In this document: positions 1 to 64,000 of the stretch, piece by piece
Position numbering within the stretch: position 1 is the stretch's first letter
Layout: each line of letters opens with the position of its first letter
Assembly: GCF_964204645.1 (NCBI RefSeq)
Contig: NC_134035.1
Location: 7,224,451-7,288,450 of the forward strand
Length of the DNA stretch: 64,000 bases
Direction: 5' to 3'
From: Tubulanus polymorphus
Taxonomy: Eukaryota > Animalia > Nemertea
Translations under genes and position numbers: made by a program
Notes under the pieces: model-generated
What the model saw: only the letters and a program-made list of their open reading frames with translations
The model's database searches: none
What the model was told of the DNA's origin: nothing

Positions 1-1593
1 GAAACAAAGCCACATTCTTCAAAGCGACTGTTTTCTAAGTAAATTGAGTTAGCTGTTCGTGAATGAAGTAACAAGGCAACTCATCGAGGTATTTGTGGGG
101 ACTACGATTATTCAAGAAGGTTTCATATTGTTTCTTTGAACAAAATTGATCACAAAGAGATGATATGCGCATATTCATCGGGAGCACGTAGCGATGCTCT
201 TAATGCAGGTCGGCATCTTTTGTTAAGTGCCAGTTTTTGGTGATATAGATGCCTCAAATCCGTGACCGTACGCAGCACATTGCTATCGTGCAAAATTATC
301 TTTTTATTGCTAGAGCTCGATAAAGAGAGCTGCTCTTTCTCTTATTCGGTTACGGATATTGGATTGTGAACGCGTATGTTCAAACTATATGATATTCTTC
401 GTGTAGATGTACGTGTTTTAGAAAGACAAATCAGAACTGTTAATTCGATGCCAGGTCTTCACAATTTCTCGGTAGATAAGATCGGATTGAAGTTTCTGAA
501 CAAATCAAACGACATTAAACAATCCCACGGAATATATTTTGATCTCGACGAGTTAAAGAGTCGGATGTTCAATCGGATTCAACACTTCTAGATTGAACAT
601 TGTCGAATAGATCGTTACGTAGTTTCCACGCATAGGTCAAAATCGTTTTGCGAAAAATATTAATGCGTGAAGATATCGACAACAGTTAGAGAGATTGCGA
701 GAAGAATGCATGGAATCGTGGGCGACGCGTACTTAACTATACGGGAAAATTCATAATAAAGAAAATCGAAGTGAATTTAGTAGTGTGAACTTTGCCACTT
801 ACGTCGAAGACGAACAAAGCCTCGTTTGAATGGAGATTTCGAGCTGTATGTAGGAGGCTGTCTCCGGTCACAGAATCCCGCTGTTTGTTTTCCGTCCGAA
901 TACAATAATCCCGCATATGATTAAATCCGATTTGCGGGGAATAACACAATAAGACTATATAAGCAGCCGATGCTCTAAAGCTAGGGACCTGATTTTATTG
1001 TCTACGAGCCATACAACGGTAAACTAGGGGGTCGGAGGAACCATCGATATTTACGATTGAGTCGATTCATGGTCAACGCGAGGTGTGTCGATTGAAAGGA
1101 AAGGAAAATATTTCGTAGAAAACGTTATATATCGATAAAGATCGTTTCGGCGGCTTGTTTGGTTTGAATTTGAGGATGGACGACGGTTTGTTTTTTAAAC
1201 GGCAGAGCAAATGCTTATATATCTATATCCCGTTCAAAGCACGTTGAATAAACATACGACGGGGAAACGTGTCCGACATGTGATCGTAATGTTTCATGAC
1301 TTCGGTATTTCAGTGAGCATTCAGCCTATCTTGAAATAAATATTCAAAAGTCGAGTAGTATTATAGTGTTGGCGTTGCATTTCCTCGACCATCTTTGACA
1401 GTGAAAACCGCAATAATTAGCAAGAGTACGTAAGCACTGGTCCGCTGCTGCAAGACGCCGCTTTGTCGCATTGAGTGCTAACGAAAACACATTGACATCG
1501 ACTCAAGACATTTACGCGGCTCAACCATCAGTTTAAATAGAATAACATCGATACGAATCTTATCCGCGGAATTTTCTATTCGTATATATTAAA

Positions 1594-4063
1594 ATGCAGT
1601 CGTCGGCTGTATTGAGATTGGAGCTGTTGCTACTGATGTCGAATAGTAAGTACTCATTATATTTCTTTTATCATTTTGATGTAAAAGATTGAATCAAATC
1701 GTGACGGATTAACAATCATCGTCTGCGTCTTAAAAATGCCTTGATTTCCGTGGTTTATATCTGGTATAGAATTCTTGTTTTAAATCTAAAGCTATGCGCA
1801 ATAGTAATGTGGGCGTGTAATTGGGATTGCTATATAGATGGCTCAGTTGATCGGTAGTTATAGTGGCATCGCTGTATAGATTATATCTATTAGAACCGAC
1901 GAAACGCTTGCGATCCGACTTTTGACGGGGAATACGGATCAGTTTCCTTTGCAACGACCATATTTCAATTTAAACAGTTGTAATTCGACACAAAAAAGAT
2001 CATAATCTAATATGTACTTCAATGCAGGCTTTTGGAGAGTTATTGTTGCGAGAATCGTTCTATTCACACGGACGAATTTGACTCGATATTTGACAGCTCG
2101 AGAAAAATTGACCGCTTACGACCACTAGAATTCGCATCAATTTCTCGGAACGCCGACATTTACTAGTTATTTGTCAATATTTTGTTACCAGGGCCTGAAG
2201 TTATTTACGACTTCGTGTGCCAGTAGGTTCTACCAGCACCTCTTCTGCAGTCTACTCTCTGGTCTAGTGTTTGTCAACTGTCTATGACGTAGTCTTGTGG
2301 TCCTGATCGACTTTCAGAAGTTCGTCTCACTCTCAAGCAATTTGTTTCAGTTTGCACGATATTTACTCTATTTTGTACGATATATAACCAATGTTTATAT
2401 TCTAATTTTCATCTAAATATGTGTCTGGTACGATACATTTGTGACGTCGCAGTTCCTGGCTGTCGTGGCCCCTGCCTCTACAACCAGTATAAGTTCATGT
2501 CCTTGACCTCAACCTCGGCCATAATATGGAACCTTAGGCTTGTTAGGCTTGTTAGCTCGTTTAAATGAAGCTTGTCGTAATCATTTGACGAATGATTACT
2601 CAGAGAACGAAGAATCAAGTTCAGCAGAACCAGGTTTTATTATGATTATCTCTGATGGATATCCTCGGTGTGATTTCTAGGTTCCGACTTTCGAAATTGG
2701 CATAAGCATTACTACCGATCTAAATTGATCAGATCGGTTGTTTTGAAATTATTGGAAGCGAAATGAGCTCTATACATGGAGTCTGAACCTGAACCGTTTG
2801 GAAGCAAATAAGATTTCAACATAAATAATTTTGAAAATTAATCTCCAGTCTGGTTTACACCACGACCAGCTGCACTATACAGATTCGGCGAGGTTTATTT
2901 GTGTTTATCTTACGGCGAAAAATCGGTTGAATAAAATACATACAGTACACAACCTGTGTCTTCAGTGAGGGCAATAGTGTTCTGGAAACTATGCTAGATG
3001 TTGCCGATTAAAACAAATTTCATAGAGATAATGTCAATGCTTATTAGCCTGAACTTGTAAGATAACAATAGGCGTTCGAGGCGTACGTGAAATCTGAGAA
3101 TCGTAAATACGTACATATAATGAAAATAAGAATGTCTTTCTTGTGCCGTGATAGCGGGTCGTGTCGTTTCGGTGAATTTATTCATTCGATTCATTTTTCG
3201 CATATATACTCATCGTATCAGCGTGGACTTAAAAGTGCATCATTTGTAGGAAGAAAACTTATAACAAATTTTAGTCCGTTAAACTTCGGGTTTCAAATTT
3301 GTGTTAGTTTACGTGTAACGACTTAATGAATTCGAATAATAGAATACTTCGGACTTAGTTCGCATGGGGTAAGCGCTGAGATATGAGATGGCTTTATTAA
3401 TGAGAACTTTCGTTTCTTTTTTGATATTTACAGTCGCTATAAACTCGTGTTCGGGAATATCGCCGTCGTCGGATAAACAAGTGATCGAATTGGATTTGCA
3501 ATACGGCATCGTGAAAGGATACAGTCCCTACGTGAAATTCATCGAACCACCGAAACCCTCGTGGACTGAAAAATGTAGCAGTCAGTCGGTCGTTAAAATC
3601 GATTTGTCCGGACCGTACAAACTGGTTCGTTTTTTACTGGACTATACCGACCGACCTCGGTTATGGACGTTCGACGTGTCGGATACTGAAATCGGGAACG
3701 GTTTTGGCGGACATTTCGTCAACGATTCTCAAAAGGCGGCAGAAGTGCAAATACTGAACCGCCAGCTTCGTGTTTATAGCAATGGTTTGCCCGGTTATCG
3801 AGATGCTACGATAAACGGAGGTTTCCTGATGAAAGTAGTCGACGGCGTCACGAAAAAGGGCAGTAAATTCATGCTAGAGGTTAGCCATGAACACGTGGCA
3901 TGGAATAACGGCAAAATCAAAGACTCAATCGATTCCAAATATTTATTCAAACAGTATCCCGGACCCGCCGATGTTTATGCTGGATTTAACCGAGTAGTTG
4001 GCGGAAGTTACCGAATCGGAAACGGACTTTGCCGAGCCCTTATCGTTCTGTTTAATATGCACG
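1594..4063 (+). CDS. Putative alternative 5' exons of SCUBE: signal-peptide exon 1594-1645 plus a 630-nt exon 3434-4063 encoding an unrecognised ~200-aa extracellular domain
   Basis: 1594 ATG gives MQSSAVLRLELLLLMSN, then A|gtaagt (phase 1). Pyrimidine-rich acceptor ttcttttttgatatttacag|TC at 3433/3434 (phase 1) continues IAINSCSG. The exon ends ATG CAC G|gtaagt at 4063 (phase 1), compatible with the first EGF exon at 12780. The ORF-track ORF 3388-4071 is this exon read through both splice sites. Confidence 0.65.
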
Positions 4064-4889
4064 GTAAGTGATAGAGTAGTAAATATCTTGTTTTAGGATT
4101 TAGGTACAGGCACAAATTTTCAAGATAAATCGATTCCCTCGCAGTTCAAAACGTTCCAGTTCTACCACGAATTGCCAAATCTCTCGTAGAAATGGACCTA
4201 AAATGGATTAATTGCTTGTGCATACTTTATAGGGATCTAGATTGTGATAAGTGATACAGATGTTATATTTGTTTTATCTTGCTTTGCGATAAATACCGGT
4301 TTCACACCTTAGAAAAAACGGTTTCATGAAAGTGTACCATAATCATCCTGCTGTTGTCCGCGTTTCAATAATTGTTTTTAGGTTTCGACGGACAAAATTC
4401 TTAGGAGTTTTAAGGAGCACTCGAATTTCTGCGATCTAATGTCCGTCATATTGTTGATATCTCCCATCCGACGGCCAGCCTGTGGCTACTAGTATAACTT
4501 TCAAATAATGGTCTCTGCGCAAGGACACTCGTGGTTGACATTCAGATCTATTTGTTTTTTTTAGTACAATGATTAGTTTGAATGGTTCTTGAACAAAAAT
4601 GAATTGATTTGAAATGGTTGATTGACAAACATTACTTAAAGATAGTTACTAGGACCTCGACACAAATGCACCTGAAGAAGATAGCAGAATACATGTATTT
4701 GTAATGTTGACTGAAACTCATCACGGAGTCTTTTGAGATGCGCGGTTACAATGATTTTCTCCATGTGCAAAATATCAGCATACACTGAAATAATTCATTT
4801 GTGAAATGTAGATTTGGAAATGGTCAAAATTCTATAGTTTATTGAACAATATTTACATACAGGTTTCAATGTTTTTACGGTGTAAATTA

Positions 4890-5790
4890 AAGTGACATCA
4901 CACTGAAGAAGCGTTTGGCAGTGAACGGTTCAATTGTGTTAGGTAACTTGCAAAAATCGGTTATTTTGTAGCAGACATCACAGCTTTCGTGGAATAATTC
5001 GGAAAAACTCAATTTCTCAGTTATTTTTGATTTTGTAAACCCAGTGAATGTTGAATGTGGTGTGAATCTCTCGTCGGGATCGATTAAGTTTGACCGATGG
5101 AGCCAAATATTAAACATTTTGCATTGTCCATATAACACGACACACGCGGCTAGAGACACATTTACATTGGCTAACAAGTCGTATTTCATACGACGTTGCA
5201 GAAGTTCTTTTGGCCAATTATCGCGGTGGGTTGGTTTCCGACAATAGCATTTCCCGCGTGCGTTGAAACTGTGGGTAATTTCTTTGTTGTAGCGCCAGGG
5301 GCCACTTGGTGCACTGATTTTTCTTTTCTAGTTCTTATTCTTCCTAAGTGCGTATGCCCGTTCGAACGCCATTCTCGACTTTTCGATTGTAGGATAAATG
5401 TCCCCATATAGTATTACAATGCTTCGATCCACTGGGCGAAATGTTTGAATACCATAGTCGTTATGGTAGAAATTTAAATGTGTTTTCAATAGGTTTGTAT
5501 TTTGCTGGTTTCACTACTATGGAGATTAATTCTAAGGCAGGAAAAATTCCTGATAGGCAAATTGAAGCGGTTGGTGGTTGTGGAGCTCCATCAAAACGGA
5601 ATTCCAGAAATGGTGATAGATACAGCTGAATACCGGCTCAAATGGAACACCCAAACTGCGCACATAAAAATACCACAAAAATCACGATTATATTTTCAAC
5701 GACGGCTCGAAACTTCCTCCAATTGTAGGATATCTCATCGCATACCTTTTATCATAAATATATGGTTTGTATCGATATCACGATTATAAT
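4890..5790 (-). mobile_element. Heavily decayed Penelope-like retroelement fragment (RT / GIY-YIG remnants)
   Basis: Frameshifted minus-strand pieces resemble PLE motifs: CVVLY..QCK, IGQT, ERF..H and LPNTIEPF (GIY-YIG end), with YNRDFCGIF (YIDD-like) upstream. Many stops. Confidence 0.4.
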
Positions 5791-6985
5791 GGAATCGTCA
5801 TATCACGAGGGGACTAGAAATGACATACGAGTTGAAATCCGATACGCCCGTAATGACACTAGTTTTCTCAGTGATTGTACGCACCGCGGTTCAAATTAGT
5901 CGAACTTTCGGGTCGTCAGTGCGATTTAGATCTTTGTTGCCTTCCCTACCACTCAATCGACGATAATTGCTGTCTGATTGAAATGAATTCGTCAAAGTCC
6001 TGCCATTTAACTGACATGTGCATACGCGGAATACAAATTACACGAAATATACTCCTTTAAAGCACCTAACTAACCCATCCGCTTTGGGCAGTATTTCATC
6101 GCGAATACAATGCGAAACGTTCGAGTGTTTTTCACTTTATAGAAACTGTTAAAAATTGTTGTCGCATTGGCTCTTACAGAAAGTTATTTTGTTCAAAAAT
6201 CGTCTGTCGTAATTTATGAATGCGTCAATAATTATAAGTTCGGTTTAATTGATAATCCGTGTACTGATATTTCAAACGGAGGAATGACAAATTAACGTTG
6301 TGAGTTCCAGTTACACCCAGTGAATAAAGCTTATTTTAGTTTGTACATGTAATTGATTTTGAATACGTCGGGCCAATCTTAAGATGTAAGACAGCACAAG
6401 CACCTGATCTGTATAACTATGCTATAGTGCAACTGACAAGACTTAGATAGATTTCAGATTGATTTTCACCATTACGGTTACTACGAACTACAAAGCAAAA
6501 CTAAAGCTTTAAAACAGATTTAGGCAAATTTTTGATTCTACTGATGTTTTGGCTGATGCTTTCGTGGGTGGACGAATTCATTAGGTTTCTTTTGTCAGAA
6601 CGTAGGTGCCCGTTCGCCGCTGGGTGATATACCAGCAATGAATTTCATTTCTGACATTTGTAGGCGGAGCGATGTATGTGCATCGTCATACGATTATTGT
6701 TAAGCAATTTGCACGGTTTTTAACCTATAGGCTACATTTAGAAAATACCATTGACGCGAATGTACGTAATAATCGCAACTCTTTTCGCGTGAGATGCATT
6801 TTGATGGGCTTCATGACAGTTTTTTAATTCAGATTTCTTTGTCGCCGGTGTGGTCGCGCGGTCGTAGAATTAGCATTCTTAGTTACTTGAATTTACGAAA
6901 GCCGCCGGTTCTTTAAAGTCGCAGTCCCCCTTTCTATGGGACTGAAGACCACCCATCAGGCCATCAGAGTAACATGTTTCTGATA

Positions 6986-7208
<223 letters not shown>

Positions 7209-9375
7209 GAATTAGATGCAATAGTTTAATTCCATTATTTTCTTTTTCAATTTCACCTATACGATTCTATGGATCTAATAGGGATGCCGGGAAAAGAAAG
7301 AAAAACTGCCGGCTGAATGAACCCTCAAAGTCTAATTTGATCTTGCCCGCACAGAAGTAGACTCGTCGAGTGAAATAAACCGGCGAAAAATAAAAACAGA
7401 CTACGACACGATGAAAACATGGCTTTCATAACTTTTGCAGACATTGTTTTTTTTTTGTTTTCGCAAGATGTGTGTTAGTATCATTATGTGGAAACTGCGT
7501 ATGCAAATGAGAGCGATCATAGCGAGAGTGGAGGATGAAATATTCGGATTTCCTGAGTGGACTTCGATTCACGCGCTCGTACGAATCAAGAGTCGTCAAG
7601 TGACGTATTATGGAGCTTAGGCTTATTTATAAGGGCCTGGAAATAAGTCAAGAGTCATTGAAAAGAAACAACTTCTTAGTATAAAACGACGTCATTATAT
7701 TATATTTCCTTCTACGCTTTGTACCCGATAAAATTGTTGTTGTGATTTCATTTTCGCCTTTTACCCCTTTCCGGAAAAGTGCGTTCATGCATATAAACAT
7801 CACACCGCAACCAAATAGACCCCTGTTTCTCGGGGATAATCTGTATAGATTGCGACATAATGTTATTCCTATTTCTTGAAAAAAAAACCCTTACCGCTTT
7901 CGTGGCACCCGTTAAAATATTAGCGATTACAGCAGTAACTTGAATCTGCCTCAAGGAAACAGGGACGTGATAGAAAAAAAACATTTCAACGAACATTTTT
8001 GGCAACTTCATTTTCGTGAATCCTACATGCAGACCTTCTACTATATTAAGATAGATATTTCTATACTCCATGTGCGGCTAATGATAATGTCGAAGGAATT
8101 TCCTCATTTTGTCCGACACATTCATAAAAATTGAATTATAAAAAAGGGATTTGTTTCTTTGAATACAACTGTATCTTTCGATAGATGTGAAGTTATATTG
8201 CCGGATATAACATTGGAACAGGAAAATTTTGTTGAAAATGTTTGTTCGGTCGGTTTAACAGTAGAGCCCTGTGTTCTATGTAGAACTGCGCAATATGAAC
8301 GCGTCTGTTAGAGTCAATATGATCAATGTACGAAATACCATTTTTAAGCCAAGAATGTCTGCGACTTTGAGGTAATTGATATACAAAATACATCGAATAG
8401 CATCAATTCAAATAAAAACTATAGTTATAGTGCGAATAGTTAATATCGTATAGCAGGTTTCCATTAGCACGCTAGCCAAACTGGACACTATAGGATCGAC
8501 GCATCAGGCGAGTCGTTTTTCTACTGAAATTATACGATACATTTATTAACGGATTATGATCGGTCGAACCACTTCCAACTTGTCGTTTTTACGGGTAAAT
8601 GTTTTTTTACAATGTTGCTTCAAAATCGACGATTGAATGCCGTCAATAATGCACCGTCGGAGACATGCCAGTCATGTCAGCATCTCCTCGAACCCTCAGC
8701 TAATTACGGATTTAATTTCCTCATTTGTGCACACGTCTTTTTGTAAAAATGGATGAGAGAAATCGAGTATGGGGCTTGAACACCTTTTTGCGCGTATCCT
8801 GTAGACTGCGCATCTAACGTTACCAAGGGTCACGACTCTCATCGGTTTCTTTGTTGTAAACAAGACTTATATCAACACTCATTGGCCAGACTAAACCTAG
8901 AAATCTGAACCGCCACAGAAAAGCGACCGCTGGTTTTTTCACGTTATCTGTTATTCCGATATACTGCATTCGTTTTAGAAGAAAGTCGGGATAAATAGTA
9001 TTTATTGTGCGAAGGCATGTCATTGCGACACACTCGAGACCCTGCTAATCTAATCCTCGCCAGTCGGCGCACTCAGTGAAAATAGACAGTCAAGTACGGT
9101 CGGGATTAGAAATAACCGCAGACGAGAGAGACAGGGACTGAGAACGCGTGTTTACATCATCGTGCAAATAACAAAACGCATTTTACTATAAAGAGAACGC
9201 CGAAAATTGCGTAAAGTCGACCCCTGCGAGGAAAGCGCGCAGACACGCCAGTAACACGTATGAAGCTACCAATCAGCTGCGGGTAATAAACCCTAAGTGT
9301 CGATACAATGAATAAACTACATTTTAGGACGGTGCTGCAAGGAAACTATGCTTGAACGCAGTCTCGCTAAGAGCG

Positions 9376-12300
9376 ATGTGGACTCATATTTTACTGGGAC
9401 TTAGCTTGCTCTGTTTATTTCGTGTCGTTACGCCGGGACGGACTTCAAGAAAACCGGGTAAGTCGTCGCATTTTCACACGAACACCAGCGGCCCCGTTAT
9501 CGCTTCCCGTATCGGGGACGACGGTTTCGTAAACATTCGTCTGTTCATCGGGTTAAAAGTCACTGTATTTGAAATCTGATATCAAATTATGATGACTGAA
9601 ACAAATATTGAGCGAGTGTGCGAGTGTGCGTGTGCGTGTGAACTGCGTACCGGTGATTTGGTTTTGGGTGTATATATATCGGTTGCAAATGTATCAATGA
9701 TTAAGATATGAATTTTATTGATAATCATCTTTATTGTCAGAGAATATTCTTGTATGACACATACAAATATAAAAGGATACAGTTTGTATGGACATTTCCA
9801 CACACATACGAATGCAAAATCTGTAGAATTGATTACATATAATGATCTGATTGATAAACTAGATCAATGAATTGATTTAAGAAATTTTAGTTTGTTCAGA
9901 AATGTTGATGAATCGATACTATTGAGGAGGTTTCTCGTAAATTTGGCAACTTTATATGCATGGTATCAAACGAAGTAGCCTAAAGGAAATTAATCGAAAA
10001 CTTTCTTAGAAAAGGTTTAGACATATCGACGGATTGTTAAAACCATCAGTTTGCTCATAGTACGAATGCGGTTCAGACGGATTGAAGACCATTTGTCGTC
10101 AATGTTCACATTTACCTGTGTTCTCGATTTCGGAAGGAGTTTATCCCGGTCTCATTTTGATTCGCTTATACGAAACCGGCACCAGTTTTGCGATTGCTGG
10201 GTTAGATTTAGTTAAGTTCCTATTTATCAAACTCGATTGGTAAAATATCAACCCATGCATAACATTTCATCTACGATATCTTAGACAATAAGTATCGAGA
10301 TTTCGAGATTTTTTGTTGTTTAAAGTATAAAGGAAATAATTGTTTGAAATCGTTAATGCCAGATCTGATACTTCACATTTAAAGTGAGTTGGTTTAAAAA
10401 AGAATAGGTAAATACTGCACCTCACGTAATGGAAAACAATGTCTGAATGTATCCTTCATTTCTACTTTGACTCTCAGGAATTGGCTCTTGAAGTGAAACT
10501 TTGAATAAAGATGACGTTTAATGATTTCAAATCTTTTTTAAAGCGAGATCTGTAAAAATAAATCCTGAAATTAATGATTTTGATTTCGTGATGGTAATTA
10601 TTTTAAAATGTTAACCTTTATCAAACTGTGATTAATCAGATTCTGAGTGATTTATGTTTTTTTCGATCAGCGCTGTATAGATTTATACGGTATCGATACA
10701 GACGTAATGAGTATGAAGTAGCGCGGTTCAAACTAAACCCGAGCCGTGTTCAAAAGTGCGCGATATTGGCTCATTCTATGAAAGAAAAACCCAGTTGACC
10801 TTTTCGTTGACCTGTTATAGATGTATATCAATTTCGGCGGAGGGTAAAGCTAAATGTTTTGCGTAGAATTTCGATAGGATATTAGCGCGGTGAAGAGGCT
10901 CTATACGACATGGCAACTTCGAGTCACCGATCACGCAAACGCACTTGACTATCTCTCTATACGGGTGGTATCAATGTCACCTTTTCACCCATCGTATTTC
11001 GAGTGTTATTTTTTTACAATATGTATATACTATAACGAAAGTTGAGCTACATTTACGAAGAATTCTGTGTCATTGTCAATACATATATGTTCACTAACGA
11101 CGTCGTCATCTGTTGGAATGATTCTGCGAAAAAAACGGTTGATTTTATTACCTGAACATGATATGCCTTTACTCACCGATTCCGCGGAAGTGTTTCCAGT
11201 ATTGAGGACCCTTATGCTTGTGTTTTAATGACAATGACAGGGCCCTTTACGTTGCGTCATTAATGATACAAAATAATGACTCATCGGTCACAGTTAACCT
11301 CGCAGTACTAATCAGTTCAGCGAAGTCCTCATGATGGTCTAATAACGAGTCGTCCAGGTCTGTTGAAGGAGGACGGAGTAGGTTGCGTCCTTTTGCTCAG
11401 CAGTCGCCAGCTAGTTGTGGACTGAATTCGTTTAGATTATGAAAGTTCAATTGCAATTATCGATTTAATTTGAATTAATCAACTCGAGCGAAACATTCTA
11501 ACTGTATTTTCAAAATTGAAAAATATTCGTGTTCACTTTTGAAAACGAAGTTGTGCGATAAGATTGCACGTATCGCGTTCCTTATTTCAAAACAACGCTT
11601 TATAAAACAAATAGCTTCTAGTTTAAAAACCAAAGATACAATTCTACACACCTGACAATGATCTCTAGGGTGTGATCGAAACGTCGTGTATTTTACATTT
11701 TAGATTTTTTGAATAAATAAGTTCTCGATTTTGAAATAAGTTCAATTTGTGTGGGTTTTTATCCGTTCACCATGTTTGAGTGTGGTTATCGTACTACTAT
11801 TTTCCGTGGTTCCTTTTCATAATTTAGGGAGTTAAAAAAACAAGGTATTCTACAATAAGTGTCGTTCCGATTTTATAATGTTCTATTAGTCGGCCGCTAG
11901 TCTGTCACTTTCACCGATTTCAGATAGATACGTGCGTATCGTAACTACGTAAACAACAAGAACCGACTGCGGTGTGGATTAACCGCCAGTAAAAACAGCA
12001 AAATCTCACCAGCGAACAGCTGCCCGTTAACTATTCGCCCTCGTTCACCGAAACCCAAACGCCTTCACCAATCGTTATCTACGTTTTATCAAAGAACCCT
12101 ATATGCCATGCGGCATCTTTCAAGTTTCACCGCACCTATGAGTTAAATTTGATTATGCTATAAGGATCATCCGATATATCCTTGGGATGGTTGGAAAATT
12201 GTTTAAAATACATTTGAAGAAAATATATATACACATACTAGGCGTAATGCACGTATGCGCAACTCGCGTTAATGTCATCGCGTACAATTTCAACTATTAC

Positions 12301-15300
12301 ACTGTTTTATATGGTAAATCGCCCGAGACAGCGATCGGGATTTTGTCGGTATTTTCTCATTGATCTCGGCCACATTTATTAATTCGATCATTATATTGCG
12401 CTTTCTCTCGCTCTGCGTAGATTAAACTGTTTTCGTTTCTCAGACGTCGCGGCAACCCTTGGAAGTGTCGACGTATATAGTACTATAGTTTCTGACACCT
12501 TTAACAGTTAAAACCCTACCGCAACGCGAATTCATTGTCGGTCGGTTAGCACTTTGATCAGACGAGACCGAGTACAGTTCGTTTAATGATATCGTGTTTG
12601 TTTCTGTAAACCTGCGTTCTTGATAATTATTACACGTCCTTTCTGCTTTGACTGCCAGTGTCGCCGCTTAAACGAAGCCGATACGCGAGCACAAACTAAA
12701 ATCATCTTCAATACAATTGAATTTATTTTCAATTCATGGACAAAAATCAAGATATTCCAGCGTTATTGTGTTTTTTTAGAGAGAAACGAATGCCTCACAG
12801 ATCGACACAAATGCCACCCGGATGCCAACTGCTCAGACACCAGACGGTCCTATAGATGTCGCTGTAAGCAGGGTTTCTATGGAACAGGCAAAATATGTAA
12901 AGGTACACGCGTAACGGGGAAATAATGACGACAAAGATAGATGACGTGTTTTCACTGTTCACCATTATCGTTGTAGACGTCTAGACAGGGGCACATCTAG
13001 AGTCCGGTCTGATTCAGAGAGTGTTGCATCTTTAAGATGTCACATCATAATATGAATTAAAAGGGCAACCGATCACCCCAGAAAGCATTACCTCATTTGA
13101 GGAAGCACAGAGGATATGCTTATGAATTTAAACTTTTAAAGTACTCAAGTTGATATTCTATAGTTAATAACTTTCAATTTCCAGGGGCCCTTGTACCATC
13201 CCCTTGGATCCACCGCGGCTAGATTTAGTTTGCTATGTCGTTGTAGATGCAGATGAATGCTCTTATGAAAATGGCGGCTGTGTGCATAGCTGTAACAATA
13301 CGCATGGCGGATATAACTGCTCGTGTTGGGACGGATTTGTGCTAGCGGACGATGGCCATAATTGCATAGGTAAGATGAGTTCTATTTCATAGGTAGTTAT
13401 CGGCTGAATGTTTAACGTTTTTAAATCTAAAAATGTTCAAAACTAACATTTCGAGTTTCGTATTTTATTTCACGATCTATCACTGTTTTATATCGGGTAC
13501 TATACATAAAGATTTAATTTCCGCGCGCGCGTGGAGGTCGTGTGGGGAAAATATAATCTTTATCTGAGTTTACGCAAAAATGGCAATAAAACAGCAAACA
13601 AATAACAACAAAACACCGAGATGACACAATGTATAAAAATATATTCAAGGTTAAAAAGAGCAGCAGTTATCGAAACTGTTCTATCCACATTATTACTGGC
13701 GAGGACATACATAAGTATATTTCAGTAAATTCAAGATAGCAGGTTTATAAAAATTGAAAATATTTGAGGAAGACGATATATCCAATTCATCAATATCATA
13801 TGATTGTTTTTGAAGTGTGAAACGTACGACATACCGCAGAAAACTGTCTAGATTTCTTTAAAAAGGATACATTTTTCCTTCGATACAGATGAAAATGAAT
13901 GTTTGGAAAATAAGGGTGGCTGCGAGCATCAATGCATTAACACAATCGGTAGTTTTTTATGTAAATGTAATGTTGGTTATACGCTGAGTCAAGACGAACG
14001 CACTTGTACAGGTAAATTCGAGCAAACTTATCACTTTTCTATGATCAGTAATGATGGTATTCACTGTGGTTTCAATAAACTATAAAAAATACATTGAGAA
14101 GCTAAAATCATTTTTCCTCATGTTTTTTTTCTAATGAAGCGGGTACCTGGTGTCAGGAGAAATTGGATTGCAAATTTCCTTGTACGAATGCCATCAAATG
14201 CGCCTGTAGAAACGGTTTCGTAATGCAGAAAAATACTAAATCATGCAGACGTAAGTATCTATACAAAAAGTCTCCTTCATGGTTCAATTATTAATTACGT
14301 TGTTATAACACTCTGCATTAAACGTATGTTTTAGATATATTATTTTTTGATTAAACAATGTTAGAAATTAACGATAAAGATTAAATGTGATTTGTATCGA
14401 GGCTGTAGCGACCCGGGCGTTCACAAGTGTGCCGACATCGTCTTTAAATTGTTCAAATTTATTCATTTTCGTGACGTTCATCACCTATTTTTTGAATACT
14501 TACCTCTTTTAGGGTCTGGCTATGAATATAATTTTGAAATTGGTTCGTGAAGTTTTTAATGTTCTCTTCTGCAGGAACCTGTGCCGCCGGTAACGGGGGA
14601 TGTCAACATTTGTGTACGGATAGTGTGGCGGGTCCTGTTTGTAGTTGCGTTGATAAATACATGTCCCACGGATCTCTATGCATAGGTAAGTCGTGACTTG
14701 TGTCAGCGCACAATCCGAAACACGGGACCGAATCACATTTCTGGCTTGTGCCTATGACTGTGCGCCAAGGTATTTATTGCGTAACCTAATGCAATCGATT
14801 AGAGCTGAAAACAACTGAATCGACTGATGAAAATGTTTGGAACTTTTATCTAAAAATCAGACCATTTGTTAAAACATTTATTTAGTCATTTATTTCGTTT
14901 ATGATTTCAAAATGATTGAAATACTGAAAAAGACTGAAATACAACTGATTAATGGCAATTTTCAAATAATATTATTCGGTTTTAGCAACGTGTGCCATTA
15001 AGAATGGTAACTGTGATAGGCAGTGTGGGGATACGCCACAAGGTCCGCAATGTTCATGTCCGGAAGGATACATTCTACACCAAGATGGAAAAACCTGTCT
15101 GGGTAGGTTTTCAAGATTAAACAATAAAACTGTCTTATCGCGACGTGCCAATTGTATCGTATTTCGAATAGATCTTTATTCATAGATGATGTTCATTTAT
15201 CCAGCATGTCAATAGCTAGTTTTTGTTGCGAATGAAAAATCTTACTTAACATTAATTCAATACAGATATCGACGAATGTAAATCTGAAAATGGTGGATGC

Positions 15301-18300
15301 AGCGACGCGTGTGTGAATACTGACGGGGGATACGAATGCGTCTGCCCGAACGGTTACAAAGTCGGAGCCGATGGAAAAACGTGTCAAGGTGAATATTTAT
15401 CGTTGTGACAATTGATACAATTCGTTTTCGAATTCCCGAGTCGATGATTGACGAGCCGAAGTCAAAACATGTCTAAACGGCAGTCTATTAGTGCGTCTGC
15501 GTTAATGTCTGCGGTTTTATTTTGTTCAGGGGTTGATTGATTTTCATCACGCGCCAGTCGAACCGGTGACATTTTCACTCGACCCGAGTCTCGCCGGGTA
15601 CCGAAAAGTCATTAGCTTCAGTCGTTTAGTTTTACCGCGTCTCGATGCCGTCGATCGGAAACTTCTATTTCCAGCCATTGATCTATATCATCGGTTCGTT
15701 ATTCGTCGATTCCGTGTTTTACTGTCGCTGCCGTTGCGCAGACTTGGCAATAAATCGCGGATTTAAGTGATTGCGGGGGCGACGTAATTAGTCTCTATTC
15801 GTGTTTCTGTCTAATGTCACCGGTTCAATTTTTCTTCGCTTCAGAACAAGGCGTGCACTCAGTGTCACGACATTTCATTTTAAACTTAAATCAATCATAA
15901 AGCTTTTGAATCAAATGACCTTTTCACAGTCTGAGTCGATTTTAACACTTTTGACCATTCTATGACAAGTTCTTCACGGATTAGTATCGTCTATTCCATT
16001 TTGCCATTTAAACCATGAAATATCCACTATAATATATATTTTGATATGAATACTGAGTTGTTTCTGAGTCAAGTAAAACTGGATTCAGTTTTGACTTAAA
16101 TTGCAATTGCACTAAAACACTTTTTTGAGTTGTCAACTCTCGTGCGAAAGTTGGGTAAATTTGGCAGAAACGCGATTTTTGTTCTGATTCGTTACAATGT
16201 GTCGGGTATATTTTACAGATATTGATGAGTGTTCGAAGACGTCTGCTTGTGATCATGTTTGTAATAATACAGCTGGAGGTTTTGTATGTACGTGCAACAT
16301 CGGGTTCGCACTCTATGGTAAAATCCATTGTGGAGGTACGTGTAACAAATGTCGATTTGATTTCCCTCAAGGGTGGAAGTTTTTTGGTAATGTACGTCCT
16401 TCAGACACCTGGATATCGGGAGTGAAATTTTACAGCACAATTAAGTACACGAGGAAGTATCAATCTAACAACCCAATGTGGCAAGCAAGTAATCGCGCCG
16501 AGCATTCTGCGTGGTTTGCTAATGGTTACTTCGCTACCACGCTTCAATTTCTTCTACATTTCAATTAGATTATAGTCAATTTTTCTTGTTAGTTGATTCA
16601 TTTCCAGTAAGATCTCTACCTAACACTGACTGTTATAGTTGATGTTTTATCGTTTCAAAGCCTTGTTTTGTAAAAGAATGAACAATATAAATAGGTTTGG
16701 GAGCCGAAAAATCCAGTTAAAATTTCATTGAAAATGAATTAACGTTCCCTATACGAATAAAATGAGTTATTATTGCGCTAGTTGATATGTGCCGAGACCT
16801 CATCACGCCGGATGTCGGTCCGCCTTGTAACCCACCGCGACGTCATTCACTGCGACAGCAGCCACGATTGCATCGCAACCAACATGTCCTTGACTTGCGA
16901 CGCGATGCGACAGGGTCGGGGTGGAGGATAATAAGTATTTTCACTGAAATCGATTCCTGAGTCAACTTCGTAAAATGCATATGATCCCAGCTCTGCTGAG
17001 TACGTTTGTTTATTTCAATGACGGTTTGCTTTTTTATTTAGACATCAACGAATGTACCGTAAACAACGGTCGATGTGAGCACGATTGCTTGAATACAGTT
17101 GCCAGTTATAAATGCTCGTGTAAATCCGGATTTCGTCTACATCCGAACGGCAAAGACTGTGTAGGTACGATTGCGCTTAGGAAATATCTATAAGATTAAA
17201 ATTCGTGACAAATTCATATGATGTTTCTAAATATTGACGAAACACGTAAAGTAGATAGAAATGATTCGATAACTTCAAAAAACATTTAAACGTTAAGTTT
17301 TTGTATTCTGGAGATGTGCATACATTCACAATATTATAGACACACTGATTATACTACTCTACATATAAGTCTCTTAAGATATATAAAAAGGCTTTAAGAA
17401 TAGATAGGAATCTTAATATGAATTGATTCACGCAGAGTAAGGAAGGATTCAGCCTCTGAAATATGCGACTACAAGGCGCATAATTGACATGTCAAATCGC
17501 TAGGATATTTTACGAATTACCGCATAATGAATCACCGTTTTCTATAACAGCGATGGAAAAATGTTTGCCGCTGAAAGCCCCGCCGAAAGCCAAAATCAAG
17601 TGCAATAAGGGTCAAGGTCAGAGCCAGCATTGTAAACTTACCTGCCACAGTAACGCGCATTTTACGTCGGTATCGCGAGACGGGTATGAATACACGTGCG
17701 GCAAAGCGACGAATTACGAGTGGAAAAATAACGAGAACGTCACGACGCTTCCTTCCTGTTCGGGTAAAAGCATTGCTCGAAATTAACTAAATAGAGCCCC
17801 AAAATTGAGAGTATTTAGAAGAACACAATGTTTCGATTCATTTTCTATATTCATCCAGGAGAGTCGTAATGCGAAATCAGGCATTAAAAGGAAAATTAAC
17901 TCTAAACTAAATAAAACCTAAAAGCGACTGAAAACTCAACAAATAATATAAAGCACTTTTCAATGTGGGTATTGCAAAGACTAAACGGCCGCTAACGCAC
18001 GCACCAGATATAAGGAATATAAGATAATAAGGAAAGGAAACGGAGAATTTTGGGAGAATTAGTAAAAGAAATAGACTGTGGTGTAAGATATATTTGATTG
18101 ATAGAATACATTATGATAGAAATATCAGGTTTGGTTGTTTATGCATTGCGGTCTTAAAATGATGAGGCCTATAAAATGTAGTTGAGGAACTTCTTCTGAC
18201 AATCTGACCATCAATTGATTTGTAACCGAAACGTATCAATTTGTAGATATATCGTCATTTCTTGCTTTCTAATGATCTATGAATTCGTTCGATGCGAATG

Positions 18301-21300
18301 TCATCATCAACTAACATTTCTACAACATCTCCTTGTTAATCTATTTCAGAGAATGTAAATGCGCCTAGTATAACACGTCGTGCAAAGTTTCTCTTCCTGG
18401 CCGACAAGTGTCGACTGCGGCAGCGTAGCAAAGATAAATTTATCAAAAATCTCTCGCAGAAGATCAAAAGTAAGTTTTTTAACAGCAAACTGCCAATCTT
18501 TTATTGCTACTACTGTTTCCTACTTGGTAACTTTGTCCTTTATTCAAAAAAGTTAGATAGTCCAGTCTTAACGATTAAGAAGTGACGCGCACTCACCGTG
18601 ATCGAACCCGGGTATCGTACGTAGAAGGCAAGCGTGCTAACCAATAGACAAACAGAATTAGTTATACTGAGCATTTATTAATCGTTAGAAATATTTGTGG
18701 TTCTTTTTATCGAACGCACGTGAACTCAATTTGTCAGTTCCGGTTGGGTATTCAAATTTCCCTCTTTCGAAAACTTTGCGGACGTTGGTAAAAGCCGTTA
18801 TCCCTACAAAAAGCTCCTAACTTCCCTTGACAGTCCAATGTAATTTGGCTCCATCATTTTGTTTCACAGAGCTGCCGCTGTGGGCCGAGTGTTGTCCCTC
18901 TGCGATTGGTAAGAAGAGACAAACACGATGCAGCCACGATTTGTGTCGCGTGAACTATGTCAATTTGCAATGCGGTACGAAACGGCGGCGATTCCGACAG
19001 GTTTATGCAGGGAAGAAATCTAAACGGGCCGTCGTCACTGCCGAGTTTGAGTTACAAGTAAAACCACCACTTACTACGGGTACATTGTCAGACAATAATT
19101 GAAACGAAATTTCTAAGATCGTTATGAAAATAATGAGTACATGTTCACCTCGACAAAAAAACACGCATTTATCAGCATAGATATGAACTTCGTCAATGAT
19201 ATGATACAAAATCTCTTATAGGTGATTGCGATGTTGATTGTGTTGCCAAACAAACAAAAAGACGCATAAAGAAAATAATCAAACGTCTGCGAAGAATCAT
19301 GGACAGGGAACAATTTTATATAAAGTTAGTATGTCACGAATAAGTCTTGCATTTCGATGGCTAATGTGAATCTTATGGTGGCCGATTCTGGCCACACCAA
19401 AATATTTCTAAAGAGCTGTTTACGTGGGGTCTACTTCTGTTTTCTCGCGCGACAAAGCTTAAAGGAAGAGACAGGAGAGAGTGGTTTAAGCTGCCCATCA
19501 CTTGTCTTGTCGACCCATCGTTCATGGTTTCGAATCTTTATAATTCATGCGCGGAAAACGAAGAAACCATGTGAGAATTTTCTAATCGCGCTTCTAGTCG
19601 TACAGAAAATCTTGGCCCGGGTTAGAATTAAATGCAATGTAAATAGAAAATTGATTCGCTTGTATCAACGCCTTTCTTACTGTCGCATAATATTATTGTT
19701 GTGTATCACGGAAATTGTTGATCCTACAGATTCGGTGGAAGTGAATACAGGGTGTCGCGAAAATCGTTCAAAGCTGACAGAATGACGGCCATATGTAAAC
19801 ACGGATTTGTCCTGGTCGCTGGAAAATGTGGTAATTATTTTTTCACTTATATCATGACATATTTATCTGGAACGTAGGTAGGCTTGCATCTCCAAGGGTT
19901 CGTAAATAGCTGATATTTCTCCTCAAGTCATTTAATTTTTTCCTTCAGTCGCTTGCAGTGTCAGTTATTACTACGACATGCAAACTAAAAGATGTCTGCC
20001 ATGTGAAAGACAAACTTACCAAGACCGAGAAGGCCGGCTGGAGTGCATCGCGTGTCCTCAAGTGGGCTTAAAACGAAATGATACATCAGGGCTGTCGACC
20101 CAAGTCGCCGACTGTGGTGGTATGTATTTATTAACAATCCATACTATCAACCGACTACATCGTTACCGTTGAATGGATTGCATTATTTCACAGGTCAATG
20201 CGGCCCTGGTTACTATTCCGTCAATGGATTCACGCCTTGTACGCCTTGCCCGATCGGATACTACCAGTCGGAATACAGTCGCACCACGTGTACTCCTTGC
20301 AGTAATGGATTTCTTACGGCGTCTGTTGCTTCAACTGGGTTTCACGACTGTAAAGCAAATGGTATTCAATTTCCTGTGCGCTAATGTTACGAACGTTTGT
20401 GTTTAATTTATCAAATATAGCTTAGGTATATGCTTTCTATGTTCTAGCGAATTGAATATTGATTTTGATTTTCAGAAATATGCCTACCTGGTAACTTCTA
20501 CGATAGATTTACAGAAAAATGTCGAAAGTGCCCACGTGATCGGTTTCAGCCAAACAGCGGACAGGACTACTGCGAAGCTTGTCCCGCAAAAACAATGGCA
20601 GATTTCGAAGGCTCAACAAGCAGTTCTCAATGCAAAGGTAAGGTTTCGAATAGGGAGAAACACAGTAGATAATTGAAAGTATGTAAAAAAGCAGTTGGCA
20701 GCTATAGGGGTCAGCAGCCATATTCAAGAAAGTTGTCTAACTTAGTTGGATACTGTATAAGATCATGAGATTATCAAATAGTATCCCAGATAATTTCATC
20801 GTAAATTATTTCATCAAGCCAAAATACAAAATAGGTCGCAAAATTGGTTGATTTTGATTTGGTTAACTCGATCTTTGTGTAACTGTATCCTTGATTCTGC
20901 ATACATATTAACTATATCAGCGTGAAATCTTGTGTCCTACGTATACAGACAGACGTTGCGGTGGTAAACAAGGGAAATATCAGGGATACATACAGAGTCC
21001 GAACTATCCCGGTGATTACCCGATAGATGTGACGTGTAAGTGGAACATTGTGCCGGAGAAAGGGCGCCGTATACTGGTGATTATACCCGAGATATATCTA
21101 GCTAAAGAAAACTGTGAGGATTCCTTAGTGATGAGAAAATCAGGTAACCATAGAATATAATTGTCGATTTAGGCTATTTTAAAAGCATCAACTTCAGACT
21201 TAATAAAGCTTGTGGATTGAGGTTAACAACCTATAAGTTCAGTACTAATCTATAACTTATCGATTAGTACTGAATTTTTCTCATAAATTACTTTGACGAT

Positions 21301-22270
21301 TTTATCGCTACGTGCATTGATTTTCTTACTCAGTTTCGCCATATTCGGTGTCGTCGTATGAGACGTGTAAATCGGTGACAACTCCACGAGCATTTACTGC
21401 CCGATCGAAAAAATTGTGGATCCAGTTCAAATCAAATTCGAATAAGACTGCAGCAGGATTCTCTATCCCTTACGTGATGTTTAACGGTAAATATTGGCTT
21501 ATTTTTGTAAAAGCTGTTAACCAGCTGGCCCGAGTACACCCATTTGTATAATAAACCAAATAGTGCGAGATATAAAAAAATGGTCCAATGGTCGAAGTAT
21601 CTTATCTTTTTGCTCAATTGAGCCGAATCCCGACATCGATTTATTACTCTTGTTTTATTTACAGAAGACTATCTGGAACTAATCGAAGATATCGTGCGCG
21701 ACAGTCGTCTTTACAGCTACAATCACCACCAGAAAATCTTTAAGGTGCATTTTATCATTTTATCCAACCCCGATTTATTTGATTCTTCGCGTTGAATTGA
21801 GGAGTTATGAGTTCTCTGAAACTTTCTTTGATCTCACGATCGCAATCTGCATTACTACTTGTCTTGTTGCAGCTGTCGATCTGCTGTCTGTACCCTCTCC
21901 ATCAAACGATCACCTTTTGAATATCGTGGCCTGGACACATTTTTTACCAATGTTGAATGTCTGCCTGAAATTGATGGTTCAGACGCCCAAATTCATCAAC
22001 AAAGAAAAATGTCCGGAGTGCGTAAAATGGTGAATGTCCACCCAACGCCTGAGGAGTGTTCACAGACAGAAAATTGATAGCTGCATAAAAAGCGTCTTCA
22101 TATTTTTACAAACTTTTAATTTTCAGAATCGGAATCTCCTTGGTTCGTTACTAGATGTGATCGCCAAGCCGTACACCTATTTCAACTATTCGAATTCGTC
22201 GAAAAAAATGTTCCCCGAATCGTTCATCAAGCTACTTACGCCCAAGGTTCTCAGATTCTTTCAAACGTGA
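9376..22270 (+). CDS. SCUBE: Signal peptide, CUB and EGF-like domain-containing protein (SCUBE), ~990 aa, 22 coding exons
   Basis: Exons: 9376-9457 (signal peptide); EGF exons 12780-12902, 13247-13369, 13889-14011, 14140-14250, 14575-14685, 14986-15102, 15266-15388, 16219-16335, 17042-17164; spacer 17551-17763, 18350-18469, 18870-19079, 19222-19324, 19730-19830; Cys-rich repeats 19949-20119, 20194-20361, 20476-20637; CUB 20949-21143, 21334-21486 ([11 protein letters not shown]...[10 protein letters not shown]); C-terminus 21665-21744, 22127-22270 ([17 protein letters not shown]...[15 protein letters not shown] signature). All GT-AG and phase-consistent; total 2973 nt. Confidence 0.93.
11645..11790 (+). 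mobile_element. Penelope-like terminal-repeat remnant with degenerate minimal hammerhead motif
   Basis: tacacac-CTGACAA-tgatc...gatc-GAAACGTC-gtgta (11645-11690). The downstream part is similar to the inverted repeat at 36170-36350. Confidence 0.5.
18588..18655 (-). mobile_element. tRNA-derived SINE head / pseudo-tRNA
   Basis: Reverse strand reads gtctattggttagca (A-box-like) ... gggttcgatcacgg (B-box-like). A related head sits at ~37915-37962 (+). No clean cloverleaf. Confidence 0.5.
19374..19625. mobile_element. Degenerate copy of the TATGG...CCATA (IS3EU-like) non-autonomous element
   Basis: Left end tatggtggccgattctggcca, internal ttttctcgcgcg unit, and decayed right end cgtacagaaaat...ggcccg resemble the copy at 36848-37317. 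Confidence 0.5.
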
Positions 22271-23835
22271 CGTCATCACTATGAACGCTAAATATATTGG
22301 GGTCATCACGCCCGTGTGAAAAACATTATTTTGCATTTTGAGTTAGGCCGATCCTCCGAAGCCAGCAGTTAACTTATCAGTCGTGTCCTCTCTAGCGTGA
22401 CGGACAACCGATGCCGCTTGCCTAAGGGAACAAAAATAACTAGAATGGAATAAAGGACGCTTTGTTGTTTTCATTTTGCTAAATATTCGAAAGATGTTTA
22501 TTGCAATGTACGTATAGCATAGATGTGGTGGATCGACTGAGCATCGTTACGAAGATGTTTGTTCAAGATATAGTTGTTATAAATTGAATCTTAGAAAATC
22601 CCTGTGTATATAATATCAAGGAATTACAGTGTTCGTGAGATAAGATATTCTTCACTTAAAAGTGTTGTATTAATAGATTCTCGACAATGCTATAGATACA
22701 AAAGAGACGAATGAGATTACAGTGAAAGCATTCACAAGTACATATTAAACTCTAACTGATTACTTTTTTCACTTTTTCATCGGGGACAGTTTTTAATTTA
22801 TGTATAAGGCGATGACATCCATTTTATCAGAGTAAAGATAGTAGATTCCTGCTTGTCTAAATTATGTATGCAAATATTTGTAAATTTATGCTTGTATCGA
22901 TTTGAATTTCAATGAATTCATGTGACCAGCTAAATTGATCTCCCTTTTCTGTTTTTCCATAGTCTTATTTTTAAGGGCACGCTTTTCAAGTTATTATTAT
23001 TTTTACATTCATTGAATACATTTTAACTATATTGAAGATATTATTCAAATACTTAGTGCAAGTTACGAGCAAATAAATAGAATGAATACAAGTATTTCCT
23101 AAAATTCCTAGACCTATTTCCAACTGATGGAATCTATAGATTTTGATCGATAATATCAAATTGACCAAAAGACTAGAAAAGATTGAATCGATATCCAATT
23201 TACCCTTCATCATGGAATCCTCAAGGCATAGGCGCTATTGTTTATAGAATGGCTGCATCCATCCAATCCCCTTATGACATCATAAACCGAATTTAATGAC
23301 GTGATTCAGTTGTAAAGTGTTGTGAACAGCTTAAACACAACTGCAGGAGGGAATGAACTATAGCTGTAACGCCAAAACCTGCGGTGTCCATAACCCACTT
23401 ACACAAATCCATGGGAACGGAATTTTTCCAAGATTTCTAGCCATCAATTTGTTTGTAATTCGAATCTTCGTAAGGTGGCATCATCTGCTTTTTGATTGCA
23501 ACAGCTAAGGTGAATACTGTGAAACTAATATGCAACCTGCCTAAAATCTAACGTTTGATAGGCCAAGCCAAATCATGCGTATGATAAGCCTCACTCATAA
23601 GGCGCCTGTTTTGGGTCAAGAATTTGATGCTATTGCCACTATAGCTTAAGTGGGATGTATTGACAGTCACGGCAGGATTCCATGACGACGGATTTCATTT
23701 CTTGAAGTGTCTATATAAAACTATTTAGTTTTAATCTTCAATTGATGTTTCTGGACATAACACGAATCAATTATTTAAGCCATAGATAGTAACGGAATGT
23801 CGTAGACGTCGATGTCGTTGTAGGTTAAGTAGAGG

Positions 23836-26800
23836 TTAACTGGGAATCAGGTTACTGGTTAAAGTATCCACGTCACCGCGGCGTCTGCCGTTAGTATTCC
23901 TTTTGTCCGGTTTACCGTCCAAATAATCATCGACGACAGATAGTGGAATGATCGAGCCGCCACAGCAATTATGAGTTAACGGATTATAGGTGTCGCTGCC
24001 ACAGCATCTTGCGTTTGCTAACTGTAATAATTAAGCATAAGAAAACGTTATCTTTGACTCAGTAGTTTTACACTAGTGAACCGCAACACACGTCCTGGCC
24101 CCAGGTCTTCCGTTATTGAAATACAATCAATATCCGTAATTATGCAATTGCTCTCTTTACTTGAACATTTTTTCAGAGAACAAATTTGCCCGATCCAACT
24201 CAAATTCAATGCAAAAAATACCATTCTTTATAACGCCAATTACGTTATAACGCTATGTTTTCCAATGGTCCCAACAGTGGCATTCTAAAGAACTTTTACT
24301 GTGCCTCATTTTCAATCAACAGCGGATTCTCTGACTCCTGGATCCGAACATTGAACATTGACATTTCTACTTGGTGTTTGCTACAGATTGCATTCCTGTT
24401 TCATGGAAATGCAGAGGAAACTCGGAAGAGTAGCTACTTTAGTGGACCTCATGAATCCTCGCTGGAAGTGGAATCCTCTATTGCCACGAAGGTTACCCAT
24501 TGTATATAGAGCTAATTCACGACTTAACTTGACTATAAATTTTACCGAAGATCATGAAAGTAAATTAAATCCAACAATTGAATATTGAATATTGAATATA
24601 ACAATTGAATAGGAGCTGATAGATAAAAAATTTACAAACCTTTCGATCGTGTAATTTGTAATGACAACACATTTTCTCGTCGGAGTCGTAAGCTTGCAGG
24701 CCACAACACGCATCGTTTTCTCCTATTTTCAGTACTTTGTGCCCACAACACATGTGAGTCAATCGGTTGTACGGTGTCAAATAGCAACAGCTGAAAAAAA
24801 ACATGTTCAGAAGAAATGAATGTAACGTTAAGTCTTTAACGTAAAAAGCTCCACCATGTTCAAAACAATACAACGTGTGAAATTAACAAGTTCGGTTTCA
24901 CTCAAAAATAAATCGATTTCGGTTTTTATCCTAACCTCGTTCTATCGTCTTCCGGGTTTATATCGACTATTTCACCGTGACAACAAATCGACGAAGTTGA
25001 ATTTACTTGAGATCCACCGCAGCATTCCGAGTCCTCGTCAGCCTTCTCTATCAAGTTCCCGCGGCAACACAAGTGCGTGTTATCATTGTAGGCCATGTGA
25101 CCGCAACAGTCCGTGTTTTTACCTCGCGATTGCAGGATATTTCCGCAGCAAATATATCCCGATTTGCCGGCGATTTTGCCGTTGCAGCAGACGTGAGATC
25201 TGGCATGGGAATCAGTTTTACCGCAGCACCTGGAATGGGAGCCGTAGCGTTTGCGGACGATTTTTTCGTTGCAACACAAATAACGCCGCGAGTCGAATGA
25301 AACCCGACCGCAGCATTTCATGTAACGGTGCTGTCGTTTCAACGCGTTGCCGTCGCAGCACATCGCGATTCTTGTATCGTAAACGTTGATGTCACAGCAT
25401 TTATAGAAATGCTTCATGTTAGATGGTCCTGAAAAAAATCAATATCGAACCGTGTTAATTTTAAGATCGACACAAATAGATATAGTCAACGATCCGATTG
25501 AGCAAGTCAAAAGCACTTGAGATTTTTCATGCGATAATTATGCGCTATTTCGGAGCCCTTTTCAAAGAAATTGTCAACTCTTAGAGTGTCGCATAGAATC
25601 TTACCGGGACGATGTCGCACGCGGTCTTCACAGCAAAGGTTGCCGGTTTTGTTAAACAATATACCCGCGCAACAGCCGCTGGTGGCGCTGGTATTCTGCA
25701 CAACTGTGTCATTACAACATATTTCTGTAATCGGTTCGAACGTCGTCGCTCCGCAACATTTACTCGTCGGGTCTTGTCTCGTGTGCACCTTTCCCTGACA
25801 ACAAAGCTGTCTCACCGAATCGTAAGCTTCACTTCCGCAACAAACTAGAACACGAGTTAATGCATGCATTGACAAAACTGAATTACCAAGGGTGCATCTA
25901 AAGTCCAATTCAGGGAGGGGTTTACCACCAAAATAGGGCGTATTATGTAAATGAAAGGGCACTCCGACATAAAGTTCATCGGAATATGTAAAGTCAATTT
26001 TGGAAATACGGAAAACAACAAACCTACGACTTTTAAACTCTTTTAGGTGTCAGCTAAGTATTTTTCATTTTCACGTGACATTTCAGGGCAACAAGTGACA
26101 TTTTAGGGGGATTCGCACCCCTTGCACCCTCCCATTGGATCCGCCCTGATTATTCTATCGTTAAAAACTGATTTTTAGGAGTCATCATTGTATCCTATTG
26201 ACACCGAATACAAATTTACCTGTTTCGCGGGTATCCTTGTGTTTCAGTTGGCCATTGCAACATACGTAACTACTCGGGTCGTATTGTTTCGGTCCGCAAC
26301 ATCGCGCACCCGGGATTCGATCGTGCACCTGACCGGCGCAACAACGCTGCGTGTAATAGTTGAAACTCGATCGGCCACAGCACGTGCTGTGACGGTCACC
26401 GTTCCGTGCCAATAAATTGCTACCACAACACAACGAGTCTTTACTCAGGTACTTGCTTCCAGCACAGCAACTGTCTTGTACGTTCGGGATGAGCGGTTCG
26501 ATGTTTTCATTGCAGCAGAATGAAGTGGACGGATTAACGAATCCTGCTCCACACCAGTGAAATCCTCTATACTGATACATATAATGAAGATATCCAATGT
26601 CTCCGTATTGGCTCATGGCGGCCGAGACAGAACTGGAGAATGAATAGAAAATATTAGTTAAAAATAAGACGATTTGTTTCAATACACGTTCACTTCTGCA
26701 ATGATGTACGCAACATTCATTAAATAAATTTAATAAACATCATCGGCCAACCTATAGAATAAGTTGATTTCTATGAAATATCGCTGAGCCACATAACAAC

Positions 26801-26959
26801 CAAGAACTGCAATCAGATCCACAGTTCTTGGTTAAATTTAACTCTTGAACTAAAATGAATTCATCAGAATGTTTAACTCTGAAGTCAAATCCTCACAGAG
26901 AACAAAGTACTGTCGATGAGTTAACCTTACCTCGCGATTATCAACAATAAGAACATCAT
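23836..26959 (-). CDS. Secreted galaxin/usherin-like di-cysteine repeat protein, ~503 aa, 6 exons
   Basis: Exons 26959-26931 (MMFLLLIIA), 26632-26220, 25844-25605, 25428-24936, 24790-24640, 24021-23836; GT-AG and phase-consistent, 1512 nt. Tandem CCG...Y/F-D/N...CCxG repeats typical of galaxin. Ends ...GRRRGDVDTLTSNLIPS*. Confidence 0.85.
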
Positions 26960-27706
26960 CGGGATGATTTCGTCGTGTGCCTGTGCGCGTCAAATTATGA
27001 AGTTACGGTAGAAATATCTGCCCGTTATATACGAGACCGAGACACTCGAAAAACATGTTCGACGTCAAGTTTTATTTACCGACGGCGGTTTTCCCCGCAC
27101 TTAATTTGATCAGTTAGTCAAGATCGAATTCCTTGAAGTGTAGGTCATAACTCTATATTTCGATTATCAATGATACCGGATGTGTTATGTACTAGTCTAA
27201 TCAATCAGGTTTCTTGGAGACTAAAAAGTATATCATTTAAAACAACACCGGCATTTTCCCTTGAACAGTCAACGCATGTATCACACACGTAATGTATTTC
27301 CAAGAGACTTACGGGAAATCAGAACATCTAGACTTAGGAGATAAGAACCTATCTGGAATGTTCCTACTTCCCATACAAGGTACACATGACGAAATGCAGG
27401 CTCGACGTCAGGTTTAATCTTCAGACTCAATTCGTCGGTTTACTATTGTTCTTCTACTGGCAAATCTCCAGTTTTTATTTTGTACATGTGCCAACAGGAT
27501 ATAGACAGTACTTCATCTATAATTGAAAAATGGAAATTCACGCTTTGCTGTCTATGACTCGTAAGTGTCATCGAAATAATTTGCAATCTAACTTTGAACT
27601 TTGAAGACCGTGAGAAATTATTTTGAAACTGAAAATATAGAAATACTTCAAATCTCATTGAACAAAGAGAGTAACCTACTGTTCAGCAAAAGTGACAGGT
27701 TTATTA

Positions 27707-28125
27707 AGGGGCTGTCCAAAAAAGATGTCAAAAATATGGAAAATCTGACCCCCCTTCCCCTATGTCCACATAAAATCCATATCAGCTTGAACCCCCTCCC
27801 CGCTTGTCCGACGGACAGTGCGGACAGTGGACCTAAGTTTCACACTTGATAACGATTTGATGCACCATAAAAAAACTTAACTTTTACTAACGTATTTACA
27901 TTATTCCCATAACCTGGTATTATGATTATAACTTGTAAACTGTTCTGGTAACGATTTTGTTTACTTATATTTTTTATCCACCAAAGATGTCCCTAAACTA
28001 GTGAACCCGCCCGCCCCCTTTCAAGATGGACATCCATATCATAGGAACCCCCTTGTCCACAAAAGTAAAACAAACTAAAACCCCTCTCCCCTACAGCGTG
28101 GATGTCTTTTAAGGACGATCCCTAA
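27707..28125. mobile_element. PIF/Harbinger-like MITE
   Basis: Imperfect TIRs taaggggctgtccaaaaaagatgtc / gatgtcttttaaggacgatccctaa with TAA-type flanks. A related end occurs at ~31297. Confidence 0.5.
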
Positions 28126-28216
28126 ACGGGCAAATTAATTTTCCCGGCGATAATAGTTTCCAGCGTTGCCGTTCGATGGCAGCACGATACGGTACCCATC
28201 ATATCGCACGTTCAAC

Positions 28217-31200
28217 ATGGCTGCCCCCAGTAAATCGGTTTTGTTTGTCTGTCTCGGTAAGTTTCATCGCATTTCTTTGAAATATTGCTGTTTGTAATTA
28301 GGAAAATATATCTTGAAAATACCTGTTTATTTTTGATAAACAAATGGCTACACTACTCGGGTGGCAGCACTACTCGCGCCACCCGAATCGCCGTCTTAAC
28401 CGCTGCGCCGCCCGAGACGCTTTGCCCCTATATTATAACATTGACTCATTTCTCATGATCATATCGAGTTCCTGCTTTTTGATGGTCTTAATTTAATGCT
28501 ATTGAGTGTACGTAACTATATCATCAACGCACAGTACAAGCGTTGCGAATAAAGCACAAGCAATGTCTATATGACCCTAGTTGACTGCTCGTATGCGGGA
28601 TTCGAACCCAATTGATATACATGCATGCTTTGTTGTCTCTGAAATATCACTTACTTCGATTCTTTGGCGCGCATTTTTGCTGTCGCTCGTTAATGCGATG
28701 AGTACACTTGAACAGTTGACTGTTAGTTCTGACTGGAACGGTTATGTTTTTTAGCGTTCAGAATCGTTCAAACTCAATGTATACACATTTTTGGCCACCC
28801 TTTCTGAAGCACTTCTTTTTTCCCAAATGGAAAAAATCAGTGCGGCAGTTTCAAAATCGGTTTCGATAACAACGAGTTTTTAGTAATTCTAAAAAAGCTG
28901 TGGCTTTGAAATCACATTTGAATCATATTTTTTTCTATAAAACTAGTCCCTAAGTAAGTCGATGAAAGCAAGAACTGGTGCAAATAGTCAGAATAGAAAT
29001 TCATCAATCAGAATCGGGAAACAAAATATTATGAAAGGTGTTAATCAAAATTCATGATTATAGAATTAAATTGATTTTATTTTAGAGCACCATTTATGTA
29101 TATACGCTCATATAGATCAGTGTTTCTCGAGTCAGCTAATTAGTTTGTAACGTGGTAATTTGCGGCGAAATACATGTTTATTGCAAGATCGTTGTTATTA
29201 CTTTGGATCTGATTACACTTATTTAAGGAAATATTTGTCGGTCTCCGATGGCTGAAGAAATATTTCGACAGATGGTTAAACAGAAAGGCGAATTAGATGA
29301 AGTAAGTAGGCTAAATGTTTGTATGCCTAAGAAGATGGAAGACGGGACAAATGAATATATCTGCATTTTTTCATTTAGTTTTTTTTCGCATACAGTTTTG
29401 TGGAATTAATTAAAACATACAATGCGATATATAATATTAATACGCAATATGGAGATCCTCGGTCGAAAGAGTGACAGTGGCGCTGGCGAAGGTTCAATGC
29501 CGTAGACGTTTTAGTGATTGTCGAATGAACTTATATGTTAGAGGTGTCGATAATTTGAATTCATGAAATCGAATGCATAAAAACAGAGTTATAACTCACT
29601 AGCTCTCGAGTATATTCTATCGTCATTGTGTCGCTGTGAACCAAGCGCATCAATTTTACTCTTTACCTCAAAGCCGTAGCAGTCCCGTACCACTTTTGAG
29701 CCCACCTGGAACTTCACTTCCCGTCCGTCGTCCCTCTTTCCGTCCGTCCGTAGACAGAATCCGTTTATTTTGGAAAGTTTTAAGACGCTTCAATGTAATG
29801 TTAGTTGTAGTTGATAACATGTTCTATGATAGTGGTGTGTTTCAAGGTCATTGGTTTTTGTATGTTCACCAGGGAGCGTTGAATAGCTGAATAACTTACT
29901 ATTTCTATATCATATCGGTATCTAGGCATATTTTATTACCGTCATCAATCGCAAATTATATAAAATAGCTCATGACATGATTGTGATAAGTTTCAAGGTC
30001 ACTGGTTTCTGTATATATCCATCAGGGGAACTTTGATTGTCAGATTGTTGAACATTCCAAGCTATTTTCAAGTGGGCATCGTGTCGTAGAGAGAATCCCT
30101 CAATTATAACGAAAAAGTCCGAAAATGAAACTTCGAGATGGTAGTTTATTTCAACGTTTCGACTATATCCTAATAGTCATCTTCAGGAATAAGATATAAT
30201 ATTATTCCTGATATTATTCCTATAATAATTATTCCTGAAGATGACTTTAAGGATATATCTCGAAGTTTCATTTTCGGACTTTTTCGTTATAATTGTGGGA
30301 TTCTCTCTACATCGCGTCAACACGGATATAGTGTTCTATCAATCGTGGGCATCGTGTCCCTGGATCCCTAGTTTAAAACAGCTTCATCGTTTTTCAGTGG
30401 AAAATCGACAGTGCTGCCTTAGGCTCGTGGCATATAGGCAGTCAGCCGGAAAAACGAGGGTGCAAAAACATGGAGCAACACAAAATGCCGATGAATCACA
30501 TGTGTCGCCAGGTTCGTTGTTAAACATTTTACTTTCATTTACTAGTATCATGAATTCCATTCATCTAATCCTATCTATTAGTTTTGTAAGTTTGTTCTAC
30601 ATGTATTAGTTTTGTACATTTGTTTTATCCTCACTCAGGTACGTATCACCGTTGTGAGACAACACATCCACGGTGGACGAATAAATAGCGTTATTCAATC
30701 ATGGAAAATGAATGAGTCGAGGATACAATACAATATTTGACATGTTTAAGAATTCGAACGAGTCTCACTTTTCCCATTTACCTCTGAAAATGATATTTTT
30801 GTTATATTTTCCTTGTTGAATATAGGTTCACAAGGATGACTTCAAAAATTTCAAATATATCTTCGGTTTCGACAATGAAAACATAAGGTACAATTTAATG
30901 TGTTTATCAAATAATTCGTTATTGTTCGTTATTGTTCACGAATCGGGCCACGTCTGATTACGTGGATTACGCGTGTTTGCCGAAACTGCAGATGTAGATT
31001 TTTGAAAAAAAGCTGTTTAAGTGGATCTGAATTAGATATCTTAACAACGATTCGTTAAAACTTTTAAGTAAACAACTCCGACTGTTCCGTGTTTTTCGAT
31101 CATATCCACTGATATATTAATAATTCATTCATCTATTATATATACAGTAAGTAAATCTCGATTTCAGCGAATTAAAGCGAATGAGACCGGCTAATAGTGA

Positions 31201-31848
31201 GAGTATAGTGAAGTTGTTAGGAGACTACGACCCCGAAGGAATCAAAATCATCAGAGACCCTTACTATGTAAGTTTCGATACTAAGCGTTTGTATTTGGGG
31301 CTGTCCGTAAAATACATCCACACAAAATTGCTAAATTTTGACCCCTTCCCCATTACCCAGTCCTGGAGAGGTTGTTTCCTCAGGTGATATCCGTCGATTT
31401 ACGATCCTAGTGCGTGGTTCATCATACACTAAGGTTCTTGCTGAACCTCCCCCATGTCCACAGAATGTCCATATTGGACTAACTGCCCCCCTGTCCTTTG
31501 CATAAAAAATAAAATTTAAGACATCGGATATCCAGTCAGGCAAAACTTACACTAAATGTTCTTATTCCATGCGTTATGCTGAAAACATTTATGTATGTAA
31601 ACTATTTCTCCTCTTATTATTCAAAGTTGAAGTAATTATCCATGTAATGCACTAAATCATTTGTTCTGGCTTACAAGAATTAAGCAGGATGAAGAAGGAT
31701 ATCTTCATCCAAACAACCCTTTCCCCTATTCACGATTGTCAGTATATTGTTCTACGTGTTTCAGGATAGTGGTGACAAAGGTTTTGAAGACTGTTATCAG
31801 CAGAGTAGCCGTTGCTGTAAAGCATTTTTGGACGAGTTCAAAGTTTAA
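28217..31848 (+). CDS. ACP1: Low molecular weight phosphotyrosine protein phosphatase, 157 aa, 6 exons
   Basis: Exons 28217-28256, 29228-29301, 30398-30511, 30826-30887, 31168-31267, 31765-31848 (474 nt). Catalytic P-loop VLFVCLGNICRSPMAE, plus IDSAA and the DPYY loop. Confidence 0.95.
30086..30344 (-). mobile_element. Penelope-like short insertion with inverted repeat, 14-bp TSD and minimal hammerhead motif
   Basis: Direct repeat gtgggcatcgtgtc at 30072-30085 and 30345-30358. Inverted arms 30086-30139 / 30257-30310. Minus strand reads ttattc-CTGAAGA-tgactattaggatatagtc-GAAACGTT-gaaataa. Confidence 0.7.
30146..30192 (-). ncRNA. Minimal (type I, Penelope-associated) hammerhead ribozyme motif
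   Basis: Core CUGAAGA and GAAA present; stem II gactat/atagtc; palindromic ACGU stem III followed by a GUU triplet; stem I uuauuc/gaaauaa with one bulge. Confidence 0.55.
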
Positions 31849-31871
31849 TCAGAAGAATGTACGTATGTTTG

Positions 31872-32002
31872 TACATACATACATACATACATACATACAT
31901 ACATACATACATACATACATACATACATACATACATACATACATACATACATACATACATACATACATACATACATACATAAATACATACATAAATACAT
32001 AC
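31872..32002. repeat. (CATA)n microsatellite just downstream of the ACP1 stop
   Basis: Seen directly. Confidence 0.98.
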
Positions 32003-32249
32003 AGGTACATACATAGACCCGCAATCACATGGACCTTTTCAGCGAAAATATTGTGGCAATTCTTAGTTTGAGCTTTAAACACTTCCCTCGCTTTTATATA
32101 TTCTTGTCCTGATGTGGGTTGTATTTCTGTACTTTGGTTTCAAAGAAATGTCATATCGCAAGGTATTCCATGTCTTAAGATAACGTTTGAAATAGGAACC
32201 ATTAAACAATCGAATAAACATGAGTTTTCGCGGAGGGTTAACGCTTCAA

Positions 32250-32900
32250 GGTTTTCCTGTTATCTTGATCATGGAATTAGATAATTGAAAGTGGGGAAAT
32301 CGGTTAGAAATTGTTCTCATTTTGTTAACAAAGAGAAGTCTAAGTCCTCGCCAGATTTTATACGGATCAAGATAGCGATAAGTGATGGTCGAATCGTCAC
32401 ATGTGTTCATAAGATTGTTATGCGGCCCGAAGAAGGAACCGAAATATCGTGGGAGAGCGTATCCTTCCTCAGCTCCGCACAACGACACAAATTGAATTTG
32501 ACCCGAGACCAAAAATAAATAAACGACTAAGATGTATATACTTCGAATTCTAAATACTCACAACTATTTATTATATCACTTTCGTCTTTCCTATGTATCG
32601 ACACCTTTTACAATTTCTGTTTCTAGTTTCTTACGGTGGTCCTTCCCCTCTTGGTTTCCCAGGTGCTCTCCGACTAGTTCAGCTATGTCTCTTATTTTTA
32701 TACTATCCAAAATTTGGTTTCCAAGGAACTTTTCTCGTGACCAACGCCACCGCATTTGGGGAGGGCCGACGACTAACCTCGGGACCTGATTCGCCCACCA
32801 GGCCCCCAAGAATTAATGTTCTTAGCAACCTGGTTAAGAAACAAGCCCGGAGTTGTCTCGGTTTCCAAACACGTAGACGTTGACACTTGACTAATCCCTT
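32250..32900 (-). mobile_element. Possible decayed LINE endonuclease fragment
   Basis: Broken minus-strand frames with weak APE-like pieces (DIAELVGEH, ETEIVKGV); GC content higher than flanks. Confidence 0.3.
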
Positions 32901-33984
32901 AGGATTTTTCTATTGTCTTGAAAACTAACTCCAAAATATTTCTTATTAATCCGAGACATAAACTGAACTAGTAACAAAGGCAAACAACAGTAAATGACCG
33001 CAAAGCCAAAACTTGCCCGTTTATGAATTCCTAGTAAACAATAACAAATATACATTGAAAAACCCATTAGTAAAACATGCCCGTTCTGTATTTCCTAGTG
33101 AATAGAGTTGTATGCATTATGAACATACAACTGCTATTGAACTATGCATGTTTTATAAATATAAAAGTTGGCTATCATAACAAGATCATGAAGCGATTAA
33201 AGTGAGATATTGTATTGTAGAATTAAATTCGAATAAAACGTCATTAGCTGAATAAATATATTGTTTTATTGTTAATACATTGAAATATTGTTTGGAGTTC
33301 TTCAATTTTTGTCAAGATCAAAACTGTTCATAAAGCTGATATGTATACCGCGTCATATTGTGTAACGATCAACAACTCGTGTTAACCGGTTGAATTTTGT
33401 TCCCAGCAAACCAAATCATAATTAAGCTTTTTTCCGTCCTAGCAAAAACTAATGAGGCGGGTATAACTTTTAATTGCCAGTTTCGATAAATCCATATTGC
33501 TATTCACCGAGTTTCCCGAGAAATTGAGTCGCAGCAGTAATATCAATAATTGACCGCTTCATTAAAAACTCCGGGTCGTTTACACGACCACTGTCGCGGT
33601 GCACCACGCAACACGAGCTTCGTGCGTTCGATTATAGACTCAAACGCGAGATCACGGTTCGATAAAACACACGAGTTCGCAGGATAATTATCGCTTCAAG
33701 CCGATGATGTTTCACCGGTGGCGAAGTAACTTAACTTTCATCTCAATTATTATGGAATCCGCCGATATACGTAAGATGCGTATCTGTTCGAAGTGTTTCT
33801 CCCCGTACGTTGCTAAAGAAAAATCCATATGCAAATTAAGAAAGTGCTTGCTAGGTTTTACAAACGTTAGAATACTAAATCGCTATTGGTCGAATCGTCC
33901 TATATAAATTAGAACCATGAAACTATTTACGTTAATTGTCGAAAGGTTTTAAGATAATTTGTCTAGTAAAGCTACTTGATTGAA

Positions 33985-35037
33985 ATGTCTTTTCTCGGCA
34001 ATGCATCCGATGAATTGGCCACAGAACCTTCCATCACCAAGATGTCGTATAAGCTGTGGCTGTGTGGTTCTGTTTGGAAGTATGATGTAGCTTTCAAGCT
34101 TTACAGGTCTTCATTGTACGTCGACAAACACGGAATATACGTGCCGTCTGCGATGGGCATGTTGGGAGTGATCATCGTTTTGAAAGTCATGATGCCTCAG
34201 ATTCACAAGTCGTCGACGAATATTTATATGACCGTTCTAGCTTTGGTCGACGCTTTGTATTTTTTGGTATACATCATCTACCAGAAGAACAAGGCGGTAC
34301 GAACACTTGCAAACACTGAAACGATGTACTGCCATATGTTCGGTGTTTTGCAGCTCGGAACGGAATGTGTTAGTAACTGGCTAATCGTCGTGATTACCGC
34401 CGAACGATTGTACGTCGTCGCATATCCGCTCAAAGTCAAACGGGTCATCACGACGAAGAAGGCGATTGTGGCTGTAACGGCCATATTTAGCTATCAAATC
34501 GTGCACCTTTTGCCGTTGTTTTTCGTGAAGTTTGTCAAATACGACAAAACATTTGCCGGCCAATACAATCATCACATGTGCGTTTACTACAGAGACATCT
34601 ATGCAAATCTGTATGTCTACTATCAGTATGCGGTAAGCAGGCTGCTGCCGCTCTTCACCGTTTTCGTCTTAAACATCGGAATATTCAACAAGTTAAAATC
34701 ATCCGACAAAGCCAAGGCTTCGATGACCGCAGCGGGAAAATCAGCGACGGAGGTATCCGAAGGCCAGGCGTCGTCAACGAGTCGTCAAGTTACTAGAATG
34801 TTGATCGCCGTTTCGGTTTGCTTTTTCATATTCAACGCGCCTAAAGCGCTCCAGTATATCATTAGTGAATCGACGCGTTTTAGCTCCAGCCAATGTATTC
34901 TTAGGAATAGCTCTATTTTTGCTTTTAGATTTAGTCAGTTACTCGCGTTCATCGGGCGTGGTATCAATGCCTATATTTATTGCTTAATGAGTAGGGAATT
35001 TCGACGGCAGTTGTTTGAATGTAGCTGTAAGAGATAA
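33985..35037 (+). CDS. Intronless rhodopsin-like (class A) orphan GPCR, 350 aa, FMRFamide/sex-peptide-receptor-like clade
   Basis: Seven hydrophobic segments. Motifs STNIYMTVLALVD (TM2), SNWLIVVITAERLYVVAYPLK (TM3/ICL2), QVTRMLIAVSVCFFIFNAP (TM6), GINAYIYCLMSREFR (TM7/H8). The ORF track starts at TTG 33976; first ATG is 33985. Confidence 0.9.
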   Translation: MSFLGNASDELATEPSITKMSYKLWLCGSVWKYDVAFKLYRSSLYVDKHGIYVPSAMGMLGVIIVLKVMMPQIHKSSTNIYMTVLALVDALYFLVYIIYQKNKAVRTLANTETMYCHMFGVLQLGTECVSNWLIVVITAERLYVVAYPLKVKRVITTKKAIVAVTAIFSYQIVHLLPLFFVKFVKYDKTFAGQYNHHMCVYYRDIYANLYVYYQYAVSRLLPLFTVFVLNIGIFNKLKSSDKAKASMTAAGKSATEVSEGQASSTSRQVTRMLIAVSVCFFIFNAPKALQYIISESTRFSSSQCILRNSSIFAFRFSQLLAFIGRGINAYIYCLMSREFRRQLFECSCKR

Positions 35038-36169
35038 GGATTTCAATTCTAAGTAGCTACCGTTTATAATTTCATTGGTGTGAGAACTTCATTATTGCAG
35101 CCGCTTCTTGCACCACATGCTATCGTTATATATATCGCAGAAATGAGTCGAGAAGAAAACACAATATCCATGTTGATGAATAAACGCGAGAAATCCCACA
35201 ATAAATACAGCCAAAACGACAAACTTAAATAGAAGAGTAATAATTTGCGCAACGTTTCGGGTAAAGACTACTTAAAAATTCATGATGGCTAATAGTCTTA
35301 TTTTCAATATCTATATTGCGGCACGGGATGTTCATAAGTTTTTGAAGGAGATGTCGGACAGTTCTTGGACAGTTCTCATAGTATAAGTTTTTTGGTATAA
35401 CACATGTTTATCTATGCACAATGGAAATCATTAAGAAAATTGAATCATCAAAATCAATCAAATTGGATATCATTTATGTAATTATCTAAATCATAGTTAA
35501 AACTGATCTGTGTGTCAGGTTTTTATATATATTTGTATAGACTACAAGTGGTTTTTAAGTACAAATTTTATCCATTTTATTGGTTCTTACGATCTTGGAG
35601 TAATCAACCGCATGGATATATTATGTCATTTTCTATAATATGCAATACCTTCTTTCTTATTTTTCCTATTCTAACTTCTTATTGTTAATCAATTCGTATA
35701 TACGAACCTGTCTACTAGCTTCACGGATGTACTTGAACACGGAATTTTCTTTTTATAGTAATCATAAGTGCTGTTTAAAAAACCTTGTTAGTTTCAATCT
35801 GTAAGAATATAGCCTCCAGATAATACACGGTTGACGGTATGATCACATAACCAGGGACGTATTTCCTTTCATTATACATGTATAGTTATTCATAAATGAT
35901 AAGTATCAAAATGATAAGCACGTTGTCCCATCATGTCAAATCGATCTAATAAACCATATGACGTGAGAAATCAAAATTTCTCGCTGGCGTTTCGAAGCCC
36001 TACTGATTGAGGATGTGAATAGATTAATTTGGGTAAGATCGTGATTACTAAAAATTACGCATCGTCATTATTGATTCATATCCGATTTAGTTGACCGACG
36101 TTTTTGGTCGTTGTAATGTCAGTTAGTGAGACTTTTCCTGTAGAAAACATGTCGAAGTTTATTGTGGGT

Positions 36170-36350
36170 GATAGTTGATAACCACACCTCTAACCTGGAG
36201 GACGGATAATAAGATAAATACCCACTACGTACAAATTAAAAGAATTTTTAAAACGAGAATCTATTTATTCAAAAAGTCTTTTTTTGAATAAATAAATTCT
36301 CGATTTAAAATAAATCATTTTAATTTGTACATAGTGGGTTTTTATCTTAT
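36170..36350. repeat. Inverted-repeat remnant related to the Penelope-like sequence at 11700-11790
   Basis: Hairpin ttttaaaacgagaatctatttattcaaaaa / ttttttgaataaataaattctcgatttaaaa; the arms match 11705-11790. Confidence 0.5.
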
Positions 36351-36847
36351 TATTCTGGTTGCTGTTAGTTGCCTACTTTTGCGGTGTCCTCTTGAAGTGC
36401 TCGCAGGTCTGTTGAAGCCGGAGGGAGGTGCTAGGGGTGTTATAACCCCCACAGTCCAGCCTGCTGAGGCTCTATGCCATCCGGTGCAGCACGACCGCGC
36501 CATATTCATCTACGCAGGCTAACTAGTTCGAGACGACTGTTTCGGTGAATCTGATGTAAAAAAGCCAGGAATGGCGGTCATCGTGTACCGTTGGTAGAAT
36601 TGAGCAAAAATTAATGTACTCCATTAAAATTCTTCGTCTAGAAAGTGCAACTTTGTTTGTAACACTTCGGTGCTTATGATTGACTATTTTTTGGCATCTC
36701 ACAGTGTAGATATAAATGGCGTCCTCAAACAGTAAGGTGGTTCGTTCTCGGGCTTCTTTGTGCATAAATACCATCAGTAATACATTATACTCCCCATAAT
36801 AGCAGTAAATCTAGAAATTAATTTCTTTGTCGAAAATACTATATGCG

Positions 36848-37317
36848 TATGGTGGCTGATTCGGGCCATACTAAAAAAATTTTCTGTACGGCTAGAGCAA
36901 CGATAAAAAACATTTTCACAGTGGCCCTTTTTGGTTTTCTCGCGCGAGAAAACCAAAAGTTTTGAATTCTCGCGCAGGAAAACAAAAAAATGGGCCATTG
37001 TAAAAAAAATTTTATCCAGCTTCTAGTCAGTCAGAAAATGTTTTCAAACCAAAATGTTTAGTTTTCTCGCGCGAGAAAACCAAAAGTTTTGGAATCTCGC
37101 GCGAGAATACCAAAATGTTTTGAATTCTCGCGCGAGAAAACCAAACTTTTTGAATTCTCGCGCGAGAAAACCAAACTTTTTGAGTTCTCGCGCGAGAAAA
37201 CCAAAAGTTTTGAATTCTCGCGCGAGAAAACCAAAATAGGGCCACTGTGAAAATATTTTTATCGTTGCTTTAGCCGTACAGAAAATTTTTTTAGTATGAC
37301 CCGAATCAGCCACCATA
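36848..37317. mobile_element. Non-autonomous IS3EU-like DNA transposon with long TIRs and internal 30-bp palindromic tandem repeats
   Basis: Termini TATGGTGGCTGATTCGG...CCGAATCAGCCACCATA; ~80-bp or longer TIRs; units ttctcgcgcgagaaaaccaaaagttttgaa; flanks share tatgcg. TAYGG...CCRTA ends with ~6-bp TSD are the described IS3EU signature. Confidence 0.75.
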
Positions 37318-40290
37318 GTATGCGTCTATTTAGGCTCATCATACCGTTATCGTGTTACCTTACTGAAATAAATGGTTACTGTAGGCCTAGTGTAAGTAGA
37401 AAAAAATATGTAGTTGTCTGGTTACTCTATATTCGAACGAGGTTTTTCAAATGCCAAGAACCGCCCACGTATACTAAGATCTTTTCTAAAAGGCCGCTGA
37501 TGTCAGCAATACAGTGATTAACATCACCTTCATTAAGATGTCACATTCCTTACCAATTAATGATTGAGGGGGCAAAGTATTGAAAGAATAGAATAGAACA
37601 TGTTTTATTGCACGGCAAAAATACAATTGCTAAGAGCACAAAAACAAAATCATAGTTTATAGAAATTACAATAATTAACGAGGTTCACGTATTAACAGAT
37701 CATATTAACAAATAATTAACATACATAGACGCACATAAACACACACAAATACACACACAAATACAGAATACATTATACAACTTAGTATTTTGAAGCAGTT
37801 TTGATATATTGGTTAGGTTGTTTAAGTTGTTTCCCTTTAGTTTTCCTTAGTTGGGTAAATTCGTGTGTTACGCAAATAGGACAAGCTGTATAACCACGGG
37901 CCAAGAGGACTCGTTCTGTGGTCTACTGGTTAGCATCTACTGGTCGATCCCCGATGAGTGCTCGGGATTTCACACTCCCTTCTCCTAATCGTTCTATGTG
38001 CACACTTGGCCTGGTTCAGAACACAGAGACCGTATTCTGGACACGGTGGCAGTACGCCTAACTTTTGGGCCGACCTTAACTTAACAATTTGGTTACGTGT
38101 AGAGAGAAGTTCCCTAGTGGCAGAACATTTCTTGACATTAAAGTGGCTTGGGATACAGTCTTCTGATTCATCATCACATACACAGGGTCCTTCATAAAGC
38201 ACGAAACGAAATGACGAAGTGGTCATATTTCAAACACGATCATACCACAGTGAAAGCTCGCCACGGGACTGTCAAAGCTTTGGCGACGTACAGCAATGTG
38301 GTGGTCTCAAGGAGCGGTCTAAAGCATCTGGCATGGGTTTTAAGGTAGAAGTCATCACCTCAAGAGAGGACGGAATGTGGGAATTTGGGATGACGATTTT
38401 TCAAGGTCCTTTTTGGCTCGCCAAATGACCTTTATTTTAACAGCGGTCTATCTAGACTAGACCTAGCTAGTCAGGAAATAGCGGTAACGCGCGCGCACGT
38501 ACCGTCGATCTTCTGCGTGTGTGCGAGTATAAGTATTTCCATGGCTTTTTCAAATTTTGCGATTTAAGTCGTCGTTTAATTGTTTTCATTTTGAATTGAG
38601 TGTACTTGAAGTGTTCGATTATCGCGTTTCTTCTAAATCGGAGCTGCCTTGGTGTATATACGCGAAGTATCATGTGAGTTTCGTGCGATCACGTTTCATT
38701 TCAACCACAGCAGACGAATATTGTGTGTGGCATCAAAAAGGATGGGGAGGTAAATGTCACGGGTACGACCTAAAAAACAATTTCTAATGATACGTCTGTT
38801 TCACACATTCACACTTAACACACGTTTTTGACCCACGCATTTATCTATCTACGACATTTGACCTTACCATAACATTTACGAACCAAAATCGAAAAAGGTT
38901 TTCGGTAAATTAACCGACGATCACTGTGTACAATAATGCCATTTCCAAGAAGGTATTCAATTTAGTACGAAAAGAAAATCATAACTAAATGCAATGAAAC
39001 ATCGCGCAGCAGTTATATTGCTACCATTGTGGAAGATGTCTCTTGGGGAAAATAGTGAACTATACAATTGGCAGTTGGGAGATTGTCCCTTTATTAAAGA
39101 ACATGAAATATCATTAATATTATGTACATGTGACGCTCATGTGTCTTCACATCAACCAACTTGTCTCGAAGATGAGTTTTCTGCTAGCATTTGATAATAT
39201 AATATAATATTGATTGATTTGGTAAAAGATGTCATCGAAAAAAAAGAAAAAGGTGATTCCGTGAGTCACAATATCGAGTGGCTTATTAATATCTAATCAG
39301 TCACAGTATGTTAGATTCTTTAGAACGGTAATGAACCCCTTGATCTAGTCCTAATTCTCAGACTGTTGTATCGAACTATTGACAACTATAGGCTCTAGAC
39401 GTGGGATGTCATTATATAAAATTCCACAAGATAACCTGACAATAAATGTATTTCTAATAACCTTACCTTCGAAGCGATCACACTATAATGCACTGTTTCA
39501 ACATGACTACGTACTCCCGCTTTTAAACATTTAAAATCAAACTGCGGTGGAAATAATTGTGAATATGCGATTTATATATATCCCAAAAATGATTGTTTGG
39601 GCTTAGTCTCGAGCGCAGAGGTTAAACTATTCGGAAATGAGCGAACCAAACGATTTGCGTTAATACAAATCCTACAATCTGTTGATTCCATTTGTCCTTT
39701 TTCCAAAATGCAGCCAATAACACGAAGATACCAAGACCATGAACGAGCAAATAACTTAATTGTTCGTTCACCTTTCGTATAGCATAGTACAGCGGGTCAC
39801 CTTACCGCTATTCCAATCAACCCTCGCGGCATTTATTGAGTGGATTCATCTTGAATCACGAATCACCACTACATTACTTTTACAAATGCGTTAAGGTCAT
39901 TCCACATTAACAAAAATTGCCCTTATTGAATGGATTGTAGTCAACTTTTTTGATTCTGCTAAAAAAGAATAATACTGAACGTACGTAAAGCGGGATCATG
40001 TTAACATTTCTCTTAATTTTCCTGAACCATTTTGCTACAAACGCACTTTTATTTCAATAGGACTCATGTAAATACAGCACTATGTAACAATATGTAACAA
40101 TGCCATTTTTAGAAATGCCCATTATTGAATCTTATTACGTATGTAATTTGGTAAACAGTTTGTTGAAAATTGATGGAGTGGCCACGAAATTCAATTAGTC
40201 TGTTCAAGTCGAGAAGATACAGAATTGAACTTATCGTACTCTGTACACCTGATTCTTTAGCTGGAAGGTGGCGCCAATAACTATGATAAT

Positions 40291-40483
40291 AATTAATAAT
40301 AATATCAATAATCAATAATAATAATGATGATAATAATAATGATAATAATAATGATAATGATAATGGTGATGGTGATGGTGATGGTGATGGTGATGGTGAT
40401 GGTGATGGTGATGGTGATGGTGATGGTGATGGTAATGGTAATGGTAATGGTAATAATGATAATAATAATAATAGTAATAATAG

Positions 40484-40524
<41 letters not shown>

Positions 40525-40531
40525 GTAGTAA
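40291..40531. repeat. Compound (ATA)n/(ATGGTG)n simple repeat
   Basis: Seen directly; produces the poly-Y/H, MV and L/PS ORFs. Confidence 0.97.
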
Positions 40532-41170
40532 TTCATTCAGCCTAAAATCCACATAGAATATGCTCATTGGCTTTACATCATATATAAATAGCGAACATAA
40601 AACAGAGAAAACTAAAACTGGTTTGATAAAAAGGTTTGATGAAGAAATTGGTTTTGAGCTTAGATTTAAAAACATCGATCGAAGGACTAGATTCAATTGG
40701 ACTAGGTTAATTATTCCGGAGTACTGGGGCAGAGTACGCAAAGGCTCTCATGTCCGGCTGAGACAAGATTAATACGGGGAATGACTAGCAGGATTGATTG
40801 TTAGATCTTAAAAATCTAGCGGATGATTTATATTGTACAAGTGACTGTAGATATTGTGGTGCAAAACCGTTTAAGGATTTGAATGTAAGACGAGGATTTT
40901 AAACTGGATACGGGATTTGATTGGGAGCCAGTGAAGGTCATGAAGAATTGGTGATATATGACAGAATTTTTAGTTTCGAGTAACAACACGAGCTGCGGAA
41001 TTTGGGACGCGCTGTTGTTATGATATAGTCTGGGAAACTATACACTAAATATTCAAAAATTGCGGGATGTTTTCCGTGATAAACAATAATATAATTCAAT
41101 TAAATTCAAAAGAGCTTTACTGCTCCGTACAGAATGAAAACATGAAAAAATTTTAACAGTTTTTACGTAG

Positions 41171-41628
41171 CTGGGGCTGGTTGTATGGTGGCTGATTCGG
41201 GCTATGTAAATTTTTTTTTTCGTCCTCCACGAAAACGCGTAAAATAGATATTACCGCGCAAAAACAAATATTCGTTTTTGCGCCCGCGCAAAAACAAACT
41301 TTTAGCGCGCAAAAACGGATTATTTCGTTTTTACGCGTTAAAAGTTTGTTTTTGCGCGGTAATATTTGTTTTTGCGCCCGCGCAAAAACGGATTATTTCA
41401 TTTTTTTGCGCGTTAAAAGTTAGTTTTTGTGCAGTAATATTTGTTTTTGCGCGTTTTCGTGGAGGACGAAAAAAAAATTTTACATGGCCCGAATCAGCCA
41501 CCATACGGTTGCATAGTCGTGGCTTAGACAGACCAACTAAGTTCTATAGCCAAAGTAACAACTTAAGACCAGTCTTAAGATTTAGAACCACATTTGGACT
41601 TAAGTCACGACTGTGCAACTGGCCCCAG
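41171..41628. mobile_element. Harbinger-like MITE interrupted by an IS3EU-like element
   Basis: Ends ctggggctggttg...gcaactggccccag. An uninterrupted sister copy lies at 42211-42355. Confidence 0.75.
41184..41505. mobile_element. IS3EU-like non-autonomous element, second subfamily (foldback-like interior)
   Basis: Same TATGGTGGCTGATTCGG termini, different interior (cgcgcaaaaacaaa units). 6-bp TSD tggttg/cggttg. Confidence 0.8.
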
Positions 41629-42210
41629 GAGATTATAAACAATATTATCAATATTATGAATATAATAATTGAATTCGTATGCAAGATATTGCTTTCTTCT
41701 GTTGGATTTCTCATGCTGAGCCAAATATATTTAGAGGTGATGGCATTATGATTCTTAATTTTCTTTTAAGGATTGTATGCTTATTCACGTTTGGGAAAAT
41801 TACTACCAAAGTATCTAATCAATTCACCTTTGTAGTTATCAGGTGCACTGTATGATAAAGTGGAATCTGCCTAGCTCGCATGCAATTAACTAAATTATAT
41901 ACGTGTAAAATGAATATTATCCTTATTGCTGCCGATTGACTGAAACAAATCTTCCTAATCATTGCGCGCCTTGAAAAACCACCATTCTTTAAACAATTCT
42001 ACGAAAAATGCCGTTCAGTTTATCTGCATATCCTGTTATATGGAACACTCTTGTCCAGTGGGCGCTGAAACGAATGTTTAGAGCAGTTGCCATTTTCCTT
42101 TTTGGAGGTCTGGCGATCATCTGCATACGACCTATATAAGCCCCATTAAGCCACCTTACTTAGAATTCAGTGTATCACTTATGACTTATAGCATCGATCC
42201 GTTTCACGTC

Positions 42211-42355
42211 CTGGGGCTGGTTGCATAGTCATGGCTTAGACTTAAGACTAGTTTAAGACCAACTTTGTTCTATAGCCAATCTAAAAATTTAAGACCGGTC
42301 TTATGATTTAAGACCATTTTTGGACTTAAGTCATGACTGTGCAACTGGCCCCCTG
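42211..42355. mobile_element. Harbinger-like MITE (uninterrupted copy)
   Basis: TIRs ggggctggttgcatagtcatggctta / taagtcatgactgtgcaactggcccc with CTG flanks. Confidence 0.75.
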
Positions 42356-42984
42356 CTCTTGTTGTCCCTGTTTCATGGAACTATTTAAATACTATATAAT
42401 TAGGACAAGGTTTCTAAGAGGCAAGGTAGGATGATAGCCTTGAGTTCAATTCTTCTGCAAACTAGGAGCCACTGTATTCCAGAGTGGGAGTAATGCGAGT
42501 TTAACGGGATTTACGTAGTAATTAGCTGAGCTACGTGGAATTTTGATTACTCATAACTTACCAATCTTATACCTGTAAACACCTAACAGTATTACAGTAG
42601 TAGTTGTTGCGTTCAGAAAATACGACGACGACTGTATTCTCTCTGCTACAACGATTTATTACCGAAAATACATGTTTCTACAAGAAACTGATAAGATACT
42701 ACCCAATATTAAGTACACATTAATTTCAAAAGAATGTTACGAATAGTGATAATTTGGAAGAGAACACACAGACGATGAGCACGCAAAGCGAACTGAACAA
42801 AGACCAAAGCCCTCGACAAAGCTAAATAAATCACGTGGTTTTCAGTACATAATTCGTGATGGGACAATTCAAATATTTAAACAGGTTAATGAATATAACG
42901 TGCAGTTCGATTTACAATAGAAAGACCAGTTAAGTATAGATTGAGCGTAACAGTAATCAATCTAACTAGTTGTTAATCTTCCAG

Positions 42985-45900
42985 TTGTTTGTCTATCGAT
43001 CTACACTTCGCATTATAACGATGAAGGTTTTTTATGGTGAGTGGGTGTAATGTGCGATTGTGTATGTAGTAAGTGACATCGTTTTGGAAGACCTCGGGCC
43101 CCTGCGCATTGTTTTATTACATATTTAAGTATATAAACGTACACTGTACACTTCGAACGAAAACTAATGGAATCGTTCAAGTCATTTTGGTGTGATATTA
43201 TTCCCGATGATGCGCCAAACCTCGGAATACTCTAAAGCATTGTTACTATACGCATTTTGAATTTTCTCAGATTCAGTGTTACAGTCATAATGCAACGGCT
43301 ATAGACGGGTGTGAAAATAGATATGCAATATGCAATATTTTTAGAAACCAGGGATATATTACCTTCATCATGTTAAGTAAGCAAGTGACAATGAATGATT
43401 AGATTAGGGCTACTTTATCGGTTGGCTAAGATTATTATAAATAATTGTTCGTAGTTTTTAATTTTCCGTCACATGCATCCTGTAACATTTATATCGTGCA
43501 TTAATTGTAGTAATATTTTTTCAATTTTCCTTTTACACTTTTTTTTTAAATTTACAAAGATCTTATTCGACATATCCGTCAAAATTATGCTTTTGGGTTT
43601 CAGATATTTTTGAGTGCATCTACTAAGACTGCTACGTATGTTTACCCTGCCCCCTCCCGTTGAAGGCTCTTGCGAGCGAGGTGGATTAATTTGATATCTT
43701 AACCATAGTGTTGTTGCCGATCATTTTACGCGTGAACTAAACGTCTCATCCTCAAAAGACCGCCAACACACGGTTCCTAATTGTACCAGGGATTTTTTCA
43801 GTTGTCGTGTTATCAGATATAAACATTAGATCATCAATTCGTATAACACAATGTGTACAGTTTGTTGAGTTCTTGATAACTCCGAAGGAAGAGAAAGCAT
43901 TGTTATTTTTATCTTTCAAAACGGGGATTGTCGCTCTTGTTCATTTGATTGATCTGCTTCGAATGTTGTGTCCCCTACACACCGACCACGCATGCCGGGA
44001 TTTATCCGATGGGGATTAGTTTCTCGGTCAATAAGTACAATGAGTACTTCGCACTTTCGCTGAGATTACACGGGGTAGTTTTGCGTTTTTAGATAAAATA
44101 TTATAAACGGTTTTTTTATGCGTTGCAATCAAACGGACAGTGCTATGAGCGTTGAAAGACCGTCAGCAAGAAAGCGGCGCACCGCACGCGAGTTTAATTT
44201 GTACAACATGTTCAACAATTCAATAAATGAGCAGTCTTGATGGGGTTAAATAGAAAGTGCCCACCGCCTTAACAGTTCTCGTATTGATACCGTCAATGAA
44301 ACTATCGATGCGACCGATCGGTGTGAATCAATGTCGCAATCAAGTTTCGTGGGGCCGATTTCAAAGGGAACCTTCCAGCTTAGAGTAATCAATGCATCCA
44401 GTCAGTATCCAAGGCCATGACGGGGGCAATATATGGCAACATCAGAAACAATGAAACAACAAACTGTACGCGATGAAAAAGAACAAAAATGGTCCAACAG
44501 TTCTATGCGCATTGATAGACCACCAGCCTTATTCATTCTGAATCAAAACATACCTCAAAATGTCGCAGTGAGAATATGAAGGTGTACTCAACGTATTAAA
44601 AGGTGTTGAATCGATAGATTATCTACATCGATAGTGTCGATTTTGATTCTGCTCACTGTATATTTACGTTTGCGTCCAGATGTATGGGCATATTGTACAA
44701 AGACTCCAAATATGTGGAGATTTTGTTTAAGCTTTATTTCTTAGTTTAAGCGATCCATTAGTGAGTTTTTGAAACAAATTATCGTGTTGATATATATTAG
44801 CAGATGCAGTGTATGTTTTTGTCTATATAGGTCAGAGAAGAATCCTCTACCACCAGTGTCCGTCACCTAAACCTATTCGGCACAATTTTTTATTTAAAAT
44901 TTAACGACGTGTCTGAAGTTAGAATTTTTCCTAAATTTTGACTTGTATTTTCGTATAGATAAATTTGTTTTTACAATAAAACACCCTTTAATACAAGCAT
45001 CAGGAACAAATATATTTTGACGAATACCGTTCTTTTATGGATTACTTTGCGCGAATTTGTCCATTTCTCTTCAAAAACGTTATTATTTTCAGCTCAAAGG
45101 TTACAGGATTAAGAAAAGGATATTTTTTCCTAAATGATGCGATATTCGCTCTTCTTTTGAAGAAAAATAAAATCAACATCGAACATACCACCCGAGCGAC
45201 GAGCAATTCAGCAAGTGTCGGCGTTTCATCCAATTTACATGGAAAATACAAAATTAGACATTTTCTGATTCGTAAATCTATCCGAAAGTGTCTGATGATG
45301 CCGAGAAAATGGTTGATTTCAAGGACGGGCGAGTCACGAATCGTGGTATCTTCGTATTACATGGATATAGAATAACGACGATCACGTCGCTTGAAAACTG
45401 GTTTAATCTATTTTGGCATAATATTAATCTGAAACTTGACGAAGTTGCGTCGGCGCTACCAGAGCTAAATGGTTTCCCCTGACGCATTTCTTATAAAACA
45501 TCCGTCCAATTCACGAGTAAGATCTTTCATATAGCTGTGGCACGGGCGCGTTACGCATCGACTAACTGTTACACTGTGGTGGTCTGTCGGGCTGCAACCT
45601 GTATCGTACCCCATCGAGGTGAGACTTATATTTCTTTTAAATGTTGATTGAGCTGGTTTTTTTTGTTTGTTTTTTGTGTATCAAGTTTCCCGAAAATGGT
45701 ATATGTACACGCCGCTCTAAACCTTTCAGAAAAAAATGAGGACCCCAATAATCATCTTAATCAAGTTGAATATCTGTATTTCAACCTGGAATATCCAATT
45801 TCTTTACCATTTTAGACCATGCAGATTCATACATAAGTATATAACATAAATTGAGATAACTTTCAGATAGTTAAATAACCTTAAATTTTTATCGTTATAT

Positions 45901-47234
45901 TAGACCCTTTGATGATTGTAATATGACGCTCTAAACCTTTCAGAAAAAAATGAGGACCCCAATAATCATCTTAATCAAGTTGAATATCTGTATTTCAACC
46001 TGGAATATCCAATTTCTTTACCATTTTAGACCATGCAGATTCATACATAAGTATATAACATAAATTGAGATAACTTTCAGATAGTTAAATAACCTTAAAT
46101 TTTTATCGTTATATTAGACCCTTTGATGATTGTAATATGATTCAAGTTTCAAGTTTTGTTTATTGCTCCGAAAAACGTTTTGCAATTTGTCCGAGCATAA
46201 TAAAATAATATCAAAGTTGGCAAATTTCTACATTATGATAATGATCATGAGTTTAACAGCCGGGTATCGGTCGTAACGAATTTATTCGTACATGTTTTCT
46301 TTGTTGAACTGTTGATTGAATTTTAAATGATTCGCATCGATTTTTGTTATTGTTAAAGCCTAGCTCGGGTCGCCCTTGCGATCTGTCGGCGACGTTTTCT
46401 TTTTCTAAAAATTGGCGATCAGCTGCCGAGATGAGATCGTAGTAGTTAAACGTTGTTCATACCACCAAACAAGGCCATGGGCCTATACACAGACAGCCTC
46501 TAAACTTTCTACGATCTGTGTAAGGTCTAATGTAGTTAAAGTGAACATTTCAAATGAGTGATTCTAGAAAAACATAAAATCTTCAAAAGATGTTTTTCAT
46601 TATTTGTCCGTCATTAAGTCGAACCTGTGGTGACGTCGCTGCCTATGACGACCTGAACAAGGCTGTAGGTATTCACAAATTCCTAAATGGTTGAAACCGT
46701 CGCATTCGAGTAAACATGATATATTTGTCACCGTTTGAGTTTCATCATGAATTGTGCTGCTATTAAAAGACCTTTGAATCACTTTAATTGCTATTACTAC
46801 TTTCATCTTCGTTTTATTCAATTATCATTGATCGTTGTCATTGATGAGGTGAAAGCTATTCGTAGAAATCGTACAACAATTAATACCATACAACGTTTGA
46901 TTTTTCACGATGAGACGAGGTGATATTTTATTTCGGAAGGAGTGCATAAAGGTAACTTCGTATCAAATGAGAATGAAGTTCATCATCCTTTAAAAAGATA
47001 TTATGGAAAACAGAAAATCATAATCATCTTTGTACATCAGGGCAAATCTATGAAGGCCAGCATCCAGGGACAATATTTTCATATAAACTAGCCATGTAAT
47101 TAATAAGCATACTAATGGGGTCGATGTTAGAATATTCCGAAATAAATCCGAAAATAGTTCCAAAAAAGATGAGTGTCAAATTTGCAGGTTTTAACTACCT
47201 CTGCCTTGACGAAAACGGCAATCTCAATGGGAAG
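42985..47234 (+). other. Possible divergent FGF-like exons (partial gene or pseudogene)
   Basis: Exon 47188-47234 gives FNYLCLDENGNLNGK|gt with a phase-0 donor at the position of the conserved FGF intron. It is phase-compatible with candidate exons 43285-43376 and 42985-43036. No start or last exon identified. Confidence 0.35.
45713..46140. repeat. 214-bp tandem duplication (45713-45926 / 45927-46140)
   Basis: The two units read identically by eye. Confidence 0.92.
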
Positions 47235-48080
47235 GTAGCGTTCCGGACCCCCGAGACAACCCCCTCAATCCGCCCCTGTATAGTCGTTTTCATCATCAAT
47301 AGGGTCAATAGGTAATTTATTCATGAAAATTTCTGTAATGAATCAAGTGTTTGCAATTTCTTATTCATCGAGTCTGAATAGGTTTCTATTTTAGTCAAAA
47401 CAACTGAAATTTCATAATATACGCAGTATAACGTATCGGTTGTCTCCGGTTTAAAGGGCGGTAACACGATAAATTACGTATCATGTGAATAGTCAGAAAC
47501 CTTTTGAATGAAGTATCCAATCGTCTTTATTGTTGTACAATAAAATAAACCAAAAGTAGAACTATTCACGCATTACTCAGAAAGGAAACTCTATACAATC
47601 GGTAGTAAGCAGGCGAGATTCTAATAGACATGATTCGAAGTTGCTTTAAGTTGTTGTAAATAACTCGCCAGTGAAATTAAGGTGAACGAGAATTAAATTC
47701 CCCGAAAAAAAGTTAGAGTTTTAACTATTATTACAATTATCTCGGGAATGTTGGGGCATAAAGTACGTCAGATCATGGATGTATAAACCCAATATGATAA
47801 TTTAGTCTATACGTCCATGATCGATAGATTCTTGTAGGATCGAGACGCACGTGCTCCCCGTCACAATTTTTGCGTGCCCTTTTGAAAGTACAATGGCAAC
47901 ATAACATTGTCAGGGCACTTTTCCAACCGCAACTAATAAGACAGCAGTCAGCAGCACACGATTTAACTGTTAGGAATTATGTGTCATAAATTGAAAGTGA
48001 TCCGGTCTTTTTCTATCCAGACATTCTGCAAAAGTTTTACTCGGGTGGTTTTTTCCTAAATTCTATGTCTATGTAAACGA

Positions 48081-48102
48081 TGACGTAGAACTTACTATAA
48101 AT
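48081..48102 (+). promoter_or_regulatory. Candidate CRE half-site plus TATA box for the Cys-rich peptide gene
   Basis: TGACGT at 48081 and TATAAAT at 48096, followed by a possible donor gtaagg at 48291 and the acceptor ttattttag immediately before ATG 48540. Confidence 0.35.
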
Positions 48103-48539
48103 GTATATCTGTCGTCGCCGCGAGGATTTCCTGTTTGATTGACGTGAATTAGTAATTATCATCAAATATTAATCTGTATGAAATCGTTCGTTATGAAAGG
48201 GTGGATGCTATTTATATTCAGCAAATGCGTCAGATAGTGAATCGGACACTCGGTAACAGGGGTCGGTTTCCTCAACTTTCATAGCAATAAGTAAGGTCAT
48301 GTTAGTCGAGCAGAGATCTAGAGATCTAGAATTCTACTAACAGTCAAGTTCAGCTAAATTTCCGGATAAAAGGGATTTCTCCTGGAGATACTAAAAACAA
48401 CCCTGTTAGAATAGGCCAGTCGGTGGTTCGTTAATTTCTATCGCGTTGATAATTCAAATATGTATGCATTCAGTATAATTCGATTTAAGAACACTAGCTA
48501 ACACTGTATCAATTTGCCAATTCCTGTATTTATTTTAGA

Positions 48540-49646
48540 ATGAATCCATCAATTCTGTCTCTGGTACAAAGTAATATTGCTGCGCTGATATGCCTGTTGA
48601 TGGTACTGACTACTGAACTAGGATCTAAAGCTGAAAGTTTTTTGATGGTAGTACAACCGGAACGGAGTTTCGACGATAGAGATATATTACGGTCACTTCT
48701 AGCCGATAACGCTTTTGACGATGACGTAACTCGAGACAATACGCGCTCCGAGAATCACCTGCTAGATAAACGATATACAATACGCTTTGTTGGGGTAAGT
48801 AAAAAGGTTTTCTCGCGGATACATAAAAATGTTTATGATCCAATCGTGTTTGCGGGGGGGGGGGGATTACCAGTCAGGAGACGATCTTGATGATACGTAG
48901 ATGAGATTAGTCGGTACAGTAGAACCCGCTTAATTCGGATCATTTGCGACCAGCCAAATTCATCCAGTTTAAGAGAAATCGGGATTAAGAGTAATTTTCT
49001 TGTATATTAATGAACGAATCGGGACTAGAAATATTGTCCGGGATAGAACGAAATCCGGATTAAGCGGGCTTGACTGTATATGTAATACCATTTATCCAAG
49101 AGTAAGACTGCTGTAAGATGTAATTAACTTTAGTTTTATAAACTACGGTTCTAACTTAAAACTAACCTTGGGGTAAACAAGAATAACTCAGAATAATAGA
49201 TGCAGCAGAAATCTCTCTAAGATGTAATTTCAAGATAAAGGAAAAATGAGCAGAAACGTCTGACCTCAATTGCTACGATTTGTCATGGAATAATACGTCA
49301 TGACGAAAGGGAATAGAACCATCGTTTTCGTATAAGCAAATCCATCTCTATATTTGCATTATTTTTGAAGAGAAGGCGTTTTCAAAAATAATTTCTATCA
49401 TTATGTTATGTATATGATTATTTTATCATTATATTCTATCATTATTTATTCACTCACTCACAGGCGCCATGTAAAGGCCTAGGGGAGCCATGTAGTCCCG
49501 CGCACAGAGGAGACTGCACCGGAGTGTGTCGACCATTCCACACGAAACGCGGCTGTCGTCGATTACCGAAACATGGATGGACTTGCATTCAAGTGCCGGT
49601 CGCTGGTCGCCGTAAACCCAGCAGCCTGCGATCACGATACCAGTAG
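48540..49646 (+). CDS. Secreted prepropeptide (145 aa) yielding an amidated six-cysteine RGD peptide
   Basis: Exon 48540-48794: signal peptide, acidic pro-region, KR site, YTIRFVG|gtaagt (phase 0). Exon 49464-49646 after cactcacag|: APCKGLGEPCSPAHRGDCTGVCRPFHTKRGCRRLPKHGWTCIQVPVAGRRKPSSLRSRYQ*. Confidence 0.8.
48917..49076. mobile_element. Tc1/mariner (pogo/Tigger-type) MITE in the peptide-gene intron
   Basis: ta-cagtagaacccgcttaattcgga ... tccggattaagcgggcttgactg-ta. Confidence 0.75.
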
Positions 49647-51489
49647 GAAAGGATAGAGAAAAATAGTCGATAAAGTCTAAACTATAATGTGGCATTCAAG
49701 GTCGTGACGACAAAACGTGAAAAACCAATTCCAATACATTATTATGTTATTATTGTGGTTGTTCTACAATTGTTTATTGTTTTAGAGTCTAAACTTTTAC
49801 ATAAATGATGGTGTTTTGGGTAATCTCTATGCCTCAGTTCTATAGCCTGATTCTAATCTTGCCTTTGGGATACAGTTGATTTCTCTCATTCAAATCTAAC
49901 CGTCGCAATGTGGAGCTGGGGTCAAGTGTGGGATTATAACCGTGATAATAACGATAAGAGTTTATTTATTTTACGAAGTAAAATGAAATGCCGCTTGCAA
50001 ACGAGTTTGTTTTCTTTTTTTTTGGATAATCTCTCGCGCTAACCCGCCGCGGAGGGGCTCGAGAGATCGACCGTACATTTTCAATGCAGAAAAATAGATG
50101 GACTGATAATACTGATACGTGGATATTAGTGTTTTATTGTCAGTTTTTAGTTAGAAAATAGAACACGGGAACCTTAGGGGATCGTTATAAAGGGGATATA
50201 ATTAAGGGGAAAAATGTTCGATTTCATCGTTTTTCGGATCATGAAAATTGGTCCATAAACATGGTTCCAACGGTTGCATTGAGTCCCCGGGAAAGCATCG
50301 TCTTGTGTGAATGAATTGCTGTTGAAATCATTGTTAGAGATTAGAACGAATACACGTCGTTTAAACAGATGCCCGATTTCACAGGTGCGACGCCTCCATA
50401 AACCAACGGAATCGTGGTATCAATCTACTGTATTCTCTCAATAATCAAAATGAAACATGTACATTTTTCTGCCGACGTACATTATATTACAGTGCATGCC
50501 TTTCACACCGATAGGCAACAACTTGAGTTTTAGATTATTGAAATTACTGAAAACTGTCAGTTCTTAAAAAGAAAACCACCTTCCCCCAGTCTTTGAATAA
50601 TGACTGGAAATATGTTTCTTATTTCGATAATGAATATAGAAGCCGCCCGCACTGTCTTTTTTATTTCATCTTTTTTCGATGGAAAATGAAAAAATCGCCG
50701 GCGCTCGGCATAATGCAACTTTAATGAAATAACAATAGCTGGAACCAGATATATTAGCGGAGTCAAACCTACTGACGACGGCATTAGTATCACAAAAACT
50801 TCTATTTACTTCCATGTCCTTGTACGAATTCTTCCGCTGAATTTCATACTGAATGACTTTTTGACGATAAGTGCGCCAGAATCTGTCTATACATGTTGAA
50901 AGCAATATAAGTGGCTGCTTGATGAGCTCATTTTGAGGTTCATGATACGAACAAAGCGTTTTGTTGCGGTATTTTCCCTTTATTCAACCACAGTACAATT
51001 ATTCTATATTTACAAGTATATGCAAATTTAACTCAGGGTCAACGCACCAAATTGAAAAAAAAATAATTTTGAGAATAATTTTACCGAGGTTGAATGTTTG
51101 TTTGGCGGGGGCACCAAAAACGAAAAATATCGCGCCAGATCGCCAACAAAACAAGACAAAACAGGATATCCTTTTTGGCAAAATTATATGCAACTTTCAT
51201 TGTCAATTTAAAAAAACAACAAACGAATGCAATATAGGACAAATTCACGCAATTGAATGGTTTCTAGTTTGTTGGCTCATAGTAACATCGATGTCGAGGA
51301 AGTAATTACATATGACGCGTACATAGAACAATTATAATATACCATGGAATCGTGATGGGATGAACTAGAAATACGGTATAATATATACATATTATCATTT
51401 CATTGACACCCGCGTATGATGCTATAAAATTGTCACAAGAATTCAAAGCTATCGCTCTTAAAACACACAACGATAAGATTACTTGAAAT

Positions 51490-54400
51490 ATGACACACGT
51501 AGGAAACATAAAACAGACACTTCAACCTCAGAACTTCGGCGAGTTGATGAACAAGGCGGATGGAACGGTGAGTAAATCTATCAGGTGACCTCGCATAATG
51601 CTTTTGTGATTTGTGAAGCGTGAAAACGTACCGAAGGCTTCATCTGAAATTAATCTACTGATCAAAAAAGCTTTTAAAGAATATCTATTCGGTTCCATTT
51701 AATAAGCTACAGACGGTTGCGAACGACACGAATCATCACGATATGAGAGTTATGTAACCGTTCTAAAAATTTGCGACTGCGAGTTTTCACGGATCTACAC
51801 TAACAGCGCCTACTCTAGACACTGTTTTATCTATACGTTTATTAGAGTTTCTTTTCTTGTATATTCTTTTCTGTTGCTTTCGCGGAGAACCCTTACGTAA
51901 TTCTCAGGAAACCGTCTAACGCACACACCTCATATCCAACCAGAAAGTAGTTATCAATAAAAGCATCAACATAAATCTCATCCATTTTGAGGCAAGGCAT
52001 CTATACACTGATGCAACGGCCTTGAAACACCGGTAATAGAAATACGACTCCACACTGCGGTAAATAAGAACCTCACTTGTCTAGTCTTCACATCCTCAGA
52101 CTCCTGCGCGCCTGGCTTTAACTGAAGTCATACGATACACAAAGAAACCCCAAGGCTGACCACAGTCCACCTGGTTGTCGATAATCCGTGAAGACCTGCC
52201 TTGCCGCGTGAATCACTTACGTAATCTTTTCTGTAAATGTGAAGACCTCGGGGGCATTATATTCTCTTAAGCCCGACATTATCCCACATTCCGGACTGTT
52301 CATAGGTTGATATTACGGCAGAGTCGACATGTTTCAACAATTTTTAACTGTTCATTTATGAATATTTGAGGACTTATGAACTAAAAATTAGTTAAAATTT
52401 TTGATACATTTTGAGAAAGTCACAAAACATTTGAGACTGCGTTATATATAACTTGATTTTAAATTGACGCCAAGCGAAACGAAAACTTTCCTGGAAGAAC
52501 CTACTGTAGAACGCGATGATAGGAGGTCCCTTGTACATCACATCGTGACGCAGCAGCGTTGATGATGTCATAGAAGAAGACTTGTCGGGTGTTATAGGTT
52601 TAGACATCATGGTCGTATCACGTGTCATCTCGATAAACAAGGCTGCCTATAATAATGCTTACATCACACATTGACATTGTATAGATTCTAAATGTTATGT
52701 GATATCTTGTAGCTATCCCGTAAAGAACTGCTCTACCTCAATGCCGTCGATTTCGGTATCTACGAAGTGGTGGCCGATTGCCTACAAGACGTCGACGTCA
52801 ACCCGAATTGCGTGGACTATATGGGCCGAAATGCGCTTATTTTGGCTATTAGTAAAGCTAACTTGGTACTTATTGATGTATTGCTCGATCAGCTGAATTA
52901 CTCCGCCATCGAAGACGCGCTACTTCACGCTATCAGCAAAGGAAAAGAAACGATCGTCAAACTGATTCTCAGTCATGAGTCTTACGCCGACAACGGAGCA
53001 CAAAGCAACCGATCTAGAGATTCGAACTGCGATCGAAATCAATTCTCGCCAGATATAACCCCGTTGATACTCGCTTGCCACGAAAACAACCACGAGATTA
53101 TTCAACTGTTTATAATGCGAGAACAACGAGTTGAAAAACCGCATCAGATTGATTGTCAATGTGAACACTGTAAAACTGGTGCCAGCGACGACCCTTTGAA
53201 TTTTCACCTCTCACGCCTCCACAAATATCAAGCCCTGTCGAGCCCGGCTTACATGGCCCTAACGAGTACTGATCCTGTTGCTACCTCCTTCGAACTACGC
53301 CAGGAGATGACTCATATGGCGAATTCGCATAAAGAGTTTAAAGTAAGTTTTATGTAATTATGTAACAAGGCTGAGACCTCTGTTTTAGCTTCAGAAACGC
53401 TATGCGCATTGCGAATGGGGCAAACTTTTAAAACATACAACCACGTGATTCAAAAAAGTAATATCAGCTTAAATTCCAAGACATAAATGTGTTTCAAAAT
53501 TCCGTGCTGATGTATAAATCTATTCGCGAGCTTCTGCCGGTCAAAACATCCAATAGTTTGACTCGTAGTTCTGATCTAAATTCCCACAAAACCCGAACCT
53601 CTAATGGCTCACTATAGAACGAATAACCAGCTTGTGTCCATGTATTAGAGTTTTGAATGCTCTTCCAACAGATCTTCAGAAATCATTTAACATTGACATA
53701 TTCGAGCGCTATTTGAAAAGGCATTAGGAAATATACCAAATAGTTATTAATTATTTCTCTATCTCTTTACTGACAATAAAAATCTCATAATGTTTTTAGC
53801 CGGACTACCTTTCGCTGATTGAGCAGTGCATGAATTTCGCGAATGACATGTTGGATTTATGCCGAACGTCGAAAGAAATCCAAGCGCTCATAGCTGACGA
53901 TGTAACGCATCATCCGTTAGGTACATTACACAAAGCCATCAAATACAAAGAGAAAAAGGTAAGTTTTTGGCAATAAGAGAAACCTTTCAATCAATTGGAT
54001 TCTCTTGTGTGAAATATTAGAGAATTATGGAAACATCAGACAATGTAATTAAGCCGAGGACACACTGGGCGATTTCGTCGGCCGATTTCGTCGCCCGACG
54101 AAATCGCCGGTAAAATCGGCTTGTGTGTTGGATTCTGCCGCCGGCGATTTCGTCGCCGGTGACAGAATCGCCCAGTGTGTCCGGTTCAAGTTCAAGTTCA
54201 AGTTCAAATTTATTTCACAGAAAGCATGACAGGCTATGTACACAGGTTGAGAGAAAACAAACAATAAGATTTACAATTTAAAAAAAAGCACAATTATAAA
54301 AAGAGAGAGAACAGTAGCTTTCAGTGTGGGCCAAGCAAAGCCTTTAGGCCGCTGTCGCAAGCGCCCAGGGAAAATACGAAAGGGAAATGAAGAAACAAAG

Positions 54401-57400
54401 GAAATGAGAGTTAATGATTTTTGATTACGGCGTTACGGCGGTTACGGCGATCAGTCGCCTCGAGCGCCGTATTAACCAGCCAATCACGATTCTTCGACGG
54501 TTCACCTGATAGCAAAATGGCGACCTCCACCGATTTCGTTGGCCGACGAAATCGCCCAGTGTGTCCGGGTCTGACGGCGATCAAATCGGTCATAAACCGT
54601 CATTTTCGTCAGGAAATGAGGAATTGTTCAATTAGTGCGTATACGCACGATAGAAAGTAAGGGTCAGTGAAAATGCAAGCAAATGCGTTTGGGGGAGGGA
54701 AGGGTCTAAACGGATCTAGTACACGCACCATTTGATGCATTTTTAATACAGCATTGAACTACAATATTGTATTACAATGTGCTATAACTCAATAAAACAC
54801 TTGTTGCTGTTGTTCTAACGATCATCGTGATGGTCGCATCGGCATAATTTAGAAAATTGCGTGTCCAGTTCGACTCCTATTACATATTGGTTTCCTATAC
54901 ACCGGCAGTTCCCATTAGTAAGTATGTTCTCGAAAATCATATGCATGCGTACATGGGGTAGGGGTGGTTAGAAAAGTACTGTTGCGTACAAGAAAGGGGT
55001 TAGAAATCGGCTATCCCTTGAAGGATCCCTGACTAAAAATAGGATTACTTCTTTTCTCGTATTGCTTCTACAATATGGTGAAATTATAGTTTCTTTCTCC
55101 CCACGACGAATGTTTGAATCTATTTTTCTATTTTTCTATTTACAGTTTGTTGCCCATCCGAATTGTCAAAACCACTTAGCGAGTATTTACTACGGTGAAT
55201 GGATGAATCTACAGGAAATGCCGAACTGGAAGAGGAATCTTGGATTCCTAATCGCGACTCCATTTATACCGTTCCTCTGTATAATTTACGCATTATTTCC
55301 CAACACGAAGGTGCGTGCGGTATCAGTATGATTTTATAATATCTTAATACCGCCCAATTTCACAAAAAGGTTTAAGACCAAAACCGATTTAAGATCAACA
55401 GAATGAACTGAGAAATTAAACCGATTTAAGAGTAAAAACCTGGACTTTTTGTGAAACTGGGCCCTGCAGCTTAATTTGATTATTAGATTCGAGAGCATTT
55501 TTATGGTGGCTGATTTGGGTCATACTAAAACATTTTTTATCGTTGCTCCAGCCGTACAGAACATTTTAATATGGCCCGAATCAGCCACCATAATATCATT
55601 TTAGTGCTTATTATGTTGTCTAATTCGAGCCATATCGAATTTCTAGACTTTTCAATTCTCCATTTAAAGCCGTTCAGGTACCTGAGAGTTCCAGTGGTGA
55701 GATTTCTCAATCATACGTTATGGTACGTCGTTTTCCTGCTGTTACTGGCTATCGTTACATTTGGTCTGGACAAGTCAACGCCGGACCTGGTTCACGCCGA
55801 ATCATGGGCTAGCACAGCCGATGCTATCTATCGCAACGACTTCAGGACCGCTGATTTAAATATAATGTCTCCATTACATTGGGTTATATTTGTATTTGTT
55901 CTCGGTAAGTTAGCTGATCGAAGCGTTTGTTATATCAGTTGATGGATCGATCGGGGACGAAAACTGTTTGATTTTTTCCAAACCAAGGTTACCATTGACA
56001 CAGGAATTTGAATGGGAATTTATTTAAGTCGACTCAACTATGTGGCGTCGGGTTATACTGTGAGACGGATAAATTATACGAGAATTATCAAATCAAATTG
56101 ATGACTAAGAGCATAAGAAAGGTATAATTAATCAAAAACCCCAAAGTGCTGTGGCTACCCATGTTTGGGATACTAATGGTCATCAATTTGATTTTAATAA
56201 TTCTCGTATGATTTTTCCGTTTCACAGTATTACCCGACGTCACATAGTTGAGTCGGCTTTAATAAATTCCCATTCAAATTCCTGTGTCAATGGTAACCTC
56301 GGTTTCTCCCCCATAATAAACTTTTGAACCTATACATTTCCTCTCTGGTCAAAATCACCTAGTTTTCATGTGCAATAGTGTGTGTCGTTCTTGCTTGTAT
56401 ATATGACGTGAAATGTCATAATTTTAGTCACTCTTGAAAATGGTTTTTAGGATATAACTGAAAATTCGAGGTTTTAATAAATTTTTATAGTTTATGTTTT
56501 GAAATCGCTTTCGAACTAGATTTTCCCTTATTTAGCTGTGATTTCCTCGTGGTTTTTGTTAAGTAACCGATGAACTTTAAAAGAGAGTTTATCAGCCGGT
56601 TTGATTGATGTTTTCACTTGTTCCGATGTTTTTATCATTATCCAATTTTGAAAACGAAATGAAAAAATCTAATTCGAAAAAATAAGGATTCAATAGTGCA
56701 AACCCAGCGGGTAACCGATAATATAGCGACTGAAAAGAGATTTATTGTTAAAGACCCCCTTCCCTACTTTATAAATCAGTAGAATGAAATTTATATCTCA
56801 TCTTTTCTTATATAAATTGTACTCTCTAACTGTTACAAAGGTATTTTCTGTTTTTTTTTCTAATTTTGCTACTTTTCAACCCTGTTTCTTATTTGCTTCT
56901 CATTTCCATTGTGTTTCAGGTAATTTTCTAACGGAAATAACTCAATTCAATAAATGCGGATTTTCCGTGTACGTGAACAGCATGTACAACTGGTGCGATT
57001 CGATTTGTATCGCTTTGTACGTCGCCGCGTTTACTTTGAGAATAATCGTCGACGTCAAAGTCACTTCGGTCTACGAAACATACAAAACCGACATCGAAAC
57101 CCTCAGGAGTAATCTCTCCGAACGTCGATGGGTCGAATCACCAGACGGCTTATCATATATTCGCAATTTCAGTCATTGGTTGTACAGTCAGCCGGATGGA
57201 TATTTCCTGTTAGGCTGTAAGCATACATTACGCCCTTTCTGAATAAGTTAGTAATTACGATGTGCAACATATTAAAAAATACATACATCAGGGTTCCAAC
57301 GGGTTTTGAAAAGTCTTGGAAAGTTTTGGAAAATGGGAATTTTTTGCCAGGCCCTGGAAAAGCTATGGAAATTTCTTTTTTTCTATCAATGGCTATGGAA

Positions 57401-60400
57401 AAGGTATGGAAAATCAGAAAATGACCTCAAAATAAAAATTTCCTTCAATTTTGAACTACAGGCTATAGGCCTAAGCCGTCACCACTAAGATCGATAACAA
57501 AAAGGAGTTGTCATTTTCCAGATAACAGCTTGTCTATAGGCACTACAGATTTGAGAACAATATGAAAACCCTTTGTGAATGGTCACCATATTGCTTCTAA
57601 TCTACTTTGAATGGTAATTTGGTTATAGTATTGGCTATAGTAATTAATGCATATGAAAAGTTTGCAAGTTAGGCTCTATATGTGTTGAACGACAGGACCT
57701 GCCCTTATCATCAAGACTAAATTACAATGATGCTGGCTTATTTACACCAGGGAAGGGATCCCACCTCCCTGTTTAAACTAATTATTCTTGGTTGGTTACT
57801 TAAAACTGTGAAGACTGGCTTTTCCGTGTTGTGAATGACTGTCATTCTGCGCGATCTGTTTGTTGAAAAACATTTGATATTACTACAGTCAACCCCGCAT
57901 AAGTCGTCATCGAATTAGTCGAATCATCACATCTCTCGCATAATCATTTTGGTCTCAATTTTTTTTCTTTAAACCTTATAATTATGCTCTTAACTCGCAC
58001 TTCATTAGTCGTATTTTCATGTAAGTCGTATCACTTTTAGAAGCCAAATCGTCTGATTCCATTCAAAATACCTTGCGTAAGTCGTAGCCCGATATGCTGG
58101 CAGCAGATAAAAATACGCTACAATATTGTCTGTGTAAGTGTTTAGACAGTTACAATGTAACTTTCTTGCGACGTCTGCTGGGTGCACGTGGCCGAGGGTA
58201 GATTTCAGTGATATATAGGATCTGCACTGTCAGCTCAGGATACGACGACCGACATGACGAACCATGCTGGAATCTGAGCGTCGTATATATCGTATTTTCA
58301 CAGGTTATTCGTGGAATTCGTATAAAACCACAATTTATAGATAACTCGTAAAAATACGACTTACCTGTGACTCGGACAAGACGTAAGTCGTAGAAAAAGC
58401 ATCGGTCCAAGTGCCACGACTTATGCGGGGTTGACTAGTAATATGGGCGAGGGAGAAGGCCAGAAACACACAGCCAGTTGATTAAGAAAAAACACGTGAG
58501 GTTTGTCTTAGAATTAGACACATTCTATCAGAAATGATAGAATGTGTCTAAATATTTTGCTTTCTCCTTGATGAGACCTACGTTGCCTGTTTCTAGGGGT
58601 AACAGGTAAAAATCCCCATGGTAAATATCCCCCAGTAAAAATCCCCTAGGTTGGCGATGTATAACTTCGTGGTATGTAAAATTTATAATCTGGGTATGGA
58701 AAAGTATGGAAAAGGTATGGAAAATGATATTGGCCAACCCGTGGGAACACTGATACATGGACTGGTCATTCACTGATTACTGCAAGGGTATTCCAAACCA
58801 ACTAGAATGTATCTCCCCGGACATGTCATAAATAACCTTCCAAACCCAGGTCTGGTATCAAAATTTGCTTTTAGTTGAAAATGTTTTCATTTGGTATCTC
58901 ATGAATTATTCACCGAAAAATAATCAATTCATATGATATTATTATTCTATATGAAATCATTTCAGTTATAGGCCAATATGTTTGTTTCAAAGATGGCTGA
59001 AAATAAGCCATCTTTGATTGCATTACGAGCCATAGATTTATTTTCTGATAATGCCATTAAGTCTTTCGGTCGCAATAATTTAGAGCAGTGACAATGTGAA
59101 AGGATGGATTGCATCCAAAATGCTAATAGTTCGGTCGTAACGTATTTCACAGTGTCGGCCATCTTGAACCTAGGTCCGAACTATAGCGACCGTGCTCAAT
59201 AGTATGGTCGACCATTTCCGGACAATAGTTTCGACTAACGGACATTCGGTTTCATTTAGTTCGACCATGGACGTATAAACTAGATAATCTAGTTTATACG
59301 TCCATGGTTCGACTATAGCGAAGTCGACTATCTACGATAACCCATGTTCGCCCAGCTTGCAATGTTTGATTGATATCCATGAAACTTGATGCGAGAATAA
59401 AGCCAGGTTCATCTATTCTCAACTTGAACCAATCATTTTAACGAAGTCAATAAAAAATCAAATGAATTCTGCTGTTTTATATGAAGTACGTATGTAATAT
59501 GTTATATGTCGTCAATTTGTTACCCCGTTACTGTGTGCTTATTCTGTGATATCTGGGAAGTCAATAAACAATTAAGCGTCTAGATTATAATGAAAATGAA
59601 TATTATAATTCTAACCATTGATTGTATACTGATATTTATAGGCCGATCCTGGTGGGACGCTACGGACCCTCTCATACTGTCCGAGTGTCTATTCGCTATT
59701 GCAAACGTGCTCTCGTTCGTCAAGTTGACCTATATCATGCCGGCATTTGAATCTTTAGGACCGCTACAGATATCATTATCTCGGATGATGAGCGACGTTG
59801 GGAGATTCATGACGTTATTCGGAATGGTACTGATTTATTACATTAAACGAACCAGACATAGGTCACGTGATTGAATTGAGTATAATAACTCGCTTTTTTC
59901 AGGTATTTTTAGCATTTGTGATCGGGGTGACAAATCTTTATTCGTTGTACAATTGGTATTTGTCGGACTTCGACAGAAGCACTGGAAAGTTCGAAGTCAG
60001 CTCAATGACTGATAGCTTTGGAGAGTAGGTTCCTCGCTAAAAATTTCTTAAAAGCAATTCTTTAATTTAAAAAAAGTCGAAATAACCCCAACATTGTATG
60101 CTTTTCAGTTTACAAGGAACGTTCATGACATTGTTTTGGGCATTATTCGGTATGTCTGACTCGTCTGTGCCTGCACTGAAAATGAAAACAGCTGAACGAG
60201 CTGGTAGGTATCCGGTCTATTCTATTTGATTTCATTTTCAATTCAGATACTGGCTTAATGATATTTTTGATAACCATATTTCACCAGAAGGGAAAACTAC
60301 ATACTCTATATACACGTACTTCTGTATTGAGATGTTGGAAAAGTAAATCTAAATATTCCTGCCGTGTCTTGATTTTGATCTTGCTTCCAGACTTCTTCAA

Positions 60401-63400
60401 AGTGTACGAGAATCCAAACGCATTCGATATCCCTGAAACGGTCGGTACAATTTTGTATGGACTTTACTGCGGTCTTATGAATATCATTCTTCTCAATATG
60501 CTTATAGCCATGATGTCCGATTCATACGATAAAACTCAGGTATGTATATATGTAAAAAAGTAGCTATTTGATCGCACTTCAATTCACTTTGATTCATCCT
60601 TCACAATTGTGCAATGTTACAGGAAGATTCTGACGTGGAATGGAAGTTCGCCCGAACTAAGCTATGGCTGAACTACATAGAAGGAATGGCGACTTTGCCC
60701 CCACCGTTCAATTTGATTCCTTCTCATAAGTTCATAACCCGATTATTCAGTGGTTGTAAATGCAAGGAATCGACTTGGAACGACGGGTGTTCTTGCTGTG
60801 TTAGGAAACCACGTAGTCCACAGACCGATGTCAGTGGAGGCAGCTGGGTAAGCATTTACACCTGGTTGATGTATCCCATTCTCGATCGATTAGATTTCTT
60901 CATGATAGTCAAAACGTCGTTGTAGATCATAAGTTTGTCGTAATTGTTTTCATCCACTTTTCAAGAATTACCAGACCTCGGATTTTACCGACCTCGACTC
61001 CGAGAACGTAGGAGCCTTGACGCTCGAGATGAAAAACATTGAAAACCCTCACATGAAGCTGAAGAAAGATCTTTTGCGCCGGTATTTGTTTAAGTTGGAA
61101 AGGGAACACGGTCAAAATGAATCCAGCAACGACGACGATGATGATTATAATGATGCTGACGAGGATGATAGTAAGTATCACGCACTACGGTGCATTTTCT
61201 AAATCGATCCCAAAATATTTTTCTGACTGTTTTGTGCTTCAGAATAAATAGTATAGGAACGTTGCGTCAAGTCCAGTATCTGGTGAAATAGTGCGTAGAT
61301 GTAGTTGTACTAATTTTGAAAAGGCTGATTCGGTCAAGCTTATCAAATTTACTCCGGCACTCCCGACAATCCCGACAATCCCGACATACCCGACATTCCC
61401 GACACTCCCAGCACCTCCATACCTCACTATCCCGGCACGTCTATACCTCACTATCCCGGCACGTCTATACCTCACTATCCTGGCACGTCTATATCTCACT
61501 ATCCCGGCACGTCTATACCTCACTATCCCAGCACCTATATACTTTACTATCCCAGCACCTCCATACCTCACTATCCCAGCACCTCCATCCCTCACTATCC
61601 CAGCACGACTATACCTCACTATCCCGGCACCTCCATACTTCACTATCCCAGCACGTCTATACCTCACTATCACGGCACCTCTATACTTCACTATCCCAGC
61701 ACCTCTATACCTCACTATCCCAGCACCTCTATACTTCACTATCCCAGCACCTCCATACCTCACTATCCCAGCACCTCTATACTTCACTATCCCAGCACCT
61801 CTATACTTCACTATCCCAGCACCTCTATACTTCACTATCCCAACACCTCTATACTCCACTATCCCGGGAGAGTCCATCCTCCCTCTGCAAGGACTCGAAC
61901 CTGATGGCATCGCTACACTCAGCCACGGCACGAACCCCTGCATCAGTAGACCGGGTGCGCAGGTACATGCGCAGCTTTCCGAACGAAAACTGGCGGCACC
62001 AATCAGATTGCTCGTTGTATAATCGTTGAGGCAAATTTCAAGGAAGAACTATAAATGGGAAAACCCGGGCTAAAATAAAACGGGATTTCTGATAGGCTAA
62101 AAATCACATCATCTGAACTGCGCATGTATCTGCGCACACGGTCGATTATGGCAGGGTTTCGTGCCGTGGAAATCTCGATGCCATCAGGTTCGAATCCCTG
62201 CCGGAGAGGATGGGGAGAGTCGTGAGTGTCGGGTATGTCGGGAGTGTCGGGTATGTCGGGAGTGTCGGGAGTGCCGGGTATGTCGGGGATTGTCAGGACT
62301 GTCGGGTTTGTCGGGACTTTCGGGTGTGTCGGGAGTGCCGGGTATATGTCGGGAGTGCCAGGTATGTCGGGATTGTCATGAAAGTTCCCGTAGGATATGG
62401 ATGGGATACTGTGAATGGTATATTGATTCTCGAATAATTAGTAGAGGGAGAACTACGCAAGGTATGCGTGGGAGAACATAGAAATTATTTCTAAATGTAA
62501 TGCGGTCTTGGAGACTACTTAACCGTATACTGGACTTACGCCAGTTACCAGGTTCCAGTTACAAGTTATAACCAGTTTCCAGTTACCAGGTTCCATTTTG
62601 AGGCGGTCACACAGGTCCCGCATTGTTGGATAGATTTAAACATTTTTCTAAACTAAAACCTTTAGCGCGGTTGCTTGTCGAACATCCCGCTTTTGGCACA
62701 CAATTTAAACTTATGAATCGTTAGAACGGTGAAAATTTCTATTTTCTAATGGTGTGTATTTCATTTTTCTCGGCTGCAACGATCGGATACAGTTACAGTT
62801 TATAAAAGATGTGTCACTTGTAGTAAGGCGCCTCAAAAATTGACAATTTTGTGTCATTGGCTGTAACGTTTTAATTTTTTGAGATGTTGAATTTTCTGAT
62901 GTTGATACGAATTGAATATAGAGTTTTATCTGGGAATTTGTTGATATTGCATTCGTAAAAATATCTTCATAGAAACGCGTGTGCCCGACGGGCGAGTCAA
63001 GCGCACAGCGCGAGCGAGTGGTTGAACGTCGATTTTCTGCATACGCACATTATGCTATTTTCATGGAAATTTTCAAACTTTTTTTTCTATTAGAATCATC
63101 GTTTGATTGTTTCCATGTTGAATTGCGGGTACTTGGTGTGAAATGAATAAATGCAGTACTTGCAAATCTCGACATTAGGCAGCCAACAAAATTAAACCAA
63201 ATCAGTCGCTTGCCAGTTTAGGCTGTTGGAGGATTGTTTACCTTAATCGGTCTCGAAATTTCGGGTCATGTACTTCGATTTAAACAAGAAAACTCGACAC
63301 AACGATATCTTTGCTTCGATTTCGGAATAAAACCCGTTTCAAAACAAATCAAATCAAATCTATCAAATAAACAAGATCGACAATCCCTTTATAAATAAGA

Positions 63401-64000
63401 AAATATGACATCATCGAAGCTGAGCGCGGAGAGTTTCGTGCGCCGTGGCCGAGTTGCGCGATGCCATCAAGTTATACTCCCTGTCGTAGGAGGAAGTTGT
63501 AGGTTATTCGTAAGTCTCATTAAGTACGTTCAAAATCATGGTTTTTCAGATCCACGCGATGACGATATTTTAGATAAGGAAGACGAAACTATTTTACCGC
63601 CGAGTCCAAAGTTGCGTATAACATCAAATCGACGTAACAGTTCTGCTGGCCGTTCGTCGCCTGACAGTCCCGACCCTCGATCTCCAGGACCAAGAACCAT
63701 AATACGTAACTTGTCGGCGATGAAGTGCGCATATTCTTCGAGACCTCGAGACGGCGATGAGAGCACGCAAATACAAACAGCGAAGGACGCTTCGGATACC
63801 GACGAAATGCCGTCTCTGTTATCATCAACCAGTCACAATAACGATAATCAAACAGCGGCGAAGTCTCGACCTAGCGAAAGCAATAATAGCTTTGATCCGT
63901 CGCGTTTACCGAGAAGTCCCCCACTCGGCTACACGGGACGTAGAAGTAAGGAGTTGTCTTCGGGTCGTCGCCTGAGATTTCCGAACCGACCGAAAAAATC
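51490..64000 (+). CDS. TRPC: Canonical transient receptor potential channel (TRPC family), 3' end beyond the window
   Basis: Exons 51490-51567 (start tentative), 52713-53342 (ankyrin repeats, [18 protein letters not shown]), 53800-53958, 55146-55310 (FVAHPNCQ), 55670-55904, 56920-57216, 59642-59826 (LGPLQISL), 59903-60024, 60109-60203 (pore LFWALFG), 60391-60539 ([10 protein letters not shown]), 60623-60847 (TRP box EWKFAR), 60966-61170, 63550-open. Phase-consistent. Confidence 0.93.
51830..52200 (+). mobile_element. RTE-clade LINE 3' ORF fragment in TRPC intron 1
   Basis: [35 protein letters not shown] resembles the RTE C-terminal PA..AL...GRP..TW...I..DL motif, with an in-frame stop. Confidence 0.55.
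54052..54570. mobile_element. Harbinger/Tourist-like MITE pieces around a LINE-tail-like insert
   Basis: gacacactgggcgatttcgtcg / atcgcccagtgtgtccgg inverted ends (right end seen at ~54165-54183 and ~54550-54568); (ttcaag)n plus tttatt tail at 54185. Confidence 0.55.
55502..55592. mobile_element. Minimal 91-bp IS3EU-like element (internal deletion derivative)
   Basis: tatggtggctgatttgggtcatact ... atatggcccgaatcagccaccata; interior matches the TIR of 36848-37317. Confidence 0.8.
55981..56304. repeat. Foldback/MITE with ~125-bp inverted arms
   Basis: aaccaaggttaccattgacacaggaatttgaatgggaatttatt... / ...aataaattcccattcaaattcctgtgtcaatggtaacctcggtt. Confidence 0.85.
57289..58752. mobile_element. 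hAT/P-like non-autonomous element (CAGGGTTCC...GGAACACTG) carrying a nested MITE
   Basis: Terminal inverted repeats, subterminal tatggaaa repeats at both ends, flanking direct repeat atacat. Confidence 0.65.
57886..58438. mobile_element. pogo/Tigger-type MITE nested in the previous element
   Basis: ta-cagtcaaccccgcataagtcg ... cgacttatgcggggttgactag-ta. Confidence 0.75.
59265..59306. repeat. Short perfect palindromic element
   Basis: ccatggacgtataaactaga-taa-tctagtttatacgtccatgg flanked on both sides by ttcga. A diverged copy lies at ~47773-47820. Confidence 0.8.
61350..62375. mobile_element. Two inverted copies of a tRNA-derived SINE-like head with 9-bp and 24-bp minisatellite tails
   Basis: Head gccgtgg..gcgatgccatcaggttcgaatccctg at ~62160-62205 (+) and reverse-complemented at ~61880-61935. 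24-bp unit ctatacttcactatcccagcacct at 61405-61865; 9-bp gtcgggagt units. Third head at ~63435-63490. Confidence 0.65.

Follow-up and report, generated by a model that had tools for sequence, protein, structure and literature searches.

The locus analysed here, in a 64,000-nucleotide stretch of DNA (the window) from the nemertean Tubulanus polymorphus, raises the question of whether a SCUBE-like gene begins its protein in two ways, and what is encoded by the long exon that follows the first of its two possible signal exons. The two ATG-signal exons, the 630-nt exon, and EGF exon 1 have the positions, donors, and frames given in the initial annotation (Table 1). The phase-1 acceptor of EGF exon 1 is common to both proposed N-termini, and the predicted isoforms differ by ~200 aa, as derived from exon lengths. 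The overall explanation that we consider highly probable is that the gene encodes a secreted SCUBE-like protein with an expressed, domain-bearing long isoform and an ancient concanavalin A (ConA)-like module.

Table 1. Features of the SCUBE-like gene, in window positions
Feature	Position	Strand	Description	Source
Exon 1a	1594..1645	+	ATG + 17 codons + 1 nt (MQSSAVLRLELLLLMSN), 52 nt	sequence
Exon 1a donor	gtaagt at 1646	+	phase 1	sequence
In-frame ATG and hydrophobic codons 5' of the acceptor	3388..3433	+		ORF list, sequence
Domain exon	3434..4063	+	630 nt, phase 1-1, cag before, gtaagt after	sequence, X2 junctions
Candidate first exon 1b	9376..9457	+	82 nt, ATG, signal peptide, phase-1 gtaagt	sequence
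EGF exon 1	12780..12902	+	phase-1 acceptor ag; EGF_3 E 1.2e-11	sequence, Pfam, X2 loose end
Remaining SCUBE-like gene: EGF/cEGF exons, spacer, Ephrin_rec_like repeats, CUB, C-terminal tail	12903..22264	+		Pfam, tblastn

The gene has the layout of the SCUBE family: the N-terminal half of the product contains multiple calcium-binding EGF-like repeats, and cysteine-rich repeats (Ephrin_rec_like/GCC2_GCC3) and one C-terminal CUB domain follow. In an exon-wise Pfam search, six exon ORFs matched EGF_3, EGF_CA, FXa_inhibition, or cEGF, and Ephrin_rec_like (E 5e-10 and 4.5e-13) and then CUB (E 1.6e-10) were matched at 19978-21157. Further EGF exons were located by tblastn with a 1190-aa homolog (P0211), and exon-wise matches reach 22264. 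The order of calcium-binding EGF repeats, spacer, Ephrin_rec_like repeats, and a single CUB equals that of vertebrate SCUBE1-3; the label SCUBE-like rests on this domain order and on the RefSeq names of relatives (invertebrate relatives are called SCUBE1/2/3). To our knowledge, vertebrate SCUBE1-3 are without the extra domain and pass from the signal peptide straight to EGF, whereas the long isoform departs from this pattern by placing a ~200-residue ConA-like domain between the two.

The long isoform is expressed. One X2 contig joins 1575-1645 to 3434-3587 (71 and 154 letters) across a GT..AG intron, and a second X2 contig covers 3835-4063 and has a loose end, AGAGAAACGAATGCCTCACAGATCGACAC, identical over its 29 letters to window positions 12780-12808. 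The two junctions expected from the initial annotation, 1645/3434 and 4063/12780, were each found in one short X2 contig at a depth of 4-6, and the assignment of the extra-domain exon to a SCUBE-like mRNA is borne out, as the exon is spliced in at 3434 and out at 4063. X2 carries no RNA record, and its RNA nature is deduced from its spliced contigs; its coverage includes exons and leaves out most introns. The domain is present only once in the 268-Mb assembly, which rules out a retrocopy as the source of the spliced contigs. These junctions show a long mRNA in which exon 1a is followed by the 630-nt phase 1-1 exon and then by EGF exon 1, giving a protein with signal exon, domain, and EGF repeats. 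The signal peptide of this isoform is split between two exons: its first half is encoded by exon 1a and its end by the domain exon, with cleavage probably after CSG in the domain exon product. In the spliced signal peptide, MQSSAVLRLELLLLMSNIAINSCSG, a short hydrophobic core is preceded by an Arg and a Glu, and this signal is weaker than the versions starting in exon 1b or at the ATG at 3388.

Exon 1b is a candidate start for a domain-less isoform made from an internal promoter, a reading toward which its sequence features incline us slightly. Spliced to EGF exon 1, it would produce a domain-less, vertebrate-like N-terminus conforming to the pattern of signal peptide and then EGF. The competing view, to which we give a little under an even chance, is that there is one N-terminus only, with the long isoform as sole product and 9376-9457 a chance open frame in an 8.7-kb intron. 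Against chance, a scan of the entire 64 kb on both strands (128 kb in all) for ATG-to-GTRAGT stretches returned 34 mini-ORFs, only two with a hydrophobic core; the better of these is exon 1b, which is also the sole hydrophobic mini-ORF in the 64 kb that is on the plus strand and in phase 1, the chance expectation for its intron being roughly 0.05. It also lies inside a local GC maximum (8751-9500, 0.45-0.47), with a CCAAT motif ~100 nt upstream. A single N-terminus is favored by the two short upstream ATGs ahead of 9376, by the retention of the domain in all full-length relatives inspected (only truncated models are without it), and by the lack of read evidence for a 9457/12780 junction, which the X2 contig check did not include.

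The extra domain had been described as unrecognized, and this description stands: no match was found in Pfam (none at E≤10), NCBIfam, or PDB sequences. Pfam searches with 56 relatives of the domain likewise gave nothing at E≤1 beyond noise, and no paper mentioning the domain was found in the literature. There are 274 relatives at E≤1e-3, the nearest being animal proteins with 44-52% identity. Bacterial homologs, at 27-38% identity, share the motifs WT..GDS..N.G.GGD...AE.QI and YAGFNRV..G..R.GSG. Residues D76, G82, E96, N178, R179, G188, and G190 are invariant or nearly so, and a covarying Cys pair is found in 27 of 27 animal copies and in none of 29 bacterial ones. The domain belongs to a large family (274 representative clusters from animals and bacteria) that has no name in any domain library searched.

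The suggestion that the domain is beta-rich agrees with its AlphaFold2 model (pLDDT 93.8, pTM 0.91), which is all beta with 15 strands. As modeled, it is a disulfide-bearing ConA-like beta-sandwich of roughly 200-210 residues, a two-sheet jelly roll of about the 200 residues that characterize the ConA-like lectin/glucanase superfamily. Foldseek returned at least 500 matches at E≤0.001, with L-type lectins first (ERGIC-53 and legume lectins, E 2e-7 to 1e-5, TM about 0.5), and a Laminin_G_3 cluster from the atlas superposed on the model with TM 0.63. VIA gave 21 chains at Z≥8, including the GH32 C-terminal sandwich (Z 10.0), ERGIC-53 (8.5), and the thrombospondin C-terminal domain (8.1), with Gas6 LG at 7.5; values of 8-10 denote a shared fold and have no bearing on function. 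LamG, TSPN, SPRY, and botulinum HCN domains are also among the Foldseek and VIA matches.

The resemblance to L-type lectins (ERGIC-53/LMAN1, VIP36, and legume lectins) lies in an all-beta jelly roll of similar size, which yields the best Foldseek E value, and in VIA scores of Z 8.0-8.5 over 167-168 residues; however, identity to the domain is 7-10%, and neither the window domain nor the 56 relatives matched the Lectin_leg-like or Lectin_legB HMMs. The GH32 C-terminal sandwich equals or beats the L-type lectins, and no single ConA-like family stands out. NELL1/2 and the thrombospondins are likewise secreted, and in them, too, a ConA-like sandwich at the N-terminus precedes calcium-binding EGF repeats; the fold matches include chicken NEL and the thrombospondin C-terminal lectin-like domain (Foldseek rank 26, VIA ranks 19 and 36). 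The protein described here differs from them in being without VWC or TSP repeats and in having a CUB domain at its end, and the Laminin_G_1/2/3 and TSP N-terminal HMMs gave no match, so that the likeness is at the level of fold only.

By analogy with the N-terminal TSPN domain of NELL and thrombospondins, the domain would act as an extracellular binding module that tethers or targets the protein at cell surfaces. From its fold and context, we tentatively propose that it may bind a ligand, most likely a glycan or matrix component. Most of the best fold matches are modules that bind or act on carbohydrates, and the near-invariant polar D, E, N, and R residues in loops may resemble lectin sites. 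Among bacteria, the domain occurs in PEP-CTERM proteins, a group linked to bacteria that make exopolysaccharide. A somewhat less probable but still substantial alternative is a putative protein-protein interaction, oligomerization, or propeptide-like chaperone module. ConA-like folds such as LamG, TSPN, SPRY, and botulinum HCN also serve in protein binding, bacterial M4 peptidases carry the domain ahead of their propeptide, and the lectin family HMMs are silent.

The initial annotation had suggested similar motifs in bacterial secreted proteins and in other invertebrate SCUBE models, and both were found among the relatives. The domain directly follows the signal peptide in SCUBE-like proteins of Antedon, Anneissia, Asterias, Saccoglossus, Ptychodera, Lingula, Dreissena, Ischnura, Gryllus, Cloeon, Soboliphyme, and Oculina, and it is present in partial SCUBE-like models from Priapulus, Mizuhopecten, Nucella, and Timema. 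The groups carrying it include a coral, crinoids, a sea star, hemichordates, a brachiopod, bivalves, a priapulid, a nematode, and insects. A 4183-nt Logan contig from another species encodes P0211 (ORF of 1190 aa), in which the domains are ordered identically, and the order signal peptide, domain, EGF, Ephrin_rec_like, and CUB is found in Cnidaria, Ambulacraria, Lophotrochozoa, and Ecdysozoa. No vertebrate names were found among about 40 matches looked up, a sample that is not exhaustive. In the L002 genome, too, a single phase 1-1 exon encodes the domain, and its donor falls at the same codon; the L003 genome has a matching phase-1 acceptor and a donor, g|gtaat, at the same codon, as read by eye from the translation. 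In other species, the domain exon is split (fragments P0014-16, P0030, and P0034). All bacterial contexts are secreted or surface proteins, namely, M4 thermolysin-like peptidases, where the domain is N-terminal to the FTP propeptide, RTX, Calx-beta, and FG-GAP proteins, and cyanobacterial PEP-CTERM proteins. These bacterial copies are true sequence homologs with shared motifs, but they are without the animal Cys pair and sit in other architectures, on the opposite side of the main branch of the tree.

Could the ORF at 3388-4071 instead be a gene in its own right, without introns, that lies within intron 1 of the SCUBE-like gene and encodes a small secreted lectin-like protein? The ORF opens with an ATG of its own and hydrophobic codons and reaches a TGA 5 nt past the donor; X2 coverage is also found at 4128-4371, beyond the 4063 donor, and stand-alone relatives are known in corals, for example, in Stylophora (259 aa). 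We consider this very unlikely, and as the sole form it is contradicted by the X2 contigs that splice in at 3434 and out at 4063 to the EGF exon. The hydrophobic codons at 3388..3433 fall within the polypyrimidine tract of the acceptor, orthologs in other species are fused to EGF-CUB, and many of the relatives of ~230-290 aa come from genomic contigs on which a single exon was called as an ORF. The 3388 ATG may serve as a second start that brings its own signal peptide, or it may be there by chance. No RNA support for its use, spliced or unspliced, was found in the X2 or X3 contigs; an X3 contig covering 3270-3545 is unspliced, and X3 broadly covers introns.

In the phylogenetic tree, animal copies with the Cys pair and bacterial copies without it part on a single branch (SH-aLRT 92), and the coral, echinoderm, mollusc, and ecdysozoan sequences group roughly by taxon. 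The split on one branch, together with the order shared across phyla, indicates that the fusion is ancient and vertically inherited. On these sequence comparisons, the signal-domain-EGF-Ephrin_rec_like-CUB arrangement is an old protein form in these animals. Retroposition or horizontal transfer, raised initially as possible routes by which the domain was gained whole, is not supported for this lineage: bacterial relatives reach 32-38% identity and the uninterrupted domain exon is far longer than its neighbors, but a recent acquisition is extremely improbable, being contradicted by the tree that sets all animal copies apart from bacterial ones, by the Cys pair, by a fusion found from Cnidaria and Ambulacraria to Lophotrochozoa and Ecdysozoa, by nearest relatives that are animal, and by an exon that is the same single exon in two other animal genomes and split in other species. 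Any interdomain transfer is possible as at most one very old event, in either direction. The recurrence of the phase 1-1 exon in L002 and L003 fits an old shuffled module. A loss in vertebrates, whose SCUBE1-3 are not known to carry the domain, would be the most parsimonious account. A fuller scenario, in which an ancestral eumetazoan SCUBE had the module after one old bacteria-animal transfer, chordates or vertebrates lost it, and exon 1b switches it on or off in this species, is unlikely as a whole.

We know of SCUBE studies almost entirely from vertebrates, in which the proteins assist in releasing lipid-modified Hedgehog and serve as co-receptors (BMP/VEGF). Among the Hedgehog components of annelids, single Scube homologs have been described and their role left without conclusion (PMC9695228). 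The advance made here concerns annotation and evolution and is moderate; no new kind of system is disclosed. The results make a case for a new domain family across animals and bacteria, and they show that an extra lectin-type N-terminal domain with a confidently predicted fold is present in SCUBE-like proteins from many animal phyla, which means that comparisons between invertebrate and vertebrate SCUBE that rely on domains have missed one fifth of the protein. For invertebrate SCUBE, the domain offers a testable idea of tethering or targeting, and if the exon 1b switch is true, it would provide a natural isoform pair with which to probe the part of the module in Hedgehog/BMP-type signaling.

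The exon coordinates, phases and gtaagt donors proposed for the SCUBE-like gene in the initial annotation all hold on direct reading of the sequence, and are listed in the table with the neighboring features of the window. As individual exon ORFs, the exons 3' of EGF exon 1 match Pfam EGF_3, EGF_CA, FXa_inhibition and cEGF (six exons), Ephrin_rec_like (two exons) and CUB, in the domain order of SCUBE, and the 1190-aa homolog P0211 was aligned exon by exon up to 22264. All searches were performed exon by exon, without a joined spliced protein. Because of the exon lengths, isoforms with and without the domain exon would differ by ~200 aa. The galaxin-like gene adjoins the SCUBE-like gene, just downstream.

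Features of the SCUBE-like gene and its neighbors (positions in the window)
Feature	Position	Strand	Details
Exon 1a	1594-1645	+	ATG, 52 nt = 17 codons + 1 base, then gtaagt
Domain exon acceptor	ends 3433	+	...tatttacag
Domain exon	3434-4063	+	630 nt, frame open from phase-1 entry, then gtaagt; domain encoded by 3457-4062
Exon 1b candidate	9376-9457	+	ATG, 82 nt, phase 1, then gtaagt
EGF exon 1 acceptor	ends 12779	+	...ttttttag
EGF exon 1	12780-12902	+	
Galaxin-like gene	24929-26682	-	three di-cysteine-repeat ORFs, Pfam Galaxin_repeat E 4e-28 to 1e-18
Rhodopsin-type GPCR ORF	33976-35037	+	intronless, 353 aa, 7tm_1 E 8e-21
TRPC-like channel exons	52767-60925	+	ankyrin repeats and TRP_2 E 1.4e-22
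Long (TA/ATAT)n microsatellite	6964-7221		simple repeat at 6988-7200

Three sequencing runs holding this stretch (X1, X2 and X3), none recorded as RNA for Tubulanus polymorphus, were compared over 1300-6900. X1 spans the region without a break and resembles genomic DNA. Coverage by X2 is confined to 1487-1673 and 3357-4478; one of its contigs joins 1575-1645 to 3434-3587 with GT..AG ends, 1788 nt being skipped, and a second contig extends through 3835-4063 and continues with 29 letters identical to 12780-12808. The RNA-like X2 contigs cross 1645/3434 and 4063/12780, the junctions singled out in the initial annotation, and therefore both long-isoform junctions are present in a spliced molecule. 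Because the extra domain has one place only in the 268-Mb assembly, the spliced contigs are not accounted for by a retrocopy. On the evidence of these splice junctions the predicted long isoform is real, and the expressed product consists of a signal peptide, a concanavalin-A-like domain, EGF repeats, cysteine-rich repeats and a CUB domain.

The domain exon was first read as a separate nested gene because it falls within an ORF (3388-4071) that opens with a separate ATG and hydrophobic codons and is closed by a TGA five bases past the donor, and that reading was initially judged slightly the likelier. The spliced X2 contigs reject it as the main form, and the contig across 4063/12780 contradicts the alternative, raised at the outset, of an independent gene unjoined to the EGF exons. 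Judging by the sequence, the hydrophobic codons after the ATG at 3388 are the pyrimidine tract of the acceptor read as protein, and this ATG is only a putative start.

Within the 4064-12779 intron, X2 also covers 4128-4371 (bins to 4478) at exon-like depth, and an acceptor-like ttttag ends at 4096, just ahead of 4097-4478. Unspliced read-through past 4063 would end at the TGA at 4069-4071 and yield a secreted protein made up of the domain alone. A contig of X3 stops at 3086 and is followed by 17 letters matching 3408-3424; the stretch left out, 3087-3407, is bounded by GT..AC and so is non-canonical as an intron, and a 321-bp deletion allele or an artefact of assembly could account for the gap.

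The extra domain was described initially as unrecognized, and no Pfam, NCBIfam or PDB-sequence match was found with the single protein, with 56 relatives scanned singly, or with a profile built from the relatives; the empty Pfam search also leaves it without a well-characterized Pfam counterpart. An exhaustive HMMER search detected relatives in 274 representative clusters at E<=1e-3 and in 78 at E<=1e-10. Motifs common to the relatives in the alignment are WT..(I/L)(G/S)DS...G.G, AE.QI and YAGFNRV..G..R.GSG(L/V); N178, G188 and G190 are invariant, and D76, G82, E96 and R179 nearly so. AlphaFold2, supplied with the alignment of relatives, gave an all-beta model (pLDDT 93.8, pTM 0.91), in agreement with the beta-rich character expected from the sequence. 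The top Foldseek matches to the model are the ERGIC-53/LMAN1 carbohydrate-recognition domain and legume lectins (E 2e-7 to 1e-5, TM ~0.5). An aligner independent of Foldseek gave Z 10.0 for the C-terminal sandwich of GH32 enzymes, 8.5 for ERGIC-53, ~8 for the thrombospondin C-terminal lectin-like domain, GH16 enzymes, PL7 lyases and VIP36, and 7.5 for Gas6 LG, and the ESM Atlas returned a Laminin_G_3 cluster (TM 0.63). The Foldseek, aligner and ESM Atlas matches therefore place the predicted structure in the concanavalin-A-like fold class, and by sequence comparison the extra domain lies outside every named family of that class. A feature-based protein atlas returned only phage portal clusters at 0.86-0.87, below the meaningful level, which we regard as noise.

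For the distribution of the extra domain, long matches were scanned against Pfam and the names of matches were looked up. In animals it directly follows the signal peptide in proteins with EGF and Ephrin_rec_like repeats and CUB. The order signal peptide, extra domain, EGF, CUB is found in crinoids (Antedon, Anneissia), a sea star (Asterias), hemichordates (Saccoglossus, Ptychodera), a brachiopod (Lingula), a bivalve (Dreissena), insects (Ischnura, Gryllus, Cloeon), a nematode (Soboliphyme) and a stony coral (Oculina), bearing out the initial mention of similar motifs in other invertebrate SCUBE models; most of the animal proteins are named SCUBE1, 2 or 3 in RefSeq. The whole domain order is present in one 1190-aa ORF on a 4183-nt Logan contig of another species, and partial models bearing the extra domain occur in Priapulus, Mizuhopecten, Nucella and Timema. 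Stylophora has a stand-alone form, and two 699-aa proteins of Rotaria sp. Silwood2 (P0135/P0189) contain the extra domain twice in tandem (residues 43-225 and 231-442), with a crude EGF motif count of 0 in P0135. Vertebrate SCUBE1-3 are not known to carry the extra domain; there was no vertebrate name among the ~40 matches looked up, which is weak evidence.

The bacterial secreted proteins likewise mentioned at the outset were also found. Bacterial copies of the extra domain form the N-terminal part of M4 thermolysin-like peptidases, lie within FG-GAP/Calx-beta and RTX proteins, e.g., in Microcoleus and a Thiotrichaceae MAG, or occur as small PEP-CTERM proteins. The bacterial range rests on the two named proteins from Microcoleus and the Thiotrichaceae MAG; the alignment of relatives (A1) has no stretch conserved enough for a locus search.

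In the alignment, cysteine occupies two columns (EKC.. and GLC) in 27/27 animal-type rows and neither column in 0/29 bacterial-type rows is a cysteine; the two animal cysteines are a covarying pair and presumably form a disulfide, Cys40-Cys192 in the numbering of the 202-residue model. In a maximum likelihood tree (quick search, LG+C20), the animal and bacterial groups fall on opposite sides of one branch (SH-aLRT 92), the tree being unrooted and so giving no direction for any ancient animal/bacterial transfer. A 24-row animal core is supported at 98, and within it the coral, crinoid, mollusc-like and ecdysozoan rows cluster roughly by taxon. The rows nearest to the extra domain of the window are animal, with 44-52% identity. 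At one locus in another animal genome (L002) the extra domain is also a single phase 1-1 exon with its donor at the same codon, and a second (L003) pairs a matching phase-1 acceptor with a g|gtaat donor at that codon, as judged by eye from its translation. Half-domain ORFs in other species (e.g., P0014-16, P0030, P0034) show that the exon is split elsewhere. The cysteine pair, the tree, the animal nearest rows and the exon structure exclude any capture, retroposition or transfer that was recent or confined to this lineage; of the routes raised initially, retroposition or horizontal transfer is wrong as a recent event. A symmetric phase 1-1 exon is a classic mark of exon shuffling. The sequence comparisons fit the module having joined a SCUBE-like gene before the cnidarian/bilaterian split.

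The extra domain would act as an extracellular binding module. Binding of a glycan or matrix ligand is a tentative proposal, made because most fold neighbors bind or cut carbohydrates, all bacterial relatives are surface or secreted proteins, and the conserved polar residues sit in loops. PEP-CTERM proteins are linked to exopolysaccharide producers. A protein-binding or oligomerization module is about as likely. The closest analog in architecture is the TSPN domain that NELL proteins and thrombospondins have at the N-terminus.

Full-text literature searches found no description of a lectin-like domain at the N-terminus of invertebrate SCUBE. Single Scube homologs, whose domain composition gave no conclusion, were reported in a study of Hedgehog components in annelids (PMC9695228). 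The long isoform represents a SCUBE architecture that is widely conserved and previously undescribed, and its domain family is unnamed but of known fold.

The candidate second N-terminus was assessed by scanning both strands of the whole window for ATG-to-GTRAGT mini-ORFs of 15-45 codons. A hydrophobic core was present in 2/34 of these; of this pair, exon 1b is stronger and alone lies on the + strand in phase 1. By rough arithmetic, ~0.05 such mini-ORFs with the right strand and phase are expected by chance in the 8.7-kb intron. Exon 1b lies at a local GC maximum, with a CCAAT motif ~100 nt upstream. CpG observed/expected is 1.26 across the window at 38% GC, with no CpG depletion, and so is uninformative as a promoter mark; the same value suggests that germline cytosine methylation is low or absent in the 268-Mb genome. 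No clean domain-less isoform was found in the isoform sets of Cloeon, Gryllus and Oculina, only truncated models. In two other genomes, the introns beside the homologous exon extend beyond the 10-kb flanks inspected for an exon-1b-like mini-exon, and those flanks contain no EGF exon. From its sequence features we lean slightly toward exon 1b being an alternative start, and a promoter switch through it is plausible. Use of exon 1b, if true, would mean that the protein is made with or without the extra domain, from two promoters.
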